Source: Candidatus Peregrinibacteria bacterium
GTDB taxonomy: Bacteria; Patescibacteriota; Gracilibacteria; UBA1369; LOWO2-01-FULL-3
Length of the DNA stretch: 64,000 nucleotides
NCBI GenBank assembly: GCA_026395515.1
Contig: JAPLYN010000005.1
Coordinates: forward strand, 111,521-175,520
Direction of reading: 5' to 3'
Shown: in pieces, positions 1 through 64,000 of the stretch
Numbering within the stretch: the first letter of the stretch is position 1
Layout of the letters: the number at the start of each line of letters is the position of its first letter
Program-made: the position numbers and the translations under genes
Notes under the pieces: model-generated
Databases searched by the model: none
What the model was told of the DNA's origin: nothing
The model's input: the letters and a program-made list of their open reading frames with translations, nothing else

Positions 1-342
1 CTAAATCTCAGCAGCAAGAATTTAATTTTGACCAGCTTAATAGGCCTAATTTACGTAATAATCGCCCCAGTTTTAGAAGAATCTATTTTCAGAGGATTAT
101 CATTACAATATCTTACAGCAAAACTAGGCATCAAGTGGAGCATACCAATAACCATACTAATTTCCGTATTAATTGGTTTACCATTTCATAGCCCAATTCC
201 AGCTTTAATTTTTAGTTCAATCGCCACTTTCATCACGATAAAAAACAATTCTATCTGGCCAGCAATAATTTTTCACATCGCGAATAACTTAGTGATATTT
301 GGACTGCTTCTGTCTGTTGGTAAAGGACTAATAACACTCTAG
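1..342 (+). CDS. CPBP-family (CAAX/Abi-type) intramembrane protease, C-terminal part; gene starts upstream of the window
   Basis: Frame 1 is open from nt 1 (the listed start at 28 is an internal TTG). The translation has the CPBP motifs EESIFRG (EExxxR) and FHIANN (HxxxN) within hydrophobic helices. Confidence 0.7.
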   Translation, partial: LNLSSKNLILTSLIGLIYVIIAPVLEESIFRGLSLQYLTAKLGIKWSIPITILISVLIGLPFHSPIPALIFSSIATFITIKNNSIWPAIIFHIANNLVIFGLLLSVGKGLITL

Positions 343-405
343 GCGCGATAAAGCCTTGCCTTAAAAGGAAATTATATAGTATAAAATCTCAGATCAAACT
401 TTCAT

Positions 406-482
<77 letters not shown>

Positions 483-498
483 CTTCAAATCAACACGT

Positions 499-2169
499 CT
501 ATTTGTTCATAGTCATCATGCGATACATCGCATCGGCTACTTCACCACGTGTCATACCTTTACTAGGTTTGATATTTTTTAGAGTAGGATCAAGAATCTT
601 TAATTCTTTAGCGTAGGAAATATAAGGAGCATACCACGCTGATTCGGATACATCACTATAAGGAGCACCAGCCACAACTGGGTCAATATCCACACTCAAT
701 CCATTAAATAAAATCTTGAAGAATTCAGCTTTGTTTACACCATTGTTTGGTCTAAATGTTCCATCTGGATTTCCTTCAACGATATTCTTTTTGTATCCTG
801 TGTAAATATAATTTGTGTACCATGATGAACGACTTACGTCTTTGAATGGCAATTCTCCATGAGAAATTGAAGCGTGAATACTAAGTAATATAAACTTCAA
901 AGCCTCAGCACGAGTTACTAATTGATCAGCTCTAAATGTGCCATCTTCGTAACCCTTAATGATATCTTTTTCGCTCAAATACTTAGTTGCTTCAAAATAT
1001 TTATTATCATTTTCGATATCAGTGAAGAATAGCTTTCCAGAAATTACTTCCTTTTGCTTTTCAGTCACAGGAGTTTCTACGACAGGTGCCTCTACTACTG
1101 GCGTTTCTACCACAGGGGCTTCAACAACCGGCTCAGGAGTTACTTCTGGAGCAACTACAGGCTGTTCTTCTGAAGATGCCACATAAGACGAAGCATCAGC
1201 AGATTTTACTGGCGCAGGCGTCTCTGGCACCACCACAGGAGCTACCACAGGTTGCTCAACTGGAGTTTCTTTTACTACAGTTTTATCAGCTTTTGCATCT
1301 AAGAATTTTTGTACGTAAGCTAATGGATTCACAGTGGTCTGCAAAGCCAATTCCTGACCTAACCCTGCATTAACAGCAGAGAAAAAGTCTAAACCGGCAG
1401 CAGATGCTTCTTGCCAAGTAAAAGGCCAAAAAGGATGATAAGTTGCTTTTTCATTATCTAATTGAAAATGTAAATGAGGAGTAGTTGCGGTACCTGTATG
1501 ACCTGAAAGACCAATTTGCTGACCCTTAGTCACCACATCACCAACACTTACTAAACTCTGACTCATATGACTATAGCTTGAATACAAAACTTCCTTCTTG
1601 CTTGGATTATCTAAATCCGGGAAATTATTATGTTTCAAAACTACATGAACACCAAAACCATCAGATTGATTAGATGATTTTGATACTACACCATTTGCCA
1701 TTGCATACACTGGGGTCCCTTCTGGAACCTTAATATCCACAGCAAGATGAGAACCAGCATTTTCTAAACCATCAAGTTTATAATCTCCCATGTAAGGAGT
1801 TGAATATGTGATTTTAGCATTACGCACAACATCATCAACTGGATTATTCCACTTCAAAGTATCACTAGGCACTTTTAACTGCTGAGGATCATAAGCTGGA
1901 ATATCAATTAATTTAGAATCTGGTAATTGATTAAATGTAAAAGTTCTTTCTTCAGTCGTTAGCTTAGAATAATTAGGAACTTTCTTGATTGGATAAGTTG
2001 TTCCATCGAAAGGAGCATGCTCAGGCAAACTCAAAATATTCGTCTGATAAAGCAAACTATTAACATCCGTAAAAGCCATTACAGATGCAGTCACCAAAGT
2101 GGCCAGCACCAAAACGGCAGTACGCGTATTAAAATCACGACGTTTTTGAACTTTAATATTTTTATTCAT
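499..2169 (-). CDS. Secreted M23/LytM peptidoglycan endopeptidase with Pro/Val/Glu-rich linker and C-terminal SLH-like repeats
   Basis: M23 motifs HLAVDI (HxxxD) and TTPHLHFQL (HxH). N-terminal membrane anchor. Tandem linker PVVEAPVVETPVVEAPVVETPV. Three SLH-like segments (FTDIENDNKYFEATKYL, FKDVSRSSWYTNYIY, YSDVSESAWYAPYISYA). Confidence 0.85.
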   Translation of the reverse strand: MNKNIKVQKRRDFNTRTAVLVLATLVTASVMAFTDVNSLLYQTNILSLPEHAPFDGTTYPIKKVPNYSKLTTEERTFTFNQLPDSKLIDIPAYDPQQLKVPSDTLKWNNPVDDVVRNAKITYSTPYMGDYKLDGLENAGSHLAVDIKVPEGTPVYAMANGVVSKSSNQSDGFGVHVVLKHNNFPDLDNPSKKEVLYSSYSHMSQSLVSVGDVVTKGQQIGLSGHTGTATTPHLHFQLDNEKATYHPFWPFTWQEASAAGLDFFSAVNAGLGQELALQTTVNPLAYVQKFLDAKADKTVVKETPVEQPVVAPVVVPETPAPVKSADASSYVASSEEQPVVAPEVTPEPVVEAPVVETPVVEAPVVETPVTEKQKEVISGKLFFTDIENDNKYFEATKYLSEKDIIKGYEDGTFRADQLVTRAEALKFILLSIHASISHGELPFKDVSRSSWYTNYIYTGYKKNIVEGNPDGTFRPNNGVNKAEFFKILFNGLSVDIDPVVAGAPYSDVSESAWYAPYISYAKELKILDPTLKNIKPSKGMTRGEVADAMYRMMTMNK

Positions 2170-2195
2170 TTGTTTTTGTTTTTATTTATTATAAC

Positions 2196-2204
2196 ATTAT
2201 ACCA
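2196..2204 (-). promoter_or_regulatory. Extended -10 promoter element TGGTATAAT for the M23 peptidase gene
   Basis: The minus strand reads TGGTATAATGTT, 26 nt upstream of the ATG at 2169. The same 12-mer recurs upstream of three other minus-strand genes. Confidence 0.55.
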
Positions 2205-2231
2205 AATTCTAAGCCCAAAAGCAATTACACG

Positions 2232-2651
2232 ATGATCTCAAAAAGCCCTGCAGAAACAGTAAAACTTGCCTTCTCTGTAGCAAAAAAGAGCCAAAAAGGA
2301 GGGCTGATCTGTTTATATGGAGATTTAGGCACTGGAAAGACTACTTTTACCAAGGGTTTCATGAAAGAACTCGGTATTGATAATTTTAGCGTTAAGAGCC
2401 CAACCTATACTTATGTTCGCCAATACAAGCATCCCAAAACCAAGATTTACCACATAGATCTATATAGGCTGGATAATGTGGACCAACTTTTAGTTGAAGA
2501 AATTCAAGAAATATTAGACGATAGAAAAAATATCGTAGTAATTGAATGGGCCGATAAATTAGATGGGTATTTAGAATATGGGAAAAAAACCGAAATTAGC
2601 TTCAAGTACTTAGACGAAGAATCTAGAGAAATAAATGTTAAATATGAATAG
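2232..2651 (+). CDS. tsaE: tRNA t6A37 biosynthesis ATPase TsaE (YjeE)
   Basis: P-loop GDLGTGKTTFTKG, SPTYTYV and HIDLYRL motifs, about 140 aa. Confidence 0.85.
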   Translation: MISKSPAETVKLAFSVAKKSQKGGLICLYGDLGTGKTTFTKGFMKELGIDNFSVKSPTYTYVRQYKHPKTKIYHIDLYRLDNVDQLLVEEIQEILDDRKNIVVIEWADKLDGYLEYGKKTEISFKYLDEESREINVKYE

Positions 2652-3222
2652 AAAAGAAATCAATAAAATATACAAGGAATTTCATGTGCCAAAGCACATT
2701 ATTTCTCACATGAGAGTTGTGGCTAAGGTCGCCAAAAGTTTAGCAGTCAAAAAAGAAGGAGTTGATGCAAAAATGATCGAGAACGCCGCGCTTTTGCATG
2801 ACGTTGTTAGATGCGTAGATTTCAAATCAATTGAAGATAAAGTTTTCAAAATTAAACCTAGCAAAAGCGATTTAATTTGCTGGAAAGAATTATGGGGAAA
2901 ATATCACAAAATTGGCCACGAAAAAGCCATGGCGAAAATCTTAAAAGAAAAAGGTAAAAATAAACTCGCCAAATTAATTTCAAAGCACGGATTTTTCTCA
3001 GTTTGGAAACTCAAAAATCTCGAAGAAAAAATTCTCTATTACGCAGACAAAAGAGTTGATAGAGATAAAATTGTAACTCTTGATGTCCGCTTCGAAGAAG
3101 GTAAAAAGAGAAATATGTCTCCTTCAGACGACAAGGAATATATTAAAAAAACTGAAAATAAAGTCTACGAACTAGAACGTGAGTTAATAAAAACACTAGG
3201 AAAGAGTATTGATCAATTCTAG
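2635..3222 (+). CDS. HD-domain metal-dependent phosphohydrolase
   Basis: HD motif in AALLHDVVR and downstream YYADKRVD. Overlaps the tsaE stop (alternative ATG at 2644). Confidence 0.65.
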   Translation: MLNMNRKEINKIYKEFHVPKHIISHMRVVAKVAKSLAVKKEGVDAKMIENAALLHDVVRCVDFKSIEDKVFKIKPSKSDLICWKELWGKYHKIGHEKAMAKILKEKGKNKLAKLISKHGFFSVWKLKNLEEKILYYADKRVDRDKIVTLDVRFEEGKKRNMSPSDDKEYIKKTENKVYELERELIKTLGKSIDQF

Positions 3223-4494
3223 AGTAGCTGGACCTACGTAACCAGCTCCTGTGTCACTAGGGCTAGAAATAAGCTTATTAGCCTTTTGGAACTCAGTTAC
3301 TGCATTTTGAGTCACTGGACCGTAATATTGAGTAACTAGGTTTCCATCAAGAAATCCCTTATCTTTTAAGAATTTCTGAAGAGCAGCAACATCAGGACCA
3401 CGCATTCCATATCTCAATTCTACTGAAATTAAAGTTCTTTTTGGCTTATCTACTTCTGCGCTAGCAACCATTGTTCTCTTATAAACCTCAGTTGCAGAAG
3501 CAATTCGAGTTTCATTATAGCTACTTGCAGCCACGAGTTTATTGAGACCCTTTCTAGTCTTAGGACCAAATACTCCGGCAAATTCAGAATTTTCATCCAT
3601 CACTAAACCTTGAATTTGTTGAAATTTGAAAACTGCATGTTTTGTGGTATCACCATAAAATCCAGAAATATCAGTTCTGAAAAGATTCAATTTTTTCAAA
3701 TTCTCTTGAAGAGCTTTTACATCATCACCTTTATCTCCAGGTTTTAAATCCGCAATCAAAAAAGCTACAGTTTTTTCTGGAATTACTTGTTTAGTAACAG
3801 TCTTTTTTACGACAGCAGCCTGAGATACTGGTTTAGCCACAGCCTTGTTTTCAGGTGTAACAGCTGCAGTTACTACTTGGCTACAATCATTTGGAGTAGA
3901 TTCACTAGCAGAATAATCACCAAGTGAAACCTGCTCAGCAATAGAAGTATTTACTCCATAGACTTCAACATCCACAGTTTTCTTACCCCAGCTCATCGCT
4001 CTATCCAAACCCTTGTCTCCAAAACCCATCCATATATCCAAACGATCATAGGCAAATTTACCAGTATCAGTAGAGACAATTGCTCCACCTCTATCATGTA
4101 CTCCTACAATTCCAATTCCAGGAATATCCATCTTAGTTCCAAACGGATAAGTCTTAGGAGCAGCGATCATACCAGGGAATACCTGAGTTCCATCAGCTCC
4201 ATTTGTACCATTTCCATTTAAAGCAATTTCACTAGCATAACTACCGGTGTGGTAATGCTGCTGACATGGAAGAGGTGAGTAATATGCTGAAATTATAAAA
4301 GTTTTAGTATAAGGAAATTTTGCAGCATCAGCGCTAGTATCAGATGTAACATCAGTACCATTTAACTGATCGGCAAATACCTTATCTCCAAAGGCAACAT
4401 TGAATGGTTTAAAAGCCAAAAATACTCCCAAAAGCAGAACTAAATCCAAAACCACGAGATTTCGAAAACTTATTTTTGTTTTTGTTTTTTTCAT
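3196..4494 (-). CDS. Secreted 3D-domain (MltA/RlpA-like) cell-wall enzyme with two PG_binding_1 domains
   Basis: N-terminal anchor. 3D-type motif GVHDRGGAIVS...DRLDIWMG. Two peptidoglycan-binding repeats (GDKGDDVKALQENLKKLNLF...AVFKFQ and GMRGPDVAALQKFLKDKGFL...AVTEFQ). Confidence 0.8.
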   Translation of the reverse strand: MKKTKTKISFRNLVVLDLVLLLGVFLAFKPFNVAFGDKVFADQLNGTDVTSDTSADAAKFPYTKTFIISAYYSPLPCQQHYHTGSYASEIALNGNGTNGADGTQVFPGMIAAPKTYPFGTKMDIPGIGIVGVHDRGGAIVSTDTGKFAYDRLDIWMGFGDKGLDRAMSWGKKTVDVEVYGVNTSIAEQVSLGDYSASESTPNDCSQVVTAAVTPENKAVAKPVSQAAVVKKTVTKQVIPEKTVAFLIADLKPGDKGDDVKALQENLKKLNLFRTDISGFYGDTTKHAVFKFQQIQGLVMDENSEFAGVFGPKTRKGLNKLVAASSYNETRIASATEVYKRTMVASAEVDKPKRTLISVELRYGMRGPDVAALQKFLKDKGFLDGNLVTQYYGPVTQNAVTEFQKANKLISSPSDTGAGYVGPATLELINTLS

Positions 4495-4528
4495 TTTTTA
4501 TATTTGTTTTGATTTTTTAAATCTCAAC

Positions 4529-4537
4529 ATTATACCA
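4529..4537 (-). promoter_or_regulatory. Extended -10 promoter element TGGTATAAT for the 3D-domain gene
   Basis: The minus strand reads TGGTATAATGTT, 34 nt upstream of the ATG at 4494. Confidence 0.55.
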
Positions 4538-4538
4538 C

Positions 4539-4566
4539 AAAAAAAGGCCCCCTTCCCAAGAAGCCC
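4539..4566 (-). terminator. Probable intrinsic terminator after the VirD4-like gene
   Basis: The minus strand reads GGGCTTCTTGGGAAGGGGGCC followed by TTTTTTT. This is an interrupted GC-rich hairpin plus a T7 tract, lying between the stop at 4604 and the next promoter. Confidence 0.5.
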
Positions 4567-4603
4567 TTGTCATAAAGATATAAATATTGTCTAGTAAAAA
4601 CCT

Positions 4604-7078
4604 CTAACTTACCCCAATTCTCTTCAAAATCTCACGATCTACGAAGTCTCTATCTCGTCCATACTTCAATCTTGAAAGTTGCTTATATGCCTCCGCAGCC
4701 TCTTTATCTCCTTCCTCAGTGTATGGATTACAAGGAATGATACTGAATGGTCTACTAGGCTGAGTATCGATAGAAAGCTTCATAACAGCCTTAAATTTAT
4801 CGATATTAATAAGATCCTGGTCGCTGAACACTGGTTTCATTTCCTTAGCCATTTCCTCGGCATCCTGAGCACCAATCTTGTAGCACATCATAGAACCAAC
4901 GTTACCAAAAACGGCATTCTTCAAATTAGTACCTTTCTTCTTCTCATCATTAATCTGAGCCAAGTACTGATGGGCGATATTAAGACTAAGGCGATACTTT
5001 CTGGCCTCAGACAAAATACTTTCGATACTGTCAGTAACGTAGTTTTGGAACTCATCAATATATAGGAAGAAATCACGACGTTCATGTTTAGGAATTTTTT
5101 CGCGGCGGAGAGCAGCCATCTGAATCTTTTGTACAATGATAAGACCGAGAAGCTTAGAGTTGATTTCACCCACAGAACCCTTTGAAAGGTTCATAAGAAG
5201 AATCTTTCCACTCTGCATCGCCTTACTAATATCAAAAGCGGACTTTGTCTGACCAATGATATTTCTCATCATCGTATTAGTCACGAACTGACCGAACTTA
5301 GCAGCAAAGTAAGGAATCATTTCTTGTTTCTCACGAGCACCAGTCTTAGCCATCTGATGATCCCAGAAAGAAGCTACGATAGGGTTGGTAACGTGCTGTC
5401 TTTTCACCTTAGCGAAATCATCATCAGTAAACAAACGCACTATATCGGTAAGAGAACCACCGGCTGGATCTGACATCAGAGTAAGACAACCATTACGGAA
5501 GTAATCCTGAATACGTGGACCAAAGGTTTCTTCATCAAAAAGCTTAATCATAATGTTCATCGCATCAAGAGCCACAAGCTCTTTCTCTTCCCAAGTATCA
5601 CCCTCGAGCAAGTTCATACCGAGAGGTCTTTCCATATCGCTAGGATTGAAATAAATCACATCATCAGCGCGGTGACGAGGAATAAAAGGAAGTACGTCTT
5701 CAATCAAAGAACCATGGGGATCAATTACACATAAACCATCGCCATTTCTCAAATCCTGACGAATCATGACCTGCAAAACGGAAGATTTACCTGTACCTGT
5801 TTGTCCAATTACATAGAAGTGACGGAATCTATCCTCACGCTTCATGCGAATTTCTTTCTTCTCACCACGATAGATATTATGACCAAGCAAAATTCCTTCT
5901 GTAGGAATATTAGCTGGTGGGGGAGCAATCTTGAAATTCTGCCAAGCAATAGATGGATATTTATTGAAACGAATATTAGGAACGTGAAAAATACTAGCTA
6001 ACTCTTCAGATGATAAAACCATCTTAGTTCTTGTAACCCATTGATTGAAACCTCTTCTAAAATTACGGAAAATGTAATTAGTAATTAAAGGCTTTGTATT
6101 ATGCCAATGAGTATAAGTAAGTTCATTTCCATGTTTAGTACTGTATTGATTAAAAGCACCTCTCATAGAAACTAGATTTACATGAGCGTCGTGCTTAGTT
6201 TTTCCTGCTGCAATCAATCTAATAACAGTCTGGAAACCAGAACGAGAGTTCTTTTCCTCCATAGCTTTTACTTCTTCATCTGTAATAGGTGTAGTACGAG
6301 TAGAAACACCATCCTTATCTAGATTCAAAACTCCTTTTTCACCATGAAAAAGTAATTCAAACAACATTGAGAACCAGCTGATAGGATTCCACCATTGGAA
6401 ATGACTATCCTTCTTATTCTGGAAAATATCGCTAGCTTTCATACGACCCTCTTCCTGCCAACCATCCTTAAGTGGACGTACCATAATTTGAACAGCAGCA
6501 CCTTCATCGGGTCTAATTTTAGAAAGAGAATTGACGATTGCATTGATAGGATCAGCATTCATCCTAGAGAATGTTCTGATAGGATAATAATACTCTTTAT
6601 GTGGAACGATGTAGCAAGCCGCTACTTCGCTGTCAGGTTGGAAAATATTGTAATCTTCTACCTGTTCTATATAAGCATCAGGATAGAAAGATGTAAGTTG
6701 TTTTTCGATTATAGGAAGTAAATCACGAGGGCAAACTATAAAAAAGTGCACCTGTGAATCAAGAACAGCATATTCAAAAGACAAAAATTCCTGAGCAGTG
6801 AAAACGTTGTACCATTCTTTGATATAAATAGCGTGAAGAGCCTCAAAGAACTGAGTCATAATTCCACAAGCGATTTCCTTAAAATCTTTCTGAGTAGAAT
6901 ATTGTTCACCTTCAACCTCTCTATCATCCTTTGATTCTTTCTTTGGCACGCGAATATCCAGAAAAACCATATTGAATGATCTTTCAAGATTCTTTTTATA
7001 ACGTACATACGTCACAATCGCTGCTACTAGAGCAGAAACTCCGATTATCAATAAGGTAACAAGGATCCAACTAGGCAT
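4604..7078 (-). CDS. VirD4/TraD/TraG-type (FtsK/HerA-clade) membrane-anchored coupling ATPase, paralog 1
   Basis: N-terminal TM helix, Walker A GQTGTGKSS, VIDPHGS, Walker B FFLYIDEFQN. Collinear with 25245..27968 (for example FGPRIQDYFRNGCLTLM and EMIPYFAAKFG blocks). Confidence 0.75.
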   Translation of the reverse strand: MPSWILVTLLIIGVSALVAAIVTYVRYKKNLERSFNMVFLDIRVPKKESKDDREVEGEQYSTQKDFKEIACGIMTQFFEALHAIYIKEWYNVFTAQEFLSFEYAVLDSQVHFFIVCPRDLLPIIEKQLTSFYPDAYIEQVEDYNIFQPDSEVAACYIVPHKEYYYPIRTFSRMNADPINAIVNSLSKIRPDEGAAVQIMVRPLKDGWQEEGRMKASDIFQNKKDSHFQWWNPISWFSMLFELLFHGEKGVLNLDKDGVSTRTTPITDEEVKAMEEKNSRSGFQTVIRLIAAGKTKHDAHVNLVSMRGAFNQYSTKHGNELTYTHWHNTKPLITNYIFRNFRRGFNQWVTRTKMVLSSEELASIFHVPNIRFNKYPSIAWQNFKIAPPPANIPTEGILLGHNIYRGEKKEIRMKREDRFRHFYVIGQTGTGKSSVLQVMIRQDLRNGDGLCVIDPHGSLIEDVLPFIPRHRADDVIYFNPSDMERPLGMNLLEGDTWEEKELVALDAMNIMIKLFDEETFGPRIQDYFRNGCLTLMSDPAGGSLTDIVRLFTDDDFAKVKRQHVTNPIVASFWDHQMAKTGAREKQEMIPYFAAKFGQFVTNTMMRNIIGQTKSAFDISKAMQSGKILLMNLSKGSVGEINSKLLGLIIVQKIQMAALRREKIPKHERRDFFLYIDEFQNYVTDSIESILSEARKYRLSLNIAHQYLAQINDEKKKGTNLKNAVFGNVGSMMCYKIGAQDAEEMAKEMKPVFSDQDLINIDKFKAVMKLSIDTQPSRPFSIIPCNPYTEEGDKEAAEAYKQLSRLKYGRDRDFVDREILKRIGVS

Positions 7079-7109
7079 TTATAGGAATTTAATCAGTAAA
7101 TTATTATCA

Positions 7110-8876
7110 CTATTTCTTCTTTATATCAATTTTAACACTTAACTCTTCAAGCTGAGCCTGAGGCATTTCCGAAGGAGCTCCGAGCATTAAATCTTTAGCC
7201 TTAGAATCTTTAGGGAAAGCAATAACCTCACGGATATTAGGTTCATTTGCAATAATCATCACCAAGCGATCAAGTCCCCAAGCGATTCCACCATGAGGAG
7301 GTGCACCAAATTGGAAAGCTTCTAACATATGACCAAAGCGATGTTCAGCATCCTCATTTGAAATTCCAAGAATTTCAAAAATTCTCGCCTGAACCTTCCT
7401 ATCATGAATTCTAATAGAACCACCACCAACTTCCGTACCATTCAAAACGATATCGTAAGCCTTAGCGATTGATAGCTCAGGATTTTTATCTAGGTCAGCC
7501 TCGTGTTTAGGGGCAGTAAAAGGATGATGCACAGCACCTACAGCACCAGATTCATCATCAACTTCAAACATTGGGAAATCAATTACCCAGCAGAAAGCGA
7601 AGAGATTTGGATCCATAAGTCCCATCTTTGAACCAATAGACAAACGCACGTGACCAAGAGATTCACAAGCCACTTTGAATTTATCAGCAGCAAAGAAAAC
7701 TATATCGCCAACTTTTGCATCAACTCTCTTCATCAATTCTTTCAATTCATCTTCTTTGAAATACTTAACAATAGGGGACTTGAGATTGCCTTCTTCAACA
7801 ACGATGTAAGCCAAACCTTTTGCCTTATAAATTTTTGCAATTTCAGTAAACTCATCAATTTCACGACGAGTAAATTTAGCACCACCATCAACTTTCAAAG
7901 CTTTAACAACTCCGCCATTTTCTACAGCAGATTTAAAGACTGAGAATTCACACTTTCCAGCAATATCACTCACATCAACCATAGCCATCTCAAAACGAAT
8001 ATCTGGCTTATCGCTACCATATTTATTCATAGCATCCTCATACGTAAGGACAGGGAATGGCAACTTCATTATTTTCTTATCAACAGCAAATTTATTAATA
8101 ACATCTATCATCAAACTTTCATTTACTTTCATGATATCCTCCATATCAATAAATGACATCTCCATATCGAGCTGTGTGAATTCAGGCTGTCTATCTCCAC
8201 GCTGATCCTCATCTCTAAAACATCTAGCAATTTGGAAATACTTATCAAATCCAGCAACCATCAAAAGCTGTTTCAATTGCTGAGGAGATTGTGGGAGTAC
8301 ATAAAAAGTTCCTGGATATAAACGAGAAGGTACAAGATATTCACGACTTCCTTCTGGAGTTCCCTTAATCAAAATTGGAGTCTCAACCTCAATAAAACTT
8401 TCACCATCCAAAAAGTCACGAATATATTTAATAATTTTATGACGAAGAATAATATTGCTCTTAAGCTTTGTTTTACGTAAATCCAAATAGCGATATTTCA
8501 ATCTCATATCTTCACCAACTTCCTTGTCTTGATCAATTTCAAATGGAGGAGTTTTTGAAGTATTCAAAACTTTCAATTCAGTCACGAAAATTTCTACTTC
8601 ACCAGTAGCATGATTTAGATTTGCTTGGCCATCAGGTCTAGCTCTCACTTTTCCTGTTACTTGAAGAACAAACTCAGAACGCACATCATTCATTGCATCG
8701 TGCGCTGCTTTGAAATTTTCCGGATCGGAAACGATTTGAGTAATGCCATAACGATCACGTAAATCCACGAAAATTACTCCACCATGATCACGGCGACGAT
8801 TCACCCAACCACACAGAATTACTTCCTTTCCTATATCCTTCTTCGAAACATCATTACAAGTACTGGTTCTATACAT
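7110..8876 (-). CDS. aspS: Aspartyl-tRNA synthetase
   Basis: Class II motifs FYVLPQSPQQLKQLLMVAGFDKYFQIARCFRDEDQRGDRQPEFTQLDMEMSF and GGGSIRIHD...GLDRL. Confidence 0.95.
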   Translation of the reverse strand: MYRTSTCNDVSKKDIGKEVILCGWVNRRRDHGGVIFVDLRDRYGITQIVSDPENFKAAHDAMNDVRSEFVLQVTGKVRARPDGQANLNHATGEVEIFVTELKVLNTSKTPPFEIDQDKEVGEDMRLKYRYLDLRKTKLKSNIILRHKIIKYIRDFLDGESFIEVETPILIKGTPEGSREYLVPSRLYPGTFYVLPQSPQQLKQLLMVAGFDKYFQIARCFRDEDQRGDRQPEFTQLDMEMSFIDMEDIMKVNESLMIDVINKFAVDKKIMKLPFPVLTYEDAMNKYGSDKPDIRFEMAMVDVSDIAGKCEFSVFKSAVENGGVVKALKVDGGAKFTRREIDEFTEIAKIYKAKGLAYIVVEEGNLKSPIVKYFKEDELKELMKRVDAKVGDIVFFAADKFKVACESLGHVRLSIGSKMGLMDPNLFAFCWVIDFPMFEVDDESGAVGAVHHPFTAPKHEADLDKNPELSIAKAYDIVLNGTEVGGGSIRIHDRKVQARIFEILGISNEDAEHRFGHMLEAFQFGAPPHGGIAWGLDRLVMIIANEPNIREVIAFPKDSKAKDLMLGAPSEMPQAQLEELSVKIDIKKK

Positions 8877-8944
8877 AAAAATAGTTAAAATAAAACATTC
8901 TAATCTTAGAGAAGAAAGCTTTAATTATCAACAGAAATCTTCAG

Positions 8945-11900
8945 TTATGCCAAAATGGAAGAAATGCTTTCTTTTAAAGTGTCAGAAACGTCTACCCCAA
9001 AAGGTAATTTAATCTTTTTCTTGGCGTCAGACAAAAACAATTCCACGGTCACATTTCCCTTATTCGCCTCAAGCAATTCCTTGAGAGCCTTCATTTTAGT
9101 AGCAGAAACTTTTTCAGGGATAGTAATCAAATAGGATTCCGCAGCCTTGTGAATCAAAGCCTCCGCCTCATTATCCGCCCAAATGTCATCAATTAATCTA
9201 ATAGCAATATCAGACTTATCTTCAGGATTATAAGTACCAGCTTCCTTAGCATTCGAAATCATTGTATTCAGAGAAAGAATTTTCGCATTGTCACAGGCTA
9301 TCTGACACTGACCGCGTTTATTATCCAGACGACCATTCACACCAACAACCTGATCCTCCACAATTTCATTTCCAAAATTAGCAAAATTCTTTGGGAACAT
9401 AATTGCAGAAATTTTTCCTGAAGGATCTTCAATAGTAAATGTCGCCATAAAACCACCAGCCTTCGTCATAATTTTTCTAAGACCTGTAACCAAACCAACA
9501 ATTCTCACAGGCTTATCCAGCTGCTTCTTTGTAAGGGTTCCAACCAAATGACCTTTTCGTGAAATATATTTTCTAAGTCCGCGAAGTGGATGGCTAGTTA
9601 CATACATTCCCAAAAATTCTTTTTCCCATTTCAAGCACTGCATATTCGTAGATTTTGGAAAATCTTTGAATTCCAATTTACAATCTTTATTAATATCACC
9701 ATCATCCATTGCGCCAAAAATATCTGTCTGACCGTTGCTTTCCACTTCCTGAGAATATTTTGCGAACTTAGATACAGCTTCATAGTTTTCGGCAATTTGA
9801 TTTCTATCTCCAAACTCGCTTAAAGCTCCACTATATGCCAAGGCCTGCACCATTTTTTTATTAACAAAATGTGACGGAACACGTTTGGCAAAATCTTCGA
9901 GAGACTTAAACTTTCCAGATTTTTCGCGAGCAACAATTATTTCATTAATAGCACCTTCACCAATTCCTTTAATTGCCAAAAGTCCAAAGCGTATAGTCTT
10001 TTGGTCTACGATAGAAAAATTAGTAAAAGATTCATTTACTGATGGAGGTAAAACATCCAGGCCCATCTCGTTACACTCCTTAATTTCCAAAACAACTCTG
10101 TCCGTAGTAGTCGCGTCACTGCAAAGCAAAGCAGTCATGAACTCAATTGGATAATGAGCTTTCAAATATGCAGTTTGATAAGCAATCAAACCATAACAAG
10201 CCGCATGAGCTTTATTAAAACCGTAACCGGCAAAAGGCTCAATAACTTCCTTGAAAACCTCCTCAGCAAATTTTTGTTTATGACCATTTTTCACCGAACC
10301 TTCTACGAATTTCTCTCTTTGTTTAGCAAGCAACGCAGGGATTTTTTTACCTACAGCTTTACGCAAAATATCCGCTTCACCCAAAGAGAATCCGGCAAAA
10401 TCTCTAGCAATTTGCAAAATTTGCTCCTGATAAACTGCAACTCCGTATGTCGGTGCCAAAATTGATTTAAATGAAGGATCCAAATAATGCACAGATTCTG
10501 GATCATGTTTTCCCTTAATATAAGTAGGAATCCATTCCATAGGACCAGGTCTATAAAGAGCACCCATCGCCACTATATCCTCAAAAATTGTAGGCTTCAG
10601 CTCCTTCAAATACCTCTTCATTCCGGCAGACTCCAGCTGAAATACACCAGTAGTATCTGCCCTCTGAAGTAATTCAAAAGTCTTCAAATCATCCATTGGA
10701 ATATTATTGATATCCACGGACTCAGATTTTGTAATTTTAATTATTTCCTCAGTTTTTTCAATTACCGTTAAATTTCTTAAGCCTAGGAAGTCCATTTTCA
10801 ATAGACCAAGCTCTTCAATCGGCTTCATCGAATACTGAGTCACGATTTCAGTTCCTCCACTCGCACCGTATTGCAAAGGTGTGTATTCAGTAAGCGGATG
10901 ATCAGAAATTACTACAGCACACGCATGAGTACCAGCGTGTCTCACTGTACCCTCGAGCTTCATCGCGTAATCCAAAAGAGTTTTAGCGCGAGGATCTTTC
11001 GTGTAAATATCCTTCATTTCAGGATTATCAACAATGGAAGTTTTCAAAGGAACATGCTTACCAAGAATAGGAGCAGGAATAGCTTTTGATAGCTTATCAA
11101 CTTCAGAATAAGGATAACCTAAAGCGCGACCAACATCTCTTACAGCAGCTTTTGGAGCCATTGTTCCAAAAGTAATAATTTGGGCAACATTATCGCGTCC
11201 ATATTTTTTCGTAACATATTCAAGTACTTCAGCTCTTCTCGTATCGGCAAAATCCACATCAATATCCGGCATGCTCACACGTTCTGGATTCAAGAAACGC
11301 TCGAAAAACAAACCATGTTTAATTGGATCAAGATCGGTAATTCTTAATGACCACGCCAAAATAGAACCAGCAGCGGATCCTCGTCCTGGACCTACCACGA
11401 TCTTCTGACTCTTCGCATAATTAATAAAATCATGAACAATCAAAAAGTAGGTGTCAAAACCCATACTATGTACAGTTTGCATTTCAAATGCGAGACGTTC
11501 CCAGTAAGAATCAGGAACACTGCGACCTTCAAAACGAGATTTCAATCCCTCATAACAAAGAGCTTTCAAATAATCCTCAGCCTTCTCCCCATTAGGAGTA
11601 GGGAAGGCCGGCAATAAATTCACACCAAAGGTGAAATCAACATTACATCTTTCAGCAATCTTGACCGTATTTTCAATAGCCTCAGGAGTATCACTGAAAA
11701 CTTCACGTAACTCCTTCACATCTCTAATAGAAAAGTCACCGGTGTATCTCATTCTATTTTCATCGCTCACAATACTTCCTGTCTGAATACAAAGAAGAAT
11801 ATCATGAGCTGCACTATCTTGAGGTCTAGGATAATGAGAATCGCAAGTCACTACCAATCCTAGTCCATAATGCTTAGATAATTCTTTTAATTTCTTATTA

Positions 11901-12457
11901 ACAATGCATTGCTGCTCGAGCAAAGGATGATCCTGCATTTCCAAGAAGAAATTATTCTTACCATAGATTTCGATATAAGTCTCAATTAACTTATGCATTT
12001 CCTCCTCATTTCCAGAAAGGATAGTTCTAGGTAAATGCGCAGCAATACAACCACTCAAAACAATTAAACCTTTATTGTAAGCTTTTAGTAATCCGTAATC
12101 CACTCTAGGTTTATAATAAAAACCTTCAAGGTGAGCTTTTGTTATAAGCTGAACCAAATTCTTATATCCTTCATTAGTCTCTGCCAAAGTCGTTAAATGA
12201 TAAGGCTTCACATCCACCTTCGCTTCCTTATCAAATCTCGTTCTATTTGCCACATAAAGCTCACATCCAAGCACCGGTTTTATTCCAGCCGCCTTTGCCG
12301 CCTTATAAAACTCAATCAATCCATAACCCACACCATGGTCAGTCAAAGCAGCACCAGGATAACCCAGCTCCTTTGCTCTAGCTACTATATCAGCCGGACT
12401 TCCAAATCCATCCAACAAACTATAGTGAGAGTGCCCGTGTAAATTTACGAAAGACAT
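8945..12457 (-). CDS. dnaE: DNA polymerase III alpha subunit
   Basis: 1170 aa. PHP N-terminus MSFVNLHGHSHYSLLDG, polymerase core PDIDVDF, LLKMDFLGLRNL. Confidence 0.95.
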   Translation of the reverse strand: MSFVNLHGHSHYSLLDGFGSPADIVARAKELGYPGAALTDHGVGYGLIEFYKAAKAAGIKPVLGCELYVANRTRFDKEAKVDVKPYHLTTLAETNEGYKNLVQLITKAHLEGFYYKPRVDYGLLKAYNKGLIVLSGCIAAHLPRTILSGNEEEMHKLIETYIEIYGKNNFFLEMQDHPLLEQQCIVNKKLKELSKHYGLGLVVTCDSHYPRPQDSAAHDILLCIQTGSIVSDENRMRYTGDFSIRDVKELREVFSDTPEAIENTVKIAERCNVDFTFGVNLLPAFPTPNGEKAEDYLKALCYEGLKSRFEGRSVPDSYWERLAFEMQTVHSMGFDTYFLIVHDFINYAKSQKIVVGPGRGSAAGSILAWSLRITDLDPIKHGLFFERFLNPERVSMPDIDVDFADTRRAEVLEYVTKKYGRDNVAQIITFGTMAPKAAVRDVGRALGYPYSEVDKLSKAIPAPILGKHVPLKTSIVDNPEMKDIYTKDPRAKTLLDYAMKLEGTVRHAGTHACAVVISDHPLTEYTPLQYGASGGTEIVTQYSMKPIEELGLLKMDFLGLRNLTVIEKTEEIIKITKSESVDINNIPMDDLKTFELLQRADTTGVFQLESAGMKRYLKELKPTIFEDIVAMGALYRPGPMEWIPTYIKGKHDPESVHYLDPSFKSILAPTYGVAVYQEQILQIARDFAGFSLGEADILRKAVGKKIPALLAKQREKFVEGSVKNGHKQKFAEEVFKEVIEPFAGYGFNKAHAACYGLIAYQTAYLKAHYPIEFMTALLCSDATTTDRVVLEIKECNEMGLDVLPPSVNESFTNFSIVDQKTIRFGLLAIKGIGEGAINEIIVAREKSGKFKSLEDFAKRVPSHFVNKKMVQALAYSGALSEFGDRNQIAENYEAVSKFAKYSQEVESNGQTDIFGAMDDGDINKDCKLEFKDFPKSTNMQCLKWEKEFLGMYVTSHPLRGLRKYISRKGHLVGTLTKKQLDKPVRIVGLVTGLRKIMTKAGGFMATFTIEDPSGKISAIMFPKNFANFGNEIVEDQVVGVNGRLDNKRGQCQIACDNAKILSLNTMISNAKEAGTYNPEDKSDIAIRLIDDIWADNEAEALIHKAAESYLITIPEKVSATKMKALKELLEANKGNVTVELFLSDAKKKIKLPFGVDVSDTLKESISSILA

Positions 12458-12459
12458 AA

Positions 12460-12780
12460 TTAACCAAGCTTAGACAATAAATGTACATGCAAATGAAAAA
12501 TTTCCTGACCGCCATCCTTGCCCACATTAATCTGCAATTTATATCCACTCAAACCCAAATCCTGTCCAAGTTTCTTAGCAACATGCAATAAATGACCAGC
12601 AATCTTCTCGTCACCATCCTCCATTTCAGAAATAGAATGAATATGTTTTTTAGGAACAATTAGTAGGTGAGTATTATCCTTTGGATGAATATCTTTAAAA
12701 ACTACGCACTTATCATCCTCATGCAAAAACTTGCAAGGTATCTCACTAGTTATAATTTTACAAAAAACACAATCATTCAT
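12460..12780 (-). CDS. HIT-family nucleotide hydrolase/transferase
   Basis: Histidine triad HLHVHLL and N-terminal CVFCKI; 2 nt upstream of dnaE. Confidence 0.85.
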   Translation of the reverse strand: MNDCVFCKIITSEIPCKFLHEDDKCVVFKDIHPKDNTHLLIVPKKHIHSISEMEDGDEKIAGHLLHVAKKLGQDLGLSGYKLQINVGKDGGQEIFHLHVHLLSKLG

Positions 12781-12823
12781 AAAATAAGGATAAATTACGA
12801 ATGGATTATCACTCAGTTTCTAA

Positions 12824-13936
12824 CTATTTCCTAGTGGAAATTTTGTCCTTCTTTTTTTCATCCAACTTGTAAACAGCACGACCCACACGAACGAATTGTG
12901 GATTTTTCTGAAGATTTAAAGAAATTGTGCCCTTCTTCACATGTCTCTGTTTAAGAACTCCTTCAATAATTTCCTGCTTAGTCATTGTAAGCTTCTGTCT
13001 TAGAAGATCCTCAATAACCTCAGCAACAGTTCCTTTCTTGTAGCCGGACTCCTTCAAAGCGTAAAGACCACGACCAACCAATACAAACTGATCGTATCTG
13101 ATCAATTCATTATGTACAGCCTGAATAGTTACCACTTTTTTATCAAAGCCAGACTCAGAAATCTTATTTGCAATTTCAACGAAATGTAATGGTTTATCTT
13201 CTCTCTTAAGAACGATATAAGCTTTATCACGAATACTTCTTGGATTGATATGTCTCCAAGTCATTAAACCAAAAGCACCTTCCATTCTCTTAATTCTTTT
13301 ATCAACCTCAAGAGTTGAAACGATCATTGGATCAGCATAGCCAGCCAATTTTTCAGCTAAAACCTGTCTAATCTGAGTAACAACTTTTGCATCAGTCAAA
13401 ACATCAGCACGTTTCTTCAAAATCTTAATACCAGTAGAGATAACGTTATTAATCAAAGCCATATCTATAGTCTTTAGACGCCAGAATGGATTGTAAACGT
13501 TAGTCTTCTCAACTAGTTCGATATTAGCGTTAATATTCAAAGCAAGGCTGATGATATTAGCATCAACATGCTCAGTAGACTTAATAAAATTCAAAATTTC
13601 AGCAATAAGCTTAGTTTCAGCTAAAACACCTCCATTATCAGAGATGATTTTATCAGCAATATCGTTTACTAGGTTTAATTTTGTAGTTTGAACAGTTCTT
13701 CGAAGCTTACCCAATGCAATTTTCTCAATCTGACGGATTCTTTCTCTAGTTACAGAAAAATGCTGACCAATGCTTTCAAGAGTCCTCTTAGGCTTATTAT
13801 CTAAACTAAAGCGCTGAACAATAACATCTTTTTCCTTGGTAGTTAACACCATGAACATGTCTTCTATAACCTCAGCGAGGTTCACTTGCAATGCGATTGG
13901 ATCTTGAGCCATAGGTAAATAATTAATTCTAGGCAA
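12824..13936 (-). CDS. Sigma-70 region-4 HTH protein with C-terminal HARE-HTH/winged-helix modules (not a full sigma factor)
   Basis: LESIGQHFSVTRERIRQIEKIALGKLRR is a region-4 HTH; no region 2 is seen. The C-terminus LHFVEIANKI...VHNELIRYDQFVLVGRGLYAL is HARE-HTH-like. The listed start is TTG; the ATG at 13912 is more likely. Confidence 0.6.
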   Translation of the reverse strand: MPRINYLPMAQDPIALQVNLAEVIEDMFMVLTTKEKDVIVQRFSLDNKPKRTLESIGQHFSVTRERIRQIEKIALGKLRRTVQTTKLNLVNDIADKIISDNGGVLAETKLIAEILNFIKSTEHVDANIISLALNINANIELVEKTNVYNPFWRLKTIDMALINNVISTGIKILKKRADVLTDAKVVTQIRQVLAEKLAGYADPMIVSTLEVDKRIKRMEGAFGLMTWRHINPRSIRDKAYIVLKREDKPLHFVEIANKISESGFDKKVVTIQAVHNELIRYDQFVLVGRGLYALKESGYKKGTVAEVIEDLLRQKLTMTKQEIIEGVLKQRHVKKGTISLNLQKNPQFVRVGRAVYKLDEKKKDKISTRK

Positions 13937-14123
13937 TTTCTGTGACAGTAAGATATTATTTACTCATTACATTGTCAAGCAAGAAATTTGCACTTTGCGC
14001 AATATTATTTTAAAGATAAAGATAATAGGGATTAAATTACGCCACAATTTTAAATTAGTCAAATAGATTTTTCTTGTTGCAAAATAGTAAACACGAAGTA
14101 AAATGAACCAGCTACCGCATAAT

Positions 14124-14208
14124 GGGCGAGTGGCGAAACTGGCAGACGCACTAGCCTTAGGAGCTAGCGATGAAAGTCATGAGGGTTCAAGTCCCTCCTC
14201 GCCCACCA
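14124..14208 (+). tRNA. tRNA-Leu (anticodon TAG)
   Basis: 85 nt. Acceptor GGGCGAG/CTCGCCC, anticodon loop CTTAGGA, long variable arm, T-arm GAGGG-TTCAAGT-CCCTC, encoded CCA. Confidence 0.9.
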
Positions 14209-14217
14209 AAGTGGCTC

Positions 14218-15312
14218 TCACGAGAGCTTCTCTCCTTTTTCTAGCTGAGAATTAAGCACCTTAAAAACAATCTCCATTATTCTTGATTTATCTATAAAAG
14301 GTCCCTGTCCATTTGGATATCTAGGAGCACCACCAATATTATCTGCTCCACCCCAACCAGTTCTAAGCATTCTTTCGTCAGTAATGCCGTGACTAACCTT
14401 TTCGGCCAACTCAGCTTCATTTAGAGCATTCCAAACAGGAGCAAGAGTAAATTGACTCAAAAGACCAGATAATTTCACAGTCCACTTGCTCTTTCCATCA
14501 TGCAAAATTACGCAGGCTGGATCAGAATCCTTCAATAATTCTTTTTCTACCTCGTAAATTCCAGCACTTTCCAACCTCACGAAACTCACAGATTGTCCAT
14601 TACTCAAGGTTTCCTTTTGACGAACATCCACCTTTACCGGTTCTTCAAATGAGTTTCTCTGAAACGCAAATCTATCAATATCATGCAAAGAACTTTCCAC
14701 AAAATCAGTATAGTCAATTGCACTCCAGCGGCCTCCAGTTTTCACTTTATGCTCTTTACGCATCAACCAACCAAGTTTACCTCTGATCTCAACAATTTGG
14801 TCAGCAGTTAAACCAGTTAACTCTTCAGAACCAAAGCCTAAACCGTCAATATTTCCCTCTAATTGAAAAAGAGGAAGAACTCTTTTAAATGCTTGATCAT
14901 CGTAAGCAATTGTATCGGCATTCAAAAGTGCCCAAGAAGCCAACCGTGTATCTAAATCTGGATCATTTCCCATAATTTTGTGACCCATTGCTCCAATAAC
15001 CCTGCGTCTAGTAAACAAAATAGCCTGCATACAGGTAGCAAGCGTAATCTGCCTAATGCATTCAGCATGATGATCCAAAGAATAGATTCTTCTCTGAGCA
15101 TCCATATATGGACCATTGCAGGCTCCATCCAAATAAACAACTCCGCTTGGGTGTTCAGGTGATTGCAAATGAGGAATTTCAACCTGAAACCCACGCTCCA
15201 TAAAAAGCCTATTCCCACCACTTCCTAGATCTTTCCTAGAGATTGATTTAAGGTCTTTATCCCCAAATAATCTAGAAACTCCAACCTCATATCTATTGCT
15301 CGACTCACTCAT
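14218..15312 (-). CDS. Hypothetical protein with DHH-phosphoesterase-like motifs
   Basis: 364-aa ORF with an ATG start. Motifs VVYLDGA, SLDHH and GNDPDLDT loosely resemble DHH-family motifs. No family recognised. Confidence 0.55.
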   Translation of the reverse strand: MSESSNRYEVGVSRLFGDKDLKSISRKDLGSGGNRLFMERGFQVEIPHLQSPEHPSGVVYLDGACNGPYMDAQRRIYSLDHHAECIRQITLATCMQAILFTRRRVIGAMGHKIMGNDPDLDTRLASWALLNADTIAYDDQAFKRVLPLFQLEGNIDGLGFGSEELTGLTADQIVEIRGKLGWLMRKEHKVKTGGRWSAIDYTDFVESSLHDIDRFAFQRNSFEEPVKVDVRQKETLSNGQSVSFVRLESAGIYEVEKELLKDSDPACVILHDGKSKWTVKLSGLLSQFTLAPVWNALNEAELAEKVSHGITDERMLRTGWGGADNIGGAPRYPNGQGPFIDKSRIMEIVFKVLNSQLEKGEKLS

Positions 15313-15374
15313 AAAGAGAGAAATTTAGTTCAAGAATAGACAATAGGCCTATTGCAAAATTTGTCAATGAAGCA

Positions 15375-16343
15375 CTAAGCCACTATCCTCAAGCTCATAT
15401 CTAAACTCTGAATTCCAGAAGTCAGACAGCCCATTGAAATAATATCTACGCCAGATTTAGCGTAATCTAAAACTGTATTTTCATTAATTCGACCGGAAGC
15501 CTCGAAAAGAATATTATCGTGCAATCCCAGTGCTTTCACCTTATCTATAGCAATCTTTGTCTCGTCAGCGCTTACATTATCAATTAAAGCCACACCCACA
15601 GACTTAATTCCGCCGCCCAAGTATTTAGGGAAAGTCTGCGCCAATTTCACAACTTCCTCCACATTTCCAACCTCTACCTCCACAAATCTACAATCCAAAT
15701 TAGCAGCCGCAATTTTTCCAAGAACCATGTTAAAGTCATGACCGGCTATATCCATATGAGTATTTTTCACCAAAACAGCATCGGCTAAATTGAGCCTATG
15801 GCTTCCACCACCGCCAATCACCACTGCTTTTCTATCAATCCATCCCCACAAAGCTTTACGAGTAGGAGTAATCATTACATCGTAATCTTTAATCAAATTT
15901 ACAATTCTTCTCGTCATCGTAGCGATCGCACTCATTCTCATTATCAAATTAAGCACAGTTCTTTCCACAGCAAGCAAATCGTGAAGCTCGGCTTCAATTT
16001 CAATTAGTATATCTCCTTTTTTAATTTCATCTCCATCTTTCACATTAAATTTCAATTTGAATCCATCCTTAATTCTCGGTCTGAATTGAGCATCAGCATC
16101 TACTAAAAAATATTGGATTTCCTCACGTCCGGCAAAAATACCATCCTCCTTAGCCACTATATTAGCCTTCACCATTTTTTTCTCAGTAAAAACACTATCA
16201 GAAGTAATATCTCCTTTAGTTCCAAGATCCTTTTCTAATTCCAAAAATGTATAACGGAAAACCCACTGCTTATAAGTAGAATTTTCTATTCTAAGCATAC
16301 TATCAGCCTTGTGAGTAAAATTTCTTAATGATTTTCTGTCCAT
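15375..16343 (-). CDS. nadC: Nicotinate-nucleotide (quinolinate) pyrophosphorylase
   Basis: ERTVLNLIMRMSAIAT and TRKALWGW...KAVVIGGGGSHRLNLADAVLVKNTH match NadC signatures. Confidence 0.85.
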   Translation of the reverse strand: MDRKSLRNFTHKADSMLRIENSTYKQWVFRYTFLELEKDLGTKGDITSDSVFTEKKMVKANIVAKEDGIFAGREEIQYFLVDADAQFRPRIKDGFKLKFNVKDGDEIKKGDILIEIEAELHDLLAVERTVLNLIMRMSAIATMTRRIVNLIKDYDVMITPTRKALWGWIDRKAVVIGGGGSHRLNLADAVLVKNTHMDIAGHDFNMVLGKIAAANLDCRFVEVEVGNVEEVVKLAQTFPKYLGGGIKSVGVALIDNVSADETKIAIDKVKALGLHDNILFEASGRINENTVLDYAKSGVDIISMGCLTSGIQSLDMSLRIVA

Positions 16344-16345
16344 AA

Positions 16346-17266
16346 TTACTTAGTTATTTCGAACATTTTTTCGAAAGCTTTTAAGGCCTTCGCCGCCACT
16401 TTAGGGTCTACTCTAACAGGAAATTTCATTGTTTCCAAGGATTTTAATACTCCATCCAAAGTATTCTTTTTCATGTCATAGCACAAATTACACAAACCAT
16501 AGAATTTTTTATTCGGCAATTCTCTATGCAAACGCTCCGTCATTCCACATTCAGTAAGGATAAAAAACTCGTCACCAGGATCATTTCTAGCACAATCAAT
16601 CATACCAGTAGTGCTTGCCACATAGTCAGCAACTTCAAGAACTTCCGGCTTAGATTCTGGATGAGCAATGATCTTCGCTTTAGGATGTAAACGACGCACT
16701 TCATCAATGTAAGATCTATCAACGAAGTGATGAATAGGGCAGTATCCCTCCCACGCAATTATTTTCTTTTCAGGAACTTGTTTCGCCACATAAGCCGCCA
16801 AATTCTTATCCGGCACGAAAATAATTTTTTTCTGAGGCATAGCTCTTACTACTTTTACTGCATTCGACGAAGTACAGCACACATCTGACAAAGCCTTCAC
16901 CTCAGCCGTAGAATTCACGTAGGTCACCACCGCAGCATCAGGATGTTTCCCCTTAAATTCTTTTAATTGTTTAGCCTCAACCATATCCGCCATTGCACAA
17001 CCAGCATCCATATTTGGCACTAATACAATTTTCCCAGGATTTAGAATTACTGCACTTTCAGCCATAAAGTTTACACCACAGAAAACAATCATATCTGCCT
17101 TTGTCTTTGACGCCTCCACGCACAAGCCAAGAGAGTCACCGATAAAATCAGCTACATCGTATATTTCCGGTCTTTGATAATTGTGCACCAAAATAACCGC
17201 ATTCTTTTCTTTCTTGAGTGCGTTGATCTTTTTTACCAAATCCTTATTAGAATTTGAAATTTGCAT
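16346..17266 (-). CDS. nadA: Quinolinate synthase
   Basis: About 300 aa. ILVHNYQRPEI, VNSTAEVKA, HPE and cysteine ligands typical of NadA; 2 nt upstream of nadC. Confidence 0.85.
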   Translation of the reverse strand: MQISNSNKDLVKKINALKKEKNAVILVHNYQRPEIYDVADFIGDSLGLCVEASKTKADMIVFCGVNFMAESAVILNPGKIVLVPNMDAGCAMADMVEAKQLKEFKGKHPDAAVVTYVNSTAEVKALSDVCCTSSNAVKVVRAMPQKKIIFVPDKNLAAYVAKQVPEKKIIAWEGYCPIHHFVDRSYIDEVRRLHPKAKIIAHPESKPEVLEVADYVASTTGMIDCARNDPGDEFFILTECGMTERLHRELPNKKFYGLCNLCYDMKKNTLDGVLKSLETMKFPVRVDPKVAAKALKAFEKMFEITK

Positions 17267-17269
17267 AGA

Positions 17270-17806
17270 CTACATTATGCCATGCACAAAGCGTAGCCAC
17301 AACGTCTTTAATCCATCGAAAGACGCCTTCACTAGCGCTAACAATAAACCTTTTAATTCACGAATTTTCTTTAACACATTATTCATCTCGAAATAACTCA
17401 CTTGTCCAGGAGTTCTAAACATTTTCATCGCCTTCTTATGTAAATATTCAATTTCTTTCTTAATTTCCACCTCAATCTGCTTCTTCATCACAGCCTCAGA
17501 AGGCAAATTTTTCAATAAATTAGCTTTAATAACAGCAGGATCCACTTTTGGAGAAACAGGTTTAGCTCCACCCAAAGAAGTATTATCACCCTCGGTAGAA
17601 TCACCCAAAACTTCAGACACTTTACCAGTCGTTTCCAATGACTCATCAAGACCAACAGCCTCAGCATAAGCCGCCTTTCCAACGTCAGAAGCTTCACGCA
17701 CTTCCTTAGAAGGTTTGAGCTCTTCCTTTTTCTTCAAATCCACCTTGGTTTCCGGGGAAGATGAAAGATTTTCTGGTGAACTGTTTTTACTTGCTGAAAA
17801 ATCCAT
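17270..17806 (-). CDS. Hypothetical protein (low-complexity N-terminus, helical C-terminus)
   Basis: ATG-started ORF ending 3 nt before nadA. No recognisable motif. Confidence 0.45.
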   Translation of the reverse strand: MDFSASKNSSPENLSSSPETKVDLKKKEELKPSKEVREASDVGKAAYAEAVGLDESLETTGKVSEVLGDSTEGDNTSLGGAKPVSPKVDPAVIKANLLKNLPSEAVMKKQIEVEIKKEIEYLHKKAMKMFRTPGQVSYFEMNNVLKKIRELKGLLLALVKASFDGLKTLWLRFVHGIM

Positions 17807-17933
17807 TTTTTTTGATAAACTACTCTTAGTAATTATAAATTATCTTGATTGCGATGTCAATCTGGCTTTAGAGCGCTTTCGTTTGGAATAAACTCCACTT
17901 TTTGCTAGTATTTCATCAAAATAATTTTAAAAA

Positions 17934-20645
17934 ATGGACTTTCAAATAGAACCAGCTTACGACGCAAAAAAACACGAAGATAAAATTTACAAAAAATGGG
18001 AAGATAGTAAGGCTTTTTCGCCAAAGGTAGATCCTACTAAAAAGCCATTTACCATATCCCTACCACCGCCAAATGCCACTGGTACACTTCACCTAGGACA
18101 CGCCACCATGCTGGCTATTGAAGATATTATGATCAGACATCACCGCATGATGGGATATTCAGCTTTATGGGTTCCAGGTACGGATCATGCTGCCATTGCC
18201 ACACAAAGCGTAGTGGAAAAGAAACTTCAAGCAACAGGAATCAAGAGTCCACGTAAAGAGCTTGGACGAGAAAAACTATTAGGCCACATCAGAGAATTCG
18301 TAAAAGAGAGCCAAAGTACTATTCGCAACCAAATTCGCAAGATGGGCGCCAGCTGCGACTGGAGTAGAGAAAAATACACTTTAGATGAGGACATGAACGT
18401 GGCTGTAAATACACTTTTCGGTCGCATGTATGAAGATGGAGTAATTTATCGTGGAGGTAGAATTGTGAACTGGGATCCAAATATGCAGACAACCGTTGCC
18501 GACGATGAGTTAGAATACAAAGAGGAAAAAGCCAAATTGTATTACTTCCAATATGGACCGGTAATCATCAGTACCGCTCGTCCAGAAACAAAGTTTCTAG
18601 ATAAAGTTATAGTTGTTCATCCAAAAGACAAACGTTACAAAAAAATAGTTGGTAAAGAATTTGAATTTGAATGGATAGATGGACCAATTAAAGCGAAAGT
18701 AATTGCCGACGATTGCATTGATATGAAGTTTGGAACAGGAGCCATGACTATTACTCCTGCCCACAGCTTTATAGATTTTGATTTAGCAAAGAGACACAAA
18801 TTGGATGCTCCACAAATAATAGACTTTAACGGCAAAATTAAACCGGAGGTTTCCAAAGAATTCGGCGGACTAACTATCGATGAGGCTCGAGTTGCAATTG
18901 TAGAAAAACTAAGAGAAAAAGGATTATTAGTAAAAATAGAAGAAGATTATACTCATAAAGTTGCAGTAAATTATCGCGGAAAGGGGACTATAGAGCCACA
19001 AATAATGAAACAGTGGTTTATCGACGTTAATAAAAAAGTAATTCAGTGGAAAAAGAAAAAATGCAGTATCAAGGAGGTTTTGCAGGACACGATTCAAAGC
19101 AAAATGATCAAAATTGTTCCACGAAGATTTGAGAAAATTTATTTTCACTGGATAGATAATTTGCAAGATTGGTGTATTTCTCGACAAATTTGGTGGGGAC
19201 ATCAAATTCCAATTTGGCACAAAGTGACTGAATCACAACTAAAAGCTTTAACTTCAAAAAACGACACCTCAACACTCGACCTCGAATTGCTAAACGTAAA
19301 CGGTGAAGTGAAATTCGGAACAGAAAAGCCAAAATCAGGTGAATGGTTCAGGGATCCTGATACTTTAGATACATGGTTTAGCTCAGCTTTGTGGACCTTT
19401 GCCACACTTGGTTGGCCAAAACACACGGAAGATTTCAAATACTTTCATCCAACAGATGTACTAGAAACCGGTTATGATATTTTATTTTTCTGGGTTGCTC
19501 GTATGATTTTAGCATCTACCTATGCACTACGCAGCGATGGCCTTCCCGAAGAGCAATGCCTACCATTCAAAACGGTTTACCTTCACGGCCTAATCCGCGA
19601 CAGAAACGGTAAAAAAATGAGCAAATCTAGCCCAGAGACTTGTATCGATCCTTTAGATATGATCGAAAAATATGGAACAGATGCTCTTAGATTAAGTTTA
19701 GTTATTGGCTCCAGCCCAGGAAATGACATGAGACTTTACGAAGAAAAAATTGCAGGATATCGCAACTTCGTAAACAAAATTTGGAACGCCTCAAGATTTG
19801 CTTTAATAAATATTAGCAAAGAAGATATTTCTGCTGAATTCGACGAATCCATGATAAAAACCGATGCTGATAAATGGATAATGACCGAATTACAAAAATT
19901 AATAAAAGCTGCAGATAAAGATTTGGAAACTCATCAATTTTCAGCCGCAGGAACAAAAATATATGATTTTATTTGGAATCAATATTGCGATTGGTACCTA
20001 GAAATATCTAAAGGAAGTCAAAAAAACACAGCAGTACTACTCCACGTTTTAAAGGACATCCTAAAGCTAATGCATCCGTTTGTACCATTCGTAACAGAGG
20101 CAATCTGGGAAAACATCGGAAAGACCATGCTCATCAATGAAAAATGGCCTGAATATAATAAAAAATTCGTATTTAAAACTGAATCAAAGTCCACAGAATT
20201 AATAAAAGAAATAATTACCAAAATCAGAAGCGTTAGATCTGAATCTAAAGTTGACGCAGGTAAGAAAATTCAAGCAGTCATTTACGGAGGAAAAAACACT
20301 GAAAATATCAAGAACGGACAAGAGACAATCATGAGATTAGCTCGTCTAGAAACCCTAGAACTAAAGGCATCAGGAGAAAAATTAAAAGAATCAAAATCAA
20401 TCTTTGTTGAGGATATTGAAATATTTCTGCCATTCAAAGGAATGCTAGACATAGAAAAGGAAAAGAAAAACATTTTGACTCAAATAGAAGCTAAAATGAA
20501 TTTTATCAACGGCCTAGAAAAGAAGTTATCCAACAAGGAATTCGTAAAAAAAGCGCCAAAGGAAATAGTAGAAAAAGAGACAGAACGCCTTAGTGCCGAA
20601 AAGGAACAAGTTCAAAAACTTAAAGAACAGTTGAAAGAGTTTTAA
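17934..20645 (+). CDS. valS: Valyl-tRNA synthetase
   Basis: HIGH-type PPPNATGTLHLGHA, KMSKS, and a C-terminal coiled coil. Confidence 0.95.
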   Translation: MDFQIEPAYDAKKHEDKIYKKWEDSKAFSPKVDPTKKPFTISLPPPNATGTLHLGHATMLAIEDIMIRHHRMMGYSALWVPGTDHAAIATQSVVEKKLQATGIKSPRKELGREKLLGHIREFVKESQSTIRNQIRKMGASCDWSREKYTLDEDMNVAVNTLFGRMYEDGVIYRGGRIVNWDPNMQTTVADDELEYKEEKAKLYYFQYGPVIISTARPETKFLDKVIVVHPKDKRYKKIVGKEFEFEWIDGPIKAKVIADDCIDMKFGTGAMTITPAHSFIDFDLAKRHKLDAPQIIDFNGKIKPEVSKEFGGLTIDEARVAIVEKLREKGLLVKIEEDYTHKVAVNYRGKGTIEPQIMKQWFIDVNKKVIQWKKKKCSIKEVLQDTIQSKMIKIVPRRFEKIYFHWIDNLQDWCISRQIWWGHQIPIWHKVTESQLKALTSKNDTSTLDLELLNVNGEVKFGTEKPKSGEWFRDPDTLDTWFSSALWTFATLGWPKHTEDFKYFHPTDVLETGYDILFFWVARMILASTYALRSDGLPEEQCLPFKTVYLHGLIRDRNGKKMSKSSPETCIDPLDMIEKYGTDALRLSLVIGSSPGNDMRLYEEKIAGYRNFVNKIWNASRFALINISKEDISAEFDESMIKTDADKWIMTELQKLIKAADKDLETHQFSAAGTKIYDFIWNQYCDWYLEISKGSQKNTAVLLHVLKDILKLMHPFVPFVTEAIWENIGKTMLINEKWPEYNKKFVFKTESKSTELIKEIITKIRSVRSESKVDAGKKIQAVIYGGKNTENIKNGQETIMRLARLETLELKASGEKLKESKSIFVEDIEIFLPFKGMLDIEKEKKNILTQIEAKMNFINGLEKKLSNKEFVKKAPKEIVEKETERLSAEKEQVQKLKEQLKEF

Positions 20646-20683
20646 GTCGCTATCTCAAAGCCCTTTATAATAAAGCCATTTTC

Positions 20684-20692
20684 TGGTATAAT
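20684..20692 (+). promoter_or_regulatory. Extended -10 promoter element TGGTATAAT
   Basis: TGGTATAAT lies 25 nt upstream of the ATG at 20718. Confidence 0.5.
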
Positions 20693-20717
20693 TACCAGAT
20701 AGATTTATAATTCAAAC

Positions 20718-21641
20718 ATGGCAAATTTCGCTTATTACGATCAACTAGAGCTTAAAATTAATTCCCTTATCACAGAGAGGAAGTTCAAAGAAGCTTTCAA
20801 CGTCTGCAAGGAAAGTATTTTGCAATACCCGAATGAATCACGATTTCCAAAAATCAAAGAAAGAATCGAAAAAGCCGTAGAAGAGGAAAACGAAAATATT
20901 ATCAAAAATAAATTAGAAGAAATAAAAGCAATGTGGAAGGAAGAGAAGTTTTTGGAAATTCTCAAAACATTAAAGAATTTACTAGCAGCTTCTCCGAACA
21001 ATTCAAAATTAAAAGGATTGTATACAGATGCTGAAAAGGAATACAGAAAACAGTACGAGAAACTCAACGAAAAATTCAACAAAGATCAAAGAAAAAGACT
21101 GGACTCAGTACTAAAAGAAAATCCAAATCAATTGACGGAAGACCTCTACATACTCACAAAAGAAAATCCTGGAAACCAAAACGTAAAAGATTTAGTTGCA
21201 GAGTATGAGGAGAAATTAATTGCAAAAAAAATTGAAGACAAGAGTGAACTAATAAATTCAAATAAATACGATGTCATCGAAAATTTTCTTGATGAATTGA
21301 GAAAAATAAACAAATTCAGCAAGAAAATACAGGATGTAGAAATGGAATTAAAAAAGAGAAAATTAGAAGGAGAAATAGTTCAAACAAAGGAATTCGTTTA
21401 CGGAGGAGAAAAACATTTAGACACATTAGTTAAACTAAAGAAATTTGATAAAGCCATGCAGGCAGCTCAAGAAATACTCAAAGTCGATCCCCAAAACGAA
21501 GAAGCAAAAAGAGTTCTAGAAAACTCCGCAAAAGAATACAAAGATCAACTAAAGGATCTCGCTGCAGAATCAATCAATAAGAACTTTCAAAGTCTTAAAT
21601 CTGAATACGAACAGAACAAAACAAAGTTTATAAAAATCTAA
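20718..21641 (+). CDS. Hypothetical K/E-rich coiled-coil/TPR-like protein
   Basis: 307-aa ORF with an ATG start and a strongly helical charged sequence. No enzymatic motif. Confidence 0.55.
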   Translation: MANFAYYDQLELKINSLITERKFKEAFNVCKESILQYPNESRFPKIKERIEKAVEEENENIIKNKLEEIKAMWKEEKFLEILKTLKNLLAASPNNSKLKGLYTDAEKEYRKQYEKLNEKFNKDQRKRLDSVLKENPNQLTEDLYILTKENPGNQNVKDLVAEYEEKLIAKKIEDKSELINSNKYDVIENFLDELRKINKFSKKIQDVEMELKKRKLEGEIVQTKEFVYGGEKHLDTLVKLKKFDKAMQAAQEILKVDPQNEEAKRVLENSAKEYKDQLKDLAAESINKNFQSLKSEYEQNKTKFIKI

Positions 21642-22717
21642 GCTTTAGCTCCAGATTTTAATTTATAAACACGACGTCCAATACGTGCAAACTTTCTATC
21701 ATTCTTTAGAGCAAGAACAATAGTGATTTTTTTCACGTCACGTTGCTTCAAAACAAGATCAACAATCTTATCTTGTTCAAGTTCTTTATGTTCCTTGAGA
21801 ATTTTTTCAATAACTTCCGCGACAGTGCCTTTCTCGTAGCCCCATTCAGAAAGAGCATAAATACCACGACCAATCAAAACGAATTGATCATGTCTTATAA
21901 GTTCATTATGTACGGCCTGAACATTTACCCTACGAGTATCAAAGTCAGCTTTCCCAATTCTTTCCGCTATAGCAGAAAAGTGCATCGGCGCTTTATCACT
22001 CCTAAGAACAAACATAATTTTATCTCTCAACGTTCTTGGATGAATATGTCTCCATTCCAATAAACCAACCAAATCATCATCAAGAATTGTTAATCTCTTA
22101 TCAATCTCAATCAAAGATTTTACCTTGAGAAGATCAAAATCATTTTGCTTAAGATGGCTTCCTAAATCTTCTTGAATTCTATCAATTTTCTTAACATCTC
22201 CATATTTATGAAGCTGATTAATTAATTGATCAGAAACATGCTTTAAGGAATATTCCGGAATTGCTTTGTCTCTTACGTAAGGATAAAAATTTATAGTATT
22301 TCCGACACACTCCAAATTGTCATGCAAAGCCAAAGATAAATTCAAATTATTAACATCGACAGCAACATCCTTTGGCAAAATTTCTGACAACTCAGAAATC
22401 AAGTTTTCAGATTTCATAATACCTCCATGCTTTCTCACAATACCTCCAACAAACTCATGGAGACTCTTCAAAGCAGTATTGAAAACATTTCGACGCATCT
22501 TTGCTAAAGCATTCTTTTCGATCTGTCTCACACGTTCTCGTGTAACAGAAAACTCTTGGCCGATTTCTTCCAAAGTAGCTCTATTGACACCAGCTAAAGC
22601 AAAACGCTTAGTGATGACAACTTTTTCTTTATCAGAAAGAAGCAGCAAAAGGTTTTCTACGAGGTTATGCAAATCAGTAACTGTTTGAACAACAGGCGCA
22701 ACTTGCGGGCTATACAT
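21638..22717 (-). CDS. Sigma-70 region-4 HTH + HARE-HTH protein, paralog of 12824..13936
   Basis: LEEIGQEFSVTRERVRQIEKNALAKMRR plus MHFSAIAERI...VHNELIRHDQFVLIGRGIYAL. Collinear with the first copy. Confidence 0.6.
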   Translation of the reverse strand: MYSPQVAPVVQTVTDLHNLVENLLLLLSDKEKVVITKRFALAGVNRATLEEIGQEFSVTRERVRQIEKNALAKMRRNVFNTALKSLHEFVGGIVRKHGGIMKSENLISELSEILPKDVAVDVNNLNLSLALHDNLECVGNTINFYPYVRDKAIPEYSLKHVSDQLINQLHKYGDVKKIDRIQEDLGSHLKQNDFDLLKVKSLIEIDKRLTILDDDLVGLLEWRHIHPRTLRDKIMFVLRSDKAPMHFSAIAERIGKADFDTRRVNVQAVHNELIRHDQFVLIGRGIYALSEWGYEKGTVAEVIEKILKEHKELEQDKIVDLVLKQRDVKKITIVLALKNDRKFARIGRRVYKLKSGAKA

Positions 22718-22831
22718 AGGAATTAGGAGGTTAAGAGGATTAACTTAACGTGATTATAAAAACATTTTGGAATTATATCAAAAAAATGGTGTTGAGTATC
22801 TTGCCAAAATAGTTTGTTGTTTAATAGTTTT

Positions 22832-23143
22832 TCAAATTTCAAAAATATATCCTATACAATGCACAGTGCGAATAACGTCGTAGCCAAGACGTTTAACCAA
22901 TGTCTTGCGAAGTAAAGCAACGTGAACATCCAAAGTATTAGTTGGCCAACAAATATTACGATCCCAAACTTCTTCCAACAACTGTGTACGCGTTACCACC
23001 GACCCAGAGTGTCTAACAAAACAAGCAAATAATTCAAATAACTTATTCCTCAAAACCAAAACATCTTTATCAAAGAAAACTTTTCTTGAAGAAAAATCCA
23101 ATTTAATTTTGCAGAATTCAGAATGCACAATATTAGTATTCAT
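22832..23143 (-). CDS. Stand-alone OmpR/PhoB-type winged-helix DNA-binding protein (no receiver domain)
   Basis: The sequence TRTQLLEEVWDRNICWPTNTLDVHVALLRKTL...VIRTVHCIGYIFEI matches Trans_reg_C. The listed start at 23254 is TTG within AT-rich DNA, so I use the ATG at 23143. Confidence 0.6.
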   Translation of the reverse strand: MNTNIVHSEFCKIKLDFSSRKVFFDKDVLVLRNKLFELFACFVRHSGSVVTRTQLLEEVWDRNICWPTNTLDVHVALLRKTLVKRLGYDVIRTVHCIGYIFEI

Positions 23144-23278
23144 AGAAAAATAGTTAAATAGTATCTTTAATTCTGAAACTAAAATGAAATTTAGCAAATA
23201 AACAAAATTGAAATAAAAAAAAGTAGCAGCACCAAAGGAAAAACACCATATCAAAAGTGTTGTCTAAGTCCGTTCAAC

Positions 23279-23758
23279 ATGTTAACTTTAGACCACAATA
23301 AATCCAAAAGAGTGAAAGTTGTATTACAAAAATCCGGTTCAGCACGCGTAGAAATTGAAAACAAAATCCACGGTGAAATTAAAAGCGGCATTGTCCTGCT
23401 TATTGGTATTACTCACGACGACAACGAAAAAGACATTGAATACCTAGTTGAAAAAATTACTAATCTAAGAATTTTTGAAAGCGAAGGAAAATATTTTGAA
23501 AAATCTATCCTAGAAGTTAGCGAGGAAATTCTCGCAATTTCCCAATTCACCTTATATGCCAGCTGTCGAAAAGGACGCAGACCAGATTTTATCGAAGCTG
23601 CAAAACCAGAGGTGGCAAAACCACTTTACGACAAGTTTATAGAGAAACTAAAAGAAAAAGGAATAAAAGTTCAAACAGGAGTTTTTGGGGCTGATATGCA
23701 AGTACACCTTGTCAACCAGGGTCCAATTACGCTAATTATTGATAGCAAATTAAATTAA
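23279..23758 (+). CDS. dtd: D-aminoacyl-tRNA deacylase
   Basis: GIVLLIGITHDD, SQFTLYA, RPDF and NQGPITLIID motifs. An alternative GTG start at 23312 would give a canonical N-terminus. Confidence 0.9.
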   Translation: MLTLDHNKSKRVKVVLQKSGSARVEIENKIHGEIKSGIVLLIGITHDDNEKDIEYLVEKITNLRIFESEGKYFEKSILEVSEEILAISQFTLYASCRKGRRPDFIEAAKPEVAKPLYDKFIEKLKEKGIKVQTGVFGADMQVHLVNQGPITLIIDSKLN

Positions 23759-23769
23759 TTACCATTTAT

Positions 23770-25155
23770 ATGGCTCAAACAGTGATGGAGAAAGTGGCAG
23801 CATTATGCAAACGAAGAGGTTTTATTTTCCCTGGCTCAGAAATATACGGAGGCTTCGCAAATACCTGGGATTACGGTCCATACGGATGCGAGCTCAAGAA
23901 AAATATCAAAGAATTTTGGTGGAAAACTTTCGTGCGTGAAAGAGATGACATGGTAGGTCTTGATGCCGGGATTTTAATGAACCCAAAAGTTTGGGAAGCA
24001 TCTGGTCACGTAGCTTCATTTTCCGATCCACTAATTGACTGCAAAAAGTGTAAGGAAAGAATTAGAGGAGATAAATTAATTGAAGAACATCTAGGTATTG
24101 AAGCAGCTGTAGGAAAGTCATTAAAAGAAGTTACAGAAATTATCACTGCAAATAAACTCAAATGTCCAAAATGTGGAACTAGTGACTTTACTGAAGCTCG
24201 TTCATTCAATCTAATGTTTAAGACTCACCAAGGAGTAGTAGAAGAAACTTCTACAGCCGTATACCTCAGACCAGAGACAGCTCAAGGTATTTTCGTAAAT
24301 TTCAAAAACGTTGTACAAAGCTGCCGCCAGAAAGTTCCATTCGGAATTGGTCAGATTGGTAAAGCCTTCAGAAATGAAATCACACCTGGAAATTTCACTT
24401 TCCGTACTCGCGAATTCGAGCAGATGGAAATTGAATATTTTGTTTCCCCAAAAGACAAAGCTGAAATTAAGAGAATTTTCGACGATTGGAAAAAAGTTTG
24501 TTGGCAATGGTACCTAGACCTAGGAATCAAGAAAGATAGCCTTCGCTACAGAGAACATGAAAAAGATGAGTTATCTCATTACTCCAGCATGACTTTCGAT
24601 ATTGAATACGAATTTCCATTTGGTTGGGGAGAATTGATGGGATTAGCTTACAGAGGAGATTTCGACCTTACTCAACACCAAACTTTCTCTAAAGAAAAAT
24701 TAGAATACCTAGATCCATTCACTAATGAGAAATACATCCCTCACGTAATTGAACCATCATTTGGTGCCGACAGAACTGTACTTATTACGCTCATTAATGC
24801 CTACGAAGAAGACATGGTAGAAGGTGAACCACGTACAATAATGCACTTTGACCCTAAGATAGCCCCAGTAAAAGCCGCTATTTTCCCACTAATAAAGAAA
24901 CCAGAGTTAATAAAAATAGCCGACGACATCTTCAAGACCCTCAGCAAGAGATGGAATGTAGAATATGATGAATCTGGAGCCGTAGGTAAGCGCTACCGCC
25001 GTCAGGATGAAATAGGTACACCTTATTGCATTACTGTAGATTTCGACACGATAGAGAAGGATAATATGGTTACGATTCGTGATCGCGACACCACGAAACA
25101 AGAAAGAATTGCCATAGCAGATATAGAGAAATTCCTCGAAGAAAAGCTAAAATAG
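23770..25155 (+). CDS. glyQS: Glycyl-tRNA synthetase (dimeric class II type)
   Basis: The sequence RGFIFPGSEIYGGFANTWDYGPYG and the motifs FRNEITPGNFTFRTREFEQMEIEYF and PSFGADR. Confidence 0.95.
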   Translation: MAQTVMEKVAALCKRRGFIFPGSEIYGGFANTWDYGPYGCELKKNIKEFWWKTFVRERDDMVGLDAGILMNPKVWEASGHVASFSDPLIDCKKCKERIRGDKLIEEHLGIEAAVGKSLKEVTEIITANKLKCPKCGTSDFTEARSFNLMFKTHQGVVEETSTAVYLRPETAQGIFVNFKNVVQSCRQKVPFGIGQIGKAFRNEITPGNFTFRTREFEQMEIEYFVSPKDKAEIKRIFDDWKKVCWQWYLDLGIKKDSLRYREHEKDELSHYSSMTFDIEYEFPFGWGELMGLAYRGDFDLTQHQTFSKEKLEYLDPFTNEKYIPHVIEPSFGADRTVLITLINAYEEDMVEGEPRTIMHFDPKIAPVKAAIFPLIKKPELIKIADDIFKTLSKRWNVEYDESGAVGKRYRRQDEIGTPYCITVDFDTIEKDNMVTIRDRDTTKQERIAIADIEKFLEEKLK

Positions 25156-25179
25156 AGAGAGTTGACAAAACTAGCATTA

Positions 25180-25212
25180 GGGCCCCTCTACACTTGTAAG
25201 AAGGGCCTTTTT
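25180..25212 (+). terminator. Possible intrinsic terminator after glyQS
   Basis: GGCCC (25181-25185) pairs with GGGCC (25203-25207) and is followed by TTTTT. The loop is large, so this is a weak call. Confidence 0.35.
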
Positions 25213-25213
25213 C

Positions 25214-25222
25214 TGATATAAT
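25214..25222 (+). promoter_or_regulatory. Extended -10 promoter element TGATATAAT
   Basis: TGATATAAT lies 22 nt upstream of the ATG at 25245. Confidence 0.5.
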
Positions 25223-25244
25223 AATCAGATAAATAAAAACACAA

Positions 25245-27968
25245 ATGAATCAGGAGTTCTTTAATAACATCTGGATCTACATCCAAAACAATCCTAAATT
25301 ACTAGCTATCTGGGCTGCAGAAATAGTGGCAGGAGCGTGGTTTTTGTTGCATATGATCAGATTCGTCTATCAACATCACCAATCAAAACATTTGGTTTTC
25401 TTGAAGGTAATTCTTCCAAGAGAAGATTCTCAAAAAGATAAAGAAAAAGAAACTGAAAAAGATTTTAGAGAAAAAATTGCGATCATGACTCAGTTCTACC
25501 GCAATCTATCGGAGACTAGAGAGCTAAACCCTATCAATAGATTAAAAGTAATGCTCTTTAAGCATAATATTTTCTCATTTGAGTTAGTAGCTCATGACAA
25601 AGTCATAGATTTCTACGTTACAACTCCTGCCTATTATAAAGAAATCGTTGAGAAACAGATTACCTCATATTATCCATCAGCTGACATCCAGCCTTGCGAA
25701 CCATACGAATTAGTAAAAACAGGATGCAAAATGAAAGGCTTTTACGCCTATGAAGAAAGACCATATTGGTTTCCAATCAAAACTTACAAAACAATTGAAA
25801 ACGATCCATTAAACGATCTTACAAACATTTTTACTCGTTTAGCAGACGAGGAAACAGCAGCAATTCAGATCGTAATTAGACCTAAAGACGACAAATGGGC
25901 GAAAAAAGCTGAAGCTTTCGGTGAAGCTTTTTTTAAAGGAAAACCAAAAGGTGAAGGTTTCAAACTTCCATTCCTTGGACCAGTTCTTAATGTATTCAAA
26001 GGAATCTTTCTTGGTTACGAAAAGATGGAAATAGAACCAAAAGCTGACGGAGGTGGTTACGTGAGAATGCTTCAATCAAAAGAAGAAGTCGCAAAAGCCA
26101 TTGGTGTAAAGTCCTCAGGCGCTGGTTTTGACACGGTGATTAGACTCCTCAGTTCAGGAAAAACAGAAGAGCGAGCTGAAGAAATTTCCAATAACATCGT
26201 GGTATCTCTAAATCTTTTCAAAGATAGTTCATCCAACTGGTTTCAAACCAGAAGAATTTTCTTTATTGATCCATTAAATGACTTAATTTTTCTTCATAAT
26301 TTTAAAAACCGTTACCTAGACAAGCACTGGGTAGTTTTTGGAGAAAAGATGTCGCTAATGAGTGAAGACGAGCTCGCTAGTCTTTATCATTTCCCAAACA
26401 GCAAATACAACTACACTCCAAACATTCGTTGGTTGGATTACAAGGTACTTCCAGCTCCAGTAGACATGCCTACTTCAGGATTATTACTTGGATACAATCT
26501 ATTCCGTGGTATCAAAAAAGAGATATTCATGCAGAAACAAGATCGTTCTCGTCATCACTACATCATAGGTAAATCTGGTTCAGGTAAATCCGCCCTTTTA
26601 TCTTTCATGGCCAGACAAGACGCCATAAACGGGGAAGGTTTCTGCATCATTGATCCACATGGAGATCTTGTGGAAGAAGTACTTGATTATATTCCAAAGG
26701 AAAGAGCTAAAGACGTGATTATTTTTGATCCTGCCGACGTTGAAAGACCTATGGGTTTAAATATCCTTGAAGCAACAACTCCAGCAGAAATGGATCTTGC
26801 TGCCTCACAATCTACAGAAATTTTTATTAAACTTTTCGGTGATGAAATTTTTGGACCTCGTATCCAGCATTACTTCCGCAATGCTTGTTTAACTCTTATG
26901 GAGGACCATGAAGAAGGCGCAACACTTATCGACGTACCTAGAATGTTCGTTGATGATGCCTTCATGAAATACAAAGTTAAAAAGGTTACAAATCCAGTAG
27001 TTAAATCTTTCTGGGAACATGAATATGCCAATACTGGTGAACGTGAAAGACAGGAAATGATCCCGTATTTCAGTGCCAAATTTGGTCCGTTTATTACCAA
27101 TACCATCATGAGAAATACCATTGGTCAGAAAAATTCTGCCTTTGATTTCCGTAAGGTAATGGATGAAGGAAAGATTCTCTTAGTAAAACTTTCCAAAGGT
27201 AAAATTGGTGATTTAAATACTCAGCTTTTAGGTCTCGTAATGGTAGCCCGTATTCAGATGGCCGCTATGAGTCGTACCGATATTGAAGAAAAAGATCGTC
27301 GCGATTTCTTCCTCTACGTGGATGAGTTCCAAAACTTTGCCACAGACAGTTTCTGTTCAATCCTATCTGAGGCCAGAAAGTACCACCTCAGCTTAATTAT
27401 GGCGCATCAGTATATTAATCAGTTGGTTACAAGCAAATTTGGTAGCACTTCTACCGGTATCCGTGATGCCGTATTCGGTAACGTTGGTACTATCTCTTCA
27501 TTTAAAGTAGGTGCCGAAGACGCCGAATATCTTGCAAAAGAATACGCCCCACTTCTTACAGAACAGGACGTACTCAGCATCTCAAACTATAAGATGTACA
27601 TGAAACTAAACATAAACAATACCACATCTAGACCATTCTCAGTGGGTACAATCTGGGATGAAAGTAAGAAGAACCCTAAGGTGGGTAAAATCATCAGAGA
27701 ATACGCTAGATTGAAACATGCTCGTAAGAGAGAATTCGTAGAACAAGAAATCGTATCAAGAATTGGTATCGACACCAATTCTGCTCCTATAGATACCAGC
27801 AAATTACCAAGCCAACCAGGCACTGCACAGCCCGCAGCCGAGAATCCAATGGCTCAAATAATGGCCGCTCAACAGGGTGCAACAGCAGCAACTCCTGCAG
27901 AACCTACAGCTGCAGCACCAGTTCAAAATCCTGCTCCAACAGAGCCAACACCTCCAACCAAGGCCTAA
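25245..27968 (+). CDS. VirD4/TraD/TraG-type coupling ATPase, paralog 2, with Ala/Pro/Gln-rich C-terminal tail
   Basis: N-terminal TM helix, Walker A GKSGSGKSA, IIDPHGD, Walker B FFLYVDEFQNF. Collinear with 4604..7078. Confidence 0.75.
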   Translation: MNQEFFNNIWIYIQNNPKLLAIWAAEIVAGAWFLLHMIRFVYQHHQSKHLVFLKVILPREDSQKDKEKETEKDFREKIAIMTQFYRNLSETRELNPINRLKVMLFKHNIFSFELVAHDKVIDFYVTTPAYYKEIVEKQITSYYPSADIQPCEPYELVKTGCKMKGFYAYEERPYWFPIKTYKTIENDPLNDLTNIFTRLADEETAAIQIVIRPKDDKWAKKAEAFGEAFFKGKPKGEGFKLPFLGPVLNVFKGIFLGYEKMEIEPKADGGGYVRMLQSKEEVAKAIGVKSSGAGFDTVIRLLSSGKTEERAEEISNNIVVSLNLFKDSSSNWFQTRRIFFIDPLNDLIFLHNFKNRYLDKHWVVFGEKMSLMSEDELASLYHFPNSKYNYTPNIRWLDYKVLPAPVDMPTSGLLLGYNLFRGIKKEIFMQKQDRSRHHYIIGKSGSGKSALLSFMARQDAINGEGFCIIDPHGDLVEEVLDYIPKERAKDVIIFDPADVERPMGLNILEATTPAEMDLAASQSTEIFIKLFGDEIFGPRIQHYFRNACLTLMEDHEEGATLIDVPRMFVDDAFMKYKVKKVTNPVVKSFWEHEYANTGERERQEMIPYFSAKFGPFITNTIMRNTIGQKNSAFDFRKVMDEGKILLVKLSKGKIGDLNTQLLGLVMVARIQMAAMSRTDIEEKDRRDFFLYVDEFQNFATDSFCSILSEARKYHLSLIMAHQYINQLVTSKFGSTSTGIRDAVFGNVGTISSFKVGAEDAEYLAKEYAPLLTEQDVLSISNYKMYMKLNINNTTSRPFSVGTIWDESKKNPKVGKIIREYARLKHARKREFVEQEIVSRIGIDTNSAPIDTSKLPSQPGTAQPAAENPMAQIMAAQQGATAATPAEPTAAAPVQNPAPTEPTPPTKA

Positions 27969-27971
27969 GTA

Positions 27972-28000
27972 TTGACATTTTAAGTATTCCATGTTATATT
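27972..28000 (+). promoter_or_regulatory. Consensus sigma70-type promoter P1 facing into the GC-rich island
   Basis: TTGACA (27972-27977), a 17-nt spacer ending in TGT, then TATATT (27995-28000). It begins 4 nt after the VirD4-like stop codon. Confidence 0.6.
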
Positions 28001-28186
28001 TCGGTGCTTTTGACGTATACATCTTTGTTGCGTTAGAAGTCGACCCTTGAAAACTTGTTGTAGAGAGCCATCTGTCTTTCAAAATGACATAATGCCTGCC
28101 GCAAGGTTGAGCTAGTGTACTGAAAGCCGGATCCTCTCTCTACCACTAAATGATTTTTGTTTAATCAATATTTACTACTACTTCAA

Positions 28187-28247
28187 GATCAGTAGGCCCT
28201 GCAAGCTGGGAAATGGGCAATTTTCCAGTTCGCAAAGCCTACTGATC
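28187..28247 (+). repeat. Nested inverted repeat / RNA hairpin in the leader of the first GC-rich gene
   Basis: Perfect 11-bp arms GATCAGTAGGC (28187-28197) and GCCTACTGATC (28237-28247) enclose a 9-bp hairpin. The hairpin is CTGGGAAAT (28206-28214) / ATTTTCCAG (28220-28228), with one G-U that exists only on the + strand. Confidence 0.6.
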
Positions 28248-28338
28248 CCCTCAAGGGAGATGGATGGCGAAGCATCCGCGGAGAACCCTAGTCTGGGCGA
28301 TCCAAAGATGGAGGCATATGCATGTGCCTTACAGTAAC

Positions 28339-28350
28339 GATTCTAGAATC
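28339..28350. promoter_or_regulatory. Perfect 12-bp palindrome (operator-like) just upstream of the RBS of the GC-rich gene
   Basis: GATTCTAGAATC is its own reverse complement. It ends 14 nt before the ATG at 28365, next to AAGGA. Confidence 0.4.
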
Positions 28351-28364
28351 AAAGGACACAGATC

Positions 28365-29072
28365 ATGCGTACCAAGCTTCTCACCACCCTCGTCGCCGCG
28401 GCCGTTCTGGCCTGCGGCATCTTCCTCCACGTCGAGATCCGCGCCAACAGCGCCCTCGCCAAGGAAACCCCCTCCACCAACCCGCAGCCCGCGCAGGTCA
28501 AGGTCGCGGCCCCGCAGCAGGACAACGTCGTCTTGACCGGTGCCCCCGCCGAACCCTCTCCGCCCGCCGCCGCCCCGCAGCCCTCCGACCCGACCCCCGA
28601 GCCGAAGAAGTGCGAAGACAACGACGGCTGCTCTGGGTCCGATCTGTGCGATCGCGGCGTGTGCATCACCGACCCCTGCACCAACGTCGTCTTCTCCAGC
28701 GACGACAGCTATGGGTGCAAAATGGCCCAGATGCTCCACTACCACGGAGTTCAGGACGGCGACGCCCTCAACTACCTGATCAAGCTGGGTCACGGCAAGC
28801 ACGCGGACAAGAAGCTCGAGCGCTTCAGCAAGGAGCTGGAAGCCCGCGCCCGCCGCGTATACTGGCAGACCAAGGGCTACGACATCGACGCCGCAAGCGT
28901 CGCTGCTTTGAAGCCCTCGGAATTGCGGGAAAAGATGGAAGACACAGCAACCATCGGCGATCTTATGCACTTGACGGTCCGCATGGACCAGAAAGTGTAT
29001 GCGGCCACCCACAAGAAGGCCGACCAGAGCACCGACGTTGAGCCCGTCAAGGAGGAGACCACCAAGAAGTAG
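28365..29072 (+). CDS. Secreted protein of foreign (high-GC) composition: signal peptide, Pro-rich linker, 6-Cys module, helical C-terminal domain
   Basis: Strong GC3 periodicity in this frame only. SD AAGGA lies 8 nt before the ATG. Signal peptide MRTKLLTTLVAAAVLACGIFL...ANSALA. Cys cluster CEDNDGCSGSDLCDRGVCITDPC...YGC. Confidence 0.8.
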   Translation: MRTKLLTTLVAAAVLACGIFLHVEIRANSALAKETPSTNPQPAQVKVAAPQQDNVVLTGAPAEPSPPAAAPQPSDPTPEPKKCEDNDGCSGSDLCDRGVCITDPCTNVVFSSDDSYGCKMAQMLHYHGVQDGDALNYLIKLGHGKHADKKLERFSKELEARARRVYWQTKGYDIDAASVAALKPSELREKMEDTATIGDLMHLTVRMDQKVYAATHKKADQSTDVEPVKEETTKK

Positions 29073-29196
29073 CGCTGGCTAGAGGCGTACACAGCTTCGC
29101 CAGCTGACCCCGCCAGAGGTTTTCCGGTAAACCAAAAGCCGCCCGGGTAAAAGAGGCGACAACAAAATCATTCAGGAGGAAGCTCGAGAGGAAACA

Positions 29197-29226
29197 CCCC
29201 GTTGCATCATGCGGCGGGGTTGTTTT
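29197..29226 (+). terminator. Intrinsic terminator of the first GC-rich gene
   Basis: CCCCGTTGC / GCGGCGGGG forms a 9-bp stem (two G-U pairs) with loop ATCAT, followed by TTGTTTT. Confidence 0.65.
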
Positions 29227-29231
29227 CCATA

Positions 29232-30689
29232 TTATCTTTTATCTAAAGCGTCCAATTCTCCCTTGTAGCCATCTAAACGTTTTTTCCAATATATTTTATC
29301 CGAATCACCCTTCTCCTTACGATCTTTTATCAAATTTTCATCTTCACCAGTAATATCAAACAAAAACTTCGCTGAACTCACCAGCTGCTTCAAAACATCA
29401 ACACGATTTTCACCAGCCTTAATTGGTTCTAGCATTTCCACAATTTCTTCATGACAAAACCTCATTGTATTAAGACGATCAAACGTGTCAGGATTATTTT
29501 TATCAGCATAATTACTAATTCTCAATCTTAACAGAGTAAATAATTTTACATATTTATAAGATTCAGGATTACTAAAATCATTATAAAATTCACTATATAA
29601 ACCCATTGCATCATGAGAAGTATTTCTCAAATTTTCAATTTCACCACCAGTACCAAATAATTTATTCATTCGTGTTTCATACTGAGAATCATTTTCTCCA
29701 TTAGCTTTAGTCAACCAATCCTTCCTTTCCAAAAACTCTATACCTCTTTCTTTATTATTCAAAAAATTATCAAAGACTTCTATTCCTTTCACAAAATCCT
29801 CATGATCAACATCAGCAATTTCATATTTAGCGAAAAATTCAGGAGTGCCAATCACTGGAATTTTATCAGCTTCTAGAGGTTTTGCAGGTGGCACGTCATT
29901 TTTTTTACCAGCATCACCAGGATTAGGATCAACTTGAGGCTTCTCGTCTGGAACAGCAACATTACCTGGACCGGGAGCAGGTTTATTTTTAGCAATCACT
30001 GCATAAGCAAATCTATCCTTCTCACCTTCTTTTTCACCCTTTCCTTTACCAGCCACTAATTTAATTTTTTTAACAGGAATATCCTTCAGCTGAAAAGTAT
30101 CCACATTTGCCAAATCCAAAGGAGAGTAAAGATTTTTAATCCTATCAAAAGCCAAGACAAAGTTAAAAAAACCATTAGGTCCATAAATCATCTGTTCACC
30201 ACCTTTATTTCTCACAATATTCCATATTTCTTTTTTTACATTTTTAGAGAAATCCTTCGGATCCATTCCATCCAATTTTTTAAAAGTTTCAAAAGCAGGA
30301 GATAGGGAATTGTACCATTCCAAAGTAGGCTCATCAAAAAGAGGCTTAAGCTTATCAATCTGAGAAGAACTTTCAGCAAATGGCTTATACCATTTAGTCT
30401 CATGCCACTTCGTTTCAAAACCAGTTGCATCGACCGAACCAACTAAGACATTAGGCTCAGCCGCATTGACCTCAGTAGACAACTTCTTATCCACCTTAGA
30501 ATCTCCTAAATCAAAAAATGCTGGTTTTATTTCAGCTTGAGAATCCAACTCTTCTTTCAGTTTAGTTCTATCATTAGAACCTTTAATCCCCATCAATTCC
30601 TTTGCCCAACCCAAACTTTCATCAGTCAAAATATTCTGACGTCTAGCCTCAGGTTTTTTCTCTAAATTTTGTGGTATTTCTCCTGCCAT
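29232..30689 (-). CDS. Orphan 485-aa protein, ultra-AT-rich, no signal peptide, central Pro/Lys-rich linker
   Basis: ATG start and a native-type TGGTATAAT promoter. Hand count gives 13/60 G+C in 29521-29580. No motif recognised. Confidence 0.7.
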   Translation of the reverse strand: MAGEIPQNLEKKPEARRQNILTDESLGWAKELMGIKGSNDRTKLKEELDSQAEIKPAFFDLGDSKVDKKLSTEVNAAEPNVLVGSVDATGFETKWHETKWYKPFAESSSQIDKLKPLFDEPTLEWYNSLSPAFETFKKLDGMDPKDFSKNVKKEIWNIVRNKGGEQMIYGPNGFFNFVLAFDRIKNLYSPLDLANVDTFQLKDIPVKKIKLVAGKGKGEKEGEKDRFAYAVIAKNKPAPGPGNVAVPDEKPQVDPNPGDAGKKNDVPPAKPLEADKIPVIGTPEFFAKYEIADVDHEDFVKGIEVFDNFLNNKERGIEFLERKDWLTKANGENDSQYETRMNKLFGTGGEIENLRNTSHDAMGLYSEFYNDFSNPESYKYVKLFTLLRLRISNYADKNNPDTFDRLNTMRFCHEEIVEMLEPIKAGENRVDVLKQLVSSAKFLFDITGEDENLIKDRKEKGDSDKIYWKKRLDGYKGELDALDKR

Positions 30690-30712
30690 ATTTTTGTTTT
30701 AAATATCATAAC

Positions 30713-30721
30713 ATTATACCA
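30713..30721 (-). promoter_or_regulatory. Extended -10 promoter element TGGTATAAT for the orphan gene
   Basis: The minus strand reads TGGTATAATGTT, 23 nt upstream of the ATG at 30689. Confidence 0.55.
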
Positions 30722-30754
30722 AAAAAACAGCTTTAAATAAAGCCAAACGAGCAC

Positions 30755-30797
30755 GTCAAAGCCGCGGAATCCTTTGTGGGGAAACCGCGGCATTGAC
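30755..30797 (-). terminator. Strong hairpin downstream of the GC-rich lipoprotein gene (terminator or island-boundary structure)
   Basis: 13-bp arms GTCAAAGCCGCGG (30755-30767) and CCGCGGCATTGAC (30785-30797) with one mismatch. There is no immediately adjacent T-tract on the minus strand. Confidence 0.45.
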
Positions 30798-30815
30798 TCG
30801 CATCACTGCGAAACG

Positions 30816-31379
30816 TCACTGAGGACAGGCGATCGGCACGAACTCTCCGACTCGAACACGGTAGCACTTGCCAGCCGCATTCGAGTCGGAAAGAGACGCC
30901 TTCTCCAGCCCATCTACCATGAGCGAAAACTTGGCAGAACCGAAGACGACACGCCAGCCGTCAGGGTACACAGACCCAGACAACTTGGCGAAACCGCCTT
31001 CACCGAAGACCGTGACCTTGCCGTCCACGAACGATTCCTGCGCCTTGTGGGGCACCGAACGCTCGCAACGGGTTGGATCGATCTTGCACATCTTGTCACG
31101 GTAGCTGGCAGCTTCAGCCTCGCGCACAATGGCCGCGTTGCCGAGATCCGCAGCGTACTGTTGGGCAGCCTTGAGACGCGCCTGAGCCGCCTGATCAGCC
31201 TTCTGTTGAGCAGCCAAAGCCGCTTCCTTCTCCCGACGCTCGTTGGCCTGGCTTTCGCCGTAGTTGGCCTCCGAGAGTTGGAGCTGGTCGAGGACGTTGG
31301 GCTGAACACGTTGGGCCGCACCACAGGCCGAGAGGTATAGAGCAACCAAGAGAACCAGAAACGAACGCGTGGCGTTCAT
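30816..31379 (-). CDS. Lipoprotein of foreign (high-GC) composition
   Basis: SD GGAGG lies 5 nt before the ATG. Signal peptide with lipobox LSAC (MNATRSFLVLLVALYLSACG). GC3-rich frame with an Ala/Gln-rich helical segment. Confidence 0.8.
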   Translation of the reverse strand: MNATRSFLVLLVALYLSACGAAQRVQPNVLDQLQLSEANYGESQANERREKEAALAAQQKADQAAQARLKAAQQYAADLGNAAIVREAEAASYRDKMCKIDPTRCERSVPHKAQESFVDGKVTVFGEGGFAKLSGSVYPDGWRVVFGSAKFSLMVDGLEKASLSDSNAAGKCYRVRVGEFVPIACPQ

Positions 31380-31491
31380 GGTAACCTCCGAGAAAAGAAG
31401 TAGTGTAGCAGTTATAAAACAAGGATCTTTAAAGTTTTCATCAGCTTGCGCATTGCTGGCGAATTACTTGGGAGCCGGCATCCATCATTCC

Positions 31492-31539
31492 GGCAGTCCT
31501 ATTTCATCAATTATAAATAATTAACACAACAGGACCGCC
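31492..31539 (-). repeat. RNA hairpin in the leader of the lipoprotein gene
   Basis: The minus strand has GGCGGTCCT ... AGGACTGCC, a 9-bp stem with a 30-nt AT-rich loop. Its single G-U pair exists only on the minus (transcribed) strand. A second hairpin, GCCGG/CCGGC, follows at 31474-31494. Confidence 0.5.
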
Positions 31540-31731
31540 AGAGTTCAAAATAAGCACAAAAATTAAAGTGACATTTACAGTTTAGCAAGCCAATATTTCT
31601 TCCCTTTAAGAGTTGTTTCATCCACCTAAACGGAAAAACAAGCTACATACGAAGAGAAGAAAGTTGGCTTCTAAAATGCTAGATTTCAATGATCAAATCA
31701 CAAGGAAATAAACACCCAATGATAGCCAAGA

Positions 31732-31760
31732 AATATAACACCAAGGTAACACCTTGTCAA
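31732..31760 (-). promoter_or_regulatory. Consensus sigma70-type promoter P2 facing into the GC-rich island
   Basis: The minus strand has TTGACA (31760-31755), a 17-nt spacer ending in TGT, then TATATT (31737-31732). The hexamers and TGT are the same as in P1. Confidence 0.55.
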
Positions 31761-31780
31761 CAGCGCCAATCTATAAACTG

Positions 31781-31857
31781 TGGTGTCAAGGGGGAGATTT
31801 GAACTCCCGACCTCCGGGTTATGAATCCGACGCTCTAACCAACTGAGCTACCCTGAC
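31781..31857 (-). tRNA. tRNA with CAT anticodon, elongator type (Met, or Ile2 if lysidine-modified)
   Basis: 77 nt. G1-C72 is paired, the anticodon loop is TTCATAA, the T-arm is GGGAG-TTCAAAT-CTCCC, and CCA is encoded. Confidence 0.85.
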
Positions 31858-31881
31858 ATATAAAAAGAAAAAACCTAAATT

Positions 31882-31956
31882 TGGTTGCGGGGGATGGATT
31901 CGAACCACCGACCTCCGGGTTATGAGCCCGACGAGCTGCCTCTGCTCTACCCCGCG
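31882..31956 (-). tRNA. Initiator tRNA-fMet (CAT)
   Basis: CGCGGGG...CCCCGCAACCA with a C1:A72 mismatch. Three G-C pairs close the anticodon stem (TCGGG-CTCATAA-CCCGG). Confidence 0.9.
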
Positions 31957-32019
31957 ACGTAAGCTCAGGAAAAATACTGTAAAAGATGACGAAAGTCAAA
32001 CAAAGCCCTTTCAATAAAC

Positions 32020-32424
32020 CTATCTTCCAAAAAAGAAATCCCACCACTGTTCAGGATTAGTCATTTTACTCCTTCGTGAAAGAGTAGTAACAGCAGCATC
32101 ATCACTATTGGGATCTTGCTGTGGGTTAGTAACATTTTCAGACAAAATTATCACTTCTTCACCTCTATTTACTAAACCTAAATTCTGTTTAGCAATTTTA
32201 TCTATATATTCTTCAGAGATGAAATAAAGATAATCAGCATTTTTCTTTTTATTTTCATCCTCAATAACAGAATTTTCTTTTTGAAAAGACTCAATTACTA
32301 AATCAACTTGATAACTATTGTAGATATTTTTAGTGAGCGAATACAGCAAATAACTCACAAGCGCAAACTCGACTATGATGATTAATTTAGTGAAATTTGA
32401 GGTATAGGAAAATCGGGATGACAT
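32020..32424 (-). CDS. FtsB/DivIC-like septum formation initiator
   Basis: A single TM helix, a coiled coil, and the sequence EEYIDKIAKQNLGLVNRGEEVII, which is typical of the family. Confidence 0.6.
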   Translation of the reverse strand: MSSRFSYTSNFTKLIIIVEFALVSYLLYSLTKNIYNSYQVDLVIESFQKENSVIEDENKKKNADYLYFISEEYIDKIAKQNLGLVNRGEEVIILSENVTNPQQDPNSDDAAVTTLSRRSKMTNPEQWWDFFFGR

Positions 32425-32482
32425 AAAAATCTTTTAAACGTCGGAACTTTAGCATAGAATCTAAACTACCAAAAGCAAAACT

Positions 32483-33769
32483 ATGTCACTTTTAGATAAA
32501 AAATATTTTCATTTCATTGGCATCGGCGGAATTGGAGTTTCCAGTCTCGCACAGATTTTACATGCCAAAGGGAAAACCGTATCTGGATCAGATAACTACT
32601 CCTCAGAATTAACCAAAAGTCTCAAGAAAAATGGGATAAAAGTTTTTGAAGGACATGATGAAAAAAATGTTAATAAAAAAATTGAGCTGGTAGTTTATTC
32701 ACCAGCGGTACCAATGAGTAACCCTGAGATAAAGAAGGCGAAAGAATTAAACATAAAATGTCTATCTTACCCAGAAGCATTAGGAGAATTAAGTAAAGAA
32801 TATTTCACAATTGCCATCGCCGGTACTCACGGGAAATCCACCACAACTGCAATGACCTCTCTTATTCTCGCAGAAGGGAAATTAGATCCCACGGTAGTTA
32901 TCGGAACAAAACTTCGCGAATTCAAAAATAAGAATTTTAGAGTAGGGAAGAGCAAATATTTAGTAATAGAAGCTTGTGAATATCGCCGCTCTTTTCTCCA
33001 TTTCAAGCCAAACATACTAGTAATAACAAATATCGAAGCCGAACATTTAGACTACTATAAAGACCTCAAAGATTACCAAGAAGCCTTCCACGACATTGCA
33101 AAAAAAGTATCTAAAGATGGTTATATAGTAGCGAATAGTAAGGAAAAAAATCTAGAACCAATCTTAGATAATTGCTCAGCTCAAATAATTAAATGGAAAG
33201 AAAAAGTAAAAGCTAAACCGGGAATTCCTGGCGAATTCAATTTAGTAAATGCCACAAATGCTGCAATGGTTGGAGAACTACTTGGTATCTCAGAAAAAAA
33301 TATTAATTCTGCCATAAAAAAATATAAAGGTAGCTGGCGTCGCATGGATTACAAAAAGAAAAAACTAGGCAAAACTCAATTCATCGACGACTACGGACAT
33401 CATCCTACGGAAGTAAGAGTAACCCTTGCAGCCATCAGAGAAAAGCATCCAGAAGCCAAAATTCTTTGCGTATTTCAACCTCATCAGCACAGCCGTACAA
33501 AAATGCTTTTGAAAGAATTTGGTCACGCATTCAATTCAGTAGACCAGGTAATTATTCCAAATATTTATCAAGTTCGTGATAGCGAAGAAGTTGTGAAATC
33601 AATTTGCGTCGATGATTTAGTGAATGAAATAAAAATTCAGCAGCCTCAAGTAAAAAACGGAGAAAGTCTGGAGAAAACTGCTATATATATTAAAGAAAAT
33701 CATAAAAAATACGACATCGTAGTAACGATGGGAGCAGGGGATATTAGCAAGATTTACAAACTCCTTTAA
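32483..33769 (+). CDS. murC: UDP-N-acetylmuramate--L-alanine ligase
   Basis: HFIGIGGIGVSSLAQIL, GTHGKSTTTAM, and the Mur ligase middle and C-terminal domains. Confidence 0.9.
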   Translation: MSLLDKKYFHFIGIGGIGVSSLAQILHAKGKTVSGSDNYSSELTKSLKKNGIKVFEGHDEKNVNKKIELVVYSPAVPMSNPEIKKAKELNIKCLSYPEALGELSKEYFTIAIAGTHGKSTTTAMTSLILAEGKLDPTVVIGTKLREFKNKNFRVGKSKYLVIEACEYRRSFLHFKPNILVITNIEAEHLDYYKDLKDYQEAFHDIAKKVSKDGYIVANSKEKNLEPILDNCSAQIIKWKEKVKAKPGIPGEFNLVNATNAAMVGELLGISEKNINSAIKKYKGSWRRMDYKKKKLGKTQFIDDYGHHPTEVRVTLAAIREKHPEAKILCVFQPHQHSRTKMLLKEFGHAFNSVDQVIIPNIYQVRDSEEVVKSICVDDLVNEIKIQQPQVKNGESLEKTAIYIKENHKKYDIVVTMGAGDISKIYKLL

Positions 33770-35160
33770 ACCTTTTTCCAAATAGTACCTTGTGGCTTAT
33801 CCTCAAGCACAATTCCCTTTTCTAATAGCTGATCTCTAATAAAATCTGACGTTTTAAAATCCCTATTTTTACGAGCAAAATTACGTTTTTCAATTAATTT
33901 TTCTACGTCAGAATCGATAGAAGTTTCCTCCACAAAAATCACTCCCAAAACTTTATCAACCAATTGCAAGAAATTAAGGACGGCACTCAATTCAATTTTA
34001 TTCAAAGTTGAATTATTCATCATCACATTAACTTCCTTCACAAATTCATACACCGCACCCAAAGCCCCGGAAGTATCAAAATCATCATCCATTACACCTT
34101 CAAATCTAGAACGAGCCACATTGATAGCAGCAGTTAAATTAACAGAAACAACTCCATCTTCAGCTGCATCCAAGAGCGCATTCAAATTTCTCACAAAATC
34201 ATGCAACCTAGAAAGTCCTGCCTTCGCCTGATCCAGCAACACATTAGAAAAATTCACAGGGTTTCGGTAATGCGTTTGAAGGAACATAAATCTCACCACT
34301 TTTGGATCATATTTTTCGAAAATTTCTTTCAAAGTGAAAAAATTCCCCAAACTCTTACTCATTTTTTCATTATCCACATTGATAAATCCATTGTGCATCC
34401 AATATTTAGAAAAAGATCCATGTCCAAAAACAGGTTCAGACTGAGCAATTTCACACTCGTGATGGGGGAATGTTAAATCCAATCCACCACCGTGAATATC
34501 AAACTTCTCACCTAAATGCTTCCAAGTCATCGCACTACATTCAATATGCCAACCAGGACGACCTTCACCCCAAGGACTAGACCATGAAGGTTCACCTTCT
34601 TTTTTGAATTTCCATAAAACGAAGTCATAAGGACTCTTTTTTCCATCCTTCACTTCCACACGAGAACCAACTCTCAAATCCTCTAACTTTTGCTTTGAAA
34701 GCTTTCCATATTCTTTAAATTTAGCCACTTCATAGTAAACTCCATCATCAAGTACATAGGTGAAACCCTGTTTCTCCAAGCCCTTAATCAACTCAATCAT
34801 CTCTGGCACATGTTCCGTCGCCAAAGGCTGCACATCAGGCACCATTACACCCAAAGCCCCATAATCCTTAGCGTAAATTGGAATAACTTTATCACTCAAC
34901 TCTTTCACGGAAATATCTTCCTGCTTAGCCCTAGTAATCATCTTGTCATCAATATCAGTGTAATTTGAAACATACTTTACTTCGTATCCTCTATAAATAA
35001 AATATCTTCGAATAACATCAAAGGACACAGCACTTCTTCCATGGCCCAAATGAGCGCTGTCATACACAGTAGGTCCACATACGTAGATACCAACTTTTCC
35101 TTCTTCTAAAGGTACGAAATCCACCTTCTTTGCCGTCAATGTGTCATATATCTTTATCAT
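33766..35160 (-). CDS. cysS: Cysteinyl-tRNA synthetase
   Basis: CGPTVYDSAHLGHGRS (HIGH) and KMSKSLGN (KMSKS). Confidence 0.95.
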   Translation of the reverse strand: MIKIYDTLTAKKVDFVPLEEGKVGIYVCGPTVYDSAHLGHGRSAVSFDVIRRYFIYRGYEVKYVSNYTDIDDKMITRAKQEDISVKELSDKVIPIYAKDYGALGVMVPDVQPLATEHVPEMIELIKGLEKQGFTYVLDDGVYYEVAKFKEYGKLSKQKLEDLRVGSRVEVKDGKKSPYDFVLWKFKKEGEPSWSSPWGEGRPGWHIECSAMTWKHLGEKFDIHGGGLDLTFPHHECEIAQSEPVFGHGSFSKYWMHNGFINVDNEKMSKSLGNFFTLKEIFEKYDPKVVRFMFLQTHYRNPVNFSNVLLDQAKAGLSRLHDFVRNLNALLDAAEDGVVSVNLTAAINVARSRFEGVMDDDFDTSGALGAVYEFVKEVNVMMNNSTLNKIELSAVLNFLQLVDKVLGVIFVEETSIDSDVEKLIEKRNFARKNRDFKTSDFIRDQLLEKGIVLEDKPQGTIWKKV

Positions 35161-35444
35161 GCTAATTTAGCTAACAGAATAATAATTAATCTACCACCAA
35201 AATCTACCATAATCATGGCAATAAAAGCAGAAAAATCCATCATCCCAAATTGATGAGGTAATAATTTTGCCATTTTAATAACAGGATCAGTTACATCAAA
35301 CAAAAACTGTAGAAACCATCCTTTTTGAGAATATGGAGTTACAAAAAACGAAGACAAGGACCTAAACAAAATAGCCAACAATAACAAATTTCTCAAAACT
35401 TCGAGAGTTGTAATTAAATAACTGATTATTAGAAATTTGGTCAT
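35157..35444 (-). CDS. YggT-family small membrane protein
   Basis: Two-TM protein with DPVIKMAKLLP...MDFSAFIA. The listed start at 35474 is TTG, so the ATG at 35444 is used. Confidence 0.55.
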   Translation of the reverse strand: MTKFLIISYLITTLEVLRNLLLLAILFRSLSSFFVTPYSQKGWFLQFLFDVTDPVIKMAKLLPHQFGMMDFSAFIAMIMVDFGGRLIIILLAKLA

Positions 35445-35487
35445 CGAAAAAGATAATAGCAAATAGATCACCAAGGATCAAATCTGC

Positions 35488-37614
35488 CTATCTACACTTC
35501 TTCTTAGAAACAAAATTATAACAAGCACCGCCCATTACAGATAGAATCACCAACCAGAACATTTCTGGACCAGTCTTGCTCGTACCACCCTTTAAATTCT
35601 TAATTTCAGCCTTTCCAGCGCTTCCATTTTGAACAGCAGGAGGTTGAACTACATTAACCACTCCACCAACAACTGCATTTGCAATCTTATCAAAACCGTC
35701 GCTAATATTTCCCTTAGCATCTACGGCAGCCACTGCAAAGTAATACTCAGTTCCATTCTTTAAACCAGGAATATACCAAGTAGTAGCATTAGTGAAAGTA
35801 TCTACAGCATTCACTAGAGAATTAGGAGAAGTACCATAATAAATACGATAATTTTTCACAGGATTAAGCAAAGAAGCAGGAGCAGACCAATTAAGAATGA
35901 CTCTACTGTCAGCTGGCTTAGCCACTAGACCCAAAACTTTTTCAGGTTTTGAAATTTGTACAGCACCCAATTTACCAACTTGAATAGATTTATCATCGGA
36001 TTTAGTTTCAACACCCAAATCGCTAACGAAACTAAAGCTCAATTTATAAGTACCGAAATCTATAGGAGCGTTAAATTTACCTTCATAATAACCAGCGGGA
36101 TTTTTTTCCAAAGTATAAACATTTCCAGAAACTACCACCTGAGCCTTGGACAAAGTATCACCAGTATAAGCTTTTACATTTATTGAAGTTCCTGGATCCA
36201 CTGGACCGGCAGGATCCACTACTATCTGTGAAACTTTAGACCCTTTAGTAAGAATAGAAAACTCAACAGCAGGACTATTACTAACTACAGTACCAATATC
36301 ATTTACTACAGCCACATACATCTTATGAATACCATCTGCCAATAAACTTGTTGTATAAGAAAATTTACCAGAAGAATCGGCTACGATAGACGACATCTCA
36401 ACATTATTATCAAAAATTTTTAATTTAGCACTTGCCGGAGCAGTACCGCTTACAACTTGTACGTTTGTACTAAAAGTACCAGGCAAAGGACTAATAAGAA
36501 CAACAGTAGAAGATGAAACTGGATTAGCACCAGAATTATCACCAGCCGAAACAGTTATAGACTTAGTTCCATAAGCACCTACATTAGCCAAATCAGTAAC
36601 TTTAAGATTATAGACACCTGGTTGTTTAAAGTTGAAAGCTAAACTAAATACACGTGAACCCTGATCAGATACTCCAAAAGTATAATCATCAGGAAGTGTA
36701 GCAAAACCAGCATTTGATCCATCTACACTAAATCGAACCTTGCCAGAATAATTTGAAACCAATTGGCTAGCAGCATCATAAGCACTTAACTTAATACTCA
36801 CACTTTGATTTGCTGTAACATTCGCAGGAACCTCTTGAAATTCAAAATGATCTACAGCACCAGAAGCATTACCTTCATTAGAGCTACCAAAAGCAGCCAT
36901 TCTAACTTTATTAGAAGTAAATAACTGATCAGCAGAGCTGAAATAAACAATTTTAGCTCGTGAAGTTAAAATTACATCCGAAGTAACATCATATACAGAA
37001 TAATTTACTAAACCAGTAGAACTTGGAATAATCCGGAAATTAACTTCTCCATTAACATTTGAAATATTAGTATTTCCTAAATAACTAATAGAATCAGAAT
37101 CGGAACTTGAAACCAATTTAACAATATGACCAGAAATTGGATTATTAAAATTATCTCTTAATTTTACAGTAAGATTAGCAACCTCAGAACCAGTATGAAC
37201 AACCTGATCTTTTGGAGAAAGCTCAGAGTTAGACATTGATAATTGACCTGCATTTATCTTGAAATAACTAGGAATCGCTTGCTGAGAACCTCCATCTACA
37301 GATAGTAAAAGAGTATATGTACCAGCAACTGAAGTGTAATAATCGGAAAGCTTCGAATAAGCTATACCAGAGTCATCTGCAATACCTTGAAATTGAAGCT
37401 GCTTACCACCAGGCTGAACTACAGTAAAAGTAGCTACAGAACCAACATTTAGCTTTGAAGTTCTCAAGATAGTAGGTGTACCAGCCACCGCATCCATACC
37501 ATAAGCCTGAACAGGCACAACAGTATAGTCTTGCACAGAAGAGGCAGACACAGCAGTAGAAACTACTCCGGCCGCGATAACTAAAAGCGATATTAATATT
37601 GTTTTTATTTTCAT
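35488..37614 (-). CDS. Surface-anchored adhesin-like protein: signal peptide, several Ig-like (Big) domains, FN3 domain, C-terminal TM anchor
   Basis: Signal MKIKTILISLLVIAAGVVSTAVSA. Repeated beta-rich Ig-like segments. FN3 (RVILNWSAP...YRIYYGTSP...EYYFAVAAVDAKGN). TM plus a KKKCR tail. Confidence 0.75.
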   Translation of the reverse strand: MKIKTILISLLVIAAGVVSTAVSASSVQDYTVVPVQAYGMDAVAGTPTILRTSKLNVGSVATFTVVQPGGKQLQFQGIADDSGIAYSKLSDYYTSVAGTYTLLLSVDGGSQQAIPSYFKINAGQLSMSNSELSPKDQVVHTGSEVANLTVKLRDNFNNPISGHIVKLVSSSDSDSISYLGNTNISNVNGEVNFRIIPSSTGLVNYSVYDVTSDVILTSRAKIVYFSSADQLFTSNKVRMAAFGSSNEGNASGAVDHFEFQEVPANVTANQSVSIKLSAYDAASQLVSNYSGKVRFSVDGSNAGFATLPDDYTFGVSDQGSRVFSLAFNFKQPGVYNLKVTDLANVGAYGTKSITVSAGDNSGANPVSSSTVVLISPLPGTFSTNVQVVSGTAPASAKLKIFDNNVEMSSIVADSSGKFSYTTSLLADGIHKMYVAVVNDIGTVVSNSPAVEFSILTKGSKVSQIVVDPAGPVDPGTSINVKAYTGDTLSKAQVVVSGNVYTLEKNPAGYYEGKFNAPIDFGTYKLSFSFVSDLGVETKSDDKSIQVGKLGAVQISKPEKVLGLVAKPADSRVILNWSAPASLLNPVKNYRIYYGTSPNSLVNAVDTFTNATTWYIPGLKNGTEYYFAVAAVDAKGNISDGFDKIANAVVGGVVNVVQPPAVQNGSAGKAEIKNLKGGTSKTGPEMFWLVILSVMGGACYNFVSKKKCR

Positions 37615-37707
37615 TTTGTTTTTTGTATCTCATTATTCTACCCCATTTTGCCAAAATCAGCAATGAGGCCAAACACAAGTAGGATACACGTCAAGTCAAT
37701 AAACCAA

Positions 37708-37735
37708 TTGAAAAATTAGCCGTTTTTGGTAGTAT
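37708..37735 (+). promoter_or_regulatory. Candidate promoter of the PKD-7TM/ATP-grasp operon
   Basis: TTGAAA (37708-37713), a 16-nt spacer ending in TGG, then TAGTAT (37730-37735); 24 nt before the ATG at 37760. Confidence 0.4.
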
Positions 37736-37759
37736 ATACAGGAAGAAATTTAAAATCAT

Positions 37760-39298
37760 ATGAAAAAAATAATAAACAGCGTCGTAGCATTGCTTTTTTG
37801 CCTTACCCTAAGTGCACCAATTGCCTTCGCGGAAACGCAACAATCAGATTATCTAAGGCCTGTAATAAACCTTCCTAATGCCGTAGAGGTAAAGAAAAGT
37901 ACTATTTTTGATGCTTCCCAATCATATATATCAGAAGGAATAAAGAACGTTAAATATGAGTGGGATTTTGGTGACGGAAATCGCAATGAAGGGGTGGAAG
38001 TACTCCATTCTTTCAAAGAGCCAGGATACTACGACGTAAAATTAACTATAACCGATGGTAGAAACAAATCAGATGCAAAGGTAAAAGTCTTCGGCTACAG
38101 AAAACTAATAATCTTAATTACAGATCAAACTGAGAATAAAGATAGAATTCAAATTATTCAAAATTACGCAGAAAAAAAAGGTGTTTACCTTAAAATAATA
38201 GACAGTTATGGCAGCAGTACCGAGTTCATTTCAGAGGAAATTCTCACAAAAAAACTTACGGAAGCCATGGAAGATCTCCAAAAAGCAAAGCAAATCGCCA
38301 TTTGGAGTAAAGAAAACTCAGGACTAAATGCCATTTCCCGTTTCATACAAAATAATACCGGTAAAATTGCTAGTGATTTCAGCCAAAAAACATTAATAGT
38401 CCTAGACAACGCAGTAGAAAGTAAGATTGAACGTACTCAACGCCAATTCAACCTCATTAAACCTAAAACAATAATTGTAACCAAAGAAGGAGCAATTGAT
38501 GCCTTGATTGAAAGTTTATCCGAAGACGAATTTATTAATAGCCTTAAAGAAAGAGGAAGCGTTTACCAGATAGTAGATTCAAAAAGTGGTAAATTATTAC
38601 CTTGGAATTTCATGAGCTACTTCGTTAACGCTCTAGTCAACAACGGCATTCCAGATAATACAATTGCCCTTCTTCTACTACTACCAGTGATTGCAACAGT
38701 AGTAGCCGTAATGAGACAAGTCGTAGGAATCACAACCTTTGGTATATACACTCCTACCATCATGACCCTCTCTTTCTTGATAATAGGAATACAGGCCGGA
38801 CTCCTCACACTACTCGTAGCGATTCTAGTAGGAATAGCCGCCAAGCCACTATTGAAAAAGGCCAGAATGCTATTTATCCCCAAAATGGCCATAGTTCTAA
38901 CAATCGTAACTCTCGCTTTATTTTTAATTTTAATTTCCGCAAATTACTTCGGATTTTTCAATGCTCAGTTCCTTTCAATTGCCATCTTCCCGATGCTAAT
39001 TTTAAGCACCTTAGTTGAAAAATTCATTACAGCAAGAACCGAAAACGGACTCTCCTCAGCAGCAGTCTTAATGTTTGAAACACTCATCGTAGCAATCATT
39101 GCCTACTTTATTGCTGGAGGAGAAATAGATCTTGGATTCACAGTAATAAAATTGGAATTCGTAAAAAGAATGATGCTCACATATCCAGAATTAGTTTTTC
39201 TCTTAATATTTGCTGACGTACTTCTAGGAAAGTGGACAGGATTAAGAGTTCTAGAGCGCATTCGTTTTAGAGAAATATTACGTCATATTGAAGAATAA
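37760..39298 (+). CDS. Membrane protein: signal peptide, extracellular PKD domain plus unknown domain, C-terminal 7-TM module of the '7TM usually fused to inactive transglutaminase' type
   Basis: PKD signature YEWDFGDGNRNEGVEVLHSFKEPGYYDVKLTITDG. Seven hydrophobic helices from about aa 295. The C-terminal motif is GKWTGLRVLERIRFREIL. Confidence 0.65.
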   Translation: MKKIINSVVALLFCLTLSAPIAFAETQQSDYLRPVINLPNAVEVKKSTIFDASQSYISEGIKNVKYEWDFGDGNRNEGVEVLHSFKEPGYYDVKLTITDGRNKSDAKVKVFGYRKLIILITDQTENKDRIQIIQNYAEKKGVYLKIIDSYGSSTEFISEEILTKKLTEAMEDLQKAKQIAIWSKENSGLNAISRFIQNNTGKIASDFSQKTLIVLDNAVESKIERTQRQFNLIKPKTIIVTKEGAIDALIESLSEDEFINSLKERGSVYQIVDSKSGKLLPWNFMSYFVNALVNNGIPDNTIALLLLLPVIATVVAVMRQVVGITTFGIYTPTIMTLSFLIIGIQAGLLTLLVAILVGIAAKPLLKKARMLFIPKMAIVLTIVTLALFLILISANYFGFFNAQFLSIAIFPMLILSTLVEKFITARTENGLSSAAVLMFETLIVAIIAYFIAGGEIDLGFTVIKLEFVKRMMLTYPELVFLLIFADVLLGKWTGLRVLERIRFREILRHIEE

Positions 39299-39300
39299 AC

Positions 39301-41697
39301 ATGTTTCCATTTTTTTCTAATAAAGGAATTCTAGGCATCAATGCTAGAAATCTCCTCTACATGAGGCCATACAATCCTAAAAAGGCTGTAAAATTAGCCG
39401 ATGACAAAATCAAGACTAAACAATTTTTATCTGCCCGTGATATTCCAGTACCTAAACTTTACGGAATAATTAGAGACACTATAGAATTAGAAAAATTTGA
39501 TTTCAATGCTCTTCCAGACTCCTTCGCACTAAAACCAAACACAGGATACGGAGGTGAAGGAATCATCCCAGTGACAGAAGTGAAAGATGGATATTACTAT
39601 ACAGCCGGTGGAACCAAATTGAGTAAGGAAGAAATGAAAGACCACATCAGAGATATTTTAGACGGAAGGTTTTCCATTTCTAACGTAAGCGATTTTGCTT
39701 TCTTCGAACAGTATATTGAAGCAGATGAAAGAATAGGAAAATATTCCTACGAAGGACTTCCTGATATCAGAGTTATCGTCCACAATTTGATTCCTGTGAT
39801 GGCAATGCTCAGGCTTCCAACAAAAGAATCAAAGGGAAAAGCTAACCTACACATTGGAGCAGTAGGAATAGGTATAGACATAGCGAAAGGACAAACAACA
39901 CACATCTCATACAAAAATAGAATTATAGAAGAACTACCCGATGGTATGGGTAGTATAAAAGGATTAAATATTCCATTCTGGGATCAAATTCTCACAATCG
40001 CCTCCACAGTTCAACTTGTAACAAATTTGGGATACATGGCGGTAGATATATGTATAGATAAAAATACCGGTCCAGTACTTTTGGAAATAAATGCCAGAGC
40101 CGGACTAGGAGTTCAAATTGCAAATTTAGCACCACTTAGAAAACGTCTAGAAAGAATTGAAGGAGTAAAAGTTACCACTCCAGCAAAGGGAGTTAGAATA
40201 GCCAAGGACATGTTCGGAAATATAGTAGAAAAAGGAATCGCCCAAATTTCCGGTAAACAAGTAATAAGCATCAACGAGAAAATAGAAATAATTCAGAAAC
40301 AAAATACTATACAAATAGCTGCGAAAGTTGATACCGGTAAAAAAATAAGTATTTTAGATGAAGAGACAGCTATAAAATGTGGGCTTCTAGACAACGAAAA
40401 CGACTACGACGATGAAAAATCAACACTCAAGCTGAAATTTACACTTAAGGGAAAAAGAATTCATACGATTGTTGAAATAGAAAAAATTCCAAACAAAGAA
40501 TATAAAATAATTCTTGGGACAAGAGACCTACAAGAATTTTTAATAGACACAAATTTAAATCAAGAAAAGAAAGATCAAAAAAACAATAAGAACGAGAGCA
40601 CGAATTCAGAAAAAGAAGAGATTTTTAAAAAAATAAATTTCTTTGAAACTGATCAGCAAATAATAAATTTAGATAATAAAATTAAACTTCTTTATCACCT
40701 CAGACCAATCAATTTAGAAGAGGAGAAAAAGAAGTTTTTCAAAAACACCAACTACAATCCAGAATTCGAATATCCAACTATGAAGTTCAACGCAATAGAC
40801 ATACTGGACGAATTAGGAAAAATAGAAACGGATTCCTCAACCCTCGGTAAAATATACGAAGAGAAGAAAAAAGAAATTATCAAAAAAATTAATCTTCTTG
40901 AATCAATAGATGAAGAGAATTTTTCAAAATATTCAATAGAGCTATACGGTCAACCAACTGAGGAAGAATACGAAGAATGTAAGGAATTGATAAAAAAGAG
41001 TCCTTCATCTACAGAAGAGAAAGCCAATATTGACTCCGAACAAGCCAAAATGAAATTCGAAGAGGCATTTAAGAAATACGGACTAAGCAAATGGAAAGTA
41101 AAAATCAAAGAAGATTTAGTTTCTAATTGTGTGGCTGGTAAAAATAACAGTTTATTTATCAAAAGAAATGCCACATTTAGCGAAGATAGAATAGAAGAAC
41201 TCATTATCCATGAAATAGAGACACACATTCTCACAGCAGAAAATGGCAAAATGCAGCCATATGAAATATTAAATAGGGGATCCGCAAACTACTTAACAAC
41301 TCAAGAGGGACTCGCAATGTACAACGTAGAAAATCAAAGAAATAAAAAATTCACCGAGAATTCAAAAGCTCTTAGTCACGTAATAGCAATCTACGAGGCT
41401 ATGAACAGTAGTTTTAGCAAAGTTTATTCAAGATTAGTGAATCTAGGACTAACAAAGGAACAAGCCTTTAGATCAACAATCAAAGCAAAAAGGGGATTTA
41501 ACGACACAAGTAAACCAGGAGCATTCACCAAAGATTACCTCTACTTTAAAGGATATATTGAAGTTAAAGAATTCGTTAAAAACGGAGGAAAAATAGAAGA
41601 TTTATATCTTGGCAAATTCAATATAAAAGACCTGGAAACAATTAAAAGCATCAACGGTATCAAAGCCGCAAAACACCTTCCAAAGTGGCTTAAATAA
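39301..41697 (+). CDS. Fusion protein: RimK-related ATP-grasp amino-acid ligase + K/E/N-rich linker + DUF1704 (QEGLA-motif) metallocarboxypeptidase
   Basis: N-terminus ILGINARNLLYMRPYNPKKAVKLADDKIKTKQFL and LLEINARAGLGVQIAN (ATP-grasp). C-terminus HEIETH (41209-41226) and TTQEGLAMY (QEGLA at 41302-41316). Starts 2 nt after the upstream stop. Confidence 0.7.
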   Translation: MFPFFSNKGILGINARNLLYMRPYNPKKAVKLADDKIKTKQFLSARDIPVPKLYGIIRDTIELEKFDFNALPDSFALKPNTGYGGEGIIPVTEVKDGYYYTAGGTKLSKEEMKDHIRDILDGRFSISNVSDFAFFEQYIEADERIGKYSYEGLPDIRVIVHNLIPVMAMLRLPTKESKGKANLHIGAVGIGIDIAKGQTTHISYKNRIIEELPDGMGSIKGLNIPFWDQILTIASTVQLVTNLGYMAVDICIDKNTGPVLLEINARAGLGVQIANLAPLRKRLERIEGVKVTTPAKGVRIAKDMFGNIVEKGIAQISGKQVISINEKIEIIQKQNTIQIAAKVDTGKKISILDEETAIKCGLLDNENDYDDEKSTLKLKFTLKGKRIHTIVEIEKIPNKEYKIILGTRDLQEFLIDTNLNQEKKDQKNNKNESTNSEKEEIFKKINFFETDQQIINLDNKIKLLYHLRPINLEEEKKKFFKNTNYNPEFEYPTMKFNAIDILDELGKIETDSSTLGKIYEEKKKEIIKKINLLESIDEENFSKYSIELYGQPTEEEYEECKELIKKSPSSTEEKANIDSEQAKMKFEEAFKKYGLSKWKVKIKEDLVSNCVAGKNNSLFIKRNATFSEDRIEELIIHEIETHILTAENGKMQPYEILNRGSANYLTTQEGLAMYNVENQRNKKFTENSKALSHVIAIYEAMNSSFSKVYSRLVNLGLTKEQAFRSTIKAKRGFNDTSKPGAFTKDYLYFKGYIEVKEFVKNGGKIEDLYLGKFNIKDLETIKSINGIKAAKHLPKWLK

Positions 41698-42739
41698 TTA
41701 ACATCGCATCACCGAAGCTAAAAAATTTGTAACCTTCCTTCACCGCCATTTCATACAAAGAAAGTATTTTTTCAACAGGTTTTTTCACACCCTTAGCTTC
41801 CAAGAACGAAGACACCAACATAATCAAAGTACTTTTTGGTAAATGAAAATTTGTTATCAAAGAATCAACAACCTTCCATTCATAAGAACCTGGATAAATA
41901 AAGATATTTGTATTAGAAACACCAGGCACAAAAGAAGACTTGGCAGAATCAAAGGATGATTCCAACACTCTCACAGAAGTAGTACCGACAGCAATAATTC
42001 TCTTCTTTTGATCTATCGCACTATTAAGCTTACCAGAAACATCATTAGGCATTTCATATTCTTCAAAATGCATCTTGTGATCAGAGAGTTCTTCATCTAC
42101 TACAGGGGCAAAAGTACCAAGACCAATATGCAATATAACTTCCTCAATATCCACACCCAGTATTTTTAATTTAGAAAGAAGCTCTCTAGTAAAATGAAGA
42201 CCTGCAGTAGGGGCAGCTTTACTTCCTTCATTAGAGGCAAATACTGTCTGATAATCCTCGAAAACAGCCTTAGAATGCTTAATATAAGGTGGCAAAGGCA
42301 TTGATCCAAGCTTATGAATAACGGAATTTAAATCAACTCCGGAAAGTAAATTAAAAGATAAAACTCTTCTACCATCAGATAAAATCTCCAAAACAGTGCA
42401 TTCTAATTCTTCAGAAACTTTCACCGTAATTCCCAATTTAAAATTCCTAGCGGGTTTTAACAAAACTTCGTAGGTATTAAGAGAAAGCTGTTTAAGCAAA
42501 AAGATTTCTCTCAAAGAACCATTCACCCTAAACAAGATTCTAGCAGGTATAACCTTCGATTTATTCAAAACCAAAACATCATCATTGTTTAGGAATCTAG
42601 GCAAATCATAGAAATGACAATGCTCTACTGAATCTGTTTTCGAGTTATAAACCAAAAGACGACAAGCATCTCTAGGAACAGCTGGATCTTGAGCAATCAA
42701 AGACTCAGGTAAGTCATAATCAAAATCAGAAGTTTTCAT
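41690..42739 (-). CDS. queA: S-adenosylmethionine:tRNA ribosyltransferase-isomerase
   Basis: MKTSDFDYDLPESLIAQ, GTTSVRVLES, and FFSFGDAMLI at the C-terminus. The ATG at 42739 forms an ATGA overlap with the upstream stop (the listed 42748 is TTG). Confidence 0.9.
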   Translation of the reverse strand: MKTSDFDYDLPESLIAQDPAVPRDACRLLVYNSKTDSVEHCHFYDLPRFLNNDDVLVLNKSKVIPARILFRVNGSLREIFLLKQLSLNTYEVLLKPARNFKLGITVKVSEELECTVLEILSDGRRVLSFNLLSGVDLNSVIHKLGSMPLPPYIKHSKAVFEDYQTVFASNEGSKAAPTAGLHFTRELLSKLKILGVDIEEVILHIGLGTFAPVVDEELSDHKMHFEEYEMPNDVSGKLNSAIDQKKRIIAVGTTSVRVLESSFDSAKSSFVPGVSNTNIFIYPGSYEWKVVDSLITNFHLPKSTLIMLVSSFLEAKGVKKPVEKILSLYEMAVKEGYKFFSFGDAMLII

Positions 42740-43878
42740 GCAGACCAAGTAATAGATTGATCAGCCACGTCTGCACCTTGAGTTAAAGATTTATCACGTT
42801 TAATGACAATCAAAGACATATCATCATCTTGAACATGACCTTTAGCGAAAGTAGAAACATCCTGAGCGATGTGGTAATTAACACCTTCGGCAGAATATTG
42901 AGGAGCAAATTCTATTAAAGCATTCTTCAATCTTTCCAAACCATATAATTCACCTGCAGCATTTCTAGCTTCCGTAATTCCATCACTATAAACAACAACG
43001 AAATCACCATCATTCCAACTAATTTCTTGTTCTTTAATCAATTTAGAATTATCCGGAACCATACCCAAAGCTATACCACCGGACAAAATTGCATCACAAA
43101 CTCCAGTATCAACATGGTAAACCAAAATATGCTCATGACCAGCACCTACATAGGTAAGCTTTTGAGCTTTAACATCCCAAGAAAGCATTACCATTGTCAT
43201 ATACATCGCACGTTTGATATGACGCTTAATATAGCGATTCACACTTACAAGTATTTCATAGGCAGAGCTACATGAATCAGCAAAAACACTGATTAAAGAA
43301 GTTGCCATAGTCATAATTAAAGCAGCAGCCACTCCATGGCCTGTCACATCACCGATAAAGATATAAGTCTTATCCTTTGAAGTGATGAAATTGAAAATAT
43401 CGCCACCAACTTCTGAAGCAGGCTTATTTTTAGCAATCACTTGAAGACCTGAGATCTTAGGAGAACTTAAAGGTAAAATATCTCTTTGCAAACTAGATGC
43501 AATTGCCAATTCGTCTATCATCCTTTCTCTATCTTTAATATCAGAACTAACCTCACTAAATCCTTTAGTAACTTGATTAAAGAAATGGGCCAAAACTCCT
43601 ATTTCATCAATTCTATTAGTGTAAATTTTCTTATAAGGTTTTCCGGCCACCAATGCCTCCATTTGTTCCAAAATAACATCAAGGGGTTTTACAAATACAA
43701 GATAAGAAAACAGAGCAAAAATTAACAACAAAGACAGAGCAAAATAAACAAAATAATCAGTAGTAACAACTAAAGCTTTTGAACCAGAAAAATAGTACAA
43801 AACAGCTGCAGATACTCCTGAAACTAAAAACAGAAGTATAAGTAATTTTCTAACTAAACTGATTCTGAATAATTTCAT
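42736..43878 (-). CDS. Membrane-anchored HAMP + PP2C/SpoIIE-type serine phosphatase (RsbU/RsbP-like)
   Basis: Two N-terminal TM helices, HAMP (RIDEIGVLAHFFNQV), PP2C motifs GGDIFNF, GDVTGHGVAAALIM, YSDGITEA, DDMSLIVI. Confidence 0.85.
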   Translation of the reverse strand: MKLFRISLVRKLLILLFLVSGVSAAVLYYFSGSKALVVTTDYFVYFALSLLLIFALFSYLVFVKPLDVILEQMEALVAGKPYKKIYTNRIDEIGVLAHFFNQVTKGFSEVSSDIKDRERMIDELAIASSLQRDILPLSSPKISGLQVIAKNKPASEVGGDIFNFITSKDKTYIFIGDVTGHGVAAALIMTMATSLISVFADSCSSAYEILVSVNRYIKRHIKRAMYMTMVMLSWDVKAQKLTYVGAGHEHILVYHVDTGVCDAILSGGIALGMVPDNSKLIKEQEISWNDGDFVVVYSDGITEARNAAGELYGLERLKNALIEFAPQYSAEGVNYHIAQDVSTFAKGHVQDDDMSLIVIKRDKSLTQGADVADQSITWSA

Positions 43879-44237
43879 TTAGTCGCAGAGTTTAAATAAT
43901 CATTAAGAGAATCGAAAACCGGCACTATATCAGCAATACCAATAGCAGTAAAAATATCCTTAACATTTGCATTCAAACTGACTACAACCAATTTTCTATC
44001 ACGTTGAATCAAATGAGTGTGAACCTCCATCAAAAATCCAATGCCCTCACTATTAATATATTTCAATTTACCAAAATCAAAGATCAAAGACTTCAGCTCA
44101 AAAGCCTTCACGAAATTAGTTAATTCATCTTTGATTTCAGCAAAACCAGCTTTATCAAATTCACCATCAAAATCTACAACCTGTAAGTTTTGAGTTTTAT
44201 CAGCTTCCAAAAAGTTAATTTTTAAATTTGCATTCAT
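43875..44237 (-). CDS. STAS-domain anti-sigma-factor antagonist (SpoIIAA/RsbV-like)
   Basis: 120 aa with LKYINSEGIGFLME (phosphorylatable Ser context). ATGA overlap with the phosphatase gene. Confidence 0.8.
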   Translation of the reverse strand: MNANLKINFLEADKTQNLQVVDFDGEFDKAGFAEIKDELTNFVKAFELKSLIFDFGKLKYINSEGIGFLMEVHTHLIQRDRKLVVVSLNANVKDIFTAIGIADIVPVFDSLNDYLNSATK

Positions 44238-44240
44238 ATT

Positions 44241-46616
44241 TTATAAATTATTTTTTACTAAGGAATTAATAGTTTCAACCTCTTCATATTCATCAATCAA
44301 AGTATACAACTTTTTCAAATGAGATAAAGAATCATTAGAGAAGGACTCAAGGTTCGAATGATTATTCTTAACTTTCAATTCTTCAACCTTCTGAGAAACA
44401 ACATGCTTCATGATCTTATCAATATTTTTATAAATTCGCACGTCAACATTCTTAATAGAGCTCTTAATTTTTTTAACCATATGCTCATCTCCATTAAACA
44501 ACAGATCAAGAATAGAAGAAACTGAATGATAGAAACCCATTTTAGCCAACGAAATAGCGCTGTACATCCTTAGATCAATGTCGTCAGAATCAAGATATTT
44601 CAAGCAAACAGATTTTTTACTCTTCATATTTAATTCACCAATGGCCAATAAACCATACATAATTCTATCCTTCTTATCTGAATAAATAAAAGAATTAATG
44701 ACGTGCAATGCTTCATCTCTATATTTTTTAAAATTCACTAGAGCCATAGCCGCATTCAACTGATAACTTAAATTTTTAGAGTAAAGATATTCCTCCAAAA
44801 TTTTTGCGATCTTATCATCATCACACTTACCTAAAGCAAAAATAGCATCTGATTTATGATCTGAATTTTTGGAATGCAAAACTTTGAACAAAAATTCTAC
44901 GGTAGAAACGTTACTCAAAAGAGACATTAAATAAATAATTTTAGCTAAAATCTGTTTATCTTTCTCCTCCTTATATAAACCCTTCAACGACTCAATTAGT
45001 TCATACTTGATAAATAAATACTCCTTAGAATAAGAATTTAAAAATTTAAATGAAATTAAAGTATCCAATGCAGCTTCACGTATTTCCGCCTTCTCAGAAC
45101 TCAAACAAGAAATAATGTCTAGCACAGTATCAGGCGACTGTAATTCTGACATAACAGCCAAAATTTTAACTTTAATTGAGGCTAATTCGTCAGACTTAGC
45201 TAATAGAGTTTTAAGAGTAGATAATGCCAATTTATGACCTCTTTGAGCTAGCAGATCAATTGCATTAAATCTAATATGCTTTTCATTGGAGTTAAGCAAT
45301 TCCTCAGTAACAACCTTTGTATATTTTTCTTGCTGTCTATAAGTAATGTAGAAAAATATCAAAGTACAAACAACCATCGCAATATTCAAAGCCAAATTCA
45401 AAGAACTTCCTTCAAATATTTTATCAAGAACAATCACGAAAAGAGTTCCAAGCAAAGCTCCCAAAGGCCTCACAACACCTTCAAGAAACTCCCTGAGATG
45501 TTCTCTTACTTTTTCTTTAACTGCGTAATAAGAAATATGATAAGTATTAGTATGAATAACTGAGGTAAGAGTGAAATTATTTTTAGCCAAAACAGCAGTC
45601 AAAAAGTCAAATCTGAAGAATAAACCAGCCAAACTAAGAAGAGTGACTAGTGGATGTAAAAGCATAGCCCCAACAACTCCAAGACTCGTAATCAAACGAC
45701 TTCCTAAAAAGATCTCAACTATCAAAGCAGAAGCACTGAAAAGAACAAACAATAACCCCAAATTGTGAATAAAAGCGTGTTCAAAGCCACTTCCAGCTTC
45801 AAAAATTACATGAGAAACATTTTGATAAACAACTTTGGTATATTGAAATTCAATAAGATTAAAGATTACCCACTGAAAAAGAACTATAAAAATTAAACCA
45901 AAAACAAAGGAAGAGTGAGACTTACTATCAAAAGCCTGCTTGAGCTGACTAAAGATTCCATCAGGTCCCTTTTCGTGATTTTTTTTATGAACCAATTCCA
46001 CTTTATCCTCATCGAAATCAAAGAATAACAGAAGTGGAATGAGTAAAAAAAGCACACTTACCATCAAATAGATAAAACTAGATAATGAGAAATAGCTAGA
46101 CAATAGAGTTACTAATAAACCAGCAACTATACCTCCCAACGTCTCAGACACCTCAATAACAGGAAAAGTTCTTTCTGAAGTAAGTGGATCAAACAATTCC
46201 TCCACATAAGCAATCATAATAATTCTCAATTGATTCAATAAAATAGAGATAGAAAGTATCAATAAAGAGAAAAATAAAATTGCGTGAGTATTTACGACCA
46301 CAGCAGCAACAAAAAGAAACAATCCAGAAAGAACAATAGTAGAAAGCATAACCGCCACCCTTGTCATTCTCTCGAAGAAAAGCGAGTAAACAACACTTCC
46401 AATAATGGAAAAAACGGCATTAATAACAAAAAGATAAGGCAAAGATAAAATTCCATACCTACTTACAAACATAGCGACTAAAACCGTCCATCCTACAACA
46501 AATGAAGTTCTATAAAGAAATTTTATAACCAAAGCAAAAATCACACGTGACCATTCATTACCCCTTATATTAAAGAAGCGGTTCAATAACGAAATTTCCC
46601 TCAAAGACTCCAACAT
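44241..46616 (-). CDS. Polytopic transporter-like N-terminus (MFS / TLC nucleotide-transporter-like, about 12 TM) fused to a C-terminal HEAT-repeat domain
   Basis: About 430 aa of TM helices, then repeated helical pairs (AIDLLAQRGHKLALSTLKTLL, EKAEIREAALDTL, DLRMYSAISLAKMG). Confidence 0.6.
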   Translation of the reverse strand: MLESLREISLLNRFFNIRGNEWSRVIFALVIKFLYRTSFVVGWTVLVAMFVSRYGILSLPYLFVINAVFSIIGSVVYSLFFERMTRVAVMLSTIVLSGLFLFVAAVVVNTHAILFFSLLILSISILLNQLRIIMIAYVEELFDPLTSERTFPVIEVSETLGGIVAGLLVTLLSSYFSLSSFIYLMVSVLFLLIPLLLFFDFDEDKVELVHKKNHEKGPDGIFSQLKQAFDSKSHSSFVFGLIFIVLFQWVIFNLIEFQYTKVVYQNVSHVIFEAGSGFEHAFIHNLGLLFVLFSASALIVEIFLGSRLITSLGVVGAMLLHPLVTLLSLAGLFFRFDFLTAVLAKNNFTLTSVIHTNTYHISYYAVKEKVREHLREFLEGVVRPLGALLGTLFVIVLDKIFEGSSLNLALNIAMVVCTLIFFYITYRQQEKYTKVVTEELLNSNEKHIRFNAIDLLAQRGHKLALSTLKTLLAKSDELASIKVKILAVMSELQSPDTVLDIISCLSSEKAEIREAALDTLISFKFLNSYSKEYLFIKYELIESLKGLYKEEKDKQILAKIIYLMSLLSNVSTVEFLFKVLHSKNSDHKSDAIFALGKCDDDKIAKILEEYLYSKNLSYQLNAAMALVNFKKYRDEALHVINSFIYSDKKDRIMYGLLAIGELNMKSKKSVCLKYLDSDDIDLRMYSAISLAKMGFYHSVSSILDLLFNGDEHMVKKIKSSIKNVDVRIYKNIDKIMKHVVSQKVEELKVKNNHSNLESFSNDSLSHLKKLYTLIDEYEEVETINSLVKNNL

Positions 46617-46641
46617 TATTTTTGTATTTATTTAACATAAT

Positions 46642-46650
46642 ATTATACCA
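46642..46650 (-). promoter_or_regulatory. Extended -10 promoter element TGGTATAAT for the transporter-HEAT operon
   Basis: The minus strand reads TGGTATAAT, 25 nt upstream of the ATG at 46616. Confidence 0.55.
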
Positions 46651-46714
46651 TAAAATAAGATCAGGAACAAGCGTATGACTCGAACAAATTAGAAAATTAA
46701 TATAGAATAATTAC

Positions 46715-48289
46715 ATGTTCGCAAAACTATTCAAACCGGTAAAAATTGGAGGAGCAACCCTTTTGGTAACAATAACCATCCTTTTTAGTAATTTACTCGG
46801 CTTATTAAGAGATAGAATCATCGCAACCCACTTTGGTACAAGTAGCGCAACAGATGTATACAACGCATCTTTTCTGATTCCAGATACATTATTCAATTTA
46901 TTCATAGCTGGAGCACTAGCAGCAGCCTTTGTGCCTGTTTTCACTGAATACCTAGGAAAAGACAAGGAAGAAGCTAGGAAAATAGCCAATACGCTACTAA
47001 ATGCCGCAATATTAGTAATTGGAATTTTATCAATAGTTGCGCTGATATTTATGAATCAAATTATTAGCGTAACATTTCCACAAGCAACTCCAGAAATGCA
47101 AATTCAGATCGCAAGTATGACTAGATTAATGCTTAGCTCATCTCTAATTTTCACTATAAGTAATAGTATAGGAAATATACTTATGTGCTATAAACACTTC
47201 TTTGCATATTCAGTTTCACCATTACTGTATAATCTCGGAATAATCCTCGGAGTTATTTTTCTCCAAGAAAAGATCGGCATTTATTCAGCAGTAGTTGGAG
47301 TAATAGGTGGAGGAATATTACACTGCGCTATTAGACTAGTAGACATCAGATCCACAGAATATAAATATAAATTCGAAATGGATTTAAAACATCCAGGATT
47401 TATAAAAATTATTAAATTAATGATTCCAAGAGCGATAGGAATCATCGCAACACAATTCAACATATTCCTTTTTACTTCGATAGGAATAGGATTAGCTGTA
47501 GGAGGAGTTGCAGCATTTAATTTTGCGAGAAATATCCAAAGCGTAGCTGTAACACTTTTTGGAATGGCTTTTTCTACAGCAATTTTTCCATACCTCACAA
47601 GTTCAATAAGTAAGGGAGACAAAACAGAATTTACAGATCAAGTACAAAAAACAATTCAAAGAATATTATTTTTCACTATTCCTTCAATGGTTGGAATTAT
47701 GCTGTTGTCGCAAACAAGTATTGAACTAATTTTGAGTGGTGGAGCATTCAACCAAAAATCTATAAATTTAACTTCTCTCATATTATTTTATTTTGCAATT
47801 TCTATTCCTCTCGAAAGTCTTTCACATATTCTTTCAAGAGCCTTTTACGCCGCAAAAGACACTAAAACTCCAATGTTCATATACCTAGGAACAACAATAA
47901 TAACAGCCTTTTGTACAATCTACCTTGCGCCAAAATATGGCATAGAGTGGTTCTCAATTGGATTCACATTAGGGTATTTATTCTACGTAATAGCAAATAC
48001 GATTTTATTAAAAAAACATCTACACGGATTTCAAAAGAAAAAGTTCTTCACTAGCTTGCTAAAAATAACAATTTCTTCAGGAATTATGGCAATTGCAATT
48101 TTAGTTGCTGAACCATTGAAAAACATTCTTTCACCAAAAATTGCCGATGCCTCAATAATAACAATAGGTGCAGCAATATTTTTTGTAGCCTCCTACTTAC
48201 TAAAATGTGAAGAAATAGGCAGCATCAACTTCATCTTGGCCAAATTAACAAAGAAGCCAATTGAAAGCGTAGATATTAGTAAAAATTAA
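46715..48289 (+). CDS. murJ: Lipid II flippase MurJ (MviN)
   Basis: LGLLRDRIIATHFGTSSATDVYNASFLIPDTLFNLFIAGALAAAFVPVF and 14 TM helices. TAGAAT (46703-46708) lies 6 nt before the ATG, which suggests a leaderless mRNA. Confidence 0.9.
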   Translation: MFAKLFKPVKIGGATLLVTITILFSNLLGLLRDRIIATHFGTSSATDVYNASFLIPDTLFNLFIAGALAAAFVPVFTEYLGKDKEEARKIANTLLNAAILVIGILSIVALIFMNQIISVTFPQATPEMQIQIASMTRLMLSSSLIFTISNSIGNILMCYKHFFAYSVSPLLYNLGIILGVIFLQEKIGIYSAVVGVIGGGILHCAIRLVDIRSTEYKYKFEMDLKHPGFIKIIKLMIPRAIGIIATQFNIFLFTSIGIGLAVGGVAAFNFARNIQSVAVTLFGMAFSTAIFPYLTSSISKGDKTEFTDQVQKTIQRILFFTIPSMVGIMLLSQTSIELILSGGAFNQKSINLTSLILFYFAISIPLESLSHILSRAFYAAKDTKTPMFIYLGTTIITAFCTIYLAPKYGIEWFSIGFTLGYLFYVIANTILLKKHLHGFQKKKFFTSLLKITISSGIMAIAILVAEPLKNILSPKIADASIITIGAAIFFVASYLLKCEEIGSINFILAKLTKKPIESVDISKN

Positions 48290-49418
48290 TCAGACCTTCG
48301 TACTTCAAATCTCCATCCAAAATATCGAATTTAGACTTAACAACATCAATTGAATCAGATATTTTTGCTATACCAGCTCCGCCTATAATAGATAGAGAAT
48401 GCGTTCCACCAACTAACTTAGGAGCATAATAAAACAAAACTCTATCAACAAGTTTAGAGTCAGACAAATTCTCATCAAAGAGAGATCCATTTATTCCACT
48501 TCCTCCCTCAACAAAAACACTTTGAATACCATTTGAAGCCAAATACTTCAAAAGCTTTTTAAAAACTACTTTTGATTTACCAAAAGACTTAACAGAAACA
48601 GAAGCATCAATAAGTTTCTTTTTCAAACGAAGAGAAATATTATCAGAACAAGCAATTAATACATTCTCATCCCTGAAAATTTTCATATCCTTTTTGAAAT
48701 CCAATTTATCACCAACAATAACTCTCAAAATATTTTTAGACTTATATTCACCAATTGTCGCCAACTCTGGATTATCATTCATAACAGTACTAGCACCGAT
48801 AATCACGGCATCACACTTGCTACGTTCAAGCTTCGCATCTAGACGGGATTTTTCGCATGTAATCCATCTAGAATCCTTAGTAAAAGTAGCAATTTTACCA
48901 TCCAAGCTTAATCCGGCTTTTAGAGTCAAATAGGGAAGTCCTAATGTCACATTCTTAATAAAAGGCTGATTAATAGATCTAACTTCCTCAGCCAATTTAG
49001 AAGTAGGTTTTAAAACAGAAACTTTAATTCCATGTTTTTTCAAATACGAAATACCTTTACCATTTACTTTCTGAAATGGATCCTTCATTCCTATAACAAC
49101 TTTACTAAAACCAGCAGTAGCCACCGCTTTAACACAAGGAGGCGTTTTTCCGGTATGAGCACATGGTTCTAGAGTCACATACAAAGTCGCATTATGAAAC
49201 AACATAGGCTCAATATCCACCGTCATGATTCCAGATTTTTGCATCATCTGCTTAATTGCCATGATCTCAGCATGATCTGCTCCAGCTTTCTCGTGCCATC
49301 CTTCAGCAACTATCTGGCCACCTTTAACAATAACAGCACCAACACATGGATTTGGTGATGTAAAACCCTCTCTTTTCTTAGCAAGCTCAATAGCTCGCCT
49401 CATAAAAACTTCATCCAT
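48276..49418 (-). CDS. ribD: Bifunctional riboflavin biosynthesis deaminase/reductase
   Basis: The sequences HAEIMAI and TLEPCAHTGKTPPC (deaminase), plus a C-terminal reductase domain. Confidence 0.9.
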   Translation of the reverse strand: MDEVFMRRAIELAKKREGFTSPNPCVGAVIVKGGQIVAEGWHEKAGADHAEIMAIKQMMQKSGIMTVDIEPMLFHNATLYVTLEPCAHTGKTPPCVKAVATAGFSKVVIGMKDPFQKVNGKGISYLKKHGIKVSVLKPTSKLAEEVRSINQPFIKNVTLGLPYLTLKAGLSLDGKIATFTKDSRWITCEKSRLDAKLERSKCDAVIIGASTVMNDNPELATIGEYKSKNILRVIVGDKLDFKKDMKIFRDENVLIACSDNISLRLKKKLIDASVSVKSFGKSKVVFKKLLKYLASNGIQSVFVEGGSGINGSLFDENLSDSKLVDRVLFYYAPKLVGGTHSLSIIGGAGIAKISDSIDVVKSKFDILDGDLKYEGLINFY

Positions 49419-49480
49419 AGCATTTTTTAATACTTAACAGATGGATAAACTAACATAAAGCAAACACATCGTCAATAAGT

Positions 49481-50686
49481 CTAAACCATATCTAAGAGAT
49501 GTCCCATCTTAGATTTCTTAGTACTCAAATATTCACGATTAGTATCGTTCGGAGTAATTTCAATTTGAACTCTCTCTACTACATTCAATCCATAACCTTC
49601 AAGACCAACAATTTTAGTAGGATTATTAGTCAACAAACGAATATTTTTTATACCAAGTTCCGCCAAAATCTGAGCGCCAATTCCATAATTTCTCAAGTCA
49701 GGTGCAAAACCAAGTTTAGTATTAGCCTCAACAGTATCATATCCTTCATTTTGCAACTTATAAGCCTTAATTTTATTCACCAAACCAATACCTCTTCCTT
49801 CTTGCCTCATATATAAAACTGCACCTTTTCCTTCTTTCGCAATTTTTTCTAACGAAACATCTAATTGATTCCTACAATCACACTTCAATGATCTAAAAAC
49901 TTCACCAGTAAGACATTCACTTTGAACTCTTACTAATATATTTTCACCATCATCCAAAACCCCTTTAGACAGAACTACATGCTCAGAGTCATCAACAGTA
50001 GTCTTAAAAATCTTTACATTAAAATCTCCAAACTCAGTAGGCAGTACCGTTTCAGCAACTATTTTTACCAATTTCTCAAAACGACGTCTGTACTCAATTA
50101 AATCCTTAATTGTAATAATTTTCATTTCATTTTTTTTCGCAAAATCCAAAAGTTCATCACGTCTCATCATTTCACCATCTTCACGAGCAATCTCACAAAT
50201 TACAGCAGCTGGAGCAAAACCAGCCATCTTCACCAAATCAATAGAAGCCTCAGTATGACCAGCTCTAACTAAAACTCCACCTTGTTTAGCACGAAGAGGG
50301 AATACATGCCCAGGACGCACAAAAAGATCGGAGGTAGTACTATAATCAGCAATTGATTGAATAGTTTTTGCTCTATCTGAAGCAGAAATACCAGTAGTAA
50401 TACCAGACTTCAAATCCACAGAAACAGTAAAATTACATTTATTAGATTCCTTACTATCCTGAACCATAGGATAGAAATTCAAACGATCAGCAATATCCGC
50501 ATCAACAGGAGTACAAATCAAACCACGGCCTTCCTTAGCCATGAAATTTATATCTTTTGCAGTAACCTTTTCAGCAGCCATCACAAAATCACCTTCATTC
50601 TCGCGTTCCTCATCATCGAGAACTATAACCATTTCACCCTTTTTCAAGGCAATAACAGCATCCTCAATTTTATCAAAGTGAGTCAT
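49481..50686 (-). CDS. ribBA: Bifunctional DHBP synthase / GTP cyclohydrolase II
   Basis: [20 protein letters not shown] (RibB half); [21 protein letters not shown] (RibA half). Confidence 0.9.
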
Positions 50687-50715
50687 ATAAAAATTGCTAG
50701 ATACAGATTATGCCA

Positions 50716-51489
50716 CTAAACCGTAAAACGCACAAATATCTTTACAGTAGCACCAGCATCTTTCAATAACTGTTCTACAGTCTGGTCAGGATTCTTAACA
50801 AATGATTGCTTCAATAAAGCATTCTCTTCTCTGTATTTCTTTTCCTTACCAAGCATAATTTTTTCAACGATCTCAGCAGGTTTTCCTTCTGATTTCAATT
50901 GTTCAGACCAAATTGATTTTTCACGTTCAACCAATTCAGGAGCAATTTCTTCTGGAGATAAAACAGCAGGATTTGTAGCAGCAACATGCATTGCAACGTC
51001 ACGTGCCAATTCAACAGTTCCACCAGCTAAAACAACCAATACACCAATCTTCTTATTTGAATGTACATAATCACCAATGACATCACCTTCAACCAAAACC
51101 ATATTAGACAACTGAATATTTTCACCTAATCTCAAAACAGCATCCTTAACTTCAGCCAAATCTCTATCATCAGCCTTAATAGTATCATTCAACAATTTTT
51201 CAACGATCGAAGAACCTAAAGTCAAATAATCATCACCACGAGCCACGAAATCAGTTTCACAACCAAGCAAAACCATACCAGCTTTTTTACCAACAACTTT
51301 TACGAATACAGCTCCTTGTGAAGTACCACGAGCAGCTCGGTCCACAGCTTTTGCTTCACCTTTTTTTCTAAGTACATCAATAGCAGTTTCAAAATCACCA
51401 TTAGTTTCTTCTAAAGCAGATTTACAAGCAGTCATAGAAACACCAGTAGCATCACGTAATTTTTTGATCAATTCGATTGAAGCAGTCAT
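50716..51489 (-). CDS. tsf: Elongation factor Ts
   Basis: LIKKLRDATGVSMTACKSALEETNGDFETAIDVLRKKG (UBA-like N-terminus); downstream of rpsB. Confidence 0.9.
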   Translation of the reverse strand: MTASIELIKKLRDATGVSMTACKSALEETNGDFETAIDVLRKKGEAKAVDRAARGTSQGAVFVKVVGKKAGMVLLGCETDFVARGDDYLTLGSSIVEKLLNDTIKADDRDLAEVKDAVLRLGENIQLSNMVLVEGDVIGDYVHSNKKIGVLVVLAGGTVELARDVAMHVAATNPAVLSPEEIAPELVEREKSIWSEQLKSEGKPAEIVEKIMLGKEKKYREENALLKQSFVKNPDQTVEQLLKDAGATVKIFVRFTV

Positions 51490-51509
51490 AATATTAATTT
51501 AAAAAATAA

Positions 51510-51977
51510 TTAGGGTTTCGGAGTTTCAACAGGTTTAACTGGAGAAACAGGAGCAGTAGGAGTAACAACAGGAGCAGGTTTATCCAAAGTCTTTCCTGTT
51601 AACATTTTAAAAATATAATCTTCAGGGATTTTAGCCGCAAAGCCTGCAATTATTGGAATCTCGGTAGTCTTACCTCCGTATGCGATTACCATACCAGAAA
51701 CATGAAGCAACAAAACTACACCCCAAAGCATTAAACTCAAAATTGGACTAAATACAGCCACAACTATAGTAAAAAACCATAAGAAAAATAAAATTAGTCC
51801 TTGGCGAGCATGAAACAAACAAAACTTACTACTTACCATCTTTATTGAACACAAAACGCATGTGACAATATTAAAGACTGGTATATAGCAACTAATTGCC
51901 CAACCTTTATCACCAGTCAAAGCGACAATCTTCGCCTGAATATCGGCAACAGGGTTTTGATTTGATGAATCAGCCAT
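51510..51977 (-). CDS. Small multi-pass membrane protein with Pro-rich C-terminal tail
   Basis: Three or four hydrophobic helices and the tail DKPAPVVTPTAPVSPVKPVETPKP. The family is uncertain (DUF4870-like). Confidence 0.5.
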   Translation of the reverse strand: MADSSNQNPVADIQAKIVALTGDKGWAISCYIPVFNIVTCVLCSIKMVSSKFCLFHARQGLILFFLWFFTIVVAVFSPILSLMLWGVVLLLHVSGMVIAYGGKTTEIPIIAGFAAKIPEDYIFKMLTGKTLDKPAPVVTPTAPVSPVKPVETPKP

Positions 51978-51979
51978 TA

Positions 51980-52663
51980 CTATTTATTTTTAGCCTTTTT
52001 ATAGACTCCCTTAATAGTATCTAAGAAGTAAGTCAAAGACTTAATAGCATCGTCGTTACCAGGGATTGGATAAGCGAGACCAGAAGGATCAGCATTAGTA
52101 TCAACAATTCCCACTACAGGAATTTTCATTCTTCTAGCTTCTTTAACTACGATTTTATCTCTTAAAGCATCTACCACGAAAACTACATCTGGCTTAGAAG
52201 TCATATTCTGTACACCTCCTAAAGCAATCTGCAATTTATCCATAATTTTCTTCATCTTTGAAACTTCCTTTTTTGTATATTTAGAAATTTCACCAGTTTC
52301 TACCTGACGTTTTAAATCAGCAAGATACTTAGTACGTGACTTAATAGTAGTAAAGTTAGTAAGCAAACCTGGAATCCATTTTGATACTACGTATGGCATA
52401 GAACAATCTTTTGCCAATTCTTCTAGTAACTTAACAGACTGAGGTTTTGTACTAACAAAAAGTACAGTTTTATTCTCAGCAAAAGACTTAGACAAAAAAG
52501 CCAAAGCCTTCTCTAGCATCTCGTAGGTTTTCTCGAGATTAATGATATGAATTCCATTTCTCTCGCCATGAATGTATTTCTTCATGCGTGGATTCCATTT
52601 TTGTGTGCGATGTCCGATATGCACTGCATTCTCAAACATCTTTTTGATTTCTTCTTTTTGCAT
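51980..52663 (-). CDS. rpsB: 30S ribosomal protein S2
   Basis: FENAVHIGHRTQKWNPRMKKYIHGERNGIHIINL, with VDTNADP near the C-terminus. Confidence 0.95.
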   Translation of the reverse strand: MQKEEIKKMFENAVHIGHRTQKWNPRMKKYIHGERNGIHIINLEKTYEMLEKALAFLSKSFAENKTVLFVSTKPQSVKLLEELAKDCSMPYVVSKWIPGLLTNFTTIKSRTKYLADLKRQVETGEISKYTKKEVSKMKKIMDKLQIALGGVQNMTSKPDVVFVVDALRDKIVVKEARRMKIPVVGIVDTNADPSGLAYPIPGNDDAIKSLTYFLDTIKGVYKKAKNK

Positions 52664-52781
52664 AATCCTTGGGGTTTACGCCAGTAAGTCATTAATTTGC
52701 GTTTAGCCATGCCAGTTAAGGTAGGAGGATTCCGCAAGCTGAAATACCGACTTGATATAAAAAAATAACAGCGTTAATCTA

Positions 52782-53096
52782 ATGAAAAGAAAGCTTAATT
52801 GCAAGCCTAAAACACAAATTATGCACAAATTGGAAAAAATCAGAAAACAATTAGATAAACTAGATGATCACCTTTCTAAACTTCTTCAAAAGAGGGCAAA
52901 ACTGGTAATTGAAGTAAAAAAGATCAAAAAAGAAGGAAAACTAAAGATAAAAGACCCAAAAAGAGAGGAATTTATCCTAAGTAAAATGAATAGTGAATTC
53001 GAAGTGCAAATATTCAAAAAAATATTAACTGAATCCCGCAAACTTCAAACCTCAAATAGGCCTAAGGCACACTTGCAAAAACCACCCAAAATGTGA
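52782..53096 (+). CDS. Small AroQ-type chorismate mutase-like protein
   Basis: LEKIRKQLDKLDDHLSKLLQKRAKLVIEVKKIK...KDPKREEFILSKM...IFKKILTESRKLQ fits the CM_2 helical pattern. Alternative ATG at 52821. Confidence 0.55.
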   Translation: MKRKLNCKPKTQIMHKLEKIRKQLDKLDDHLSKLLQKRAKLVIEVKKIKKEGKLKIKDPKREEFILSKMNSEFEVQIFKKILTESRKLQTSNRPKAHLQKPPKM

Positions 53097-53124
53097 TACA
53101 ATATAACAAGCTAAAACAAAAAAA

Positions 53125-53652
53125 ATGAATTTAAATTCAAATCAAAACACAGATACAAAGATTACAATCACTATGCCAACAAATGCTTACTTCATGTCTG
53201 GCATTAGAGATTTTACGCTGAATATGATTAAGAATACCACTAACTTCACAGAACAGTGGGCTTTTAGATTTCAGTCTGTAGTTGATGAATTATGCAATAA
53301 CGCTATCGAATATGGCTCACAACCAGGAAGCGAAATTGGTATTACATTCTTATACGCAAAAGATAACTACCTCGACATCATCGTAGAAGACACCGGAACA
53401 GGAAAAAATAAGATTAAATCACAAGACTTACAAAAATTATACAATTCTAGAAAAGAAGTTGGATACGTATTTAGCGGAATAAGAGGAAGAGGACTTGTAA
53501 AAATAGTAGGTGAATGGAGTGATGAATTAACTTTTAGTGACCGTCCAGAAGGAGGTATGTCAGTTACAGTTAGAAAATATCTAAAAAACGTTAGACAACC
53601 AACAGCAGGATCTCCTATTAGCACTGCAAATACATTAGTACTTAACATTTAA
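53125..53652 (+). CDS. Anti-sigma-factor-type serine kinase (SpoIIAB/RsbW-like, HATPase_c_2)
   Basis: N-box ELCNNAIEYG, G1 box IIVEDTGTG, and G2-like GIRGRGL. Confidence 0.75.
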   Translation: MNLNSNQNTDTKITITMPTNAYFMSGIRDFTLNMIKNTTNFTEQWAFRFQSVVDELCNNAIEYGSQPGSEIGITFLYAKDNYLDIIVEDTGTGKNKIKSQDLQKLYNSRKEVGYVFSGIRGRGLVKIVGEWSDELTFSDRPEGGMSVTVRKYLKNVRQPTAGSPISTANTLVLNI

Positions 53653-53657
53653 TAAAA

Positions 53658-54239
53658 ATGACTGAAGCAAATATCGTAATCGAAGACATAGCCGGATTAA
53701 ACAAAGTAGTTAAACATGTTCATATATCAGGACAACTAGACGAGAGCAATGTTGATGAAAAAATTCAGGCAATTTATAAAATCTTTGAGACAACTCCAAA
53801 AGGAGTAAATATAATTTTTGATCTAGAGAATCTAGACTATATGAATAGTAAATCAATTGGTTATTTAACTGATTTATATGGAAAAGTTACCGAAAGTGGT
53901 GGAACAGTAGCCATCGCTAAACCAAAACCAAATATCACGGACATCCTACAGGTTGTAGGATTAACACAATTAATAAAAACATTCGATTCAATAGAAGAAG
54001 CTAAAAAGTATATCAGCGATAGTGCCACTGTTCCAGTAGTCGCTCCAGCACCAGCTGCTCCGGCTCCAGTAACCACTCCTGCACCAGTAGCAGTTGAAAC
54101 ACCAGTTGTTCCCGCTCCAGCTCCAGCCATAAGCGTTGCGCCAGCTATCGTTGAAACTCCTGCTGCACCAGCACCAACTGCTCCAGCTCCGAGCGTAACA
54201 ACAACACCAGCTGCCGTAACACCAGCGCAGAATCAATAA
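53658..54239 (+). CDS. STAS-domain antagonist with a ~70-aa Pro/Ala/Val-rich C-terminal tail
   Basis: LDYMNSKSIGYLTDL (STAS Ser context), then PVVAPAPAAPAPVTTPAPVAVETPVVPAPAPA... Confidence 0.75.
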   Translation: MTEANIVIEDIAGLNKVVKHVHISGQLDESNVDEKIQAIYKIFETTPKGVNIIFDLENLDYMNSKSIGYLTDLYGKVTESGGTVAIAKPKPNITDILQVVGLTQLIKTFDSIEEAKKYISDSATVPVVAPAPAAPAPVTTPAPVAVETPVVPAPAPAISVAPAIVETPAAPAPTAPAPSVTTTPAAVTPAQNQ

Positions 54240-54260
54240 TAAAGAGCTAATGAGCCCAAA

Positions 54261-55640
54261 ATGCTTGATAATCCAATCGCACTTCTAGGTCTCTCAACAC
54301 TTTTAGCCGCAATTCCAATTGCGGTTTGGCTTTTTATTACACTTAAACAAGGCCCAAGCAGTAAAAAAATTGCATTGATGGTTTTTGGACTTGGATGCAT
54401 CACCGCTCCAGCTCTTCTAGGTCTACAAGTTGTTTGGGAAGGAAGAACAGCCTTAATTATGGCCCTAATTCCAATATCAGGGTTGGCCATGTTTATCTTC
54501 GATTCATATTTAAAGAAAGCTTTTGCTGCACTAGTACTTATTTTGTGCATCATAAGCAATTACATGGAGAATTTTCAATGGCTATGGAGCATAAAAATTC
54601 CTCAATTCAACCTGCAGTCAGCAATTGAAACAAATGCCTCTTCTTATTTCACGGCCACAGTACTTTCGCTTCTTTTATTCGTAATATTAGAAGAAAATAT
54701 CAAGCTCTACGTAATGAGAACAATAGACCGCAAAACTCTTTATATCTCCAAAATTAACGATGCGATGATATACGCCATAGCAGCAGCTCTTGGCTTCTCC
54801 TTCGCAGAAAACGTTTATTATCTATATAGTTTTTGGCCTTCCGTAAGCAATAGCGAACTCATAACGATGTACATATTCCGCGGAATTTTTACGACAGCAG
54901 CTCACATGACCTATTCAGGAATTTTCGGATATTATTACGGAATTGGCAAATTTTCCATGGTTATAAATCAACAAAATCTCATAGAAGGGACTCAAGACAA
55001 AATATCTCTATTCATTGCAAAAATATTCAATATTCCTCCAAGCGAAGGATTCAGGCAAAAAACAGTATTGAAAGGACTCATGATAGCCATGGGTTTACAC
55101 TTTTCAATAAACTTCATGCTTCAACTACAACAAGATTATGGAATAAGAATTTTATTTCCAATAGTCATATTATGCAACATAGCTATGTTTGCATTTCTTC
55201 AATACCTAATGAGTAGGAAAGCTGGCCATCTAATTTTACTTTCTGACCCAAGCACAAAAAAAAGCTCAACCATGGTCAAAAAGGACGAAGAAGTTGTTAT
55301 TGAATTAATGAATATGTGGCTTAAAGATCAAAGATACGTTGATGTCATTCATATTTGTGAAAGACTACTAGAGAGAGACCCAGATAACAATGTAGTAAAA
55401 ATGTTTAAAGCAAAAGCAATGGACGAAATGGATGAAAAAAATATTTACAAAAAAATTCTTGGAACAGTAGTCAAAACTGATGACGAATTGTCCACTGATG
55501 ATAAAAGCATCATAAACAAATATACCGCCACAAAAGATTCAAAGAAGACAGAACCACAAGAAATCCAAAATCAACCTCAACCACAACAGAAAAAAGATAT
55601 CTTAGAAAAACTCACCGGAGAAGGAACTTTCAAATTATAA
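54261..55640 (+). CDS. PrsW-family intramembrane metalloprotease fused to a C-terminal TPR-like/charged domain
   Basis: LEENIKLYV (EExxK), GFSFAENVYY, and AAHMTYSGIFGYYYG within polytopic helices. The cytoplasmic tail contains ICERLLERDPDNNVVKMFKAKA. Confidence 0.7.
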   Translation: MLDNPIALLGLSTLLAAIPIAVWLFITLKQGPSSKKIALMVFGLGCITAPALLGLQVVWEGRTALIMALIPISGLAMFIFDSYLKKAFAALVLILCIISNYMENFQWLWSIKIPQFNLQSAIETNASSYFTATVLSLLLFVILEENIKLYVMRTIDRKTLYISKINDAMIYAIAAALGFSFAENVYYLYSFWPSVSNSELITMYIFRGIFTTAAHMTYSGIFGYYYGIGKFSMVINQQNLIEGTQDKISLFIAKIFNIPPSEGFRQKTVLKGLMIAMGLHFSINFMLQLQQDYGIRILFPIVILCNIAMFAFLQYLMSRKAGHLILLSDPSTKKSSTMVKKDEEVVIELMNMWLKDQRYVDVIHICERLLERDPDNNVVKMFKAKAMDEMDEKNIYKKILGTVVKTDDELSTDDKSIINKYTATKDSKKTEPQEIQNQPQPQQKKDILEKLTGEGTFKL

Positions 55641-55674
55641 AAAATTAAGGTAAACTCTGGACAACCAAATTTCC

Positions 55675-56790
55675 ATGAGTTTTAGAAAAGCAAAAATCGC
55701 CCTAGTTTTCGATTGGATGACCAATAACGGAGGCGCAGAAAAAGTTAACACTGTTCTGCACAAAATGTTTCCCCAAGCTCCAATATTTACGTCTATTTTT
55801 AACCACGAGGAAGTAAGGGGATTTGAAAAGGCAGCAATTACGACTTCCTTCATCCAAAACCTCCCTTTTGCAAAGAGCAAACATCAGCTCTATTTGAAAC
55901 TAATGCCATATGCATATGAGCTTTTTGACTTAAGCAATTACGACATTGTCATTTCCAGCTCACACGCATGCGCTAAAGGAATTATCACAAAACCGGAAAC
56001 TCTACACATCTGTTATTGCCACACACCCATGAGATACGCTTGGGACAATTGGCATAGCTACATTCGCGATTATAAAATGAATCCAATTCTAAAAAACTTC
56101 GCAAAAAAAAGTCTTCATAAAATAAGAATGTGGGACAGATTATCAGCAGATAGAGTAGATTATTTTATTGCAAATTCAGAAACTACAAAAAAGAGAATCA
56201 GCAAATATTACAGAAGGGATTCCGATGTAATTCACCCAATGATAGACAGTAAAAAATTCTACATATCCAAAGAAACAAAGGGATATTTCTTAGCGGTAGG
56301 AAGATTAATACCCTACAAGAAATTCGATTTAATTATTGAAGCTTTTAATCAAATTGGTTTGCCCTTGAAAATAGTAGGAGAGGGACTTATTCAAAATGAA
56401 CTAAGAAACAAAGCCAAAGCCAACGTAGAATTTCTAGGTAATATTGATGACAAGAGTTTACAAAAAATCTATAGCGAATGCGAAGCGCTGATCTTCCCAC
56501 AAGTGGAAGATTTTGGAATAACAACTATCGAAGCCATGGCTTCAGGAAGACCAGTAATAGCCCTAAACCAAGGAGGAGCCGTAGATACAATCATCGATGG
56601 GGAAACTGGAATATTCTTCAATAAACAAACTCCAGAAGATTTAATAAAAGCTATAGAGACTTACCAGAAAAACAAAAATAAATTCAATCCACACGCAATA
56701 AAAAAACACGCACAAGGCTTCGACCAAGAAGAATTCGAAAATAAACTTATCGAATACATAGAGGAAAAATGGAATAACTGGCAAAAATAA
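55675..56790 (+). CDS. GT4-family (GT-B) glycosyltransferase
   Basis: EDFGITTIEAMASGRPVIALNQGGAVDTI (EX7E region). Confidence 0.8.
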   Translation: MSFRKAKIALVFDWMTNNGGAEKVNTVLHKMFPQAPIFTSIFNHEEVRGFEKAAITTSFIQNLPFAKSKHQLYLKLMPYAYELFDLSNYDIVISSSHACAKGIITKPETLHICYCHTPMRYAWDNWHSYIRDYKMNPILKNFAKKSLHKIRMWDRLSADRVDYFIANSETTKKRISKYYRRDSDVIHPMIDSKKFYISKETKGYFLAVGRLIPYKKFDLIIEAFNQIGLPLKIVGEGLIQNELRNKAKANVEFLGNIDDKSLQKIYSECEALIFPQVEDFGITTIEAMASGRPVIALNQGGAVDTIIDGETGIFFNKQTPEDLIKAIETYQKNKNKFNPHAIKKHAQGFDQEEFENKLIEYIEEKWNNWQK

Positions 56791-56793
56791 AAA

Positions 56794-57357
56794 CTAGCCA
56801 GTAACCAAGGAGATAATAATATTTACGAAGGCCCAAGCTACCAAAGTCATAACCAATCCAATAAGAGCATATTGAATGGCTTTTTTACCTTGATCCTTAT
56901 CATTGGAAACACCAGCAAAAAGATACATATAACCTCCATAAACAATTCCACCTACGGAAGCCAAACCGGATATTCCAATAATAAACTGTAAAATATATCT
57001 AATGTAATAAGGAATCATCCAAAGATGTATATCACCAGTTTTAATACCACAAGCGAGAATATCATTTGCTGTAACTGCTGCATCAATAACAGGATCAAGG
57101 CCAGAAGGAGGACAAGTTATAGCAGTATTACCACCGGTGTTATCAGTATTAACAGCCCCAACCTTAAAAATTTTTTGCTTAACCCAGCAAGAATTCTTTC
57201 CCACTTCATTCATAATACCTCTACAATCCTTAACATTATTATTAGTAGTAGGCAAAACAGTTCCGTTATTATCTGCAGCAAAAACTACCCCGGAGAATTG
57301 CAAAATAGAGATAATAAATAACAACCCGGAAATTGTCGCTTTTTTGAGGAAATTCAT
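56794..57357 (-). CDS. TrbC/VirB2-like type IV secretion pilin candidate
   Basis: Signal peptide, a Cys-containing extracellular segment, then two C-terminal TM helices separated by a short charged loop (GISGLASVGGIVYGGYMYLFAG...KKAIQYALIGLVMTLVAWAFVNIII). Confidence 0.45.
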   Translation of the reverse strand: MNFLKKATISGLLFIISILQFSGVVFAADNNGTVLPTTNNNVKDCRGIMNEVGKNSCWVKQKIFKVGAVNTDNTGGNTAITCPPSGLDPVIDAAVTANDILACGIKTGDIHLWMIPYYIRYILQFIIGISGLASVGGIVYGGYMYLFAGVSNDKDQGKKAIQYALIGLVMTLVAWAFVNIIISLVTG

Positions 57358-57426
57358 TGAATTTAGAATATCACACTTGCTCTTTTATTTCCAATAGCTA
57401 CAATAGCTAGGCTATTACAAACCAAA

Positions 57427-58785
57427 ATGACCGAAAAATCAACTGCAACCATTGCCATTATAGGTAGACCAAACGTGGGAAAATCATCCCTATTTAACAG
57501 ATTAATTGGCAAGAAATATGCTGTTACTTCTGACGTAGCTGGAACTACAAGAGACAGATTATTCCACAGCTATGACTGCGGAGACTACAGCACCATCCTA
57601 GTAGACACTGGAGGTCTTGAATACGACAAAAAAGACAATATTGAAGCCGATGTACAATCTCAAGCAAAAATTGCCATAAACGAAGCAGATATCGTTATGT
57701 TCGTCATAGATAACATGGAAGAACTAACTAAGAACGATTACCTAGCTGCTGACATTCTTAGAAAATCAAAGAAAGAAGTAATTCTCATTGCCAATAAATG
57801 TGAAAACATCGGATCAAAGAATGAAACTTATCAGTACTACGAGCTAGGATTTGATAAAGCAGTTTTAATTTCAGCGATTCACAATAAAGGAATCAAGGAT
57901 TTAGAAGAAGAAATGATCAAGAGATTGAAGAAAATAAAAATAAGTAAAAAGAAAATTCAATCAGACAGAGATCTTTGCAATATCTGCATCATCGGAAAGC
58001 CTAACGCGGGAAAATCTTCACTAGTAAATGCACTTTTCGGTTCAGAGAAAATCATCGTTTCCGACATAGCCGGAACCACTAGAGACACTATCGATACCGA
58101 GATCAATTACAATAATAAAAGATTTAATATCATTGATACGGCAGGTTTACGTCGTCCAGGAAAAATAGAGAAGGGAATTGAGAAATACAGCAGTTTGAGA
58201 GGACTCAATGCCGTAGAAAGATCTGACATCGTAGTACTTCTCATAGATGGAACAAGCGGAGTAACAAAGGGAGATTGTCACATTGCTGAATACGCTTTAG
58301 ATGCTGAAAAAGGGCTAATTATTGTTATCAATAAAATAGATTTATTCAAAGAGACAGATGACAAAAAGGGTGAATTAATTTGGAAACTTAAACAAAAATT
58401 TGCTTTCGTACCATGGGCTCCTATAGTTTTCATCTCAACAAAGAACAAAAAGAATATTTACGAAATTCTAAATTTAGCTGAAACCATCATTGAAGAAAGA
58501 AAGAAACGCATTTCAACTCCTGAATTGAACAAGTTCCTCCAGAGAACAATGATGAGACATAAACCTGCAAGCACAAGCAACAAAAAGCCAAAGTTTATGT
58601 ACGCGAGCCAGGTAGATACAAATCCACCAAAGATATTATTATTCTTCAAGAACGGTGATAAACTTCACTTTTCATACCCTCGTTATATTGAGAACGAAAT
58701 CAGAAAAGAATACGGCTTCAACGGAACATCAATTCAACTAAAATTCAAGACCCAAGCTCCAAATAGAGGAGAAGAGAAAAATTAA
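57427..58785 (+). CDS. der: Ribosome-associated double-GTPase Der (EngA)
   Basis: Two G domains (GRPNVGKSSLFN, DTGG, NKCE; GKPNAGKSSLVN, DTAG, NKID) plus a KH-like C-terminus. Confidence 0.95.
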   Translation: MTEKSTATIAIIGRPNVGKSSLFNRLIGKKYAVTSDVAGTTRDRLFHSYDCGDYSTILVDTGGLEYDKKDNIEADVQSQAKIAINEADIVMFVIDNMEELTKNDYLAADILRKSKKEVILIANKCENIGSKNETYQYYELGFDKAVLISAIHNKGIKDLEEEMIKRLKKIKISKKKIQSDRDLCNICIIGKPNAGKSSLVNALFGSEKIIVSDIAGTTRDTIDTEINYNNKRFNIIDTAGLRRPGKIEKGIEKYSSLRGLNAVERSDIVVLLIDGTSGVTKGDCHIAEYALDAEKGLIIVINKIDLFKETDDKKGELIWKLKQKFAFVPWAPIVFISTKNKKNIYEILNLAETIIEERKKRISTPELNKFLQRTMMRHKPASTSNKKPKFMYASQVDTNPPKILLFFKNGDKLHFSYPRYIENEIRKEYGFNGTSIQLKFKTQAPNRGEEKN

Positions 58786-59507
58786 TTTTTATTAATACTC
58801 AACTCTTTGAATTTCTCCAGAGTGATTTTTGAGTTTCCAAACTTAGATCTCCATAAACCTCTATATTCACGACGCCTATCAAAGTTGTGAAATTTCAATA
58901 TATGCTCACTAATCACCAGATTTGCAGGATCCGAAAGAGAGGAAGCCTTTTGACGCGCTCTTTTTAACTGCCATCCTAACAATTTATTTTCCATCAAATT
59001 TCCTAATTTCCCAGAAAGTAACCACTGAAATAAAATCTTCATTTTGCTCTTTTTGAAGAAGAAAACAGGTTTATTCATTCCACCAGAAGATACTTCGAAA
59101 TCATCATTTACCCATGAATTAGCATCAGCAAAATCCTTCGACACACCATCATCAATTACTGGCAACAAAGTCTTTATCCAAACTCGTAAATAAACATCAT
59201 CTTCAATAGCAATTGGAGATAAATTAAGGCAACTATCATCCACAAAAAAGCTCAAACAAAACCTACCAGCAACCTTATTCCTATGCCTTCTCACTCCTAG
59301 TAAATGTAAAATTGCAGTAACAAAAGTACGCACCATAAATAAACGCCCTTTTTTAGCAACAATAAAAAGATCTATATCACTCTTATCATTCAAATTAGAA
59401 AAAGCCAGATTATTACATACCGCCACCATCCTCAAAAAAGGCACAAAATTCAAATAGCGCACATATTTCTCTACCTTCTTCCACATTTGTTTTTCTAAAT
59501 CTTCCAT
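58782..59507 (-). CDS. Hypothetical protein with Pol-beta-type nucleotidyltransferase-like motif
   Basis: The sequence AFSNLNDKSDIDLFIVAKKG resembles the NTase G[SG]...DxD core. Nothing else was recognised. Confidence 0.4.
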   Translation of the reverse strand: MEDLEKQMWKKVEKYVRYLNFVPFLRMVAVCNNLAFSNLNDKSDIDLFIVAKKGRLFMVRTFVTAILHLLGVRRHRNKVAGRFCLSFFVDDSCLNLSPIAIEDDVYLRVWIKTLLPVIDDGVSKDFADANSWVNDDFEVSSGGMNKPVFFFKKSKMKILFQWLLSGKLGNLMENKLLGWQLKRARQKASSLSDPANLVISEHILKFHNFDRRREYRGLWRSKFGNSKITLEKFKELSINKN

Positions 59508-59515
59508 TTTTTAGG

Positions 59516-59521
59516 TATAAT
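59516..59521 (+). promoter_or_regulatory. -10 box TATAAT placed for a leaderless uvrC transcript
   Basis: AGGTATAAT ends 8 nt before the ATG at 59530. There is no SD in between. Confidence 0.45.
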
Positions 59522-59529
59522 CCAAACAT

Positions 59530-61695
59530 ATGATGACAGAAAAAACAAAATTACAAAAGATCTTGGACGATTTACCTAAATCTCCTGGTGTCTATAAGAT
59601 GATAGACAAGGAGGGAAGAGTTATATACATAGGAAAAGCTAAAGAGTTAAACAAAAGAGTAAAACAATATTTCAAAAAAGATTACGAACATTCCACAAGA
59701 ACCAAAAAGCTTATGGAGAATGTTTTTGATATTGAAACTATCGCCGTAGATAGCGAATTAGAAGCAATGATTCTCGAGCACAACCTAATCAAACAACTTC
59801 AGCCCAAATATAACGTCATCATGAAAGATGACAAAAATTACGTTTACATCAAAATTACTAAAGAAGATTTTCCGAGAATTCAATTAGTACGCAAAATAGA
59901 AAAAGACGGAGCTAAATACATTGGTCCAAAAACCGCAGCACATAAAGTAAAAGAAACATTTAAGACTCTCAAGAAAATTTTTCCTTTCAGACATTGCAGC
60001 CTAGATATTCAACAAACCGCACCATTACAAGTAATAGTTACTCACAAAACAATTAAATATCCTTGTTTAGACTATTACATTAAAAGATGCGCCGCTCCAT
60101 GCATTGCCAAATGCAGCATTCAGGAATATCAAGAAATAATTAAAAATGTGGAGAATTTTCTCGAAGGAAAAAGTGATACCATCGTCAACGACCTCAAGAA
60201 AAAAATGCAAGAATTCGCAATGAAAAAGGAATTCGAAAAAGCTGTTAAAATAAGAGACAAAATCAAAAAAATAGAATCAATTCTTGAAACTCAGAAAGTT
60301 CAAGATCCAAACCAAACAGACAAAGATATTATCAACTACTGTATCACTCAACACAAAGCTTATTTCAATCTTTTTCAGATTAGAGATGGTAAATTAATAG
60401 ATCAAGAAAATTTCATCCTTAGTGCTCACGAAATTCAGGACGAACAAGACAGTGAAGTACTCAGCGCTTTTCTTAAACAATATTACGAAATTGCCACAGA
60501 CATTCCAAAAGAAATATATATTCCACATGAAGCACAGGATATAAACGAGATTGAAATTCTCATCGCCAACCAAACAGAAAAAAAGGTAAACATCATCATT
60601 CCAAAGATAGGAATCAAAAACAAGCTATTGGAAATGTCCTTAAACAACGCCAGAATTTTTGCTGACAGAAATAAGCCAAGCTGGAAAGAAGAGAGTGAAT
60701 CAACAGAAAAAGCCTGCAAAAAACTTCAAGAAATACTCAAAATTGAAAAACCACTTAAGAGAATCGAATGTTATGACATTTCTCATCTTAGCGGAACCGA
60801 TACGGTCGGATCCATGATAGTCTTCGAAAACGGTGCCCCAAAGAACAATCTCTATAGGAAATTCAAGATCAGAACAGTAAACAATAAGCCTGATGATTTC
60901 AAATCAATGGAGGAAGTATTGACTCGTCGCTTCACTAAAATAGCTCTAAAATATCTACATAAAGACTTTCAATTAAAGAAAGCCACAAAGAAAGATCACA
61001 ATTTCATCGAAACTAACAATAAAGTAAATCTTAAAAAAGCTGACAGGACTTTCTTCATTTTAAAGAAAAACAAAGAAGAGATAGGATTTATATCCGTAAA
61101 AAAATATAGCGATAAAGTTTGCGAATTAAGAAATCTTTGGGTGAAAAAAGAATATAGAGGAGCCAAAATGGGCTATAAATTAATACAAGATGCAATTAAA
61201 AAGAATAAGCTCAAAAGAACCTACATTATCTGCAAAGCTAAACTCAGAGATTATTATTTAATGGCCGGATTTGAAGAAATTCAAAAAATACCAGAAGAGA
61301 TGAAAGAACGCTCAAAATTCTGTGAGACAAAGCATGGCGCATGCTGCTACATGGCTTACGATAGCTTCAAACATAAAGAAGACGAATCCTTCAGCAAAAT
61401 TCCAGATTTAGTGATAATAGACGGAGGAAAAGGACAGCTATCAATCGCGCACGAAGTTTTCACCAAATTAAAACTTCCAATTTTCCATATATCCCTAGCA
61501 AAAAGGATTGAAGAGATATTCCTCCCGGAAAATCCAATTCCTATACTTCTGCCACACACTGACGAAGCCTTGAAGCTGCTTCAGAGGGCTAGAGATGAGG
61601 CACACAGGTTTGCCATCAGTTTCAACAAAGAACTACGCAGCAACGCAATTAAAAAGGCTAAGAGGCCTGGAATGCTATCCGGAAAGCTATTTTAA
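59530..61695 (+). CDS. uvrC: Excinuclease ABC subunit C with an inserted GNAT-like domain and no C-terminal (HhH)2 domain
   Basis: GIY-YIG (GVYKMIDKEGRVIYIGKAKEL), a Cys cluster, a UVR domain, and the endonuclease half (RIECYDISHL...DLVIIDGGKGQL...RDEAHRFAI). The extra ~145 aa between them contain ELRNLWVKKEYRGAKMGYKLI. Confidence 0.85.
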   Translation: MMTEKTKLQKILDDLPKSPGVYKMIDKEGRVIYIGKAKELNKRVKQYFKKDYEHSTRTKKLMENVFDIETIAVDSELEAMILEHNLIKQLQPKYNVIMKDDKNYVYIKITKEDFPRIQLVRKIEKDGAKYIGPKTAAHKVKETFKTLKKIFPFRHCSLDIQQTAPLQVIVTHKTIKYPCLDYYIKRCAAPCIAKCSIQEYQEIIKNVENFLEGKSDTIVNDLKKKMQEFAMKKEFEKAVKIRDKIKKIESILETQKVQDPNQTDKDIINYCITQHKAYFNLFQIRDGKLIDQENFILSAHEIQDEQDSEVLSAFLKQYYEIATDIPKEIYIPHEAQDINEIEILIANQTEKKVNIIIPKIGIKNKLLEMSLNNARIFADRNKPSWKEESESTEKACKKLQEILKIEKPLKRIECYDISHLSGTDTVGSMIVFENGAPKNNLYRKFKIRTVNNKPDDFKSMEEVLTRRFTKIALKYLHKDFQLKKATKKDHNFIETNNKVNLKKADRTFFILKKNKEEIGFISVKKYSDKVCELRNLWVKKEYRGAKMGYKLIQDAIKKNKLKRTYIICKAKLRDYYLMAGFEEIQKIPEEMKERSKFCETKHGACCYMAYDSFKHKEDESFSKIPDLVIIDGGKGQLSIAHEVFTKLKLPIFHISLAKRIEEIFLPENPIPILLPHTDEALKLLQRARDEAHRFAISFNKELRSNAIKKAKRPGMLSGKLF

Positions 61696-62883
61696 GTTTA
61701 TAACTTCTGATTCTTTCAACACTCCTTCTACCCACTCATTAAGAGGCAAGGATTTTTCGTACTCTCTCACATCATAAATATTTGCTTTAAGCTCAGGGTG
61801 TTCAGGCATAAACATCGCACAAGTATCAGTACATGGAAGTTTAGAAATATCAAAAGTACCGATCTTCTCAGCTAAAGCCACAGTTTGATCCTTATCAAAT
61901 CCAATCAGGGGATAGAACATCGGAATAGTAGAGGCATCATGAATAGCAAACATATTTTCTGGTGTTTGAGAAGCCACTTGCCCCAAACTATCACCAGTGA
62001 TTAAACCCTTAGCGTGCTCATTTCTAGCAATTCTCTCAGCAATCCTTACCATCAACCGTCTATAAAGAACTGTACGAATTTTTGAAGGAATATCCAAATT
62101 TGTAGAAATTGATTTTTGAAATTTACCAAAAGGCACAAGGTACAATTTTGTATCAAACTGATAATTAGAAAGAATTTCTACCAATTTTTTAACATTTTCC
62201 ATCTCAGACTTATCACTAAACGGATAAGCATGGAAATGAACAAAAACCACTCTCGCACCGCGTCTCATCATCATATAAGAAGCCACAGGAGAATCAATTC
62301 CAGATGAAATCAAAGAGACAAAACGTCCCTGACTATTTGGTGACAACCCACCAGCTCCTTTATATTTTTTAAATGAAAAATAAGCATGATCATTAAAAAA
62401 TTCGAAATCTACCACCAACTCAGGATCAACCATCTTAGCTTTAATACCAATACCTCTACGTAAAAGACGCGCTCCAATTTCACGCTCCAATTCCGTTGAT
62501 TTAAAAGGCAAAGGCATTGAACGCTTCACTGCTACCCTGAAAGTCCTAGGCTTCAAATCAGGATTTAAAATATATGCCGGCATATTTTCCCAAACAGAAT
62601 CAAGCAATGGATCCAACTCAACATCCCCCTGATAAACAAATTTGAAATTTTCAATTCCAAAAACTCTAAATAAAACCTCAGAATATTTCACCTCATCAGC
62701 ATCACTAAAATCATCTGGCAAAGACACCAAAAATCTCCCCAAAGTATGCTTTATAGAATAATTAATTTTAAATTCCTTTTGCAAAACAAAACGAAGCCTC
62801 TTCTTCAACTTATCTACAAAATAAGAAATATTTGCCTTCTTCAATCCAATTTCCCCGTAATGTATAAGAATACAACGCTTCAT
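61687..62883 (-). CDS. thiI: tRNA 4-thiouridine synthase
   Basis: THUMP N-terminus and PP-loop SLISSGIDSPVA. The listed start at 62901 is TTG, so the ATG at 62883 (MKRCILIHYGEIGLK) is used. Confidence 0.85.
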   Translation of the reverse strand: MKRCILIHYGEIGLKKANISYFVDKLKKRLRFVLQKEFKINYSIKHTLGRFLVSLPDDFSDADEVKYSEVLFRVFGIENFKFVYQGDVELDPLLDSVWENMPAYILNPDLKPRTFRVAVKRSMPLPFKSTELEREIGARLLRRGIGIKAKMVDPELVVDFEFFNDHAYFSFKKYKGAGGLSPNSQGRFVSLISSGIDSPVASYMMMRRGARVVFVHFHAYPFSDKSEMENVKKLVEILSNYQFDTKLYLVPFGKFQKSISTNLDIPSKIRTVLYRRLMVRIAERIARNEHAKGLITGDSLGQVASQTPENMFAIHDASTIPMFYPLIGFDKDQTVALAEKIGTFDISKLPCTDTCAMFMPEHPELKANIYDVREYEKSLPLNEWVEGVLKESEVINLK

Positions 62884-62948
62884 AACCAGGTAATAATACA
62901 AGAATATTGTGCAAAAATGAATCTGAGCATAGAATCAAACCGCAAAAT

Positions 62949-63752
62949 ATGGACCTAATTAATACAATAAAGAAAGCCAAAAAGCCAGTCATCATGGGTA
63001 TTTTAAACATGACTCCAGACTCCTTCAGCGATGGCGCTCAATTTAACAATCTTGAAAAAGCGATAAAAAGAATCAAAGAAATGGAAGAAGAAGGCGCAGA
63101 TATTATAGATATTGGAGGCGAATCCACCGGTCCAAACTCTCAAGACGTCAGCCTAGAAGAGGAAAGAAAAAGAGTAATTCCCATTCTGAAAGAAGCTCTA
63201 AAGATCACAAAATTACCAATTTCCATAGATACATACAAAAGTGAAATTGCCGAAGAATGTCTAAAATTAGGAGCTCAAATGATTAATGACGTCACTGCAT
63301 TACGTGGCGATAAAAACATGGGAAAAATAATTGCAAAATACAAAGCTCCACTAATAATAATGTATTCAAAAGACCCAACTGCTAGAACAACACAAACAGA
63401 AAAACATTACAAAAACGTCCTCAAAACAGTGGAGATTTTTCTGAAACAACAGATCAAAACAGCAAAAAAATCAGGAATTAGAGACTCTCAAATCATCATA
63501 GATCCTGGAATGGGAAATTTCATAAGCAAAGTTCCAAAATATAGTTTTGAAATTCTAAATAATTTAAATAAACTAAAAAATTTCAAAAAACCAATTTGCA
63601 TCGGCGCATCCAGAAAATCCTTCCTCGGCGGAAAAATTGAAGAAAGGGACAAAAAGGGGGAGATAGTCAGTGCTATTGCATATCTAAATGGAGCCAGTAT
63701 AATCAGAACTCACGACGTTAAAGGCACTAAAAACATATTAGAAACACTATGA
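62949..63752 (+). CDS. folP: Dihydropteroate synthase
   Basis: IMGILNMTPDSFSDG, DIGGESTGP, DPGMGNF and IIRTHDV. The listed start at 62907 is TTG, so the ATG at 62949 is used. Confidence 0.9.
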   Translation: MDLINTIKKAKKPVIMGILNMTPDSFSDGAQFNNLEKAIKRIKEMEEEGADIIDIGGESTGPNSQDVSLEEERKRVIPILKEALKITKLPISIDTYKSEIAEECLKLGAQMINDVTALRGDKNMGKIIAKYKAPLIIMYSKDPTARTTQTEKHYKNVLKTVEIFLKQQIKTAKKSGIRDSQIIIDPGMGNFISKVPKYSFEILNNLNKLKNFKKPICIGASRKSFLGGKIEERDKKGEIVSAIAYLNGASIIRTHDVKGTKNILETL

Positions 63753-64000
63753 CAAAAATGGACTTAAATTGCATATTTCACTTTGCCGCTTCACACTTTC
63801 TCACAAAGTATCACGGCAAATGCGAAAACCTACACGGACACAATTATAAATTAATCGTTACTATTTCCGATACAGTTAAAGAAGACGGTATGGTAATTGA
63901 TTTCAAGATCATTAAGGAAAAAGTAAATTCACTAGTTATTGATATACTTGATCACAAACACTTAAACGACATCATTGATAACCCATCAGCAGAAAACGTA
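63749..64000 (+). CDS. queD: 6-carboxytetrahydropterin synthase / PTPS-family enzyme (QueD-like), 5' part; runs off the window
   Basis: My own translation from the ATG at 63749 (ATGA overlap with the folP stop) gives MTKMDLNCIFHFAASHFLTKYHGKCENLHGHNYKLIVTI...DHKHLND. It contains the CxxxHGH motif. Confidence 0.7.
   Translation, partial: MTKMDLNCIFHFAASHFLTKYHGKCENLHGHNYKLIVTISDTVKEDGMVIDFKIIKEKVNSLVIDILDHKHLNDIIDNPSAENV

Follow-up and report, generated by a model that had tools for sequence, protein, structure and literature searches.

How can two genes of an AT-rich, ultra-small bacterium show the composition of a high-GC organism, while the genes around them, including the one that separates them, do not? 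The question is raised by ORF A and ORF B, which lie between a gene for a VirD4/T4CP-like ATPase and a pair of tRNA genes in the 64-kb stretch of DNA analyzed here (the window; all coordinates are window positions, Table 1). In the initial annotation they were taken for recently imported, unameliorated genes. Since a matching GC-rich locus is present in all relatives found, we conclude instead that the GC-rich state of A and B is old and actively maintained, and does not reflect a recent foreign import.

Composition and organization of the locus

The sliding G+C content rises from a background of about 0.36 to 0.57–0.74 over positions 28300–29200 and is 0.58–0.64 over 30750–31400, with values of 0.26–0.41 between the two GC-rich blocks. 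The steps are very sharp, and elsewhere in the window 150-nt segments with a G+C of at least 0.5 are limited to one tRNA and two small bumps. The G+C counts first given for four 60-nt segments (41/60 and 40/60 in the two blocks, 22/60 in the VirD4-like gene and 13/60 in the middle gene) were exact when recounted, and the shift described at synonymous sites is borne out by the GC3 of A and B (Table 1) as against 0.19–0.37 in the other long ORFs of the window (n = 43). The foreign-looking composition extends to all three codon positions, codon usage is that of a typical high-GC bacterium, and the content of Ala, Pro, Arg and Gly resembles that of a high-GC genome. As EF-Ts and ribosomal protein S2, both encoded in the window, have a GC3 of 0.205 and 0.289, respectively, the G+C of A and B is not explained by codon adaptation to high expression.

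Table 1. Features of the A/B locus and its borders, in window coordinates.
Feature	Position	Strand	Description
VirD4/T4CP-like ATPase gene	25245..27968	+	907 aa; native composition, GC3 0.34
Promoter A	27972..28000	+	TTGACA-N17-TATATT, TG extended -10; 11/12 consensus positions
Leader A	28007..28364	+	~358 nt, structured, conserved; start inferred from promoter
Hairpin in leader A	28187-28247		
SD of A	28352-28356		AAGGA
ORF A	28365..29072	+	235 aa; GC 0.64; GC1/2/3 0.62/0.44/0.87
GC-rich 3' region of A	29073..29231	.	GC 0.56
Terminator-like hairpin	29196-29220		Lies between A and the middle gene, which converge
Middle gene	29232..30689	-	485 aa orphan; native composition, GC3 0.24
Middle-gene promoter	30710..30721	-	Native-type extended -10 (TGGTATAATGTT); leader ~20 nt
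3' hairpin downstream of B	30755..30797	-	GTCAA-GCCGCGG...CCGCGGC-TTGAC; conserved
ORF B	30816..31379	-	187 aa lipoprotein; GC 0.60; GC1/2/3 0.67/0.46/0.68
Leader B	31380..31725	-	~346 nt, structured, conserved; start inferred from promoter
SD of B	31385-31389	-	GGAGG
Promoter B	31732..31760	-	TTGACA-N17-TATATT, TG extended -10; 11/12 consensus positions
tRNA-Met	31781-31857	-	Directly upstream of promoter B; conserved locus boundary
Initiator tRNA-fMet	31882-31956	-	Bounds the locus together with tRNA-Met

The VirD4-like protein matches Pfam TrwB_AAD_bind (39.4 bits against a cut-off of 20.5) as well as TraG-D_C, and is also recorded with DUF8128. The product of the middle gene has no signal peptide, contains a Lys/Gly/Pro low-complexity linker and found no match in Pfam, NCBIfam, PHROG, PADLOC or PDB; it is 51–52% identical to its counterparts in loci L004 and L005 and 41% in L016. 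This gene lies between B and A in some lineages only, being missing from L011–L013, L017 and L139. The native promoter ascribed to it can be read in the sequence as an extended -10 element, kept in four relatives (L004, L005, L006 and L009). At the other border, the assignment of the second tRNA as an initiator agrees with its C1:A72 mismatch and GGG/CCC anticodon stem. The tRNA pair is also found upstream of B in L004, a single tRNA-Met in L012, and several related contigs start within the tRNA-Met gene. As initially noted, a search for flanking direct repeats and for integrase or other mobility genes at the island returned none.

Promoters, leaders and ribosome-binding sites

Each GC-rich ORF is preceded by a near-consensus promoter, the two being among only four sites of this quality in the 64-kb window. 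Promoter A is conserved in 6/6 aligned loci; for promoter B, a TTGACn -35 element is present in all eight aligned loci, together with a variant of TATAnT at -10. Downstream of each lies a long leader. Leader A, in which GTAGAGAG...CTCTCTAC forms a long-range stem, is 88–90% identical to those of L004, L009 and L006 and 58% to that of L016, and leader B is 93.5–94% identical to those of L004, L005, L009 and L010, 89% to those of L011 and L012 and 56–68% to those of L013, L016 and L017. At this level of leader conservation (88–94% identity), four-fold sites in the flanking genes show differences of 32–37%. Leader B has insertions and deletions whose lengths are not multiples of three. The fold z-scores are -5.3 (leader A) and -4.4 (leader B). 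RNAalifold predicts 89 pairs in leader A, 17 with compensatory changes; for the 63 predicted pairs of leader B, 95.9% of the cells are paired versus 34–52% in slid controls, with compensatory changes in 23 pairs versus 4–8. Neither leader has a match in Rfam. An nhmmer search recovered one copy of leader A per locus and a copy in front of the L139 A-like gene.

Both Shine-Dalgarno sites are as first described (AAGGA, 8 nt and ATG for A; GGAGG, 5 nt and ATG for B) and are conserved across related loci. The claimed contrast with native genes holds as well: in 41 of the 43 other starts not even the 4-mer AGGA is found nearby, a count that takes the first start of each ORF and may thus miss some sites.

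The products of A and B

Both products show export signals in the alignments, in agreement with the initial reading. Protein A comprises a signal peptide, in which VLAC may be a lipobox, a linker rich in Pro and Ala, a module with the six predicted cysteines, all present in the mature protein, and a helical C-terminal domain (AF2 model, pLDDT 58). It is 31–35% identical to its positional orthologues, with a dN/dS of 0.6–0.8, and has no match in Pfam or by Foldseek; the family counts nine proteins at E ≤ 0.01 among 5.8 billion clustered proteins. In the 3' region of A, the motif 'cgagaggaaa...ccccg' recurs in L016.

In protein B the LSAC lipobox, correctly recognized at the outset, is followed by a helix spanning some 70 residues, a Cys98-Cys105 loop and a seven-stranded β-domain that holds Cys172 and Cys185 (AF2 model, pLDDT 85). 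Foldseek gave no PDB match with E < 0.3. Twelve B-family proteins were found in the same set of 5.8 billion, and the family accounts for 20 of 1.84 billion cluster representatives; the lipobox cysteine is kept in at least 90% of 30 family members. The hairpin 3' of B is seen in the window and in L004, L005 and L010–L013, and in L139 its stem sequence is altered on both sides. A and B are narrow, lineage-restricted and hypervariable families with no Pfam or PDB relatives in these searches.

The locus in related lineages

Eleven related loci could be read from several independent projects: Logan runs SRR22388xxx and SRR161102xx, JGI 3300013123/36/38 and 3300017990, an ENA MAG and NCBI GCA_040960175.1. 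They always contain B and mostly A, in AT-rich surroundings, and the same locus position is confirmed wherever the contigs reach far enough: the order tRNA-Met, B, (middle gene, A), VirD4-like gene is found in L004, L005, L009, L011–L013 and L016. GC3 amounts to 0.65–0.93 in B and 0.68–0.96 in A versus 0.26–0.43 in the neighbor genes, B having about 60–72% G+C in genomes of about 36%. The VirD4-like protein is 85% identical to that of the window in L013 and 77% in L016, with a flank dS of 0.7–0.9 between the window and L004 or L005. The comparison of the syntenic locus that had been suggested for presence or absence of the pair thus returned orthologues as GC-rich as those of the window, which is contrary to a recent import, and the proposed search for a donor lineage found no high-GC donor in either protein collection. 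For 15 of the 30 aligned B-family proteins (including 7 of the 20 representatives) the context could be read, and all lie in AT-rich DNA of the same lineage, most of these loci carrying the lineage-specific leader.

Some loci depart from the common layout. L011–L013 carry B without A, so that the two products do not necessarily interact. In L139, an A-like and a B-like gene, with a GC3 of 0.96 and 0.93, respectively, stand in tandem, each with its own leader, and neither a middle gene nor a VirD4-like gene is present within the 3.9-kb contig. The A/B unit is therefore modular, and its link to the VirD4-like gene may be just conserved gene order.

A stationary composition and discordant genealogies

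Between the window and L013 or L016, 61–73% of the four-fold sites of B differ. This corresponds to saturation, and yet both copies are GC-rich, which indicates that the composition is stationary rather than decaying. Polarized synonymous changes in B (36 from G/C to A/T, 20 from A/T to G/C; small, parsimony-based counts) imply an equilibrium GC3 of about 0.60, compared with 0.35–0.44 for native genes (binomial P 0.0006–0.02, depending on the control gene). Parsimony in GC-rich sequence inflates the counts from G/C to A/T, so the true equilibrium is probably higher.

The genealogies of A and B do not match those of the genes on either side. For the window and L004, dS is 0.37 in B and 0.7–0.9 in the flanks; between L004 and L005 the relation is inverted, with a dS of 0.74 and 63% identity in B versus 0.34 and 98% in VirD4. 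One B allele, P0008, is an apparent mosaic of two B types.

The explanation that we favor, and hold to be probable, is that of a long-resident pair of exchanging surface proteins whose G+C is kept stationary by a fixation bias favoring G/C and whose expression is gated by leader and Shine-Dalgarno site. The organism is a Patescibacterium of the class Gracilibacteria with the standard genetic code, and its two long-resident transcription units share one layout: the near-consensus sigma-70 promoter and the conserved, structured leader (about 350 nt) come first, followed by the Shine-Dalgarno site and the GC-rich ORF, with a conserved hairpin at the 3' end. The product of unit B would be lipid-anchored, the helix forming a stalk and the β-domain a head; that of unit A, which contains the Cys module, would be either secreted or lipid-anchored. 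Both would be lineage-specific, fast-evolving proteins of the cell surface, possibly in contact with a host or prey, whose alleles are swapped between lineages. Transcription would be strong, with expression gated post-transcriptionally by the leaders, presumably regulatory, and by SD-dependent initiation, of which the window's other genes make no use. The bias towards G/C on these units might come from selection that acts on these specially expressed genes at the DNA or mRNA level, from GC-biased gene conversion linked to frequent allele exchange, or from both. To reach a GC3 of 0.9 or above, selection at each site would have to be very strong, or else the conversion bias would, to our knowledge, have to lie far beyond any reported in bacteria. 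Moreover, a simple regional conversion bias is hard to reconcile with an AT-rich middle gene set between two GC-rich ones, the boundaries being sharp.

Alternative origins of the GC-rich genes

The discordant genealogies, the mosaic allele and the high-GC codon usage would also be expected if A and B alleles were repeatedly replaced from a high-GC reservoir such as a host bacterium, with the conserved leaders and 3' hairpins serving as anchors for recombination. We regard such recurrent re-import as unlikely: both families are extremely sparse in the collections searched, every member with a readable context lies in AT-rich DNA, mostly at loci with the lineage-specific leader, and any reservoir sharing these flanks would have to be part of this lineage.

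Somewhat less credible still is a single ancient transfer followed by slow passive amelioration, in which no force maintains the G+C. The codon positions and amino-acid content typical of a high-GC genome and the raw excess of changes from G/C to A/T are in its favor, but GC3 is still 0.7–0.8 at saturation of the four-fold sites of B (p = 0.61–0.73) and reaches 0.93–0.96 in L139 and 0.92 in L016. Furthermore, per-site rates lead to an equilibrium near 0.6 rather than 0.35, and one that is probably higher still in view of the parsimony bias. A founding ancient transfer of the pair is possible, yet it leaves the persistence of the G+C unexplained.

Recent acquisition of a surface cassette from a high-GC neighbor or host, inserted by the tRNA genes and not yet ameliorated, would account for the composition at all codon positions, the codon choice, the adjoining tRNA genes and Shine-Dalgarno sites unlike those of native genes. 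It is very improbable, since all relatives found have orthologues just as GC-rich, the same locus occurs in lineages with a flank dS of at least 0.7 and a VirD4-like identity of 77–91%, integrase genes, direct repeats and donor homologues were searched for without result, and the composition junctions fall at native leaders and promoters that are conserved.

Contigs assembled independently from two sequencing runs cover window positions 18365–31057, 27159–29359 and 30489–31910 at 99.9–100% identity and together cross all four composition junctions; the island is therefore not a chimera, as the initial annotation had argued. An artefact joining GC-rich fragments of another organism into an AT-rich contig can practically be dismissed despite the sharpness of the steps and an independent contig that stops within ORF B (31057), given these junctions, the same architecture assembled independently in at least eight other samples from several projects, and conserved leaders and promoters reaching right to the GC-rich ORFs.

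Relation to known systems

With regard to its neighbor, the locus resembles the orphan T4CP of Patescibacteria, most of whose 5,713 homologues are encoded away from virB4 (PMC12102498), as the VirD4-like ATPase combines DUF8128 with TrwB_AAD_bind and lies away from any detected virB4. GC content does not occur in that paper, and its sole mention of a lipoprotein concerns VirB7 (PMC12102498). The association seen here may be one of conserved gene order only, the pair being located elsewhere in L139.

A deviant block with genes for surface or exported proteins beside tRNA genes also recalls tRNA-associated genomic islands acquired by horizontal transfer. These differ by their integrase or mobility genes and att-like direct repeats, of which the search described above found none, and the present locus is moreover equally deviant in all relatives found, with a stationary composition. 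Most genomic islands are AT-rich relative to their genome, whereas the deviation is here towards GC.

As in GC-biased gene conversion, high GC3 coincides with recombining genes and involves all codon positions and part of the untranslated regions. The effects of this process in bacteria reportedly amount to a few percent of GC3; the difference observed here is 40–65 percentage points, with sharp boundaries and an AT-rich gene in between.

A close parallel is the vls antigenic-variation locus of Borrelia, made up of vlsE and silent cassettes, where the gene of the surface lipoprotein, vlsE, has 49% G+C in a genome of 28.6%, and where the high G+C is kept across species despite sequence divergence (PMC11499132). 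The authors concluded that strong selection must maintain it and tied it to gene conversion (PMC11499132). B is likewise a GC-rich lipoprotein gene in an AT-rich genome with signs of allele exchange. On the other hand, B has no sequence or fold similarity to VlsE, the 64-kb window contains no silent cassettes or paralogous fragments, and the coding strands show neither a G-rich skew (A -0.14, B +0.05) nor G-runs. Unlike in Borrelia, two unrelated families share the anomaly here, each with a long, conserved and structured leader, and alleles are apparently exchanged among lineages instead of being drawn from an archive within the genome.

Composition of the locus and soundness of the assembly

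The two exported-protein genes, ORF A (235 aa) and ORF B (187 aa), enclose an AT-rich middle gene of 485 aa; the features of the locus and of its relatives in other assemblies are collected in the table below. Recounting reproduced exactly the four G+C values counted by hand in the initial annotation. In sliding windows, the background GC is about 0.36; values reach 0.57-0.74 at about 28300-29200, drop to 0.26-0.41 between the two blocks and climb again to 0.58-0.64 at about 30750-31400; the 3' region of A is GC-rich as well (0.56). The remaining 43 long ORFs in the window all have a GC3 of 0.19-0.37. A and B avoid AGA, TTA, ATA and AAA, the codons favored by the native genes, and use GCC, GAC, ACC, GTC, AAG, CAG and CGY. 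Codon adaptation of the kind seen in highly expressed genes was rejected as the cause of the high GC3, because A and T predominate at the third positions of EF-Ts (GC3 0.205) and ribosomal protein S2 (0.289). An assembly artefact is ruled out by contigs from two runs: the independent assembly of SRR20698644, reached by exact-protein look-up, contains window positions 18365-31057 and that of SRR20698643 contains 27159-29359 and 30489-31910 with two mismatches, so that taken together these contigs cross all four composition junctions.

A small GC bump elsewhere in the window (54001-54250, +; 0.53-0.58 in 150-nt windows) covers the 3' end of a STAS-domain gene (53658-54239) whose GC3 is only 0.21, and is therefore an effect of amino-acid composition. 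The C-terminal tail of the VirD4-like protein (27700-27968, +), a low-complexity segment rich in Pro, Ala, Thr and Gln, has a GC of 0.47-0.49 just before promoter A.

Features of the locus (window positions) and of related loci recovered from other assemblies
Feature	Position	Strand	Description
VirD4-like gene	25245-27968	+	GC 0.39; GC3 0.34
Promoter A	27972-28000	+	TTGACA-N17-TATATT, TG extended -10
Leader A	28007-28364	+	about 358 nt
ORF A	28365-29072	+	GC 0.64; GC1/2/3 0.62/0.44/0.87
Middle gene	29232-30689	-	GC 0.34; GC3 0.24
ORF B	30816-31379	-	GC 0.60; GC1/2/3 0.67/0.46/0.68
Leader B	31380-31725	-	between tRNA-Met and ORF B; about 346 nt
Promoter B	31760-31732	-	TTGACA-N17-TATATT, TG extended -10
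Leader A in relatives	L004:13037-13420, L009:3533-3919, L016:3560-3968, L139:341-498		
Leader B in relatives	L004:9654-10000, L005:122-469, L011:446-781, L013:9654-9993, L016:143-530, L017:5-220, L139:1788-1941		
L004, L009, L005-L008, L010			DivIC, tRNA-Met pair, B, middle gene, A, VirD4-like, GlyRS (short contigs cover part of the arrangement only); GC3 B 0.72-0.78, A 0.80-0.85
L011-L013			more distant; B directly convergent on VirD4-like gene; GC3 B 0.65-0.72; A absent
L016			VirD4-like 77% identical; full B, middle gene, A arrangement; GC3 B 0.80, A 0.92
L017			B and A-like genes convergent; GC3 B 0.72, A-like 0.68
L018			B, then gene with native-type promoter; GC3 B 0.86; contig not reaching A
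L139			SRR22388232 contig, 3900 nt; A-like and B-like in tandem on one strand, each with own leader; GC3 B-like 0.93, A-like 0.96

Related loci and the question of recent import

The initial annotation read A and B as a recent, unameliorated import, possibly from a high-GC source. This reading does not stand: equally GC-rich orthologues occur in AT-rich relatives, an outcome which that annotation had itself named as speaking against import. In the group L004-L010 the middle gene has a GC3 of 0.28-0.30 and the flanking genes 0.26-0.37; the middle gene of L016 has 0.33, and the genes flanking the pair in L139, among them a DUF5674 gene, have 0.29-0.31. Every related locus recovered has B, and most have A, at the same position where the contig is long enough, a count to which genomes devoid of both genes are invisible since the loci were found through homologues of A or B. 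Genomic context was read for 15 of the 30 B-family proteins of alignment A6, including seven of the 20 representatives. An apparently disrupted A gene in L005 was rejected as a gene-calling difference, the region being 100% identical to L006.

Both families are small, with 12 clusters for B and nine for A among 5.8 billion proteins, and 20 representatives for B among 1.84 billion; among the members whose context was read, neither search yielded homologues outside AT-rich DNA of the same lineage. The sole return of a genome-collection scan for B was one MAG contig titled "uncultured bacterium", and a metagenome scan with the patterns of alignment A2 gave no relatives. There is no integrase or transposase among the ORFs in 25000-34000, and no direct repeats bracket the GC-rich region. 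The locus shares its deviant composition with horizontally acquired genomic islands, whereas mobility genes, direct repeats, patchy presence and donor homologues are not seen; it does not pass as a mobile genomic island by the features that define one. Caution is also called for with methods of island prediction in which a deviating composition is taken as a sign of recent transfer.

Stationary composition of B

Flanking housekeeping genes show a dS of 0.7-0.9 with respect to L004 and L005, and four-fold sites of the VirD4-like gene differ by 37%, 49% and 63% from those of L004, L013 and L016, respectively. Those of B differ by 61-73% from L013 and L016 and are effectively randomized, and still all copies are GC-rich. 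Synonymous third-position changes in B were polarized in three non-overlapping triplets (207 G/C and 78 A/T sites), giving 36 changes from G/C to A/T and 20 in the opposite direction. The per-site rates correspond to an equilibrium GC3 of about 0.60, compared with 0.35-0.44 for native genes, and the share of A/T-to-G/C changes is 0.36 vs. 0.17-0.23 expected under native rates (P = 0.0006-0.02). Parsimony has a known bias, whose direction runs counter to this result; given the small counts and this bias, the polarized changes are taken as supportive, not decisive. From these comparisons we judge the GC-rich composition of B to be stationary and not decaying.

Promoters, leaders and translation signals

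A and B each belong to a modular unit made of promoter, leader, Shine-Dalgarno (SD) site, GC-rich ORF and 3' hairpin, and the two units are conserved, in the same GC-rich state, across the lineages recovered. Promoters A and B are the two best matches in 27900-31800 and belong to the only four in the window that reach at least 11/12; the leader lengths follow from their positions. No relationship exists between the two leaders, and each occurs only once in the window. Leader B contains the invariant cores GGAAGAAATATTGGCTTG, TGCCGGAATGATGGATGCCGG and GCAATGCGCAAGCTGAC; leader A contains a long-range stem formed by GTAGAGAG and CTCTCTAC, a hairpin with 28-nt arms (28187-28247) and the palindrome GGCATGCGCATGCC near the SD site. 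Identity amounts to 93.5-94% for leader B with respect to L004 and L005 and to 88-90% for leader A with respect to L004, L006 and L009, well above that of neutral sites, and recognizable leader cores persist in L013, L016, L017 and L139.

The folding energy of both leaders lies below that of all 100 shuffles (z = -4.4 for leader B and -5.3 for leader A). For leader B, 63 pairs are predicted; 95.9% of cells are paired vs. 34-52% with slid partners, and compensatory changes occur in 23 pairs vs. 4-8 in slid controls, the structure having been derived from the same alignment as used for testing the pairing. Against Rfam 15, at gathering as well as permissive thresholds, both leaders gave only weak generic hairpin or miRNA-like matches far below the gathering scores, and none of the loci fetched through an unspecific 16-mer of leader B matched the leader profiles. 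A small ORF in leader B was rejected, its indels not being multiples of three; so was an upstream ORF in leader A, whose candidate ATG, as read from the leader alignment, is replaced in L004. Leader B is a candidate new cis-regulatory RNA.

The SD sites before A and B are kept across the loci, and these two genes are the only ones in the window with a clear SD site: 41 of 43 other starts, as assigned mechanically, do not possess even an SD 4-mer. In many native genes a TGnTATAAT box precedes the start by about 20-30 nt, implying leaders that are short and A/T-rich. The 3' hairpin after B is conserved, with a stem altered in sequence on both sides in L139.

Protein products

The N-terminus of B, MNATRSFLVLLVALYLSAC followed by GAA, displays by inspection an n-region and an h-region and then the lipobox LSAC (pattern [LVI][ASTVI][GAS]C), whose cysteine is kept in at least 90% of 30 family members; B is accordingly a predicted bacterial lipoprotein and substrate of Lgt and Lsp. 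Its AlphaFold model (pLDDT 85) consists of a long helix (residues 29-100), a Cys98-Cys105 loop and a seven-stranded β-domain (residues 118-183); Cys172 and Cys185 were placed inside this predicted domain. B has no match in Pfam, NCBIfam or PHROGs and a weak one in PADLOC (E = 0.0011). By sequence and profile, the PDB returned only a compositional match of its Ala-rich helix with ATP synthase subunit b (E = 0.007), and a Foldseek search of the PDB gave no match with E < 0.3.

A starts with MRTK-LLTTLVAAAVLAC-GIFL..., in which a positive n-region, a hydrophobic h-region and a cleavage site were recognized by inspection, so that A is predicted to be Sec-exported. The copy in the window also fits a relaxed lipobox (VLAC); some orthologues present an FGC or LGC lipobox and others none. 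The signal peptide is followed by a Pro/Ala-rich linker, six cysteines (positions 83-118) and a helical C-terminal part. No match was found in Pfam, NCBIfam, PHROGs or PADLOC, nor a significant one by Foldseek in the PDB; the sole hint, from a poor model (pLDDT 58), is a non-significant resemblance over 25 residues between the Cys module and a squash knottin inhibitor.

The middle gene, found in some lineages only, is a fast-evolving orphan of native composition, 51-52% identical where the VirD4-like protein is 91% identical (dN/dS 0.3). Its product has a Lys/Gly/Pro-rich low-complexity linker and no signal peptide; searches of Pfam, NCBIfam, PHROGs and PADLOC gave nothing above sub-threshold noise, and a PDB profile search gave no family.

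Variability and allele exchange

The identity of A in the window to its positional orthologues is as low as 31-35%, with a dN/dS of 0.6-0.8; the dN/dS of B is 0.2-0.34. Between the window and L004, dS is 0.37 for B and 0.7-0.9 for the flanks; between L004 and L005, it is 0.74 for B (63% identity) and 0.34 for the VirD4-like gene (98% identity). The genealogy of B is at odds with that of the flanks, with which the middle-gene tree is in accord. P0008, a B-family protein from a Logan contig of 2671 nt, resembles the L004 type at its N-terminus, the L005/L010 type in its middle and the L009 type at its C-terminus, which suggests intragenic recombination between allele classes. Leader A has a mosaic segment at about 28250-28330, in one version in the window and L009 and in another in L004, L005 and L006. 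Sequence comparison thus indicates that A and B are hypervariable and that their alleles are exchanged between lineages.

Lineage, genetic code and neighboring genes

The 90%-identity protein cluster of the S2 gene (51980-52663, -) includes MBP9771128.1, annotated "Candidatus Gracilibacteria bacterium". Despite this label, recoding of UGA (code 25) was rejected, since the standard code yields long intact ORFs; four of the 45 ORFs of the window, B among them, terminate in TGA.

The VirD4-like protein is a T4CP-like ATPase (DUF8128 and TrwB_AAD_bind), with 39.4 bits for TrwB_AAD_bind (cut-off 20.5), 23.8 for TraG-D_C (cut-off 22) and the Walker A motif GKSGSGKS. No VirB4 or relaxase match was obtained among the ORFs scanned, about half of those in the window, and a literature search on DUF8128 and on the run and MAG accessions found nothing. 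Patescibacterial T4CP homologues are numerous, mostly encoded away from virB4 and perhaps exapted (PMC12102498). The A/B pair of L139 has another location, on a contig that includes neither the middle gene nor a VirD4-like gene, and the link to VirD4 may therefore reflect conserved gene order and not function. A second T4CP-like ATPase gene (TrwB_AAD_bind/DUF87; 4604-7078, -) lies about 18 kb from the first. Two cell-envelope genes lie at 499-2169 and 3196-4494 (both -); one product is an M23 peptidase carrying three S-layer homology (SLH) domains, and the other has peptidoglycan-binding domains. Genes for NAD (NadA, NadC) and riboflavin (RibD, RibBA) synthesis are located at 15375-17266 and 48276-50686, a biosynthetic capacity greater than is usual for Patescibacteria.

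Discussion

The features described above suggest a system in which B would be lipid-anchored in the membrane and would carry a small disulfide-bonded β-head on a helical stalk, with A as a secreted or anchored partner. Both proteins would act at the cell surface, where a host, prey or antagonist would exert diversifying pressure on them. Both units would be strongly transcribed, and their translation gated by the leaders through SD-dependent initiation, a mode apparently not used by the other genes of the window. Their GC-rich state requires a persistent bias towards fixing G/C, for which there are two explanations that the present data do not separate. Selection on the DNA or mRNA of A and B would account for sharp GC boundaries that coincide with the transcripts and for the co-occurrence with special expression signals, although it would have to be strong at each site. 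GC-biased conversion would be in line with the exchange of alleles and with the partly GC-rich UTRs, but the AT-rich gene in between does not fit, and an effect of this magnitude would be without precedent.

The high-GC codon usage, SD initiation, consensus -35/-10 promoters and long structured leaders also allow a more speculative reading, which we consider improbable, namely that the units are built for another expression regime. Their composition would be tuned to a partner cell, which could mean that they are expressed in a high-GC host, or matched to one, once DNA or RNA has been delivered, or else would result from a locus-specific conversion or mutation mechanism driving GC, of a kind undescribed in bacteria. 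If either version were true, the two leaders would represent new RNA elements that regulate epibiont surface proteins.

Under selection or GC-biased conversion, an apparent foreign island becomes a clean natural case of composition that is actively upheld in the face of the genome's mutation bias, and the presence of two unrelated genes across a whole lineage makes these two forces directly testable against each other in bacteria. The locus points to two families of exported proteins and two structured leader RNAs, all of them new and likely at the host-contact surface of an uncultivated Patescibacterium; to our knowledge, almost nothing is known of adhesion and regulation at that surface.

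The closest analogue appears to be the vls locus of Borrelia, a variable surface lipoprotein locus with 49% G+C in a genome of 28.6%, for which strong selection maintaining high G+C, tied to gene conversion, has been inferred (PMC11499132). The likeness concerns a GC-rich gene for a surface lipoprotein, here a predicted one, in an AT-rich genome and kept across lineages. On the other hand, the present locus shows no homology to VlsE, and tblastn and blastn searches of the window with A and B returned only the genes themselves and no silent cassettes. Neither a pronounced G-rich skew (-0.14 for A and +0.05 for B on the coding strand) nor pronounced G-runs (five in A and three in B of G3 or longer) are observed. 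To the pattern known from vls, the present locus adds a second gene family and structured leaders.

Follow-up and report, generated by a model that had tools for sequence, protein, structure and literature searches.

The window, that is, the whole 64-kb stretch of DNA analyzed, contains two consecutive open reading frames on the plus strand, on which all features given below also lie: ORF1 (37760–39298, 512 aa) encodes a RloB-like membrane protein, and ORF2 (39301–41697, 798 aa) a cytoplasmic three-domain enzyme, as judged from profile matches and a structure model. The junction reads TAA-AC-ATG, with 2 nt separating the ORF1 stop from the ORF2 start, as the first-pass annotation had reported. 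In this Candidatus Peribacteria (CPR) genome the two genes constitute an operon that is conserved and coupled at the level of translation, and their products are divergent relatives of the RloB/RloC pair, i.e., a 7TM_transglut membrane protein and a TIGR02291-type ATP-grasp enzyme. A promoter-like site (37708–37735; TTGAAA-16-TAGTAT with an upstream TG) is found within the 145-bp divergent intergenic region preceding ORF1, but it is weak evidence because such sites are no commoner there than expected by chance.

ORF1 Encodes a PKD-7TM Membrane Protein

ORF1 begins with a signal peptide (aa 1–24, 37760–37831) that coincides with a hydrophobic window at aa 3–26 and whose cleavage between PIAFA and E was placed by the AXA rule. 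It is followed by an extracellular PKD domain (aa 34–110, 37859–38089), matched in Pfam by PKD_4 over aa 34–106 at 1e-15 and by PKD over aa 61–110, with a Foldseek TM of 0.84 to the PKD domain of ColG; the sensor role proposed for it in the first-pass annotation is putative. The next extracellular domain, of about 160 residues (aa 115–275, 38102–38584), was absent from the earlier domain inventory; it is modeled by AF2 at a pLDDT of about 85 with a beta-alpha-beta pattern, has no Pfam match and gave only weak, SGNH/flavodoxin-like fold matches in Foldseek. This alpha/beta domain sits where proteobacterial RloB has an inactive transglutaminase. Seven helices (aa 296–492, 38645–39235), predicted with the N-terminus outside and the C-terminus inside, make up the module recognized by PF14402 (7TM_transglut; aa 300–506, 3e-26, 92.7 bits), so that both the PKD and the 7TM assignments of the first-pass annotation hold. 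The RloB model NF052267 covers the C-terminal part of ORF1 only (model positions 311–507).

ORF2 Combines a Ligase, a Decayed Retropepsin Fold and a Metallocarboxypeptidase

No hydrophobic segment was found over the length of ORF2. Its structure model reached a pTM of 0.48; confidence was low for the ATP-grasp part and for the placement of the domains relative to one another. The N-terminal ligase domain (aa 6–300, 39316–40200) is of the RloC type: ATPgrasp_ST (PF14397) matches aa 16–287 (1.5e-69, 234.8 bits), TIGR02291 is the best ATP-grasp HMM (6e-85, 285 bits), and aa 5–305 share 41% identity with Legionella RloC and 38% with Aeromonas RloC. Residues K36, K40, K78, E136, R157, N182, D249, E262, N264 and R266 are 96–100% conserved in 250 orthologs. 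The RimK model TIGR00768 stayed below its cut-off (43.8 versus 143.4 bits), indicating a RimK-related domain, as previously proposed, that is not RimK proper.

The C-terminal MATCAP/DUF1704 metallocarboxypeptidase domain (aa 446–798, 40636–41694) is matched by PF08014 over aa 478–797 (2e-60, 204.9 bits) and by the QEGLA model TIGR02421 (2e-63, 214.9 bits, under the equivalog cut-off of 338.65). HEIETH (aa 637–642, 41209–41226) and QEGLA (aa 668–672, 41302–41316), with 31 residues from E638 to E669 as originally noted, align with HEIGTH and EEGLA of human MATCAP, and E638 aligns with MATCAP/TMCP1 E281, the catalytic residue (PMC10499314). H637, E638, H642, E669, Y664, K730 and Y748 are 96–100% conserved in the 250 orthologs, and the Foldseek comparison with 7z5g gave an E-value of 3e-12 and a TM of 0.61–0.69 normalised to the target. 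HMM searches therefore bear out both enzymatic assignments of the first-pass annotation, and neither active site lacks its catalytic residues, for which conservation in the orthologs is ~99%.

The intervening stretch had been described as a K/E/N-rich linker of about 230 residues, and this description does not stand: aa ~316–420 form a domain, aa 446–600 already belong to the MATCAP domain, and the sole true variable linker, K/E/N-rich, comprises aa 421–445 (40561–40635; 21% mean identity, pLDDT below 50). The conserved domain, which the earlier inventory had likewise missed (aa 316–420, 40246–40560), has a retropepsin fold of the RimB/RloA type, matching RloA (9g58; E 4e-4, prob 1.0), RloA2, DUF785 and Ddi1 RVP in Foldseek; its relatives match PF05618. 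Profile alignment sets the DTG of ORF2 (40330–40338, in the context DTGK) against the DSGA motif of Ddi1. D[TS]G is kept in 73 of 250 fused-clade orthologs (29%), with Asn replacing Asp in 52, as against D[TS]GA in all 74 proteins of the class that lacks MATCAP; the D48N variant of RloA is inactive (PMC12239564). This decay across the clade suggests that the domain is probably a non-catalytic binding domain. ORF2 is thus built of an intact ATP-grasp ligase, a decayed RimB/RloA-family retropepsin fold and an intact MATCAP-type HExxxH...E metallocarboxypeptidase.

The Fusion and Its 7TM Partner Recur Across Genomes

The full-length fusion is present in more than 120 clusters at 90% identity, in at least 81 of the best 150 representatives at 50% identity and in 80 species genomes; in Peribacteria/Gracilibacteria it was found in hundreds of independent assemblies, complete chromosomes included. 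All 77 loci having upstream sequence carry a same-strand 7TM gene directly upstream (76 found by tblastn, plus L080 by HMM), and spacing was −4 to +17 nt at 61 of 79 junctions. The envelope-related genes DivIC, MurC, YggT and MurJ recur around the operon in Peribacteria, and the pair remains where flanking synteny has been lost (L062–L079). The same parts occur in other arrangements: three overlapping genes encode PKD-7TM, ATP-grasp plus retropepsin, and MATCAP at L083–85; at L095 a minimal 7TM gene precedes one whose 916-aa product combines ATPgrasp_ST, PF05618 and MATCAP; and on a Halobacterium plasmid the 7TM module is joined directly to the ATP-grasp domain in a single 584-aa ORF. In Absconditabacterales no 7TM gene was found within 6 kb of the fusion.

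Fragmented database entries (e.g., P0349 and L088) and the MAG origin of many sequences could point to neutral synteny or to an artefact of assembly or annotation, but this reading can practically be dismissed in view of the identical full-length architecture across independent assemblies, the strong purifying selection on catalytic residues and the linkage of all parts through independent fusion and fission events. The frameshift or misassembly envisaged in the first-pass annotation finds no support either: the fusion is genuine, since it is full-length in hundreds of genomes, follows a 7TM gene and is split into three coupled genes elsewhere.

ORF1 Ends in a Conserved Glu-Glu

The tail of ORF1, TGLRVLERIRFREILRHIEE (39236–39295), is cytoplasmic by predicted topology and ends in Glu-Glu (39290–39295), a candidate acceptor or recognition tail. 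The first-pass annotation had given the end of the protein as ERIRFREIL, leaving out the last five residues, RHIEE, which are the most informative part. ORF1 alone ends in EE among the 47 ORFs of at least 150 aa in the window. Orthologs end in EE to EEEEE in 119 of 120 protein clusters and at 74 of 77 species loci, the residues ahead of the Glu run being variable. The exceptions are L059 (..KTLD), L080 (..FKNH) and L082 (..FKNN), where the fused ORF2 has intact catalytic residues. A ribosome-binding site for ORF2 was ruled out as the cause of the EE end, which is independent of ORF2 distance (it is kept in all 17 loci where ORF2 starts 40 nt or more away) and of codon choice: GAA:GAG is 144:42 in the tail and 3411:1195 in ORF2, so that selection acts on the amino acid.

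Proteobacterial RloB tails are non-acidic. None of 72 7TM proteins from systems without MATCAP ends in E or EE, and the mean charge of their last six residues is +1.5; the association of EE tails with MATCAP is not phylogenetically independent, because it largely sets one clade against the rest. Two loci (L107 and L120) have non-acidic 7TM tails although a MATCAP gene lies more than 2 kb downstream. By analogy with RimK and S6, the Glu-Glu end of ORF1 is a candidate substrate tail.

Comparison With Characterized Systems

Among known systems, rloABC of Pseudomonas comes nearest, and it had been missed. The statement that the function of ATP-grasp/7TM pairs is unknown is out of date, phenotypes having been published for RloABC of Pseudomonas aeruginosa (Lormand et al., 2025, mBio; PMC12239564), where 96% of RloB matches were reported in Proteobacteria; we found classical rlo copies in Legionella (L090) and Aeromonas (L091). 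Both systems have a 7TM_transglut membrane protein followed by a tightly coupled TIGR02291-type ATP-grasp, a RimB/RloA-family retropepsin-fold component and the 7TM C-terminal motif G-x-(W/Y)-x-G-(L/Y)-(R/K)-L-x-E-x-x-RF. Unlike RloB, ORF1 has a PKD plus alpha/beta ectodomain in place of the inactive transglutaminase and ends in Glu-Glu rather than ..AKARS or ..PGKDK; RloA is a separate secreted protein, whereas the retropepsin-like part here is a cytoplasmic domain, without DTGA, inside the ligase chain. The MATCAP carboxypeptidase is an addition, and the operon belongs to a CPR bacterium.

RimK/RimB and the RimBK hybrid (Little et al., 2025, JBC; PMC11957791) may be likened to ORF2 by analogy: they pair an ATP-grasp glutamate ligase with a retropepsin-like domain, sometimes in a single chain, and act on a Glu-ending protein C-terminus (S6), with ligation coupled to removal. 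ORF2 differs in its order (ligase then retropepsin, the reverse of RimBK), its decayed retropepsin site, its membrane partner and its MATCAP domain. The latter has the fold and the HExxxH + (E/Q)EG metal/catalytic motif of the vertebrate tubulin carboxypeptidases MATCAP/TMCP1-TMCP2 (KIAA0895L, KIAA0895; PDB 7z5g; Nicot et al., 2023; PMC10499314), which are known to act on acidic C-terminal tails of the form ...EE(Y); unlike them it is only ~22% identical, prokaryotic, ligase-fused and without tubulin context or the eukaryotic microtubule-binding extensions. Proteobacterial DUF1704/TIGR02421 QEGLA proteins carry the same domain but are standalone, of about 370 aa. In Photobacterium, QEGLA gene RS17025 is one locus tag from the GshB-annotated ATP-grasp gene RS17020, and low salinity strongly induces both (PMC10308900), which suggests that the ATP-grasp/DUF1704 pairing is more general.

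With the LysW/LysX/LysK amino-group carrier system and the eukaryotic tubulin code of TTL/TTLL and MATCAP/VASH/CCP, the resemblance is one of mechanism only, apart from the shared ATP-grasp and MATCAP folds: in each, a protein tail is modified at its C-terminal or Glu carboxylate by an ATP-grasp enzyme acting as writer, and erasure or release falls to a metallopeptidase.

A Putative Writer/Eraser of Acidic Tails

The HMM support, the conserved catalytic residues and the recurrent full-length fusion make the earlier idea of a writer/eraser consistent with the sequence, and the split-gene versions and the Glu-Glu end of ORF1 strengthen it. RimK extends S6 at its Glu-Glu end and poly-Glu is cut by RimB/RloA (PMC11957791, PMC12239564), and MATCAP/TMCPs shorten acidic tubulin tails (PMC10499314). 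We consider it very probable that the ORF1 and ORF2 proteins act jointly at the membrane, and somewhat probable that the chemistry is addition and trimming on an acidic C-terminal tail; that this tail is ORF1's own is a more tentative proposal, somewhat less likely than not.

A different product is implicit in the Rlo model: the ATP-grasp domain would polymerise free poly-alpha-glutamate or another small peptide, both peptidase-type domains would determine how long it becomes, and export or presentation to the envelope would fall to the 7TM protein, with EE as a primer or docking motif rather than a regulated modification. RimK does make free poly-alpha-Glu, stimulated by RimB (PMC11957791), and the rloA1-3 triple mutant is suppressed by deletion of rloB or rloC, as if a product of RloB and RloC needed degrading by secreted RloA (PMC12239564); the basic 7TM tails of MATCAP-less systems could bind a polyanion, and the exceptions without EE keep intact enzymes. 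This reading is nevertheless rather unlikely, given that 7TM_transglut has no known transport function, that the fused clade has no extracellular degrading partner, its retropepsin-like domain being cytoplasmic and mostly inactive, and that an exact free Glu-Glu C-terminus conserved in 74/77 species is left unexplained.

Van-like editing of cell-wall precursors, in which ligase and carboxypeptidase would add or remove terminal residue(s) of the peptidoglycan stem peptide or a related precursor of the envelope, with the 7TM protein linking this to a membrane step, agrees with the envelope neighbors, with a class A PBP downstream at 27 of 53 MATCAP-less loci, with the cell-shape defects and cell-wall antibiotic sensitivity of rlo mutants (PMC12239564) and with weak fold matches of the ATP-grasp model to D-Ala-D-Ala ligases. 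We regard it as improbable: synteny is weak evidence in a clade of small, compact genomes and the pair outlasts these neighbors, the RimK/RloC, RimB/RloA and MATCAP families indicate Glu tails attached to proteins or peptides through alpha linkages, not D-amino-acid chemistry, and TIGR02291 scores 285 bits against 14 for the D-Ala-D-Ala ligase model NF002378.

LysW pathways combine a C-terminal Glu carrier, an ATP-grasp enzyme and a metallohydrolase; the same logic, the conserved terminal Glu of ORF1 and ArgX/LysX among the Foldseek matches of the ATP-grasp model would fit an ORF1 Glu serving as covalent handle for an amino compound (cf. LysX/ArgX on LysW) and a metallopeptidase releasing the product (cf. 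LysK), yet this is less probable still, as the operon has no intervening pathway enzymes, the LysX equivalog HMM reaches 17 bits only and the variable run of two to five terminal Glu is more in keeping with a homopolymer tail than with attachment at one point.

The writer/eraser model with the ORF1 tail as favored acceptor, to which we give about an even chance overall, would run as follows. ORF2 would dock where the 7TM protein ends in the cytoplasm, at its C-terminus; there the pseudo-retropepsin domain, with its conserved basic residues, would grip the acidic tail; the ligase domain would extend the tail from a C-terminal Glu carboxylate by amino acids, of which L-glutamate, as used by RimK, is the likeliest, and the MATCAP domain would take C-terminal residues off again. 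The favored acceptor would be ORF1's own invariant ...H-I-E-E-COOH tail, whose length would act as a reversible switch on the envelope role of the 7TM/PKD protein. As a whole, the operon appears to be related to the Rlo stress-tolerance system of Pseudomonas and may serve to extend and trim a glutamate tail.

Results

Layout and domains of the ORF1-ORF2 gene pair

ORF1 (37760-39298, + strand, 512 aa) and ORF2 (39301-41697, + strand, 798 aa) lie exactly where the first-pass annotation had placed them, and the 2-nt spacing that it gave was read at the junction as TAA-AC-ATG. The PKD domain and the 7TM module claimed for ORF1 were both recovered with Pfam, as PKD_4/PKD at aa 34-110 and as 7TM_transglut PF14402 at aa 300-506 (92.7 bits, cut-off 25), respectively. 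The C-terminus had been misquoted, its true end being ...RFREILRHIEE, and an alpha/beta ectodomain at aa 115-275 (pLDDT ~85 in the AlphaFold2 model) had been missed; for this region a Pfam search gave no match and a fold search no convincing one. Hydropathy and the model together describe a signal peptide, an ectodomain of ~270 aa, seven helices and a basic cytoplasmic tail. The model NF052267 for RloB, the 7TM_transglut component of the RloABC system of Pseudomonas aeruginosa, aligned with ORF1 at model positions 311-507 only, with 61.9 bits against a cut-off of 900.

The ATP-grasp assignment of the ORF2 N-terminus was borne out by a match to ATPgrasp_ST at aa 16-287 (234.8 bits). TIGR02291 ('alpha-L-glutamate ligase-like') scored 285 bits (E 6e-85) over 285/317 model positions, with a cut-off of 314.2, and TIGR00768 (RimK) 43.8 bits, with a cut-off of 143.4. 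The ligase is 41 and 38% identical to the ATP-grasp enzyme RloC of Legionella and Aeromonas, respectively; judged by its sequence, ORF2 is RloC-type at the domain level and not an equivalog. At the other end of the chain, the predicted DUF1704/QEGLA domain was found as MATCAP PF08014 at aa 478-797 (204.9 bits, cut-off 27), and TIGR02421 ('QEGLA') gave 214.9 bits, under its equivalog cut-off of 338.65. The HEIETH (aa 637-642) and QEGLA (aa 668-672) motifs noted before have position-by-position counterparts in human MATCAP (HEIGTH and EEGLA, respectively), and the catalytic Glu falls on the residue mutated in the E-to-Q cryo-EM construct of MATCAP, which is E281 in TMCP1 (PMC10499314). A hydropathy search for a hydrophobic segment in ORF2 found none.

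The AlphaFold2 model of ORF2 has a mean pLDDT of 69.7, with the MATCAP domain at ~85-95, the middle of the chain at ~76-81 and the ATP-grasp part poor. When this model was compared with the PDB by Foldseek, it retrieved MATCAP (7z5g, E 3e-12), the crystal structures of the secreted Pseudomonas retropepsins RloA/RloA2 (9g58 and 9g59, E 4e-4, probability 1.0) and the ATP-grasp enzymes ArgX/LysX, TTLL6 and Ddl; lower retropepsin-fold matches were Legionella DUF785 (2pma) and the RVP domains of Ddi1.

The middle of ORF2 is a retropepsin-fold domain with a decayed triad

Between the two enzymes, the first-pass annotation had described a K/E/N-rich linker of about 230 aa. An alignment of 25 orthologs showed instead that aa ~305-420 are conserved, with the motifs AKIDTG..., DDEKSTLK, KRIQTIV and IIGxRDLxxFLID; the truly variable part after this block covers ~25 residues, and MATCAP homology starts from aa ~446. 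The conserved retropepsin-fold domain rules out the reading as a low-complexity linker. In profile searches its DTG was aligned with DSGA of Ddi1, the PDB profile search being weak (Ddi1 E 0.69 alone). By hhalign, the profile of the domain matched one Aeromonas RloA over 16 columns at the DTG (E 0.006, probability 6%), a match that is therefore no proof of homology on its own. The window domain did not match PF05618 (RimB-like, 'Zn_protease') and gave only gag-asp_proteas (E 0.007) and Asp_protease (E 0.012); the equivalent domain of distant relatives matched PF05618 with 31-38 bits (cut-off 27), and in one relative (P0293) PF05618 occurs along with ATPgrasp_ST and MATCAP. From the retropepsin fold and the PF05618 evidence it follows that ORF2 is a three-domain protein. 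A separate RloA gene was not found beside the operon.

Across 250 orthologs, the retropepsin triad is kept at Asp in 70% (Asn in 52 sequences), at Thr in 59% and at Gly in 34%. The full D[TS]G is retained in 73/250 (29%) of these fused-clade orthologs and the Ala after the motif is lost: the window has DTGK, and a 90%-identical ortholog (locus L003) has DTS. The MATCAP-less class, in which the enzyme has no MATCAP domain, has DTGA or DSGA, as in genuine RloA, in 74/74 distinct ATP-grasp+retropepsin proteins. The D48N variant of RloA is catalytically dead (PMC12239564). Conserved basic residues remain in the middle domain (K319, K377, K379, R386 and R408). We infer that MATCAP joined the chain, that the retropepsin domain then lost catalysis, and that it may now be a binding or scaffolding module.

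The ligase and MATCAP active sites are conserved

Conservation was counted in 250 non-identical full-length ORF2 orthologs. The ATP-grasp residues K36, K40, K78, E136, R157, N182, D249, E262, N264 and R266 are 96-100% conserved, with K36, K40, K78, E136, D249, E262, N264 and R266 kept in 241-250/250, and ORF2 has all of the ATP-binding lysines, the hinge Glu, the Mg-binding D...E-x-N and the catalytic Arg. For MATCAP, H637, E638, H642, Y664, E669, K730 and Y748 are 98-100% conserved, and the HExxxH and (E/Q)EG glutamate (H637, E638, H642, E669), which supply the metal ligands and the catalytic Glu, are found in 248-249/250.

Some relatives depart from this pattern. In the 837-aa patescibacterial fusion P0282 the ATP-grasp is degenerate, with R, R, K, G, E, G, S and D at the catalytic positions, and the MATCAP HExxxH...E is intact; it is possibly a pseudo-ligase variant. 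About 10-13 distant homologs (e.g., the P0309 group) have Trp at the otherwise invariant Gly 85, 87, 406, 670 and 732, the mark of lineages that use UGA=Gly (code 25), Absconditabacterales among them, and whose genes the source databases have read with UGA=Trp.

The fusion and the gene pair are widespread

Among 120 clusters listed, full-length relatives of ORF2 measure 789-813 aa, share 60-90% identity and bear the names Peregrinibacteria, Gracilibacteria or Patescibacteria. An exhaustive search of 1.84 billion representatives returned 3745 relatives (E <= 1e-3). Of the best 150, classified with domain HMMs, at least 81 have ATP-grasp and MATCAP in one chain, 36 have ATP-grasp with the retropepsin domain only and 12 are standalone MATCAP. 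Distant fusions include Absconditabacterales, for which a 7TM gene was sought nearby and not found. Relatives are also encoded on 453 stretches of GTDB species genomes, the best 80 of which are nearly all Peribacteria/Peregrinibacteria, complete chromosomes included; the organism of the window is placed with them. The possibility raised earlier, that an assembly error or a frameshift had joined two genes, is ruled out by this recurrence of the full-length fusion across clusters, representatives and species genomes, including the complete chromosomes. The proteins are already in public databases under automatic names, and the protein itself is no discovery; our literature search found no description of an ATP-grasp::DUF1704 fusion or of the ORF1-ORF2 operon.

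In 77/77 loci having upstream sequence, the gene immediately before ORF2 on the same strand encodes a 7TM protein (76 seen by tblastn, and the minimal 255-aa version of locus L080 by HMM), and the junction spacing is -4 to +17 nt in 61/79. The pair is retained where the neighbouring synteny is gone, that order being DivIC, MurC, CysS, YggT, a Big/fn3 surface protein, the pair, QueA, SpoIIE, STAS, a HEAT/MFS protein and MurJ. Other arrangements join or split the same components. Loci L083-85 have three overlapping genes for a PKD-7TM protein, an ATP-grasp+retropepsin protein (428 aa) and MATCAP (374 aa); in L095 a bare 7TM protein of 216 aa precedes a three-domain enzyme of 916 aa; and on the Halobacterium sp. 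DL1 plasmid CP007061.1 (L092, 4164-5918) a 584-aa ORF, missing from the gene table of the record, joins a 7TM_transglut-like module directly to a RloC-like ATP-grasp with 37% identity to ORF2. All parts of the system are tied together by independent gene fusions and fissions.

At locus L087 the place of ORF2 is taken by a standalone 363-aa MATCAP gene (6001-7092), with SpoIIE and STAS immediately after it. Neither an ATP-grasp nor a 7TM gene was found nearby, as if both the ligase and its membrane partner had been lost in this lineage. The MATCAP-less metagenome loci (L096-L175) show, on CPR-type contigs, a recurrent order of YebC (37/80 loci), RuvC (45/80), 7TM, ATP-grasp+retropepsin and class A PBP, the last found downstream in 27 of the 53 loci whose sequence extends far enough. 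Their 7TM partners are mostly bare proteins of ~220 aa without an ectodomain.

A near-invariant Glu-Glu end on ORF1

ORF1 homologs end in ...RH(I/T/V)EE, the terminal Glu numbering from two to five, in 119/120 clusters, the single exception being a truncated sequence. Among 77 species representatives (ORF2 identity 46-90%), the last residues are EE, EEE or EEEE in 74, and those ahead of the terminal Glu drift (HIEE, HVEEE, YSEEE, HAEE, VTEE). Of the 47 ORFs in the window that reach 150 aa, ORF1 alone has an EE end. The tail could have been kept merely as a GAAGAA ribosome-binding site for ORF2, a reading that is ruled out by loci with a long gap and by codon use: EE or EEE is retained in 17/17 loci with an intergenic gap of at least 40 nt, and GAA:GAG at the terminal codons (144:42) matches that in ORF2 (3411:1195), so the constraint is on the protein.

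Nor is the EE end general to 7TM_transglut proteins, an explanation ruled out by non-acidic ends in proteobacterial RloB (..AKARS or ..PGKDK) and in MATCAP-less partners. In the 72 metagenomic systems that lack MATCAP and have a 7TM partner, this partner never ends in E or EE; D is its last residue in two, and the mean charge of the last six residues is +1.5. In other lineages with MATCAP the end is ..YLKE (L083) or ..NVDAD (L095). Exceptions with intact fused enzymes are L059 (..KTLD), L080 (..FKNH) and L082 (..FKNN), the latter two without PKD; L107 and L120 have non-acidic tails despite a MATCAP gene >2 kb downstream.

Neighbouring features of the window

A gene for a 708-aa surface protein (35488-37614, - strand; Big_1/Big_13/fn3, signal peptide, C-terminal membrane anchor) diverges from ORF1, its position being kept in 50/82 loci. 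On the other side, QueA, a SpoIIE phosphatase, a STAS anti-sigma antagonist and a 791-aa MFS-like/HEAT-repeat membrane protein (41690-46616, - strand) lie in conserved synteny; QueA converges with ORF2, the gene ends overlapping by 8 nt (41690-41697), and the genes after it form a partner-switching-type module.

Further upstream, ~3.5 kb (28000-31400) have a GC of 0.45-0.48 against ~0.35 elsewhere. It includes ORFs that gave no Pfam match, of which two are lipoprotein-like (28365-29072, + strand; 30816-31379, - strand). rRNA as the source of the high GC is ruled out, Rfam giving only the two adjacent tRNA-Met genes (31781-31857 and 31882-31956, - strand) and no rRNA or other family in the stretch, which may be an acquired island. 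It follows a 907-aa TrwB/TraG-like coupling-protein homolog (25245-27968, + strand; DUF87, TrwB_AAD_bind). In related genomes too, such a gene lies upstream of DivIC and MurC, which in the syntenic locus L002 come directly after it.

Discussion

The closest characterised system is RloABC (PMC12239564). As there, a 7TM_transglut module is encoded immediately upstream of the ligase (2 nt in the window), and the ligase itself is alike at the domain level only. The differences are that the inactive periplasmic transglutaminase of RloB is replaced in ORF1 by PKD and the alpha/beta domain, that RloA is a separate protein, secreted by way of a signal peptide and having an active DTGA, whereas the retropepsin-fold domain is internal to the cytoplasmic ORF2 and has DTGK, and that MATCAP is added in ORF2. 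ORF2 is no member of the RimK/RimBK group: its TIGR00768 score is under the cut-off, and it has the ligase before the retropepsin, whereas RimB is N-terminal to RimK (PMC11957791). Its third domain is a clear PF08014 member with the MATCAP fold, below the equivalog cut-off of TIGR02421. In Photobacterium damselae, a standalone QEGLA/DUF1704 gene (A0J47_RS17025) is one locus tag from an ATP-grasp gene annotated GshB (A0J47_RS17020), and low salinity induces the two genes 27-38-fold (PMC10308900), which hints at an ATP-grasp/DUF1704 pairing and a low-osmolarity link also in Proteobacteria.

ORF1 and ORF2 very probably cooperate physically. In the best-supported picture a membrane-docked ligase/trimmer would act on an acidic C-terminal tail, and adding and trimming on such a tail is the broader mechanism towards which we lean. 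The leading candidate acceptor would be ORF1's own cytoplasmic -EE end, because it is invariant and free, lies on the correct membrane side and is encoded next door, and because the haloarchaeal fusion tethers the ligase at that place. The chemistry has three precedents: the Glu-Glu end of S6 is extended by RimK, poly-Glu is cut by RimB and RloA (PMC11957791, PMC12239564), and ...EE(Y) tails are trimmed by MATCAP/TMCP enzymes (PMC10499314). We put the -EE end forward as acceptor tentatively, at somewhat less than even chances.

A different product, free poly-Glu or another peptide exported through or alongside the 7TM protein, would fit Pseudomonas genetics, where deletion of rloB or rloC suppresses the loss of the secreted RloA proteases; we consider it rather unlikely. 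Editing of a cell-wall precursor by the ligase and the carboxypeptidase would be in keeping with the recurrence of MurC, MurJ, DivIC and PBP1A as neighbours, with the PBP downstream of MATCAP-less systems (27/53 loci) and with the cell-shape and beta-lactam phenotypes of rlo, and appears improbable. A LysW-like carrier role of the terminal Glu is the least probable of these three.

Returning to the ORF1 tail as the acceptor, its fullest form would be a 'tail code', in which the genome-encoded -Glu-Glu of the 7TM protein would be reversibly polyglutamylated by its operon partner, with the ATP-grasp as writer, MATCAP as eraser and the pseudo-retropepsin as reader or holder in one chain, and the modification would tune a cell-envelope process in CPR bacteria, which are ultra-small. 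As a whole this scheme is doubtful and is offered as a possibility.

Rlo-type systems matter in Pseudomonas for stress tolerance, biofilm and antibiotic sensitivity. With a ligase, a retropepsin-like domain and MATCAP in one chain beside a partner with a near-invariant oligo-Glu end, the earlier, vague 'writer/eraser' idea becomes specific and names a peptide, ...RFREILRHIEE, which provides a concrete, testable substrate hypothesis for Rlo-type systems and bacterial MATCAP homologs. The combination of ATP-grasp and MATCAP known from the tubulin tail cycle exists fused in bacteria too, and in evolutionary terms the catalytic triad of a protease domain was apparently lost once a second peptidase had entered the chain. 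If the tail code were true, it would give Rlo-type systems their first candidate substrate class, and it would be a bacterial counterpart of the ATP-grasp/MATCAP pair that serves the eukaryotic tubulin code, and possibly the source from which that pair evolved.
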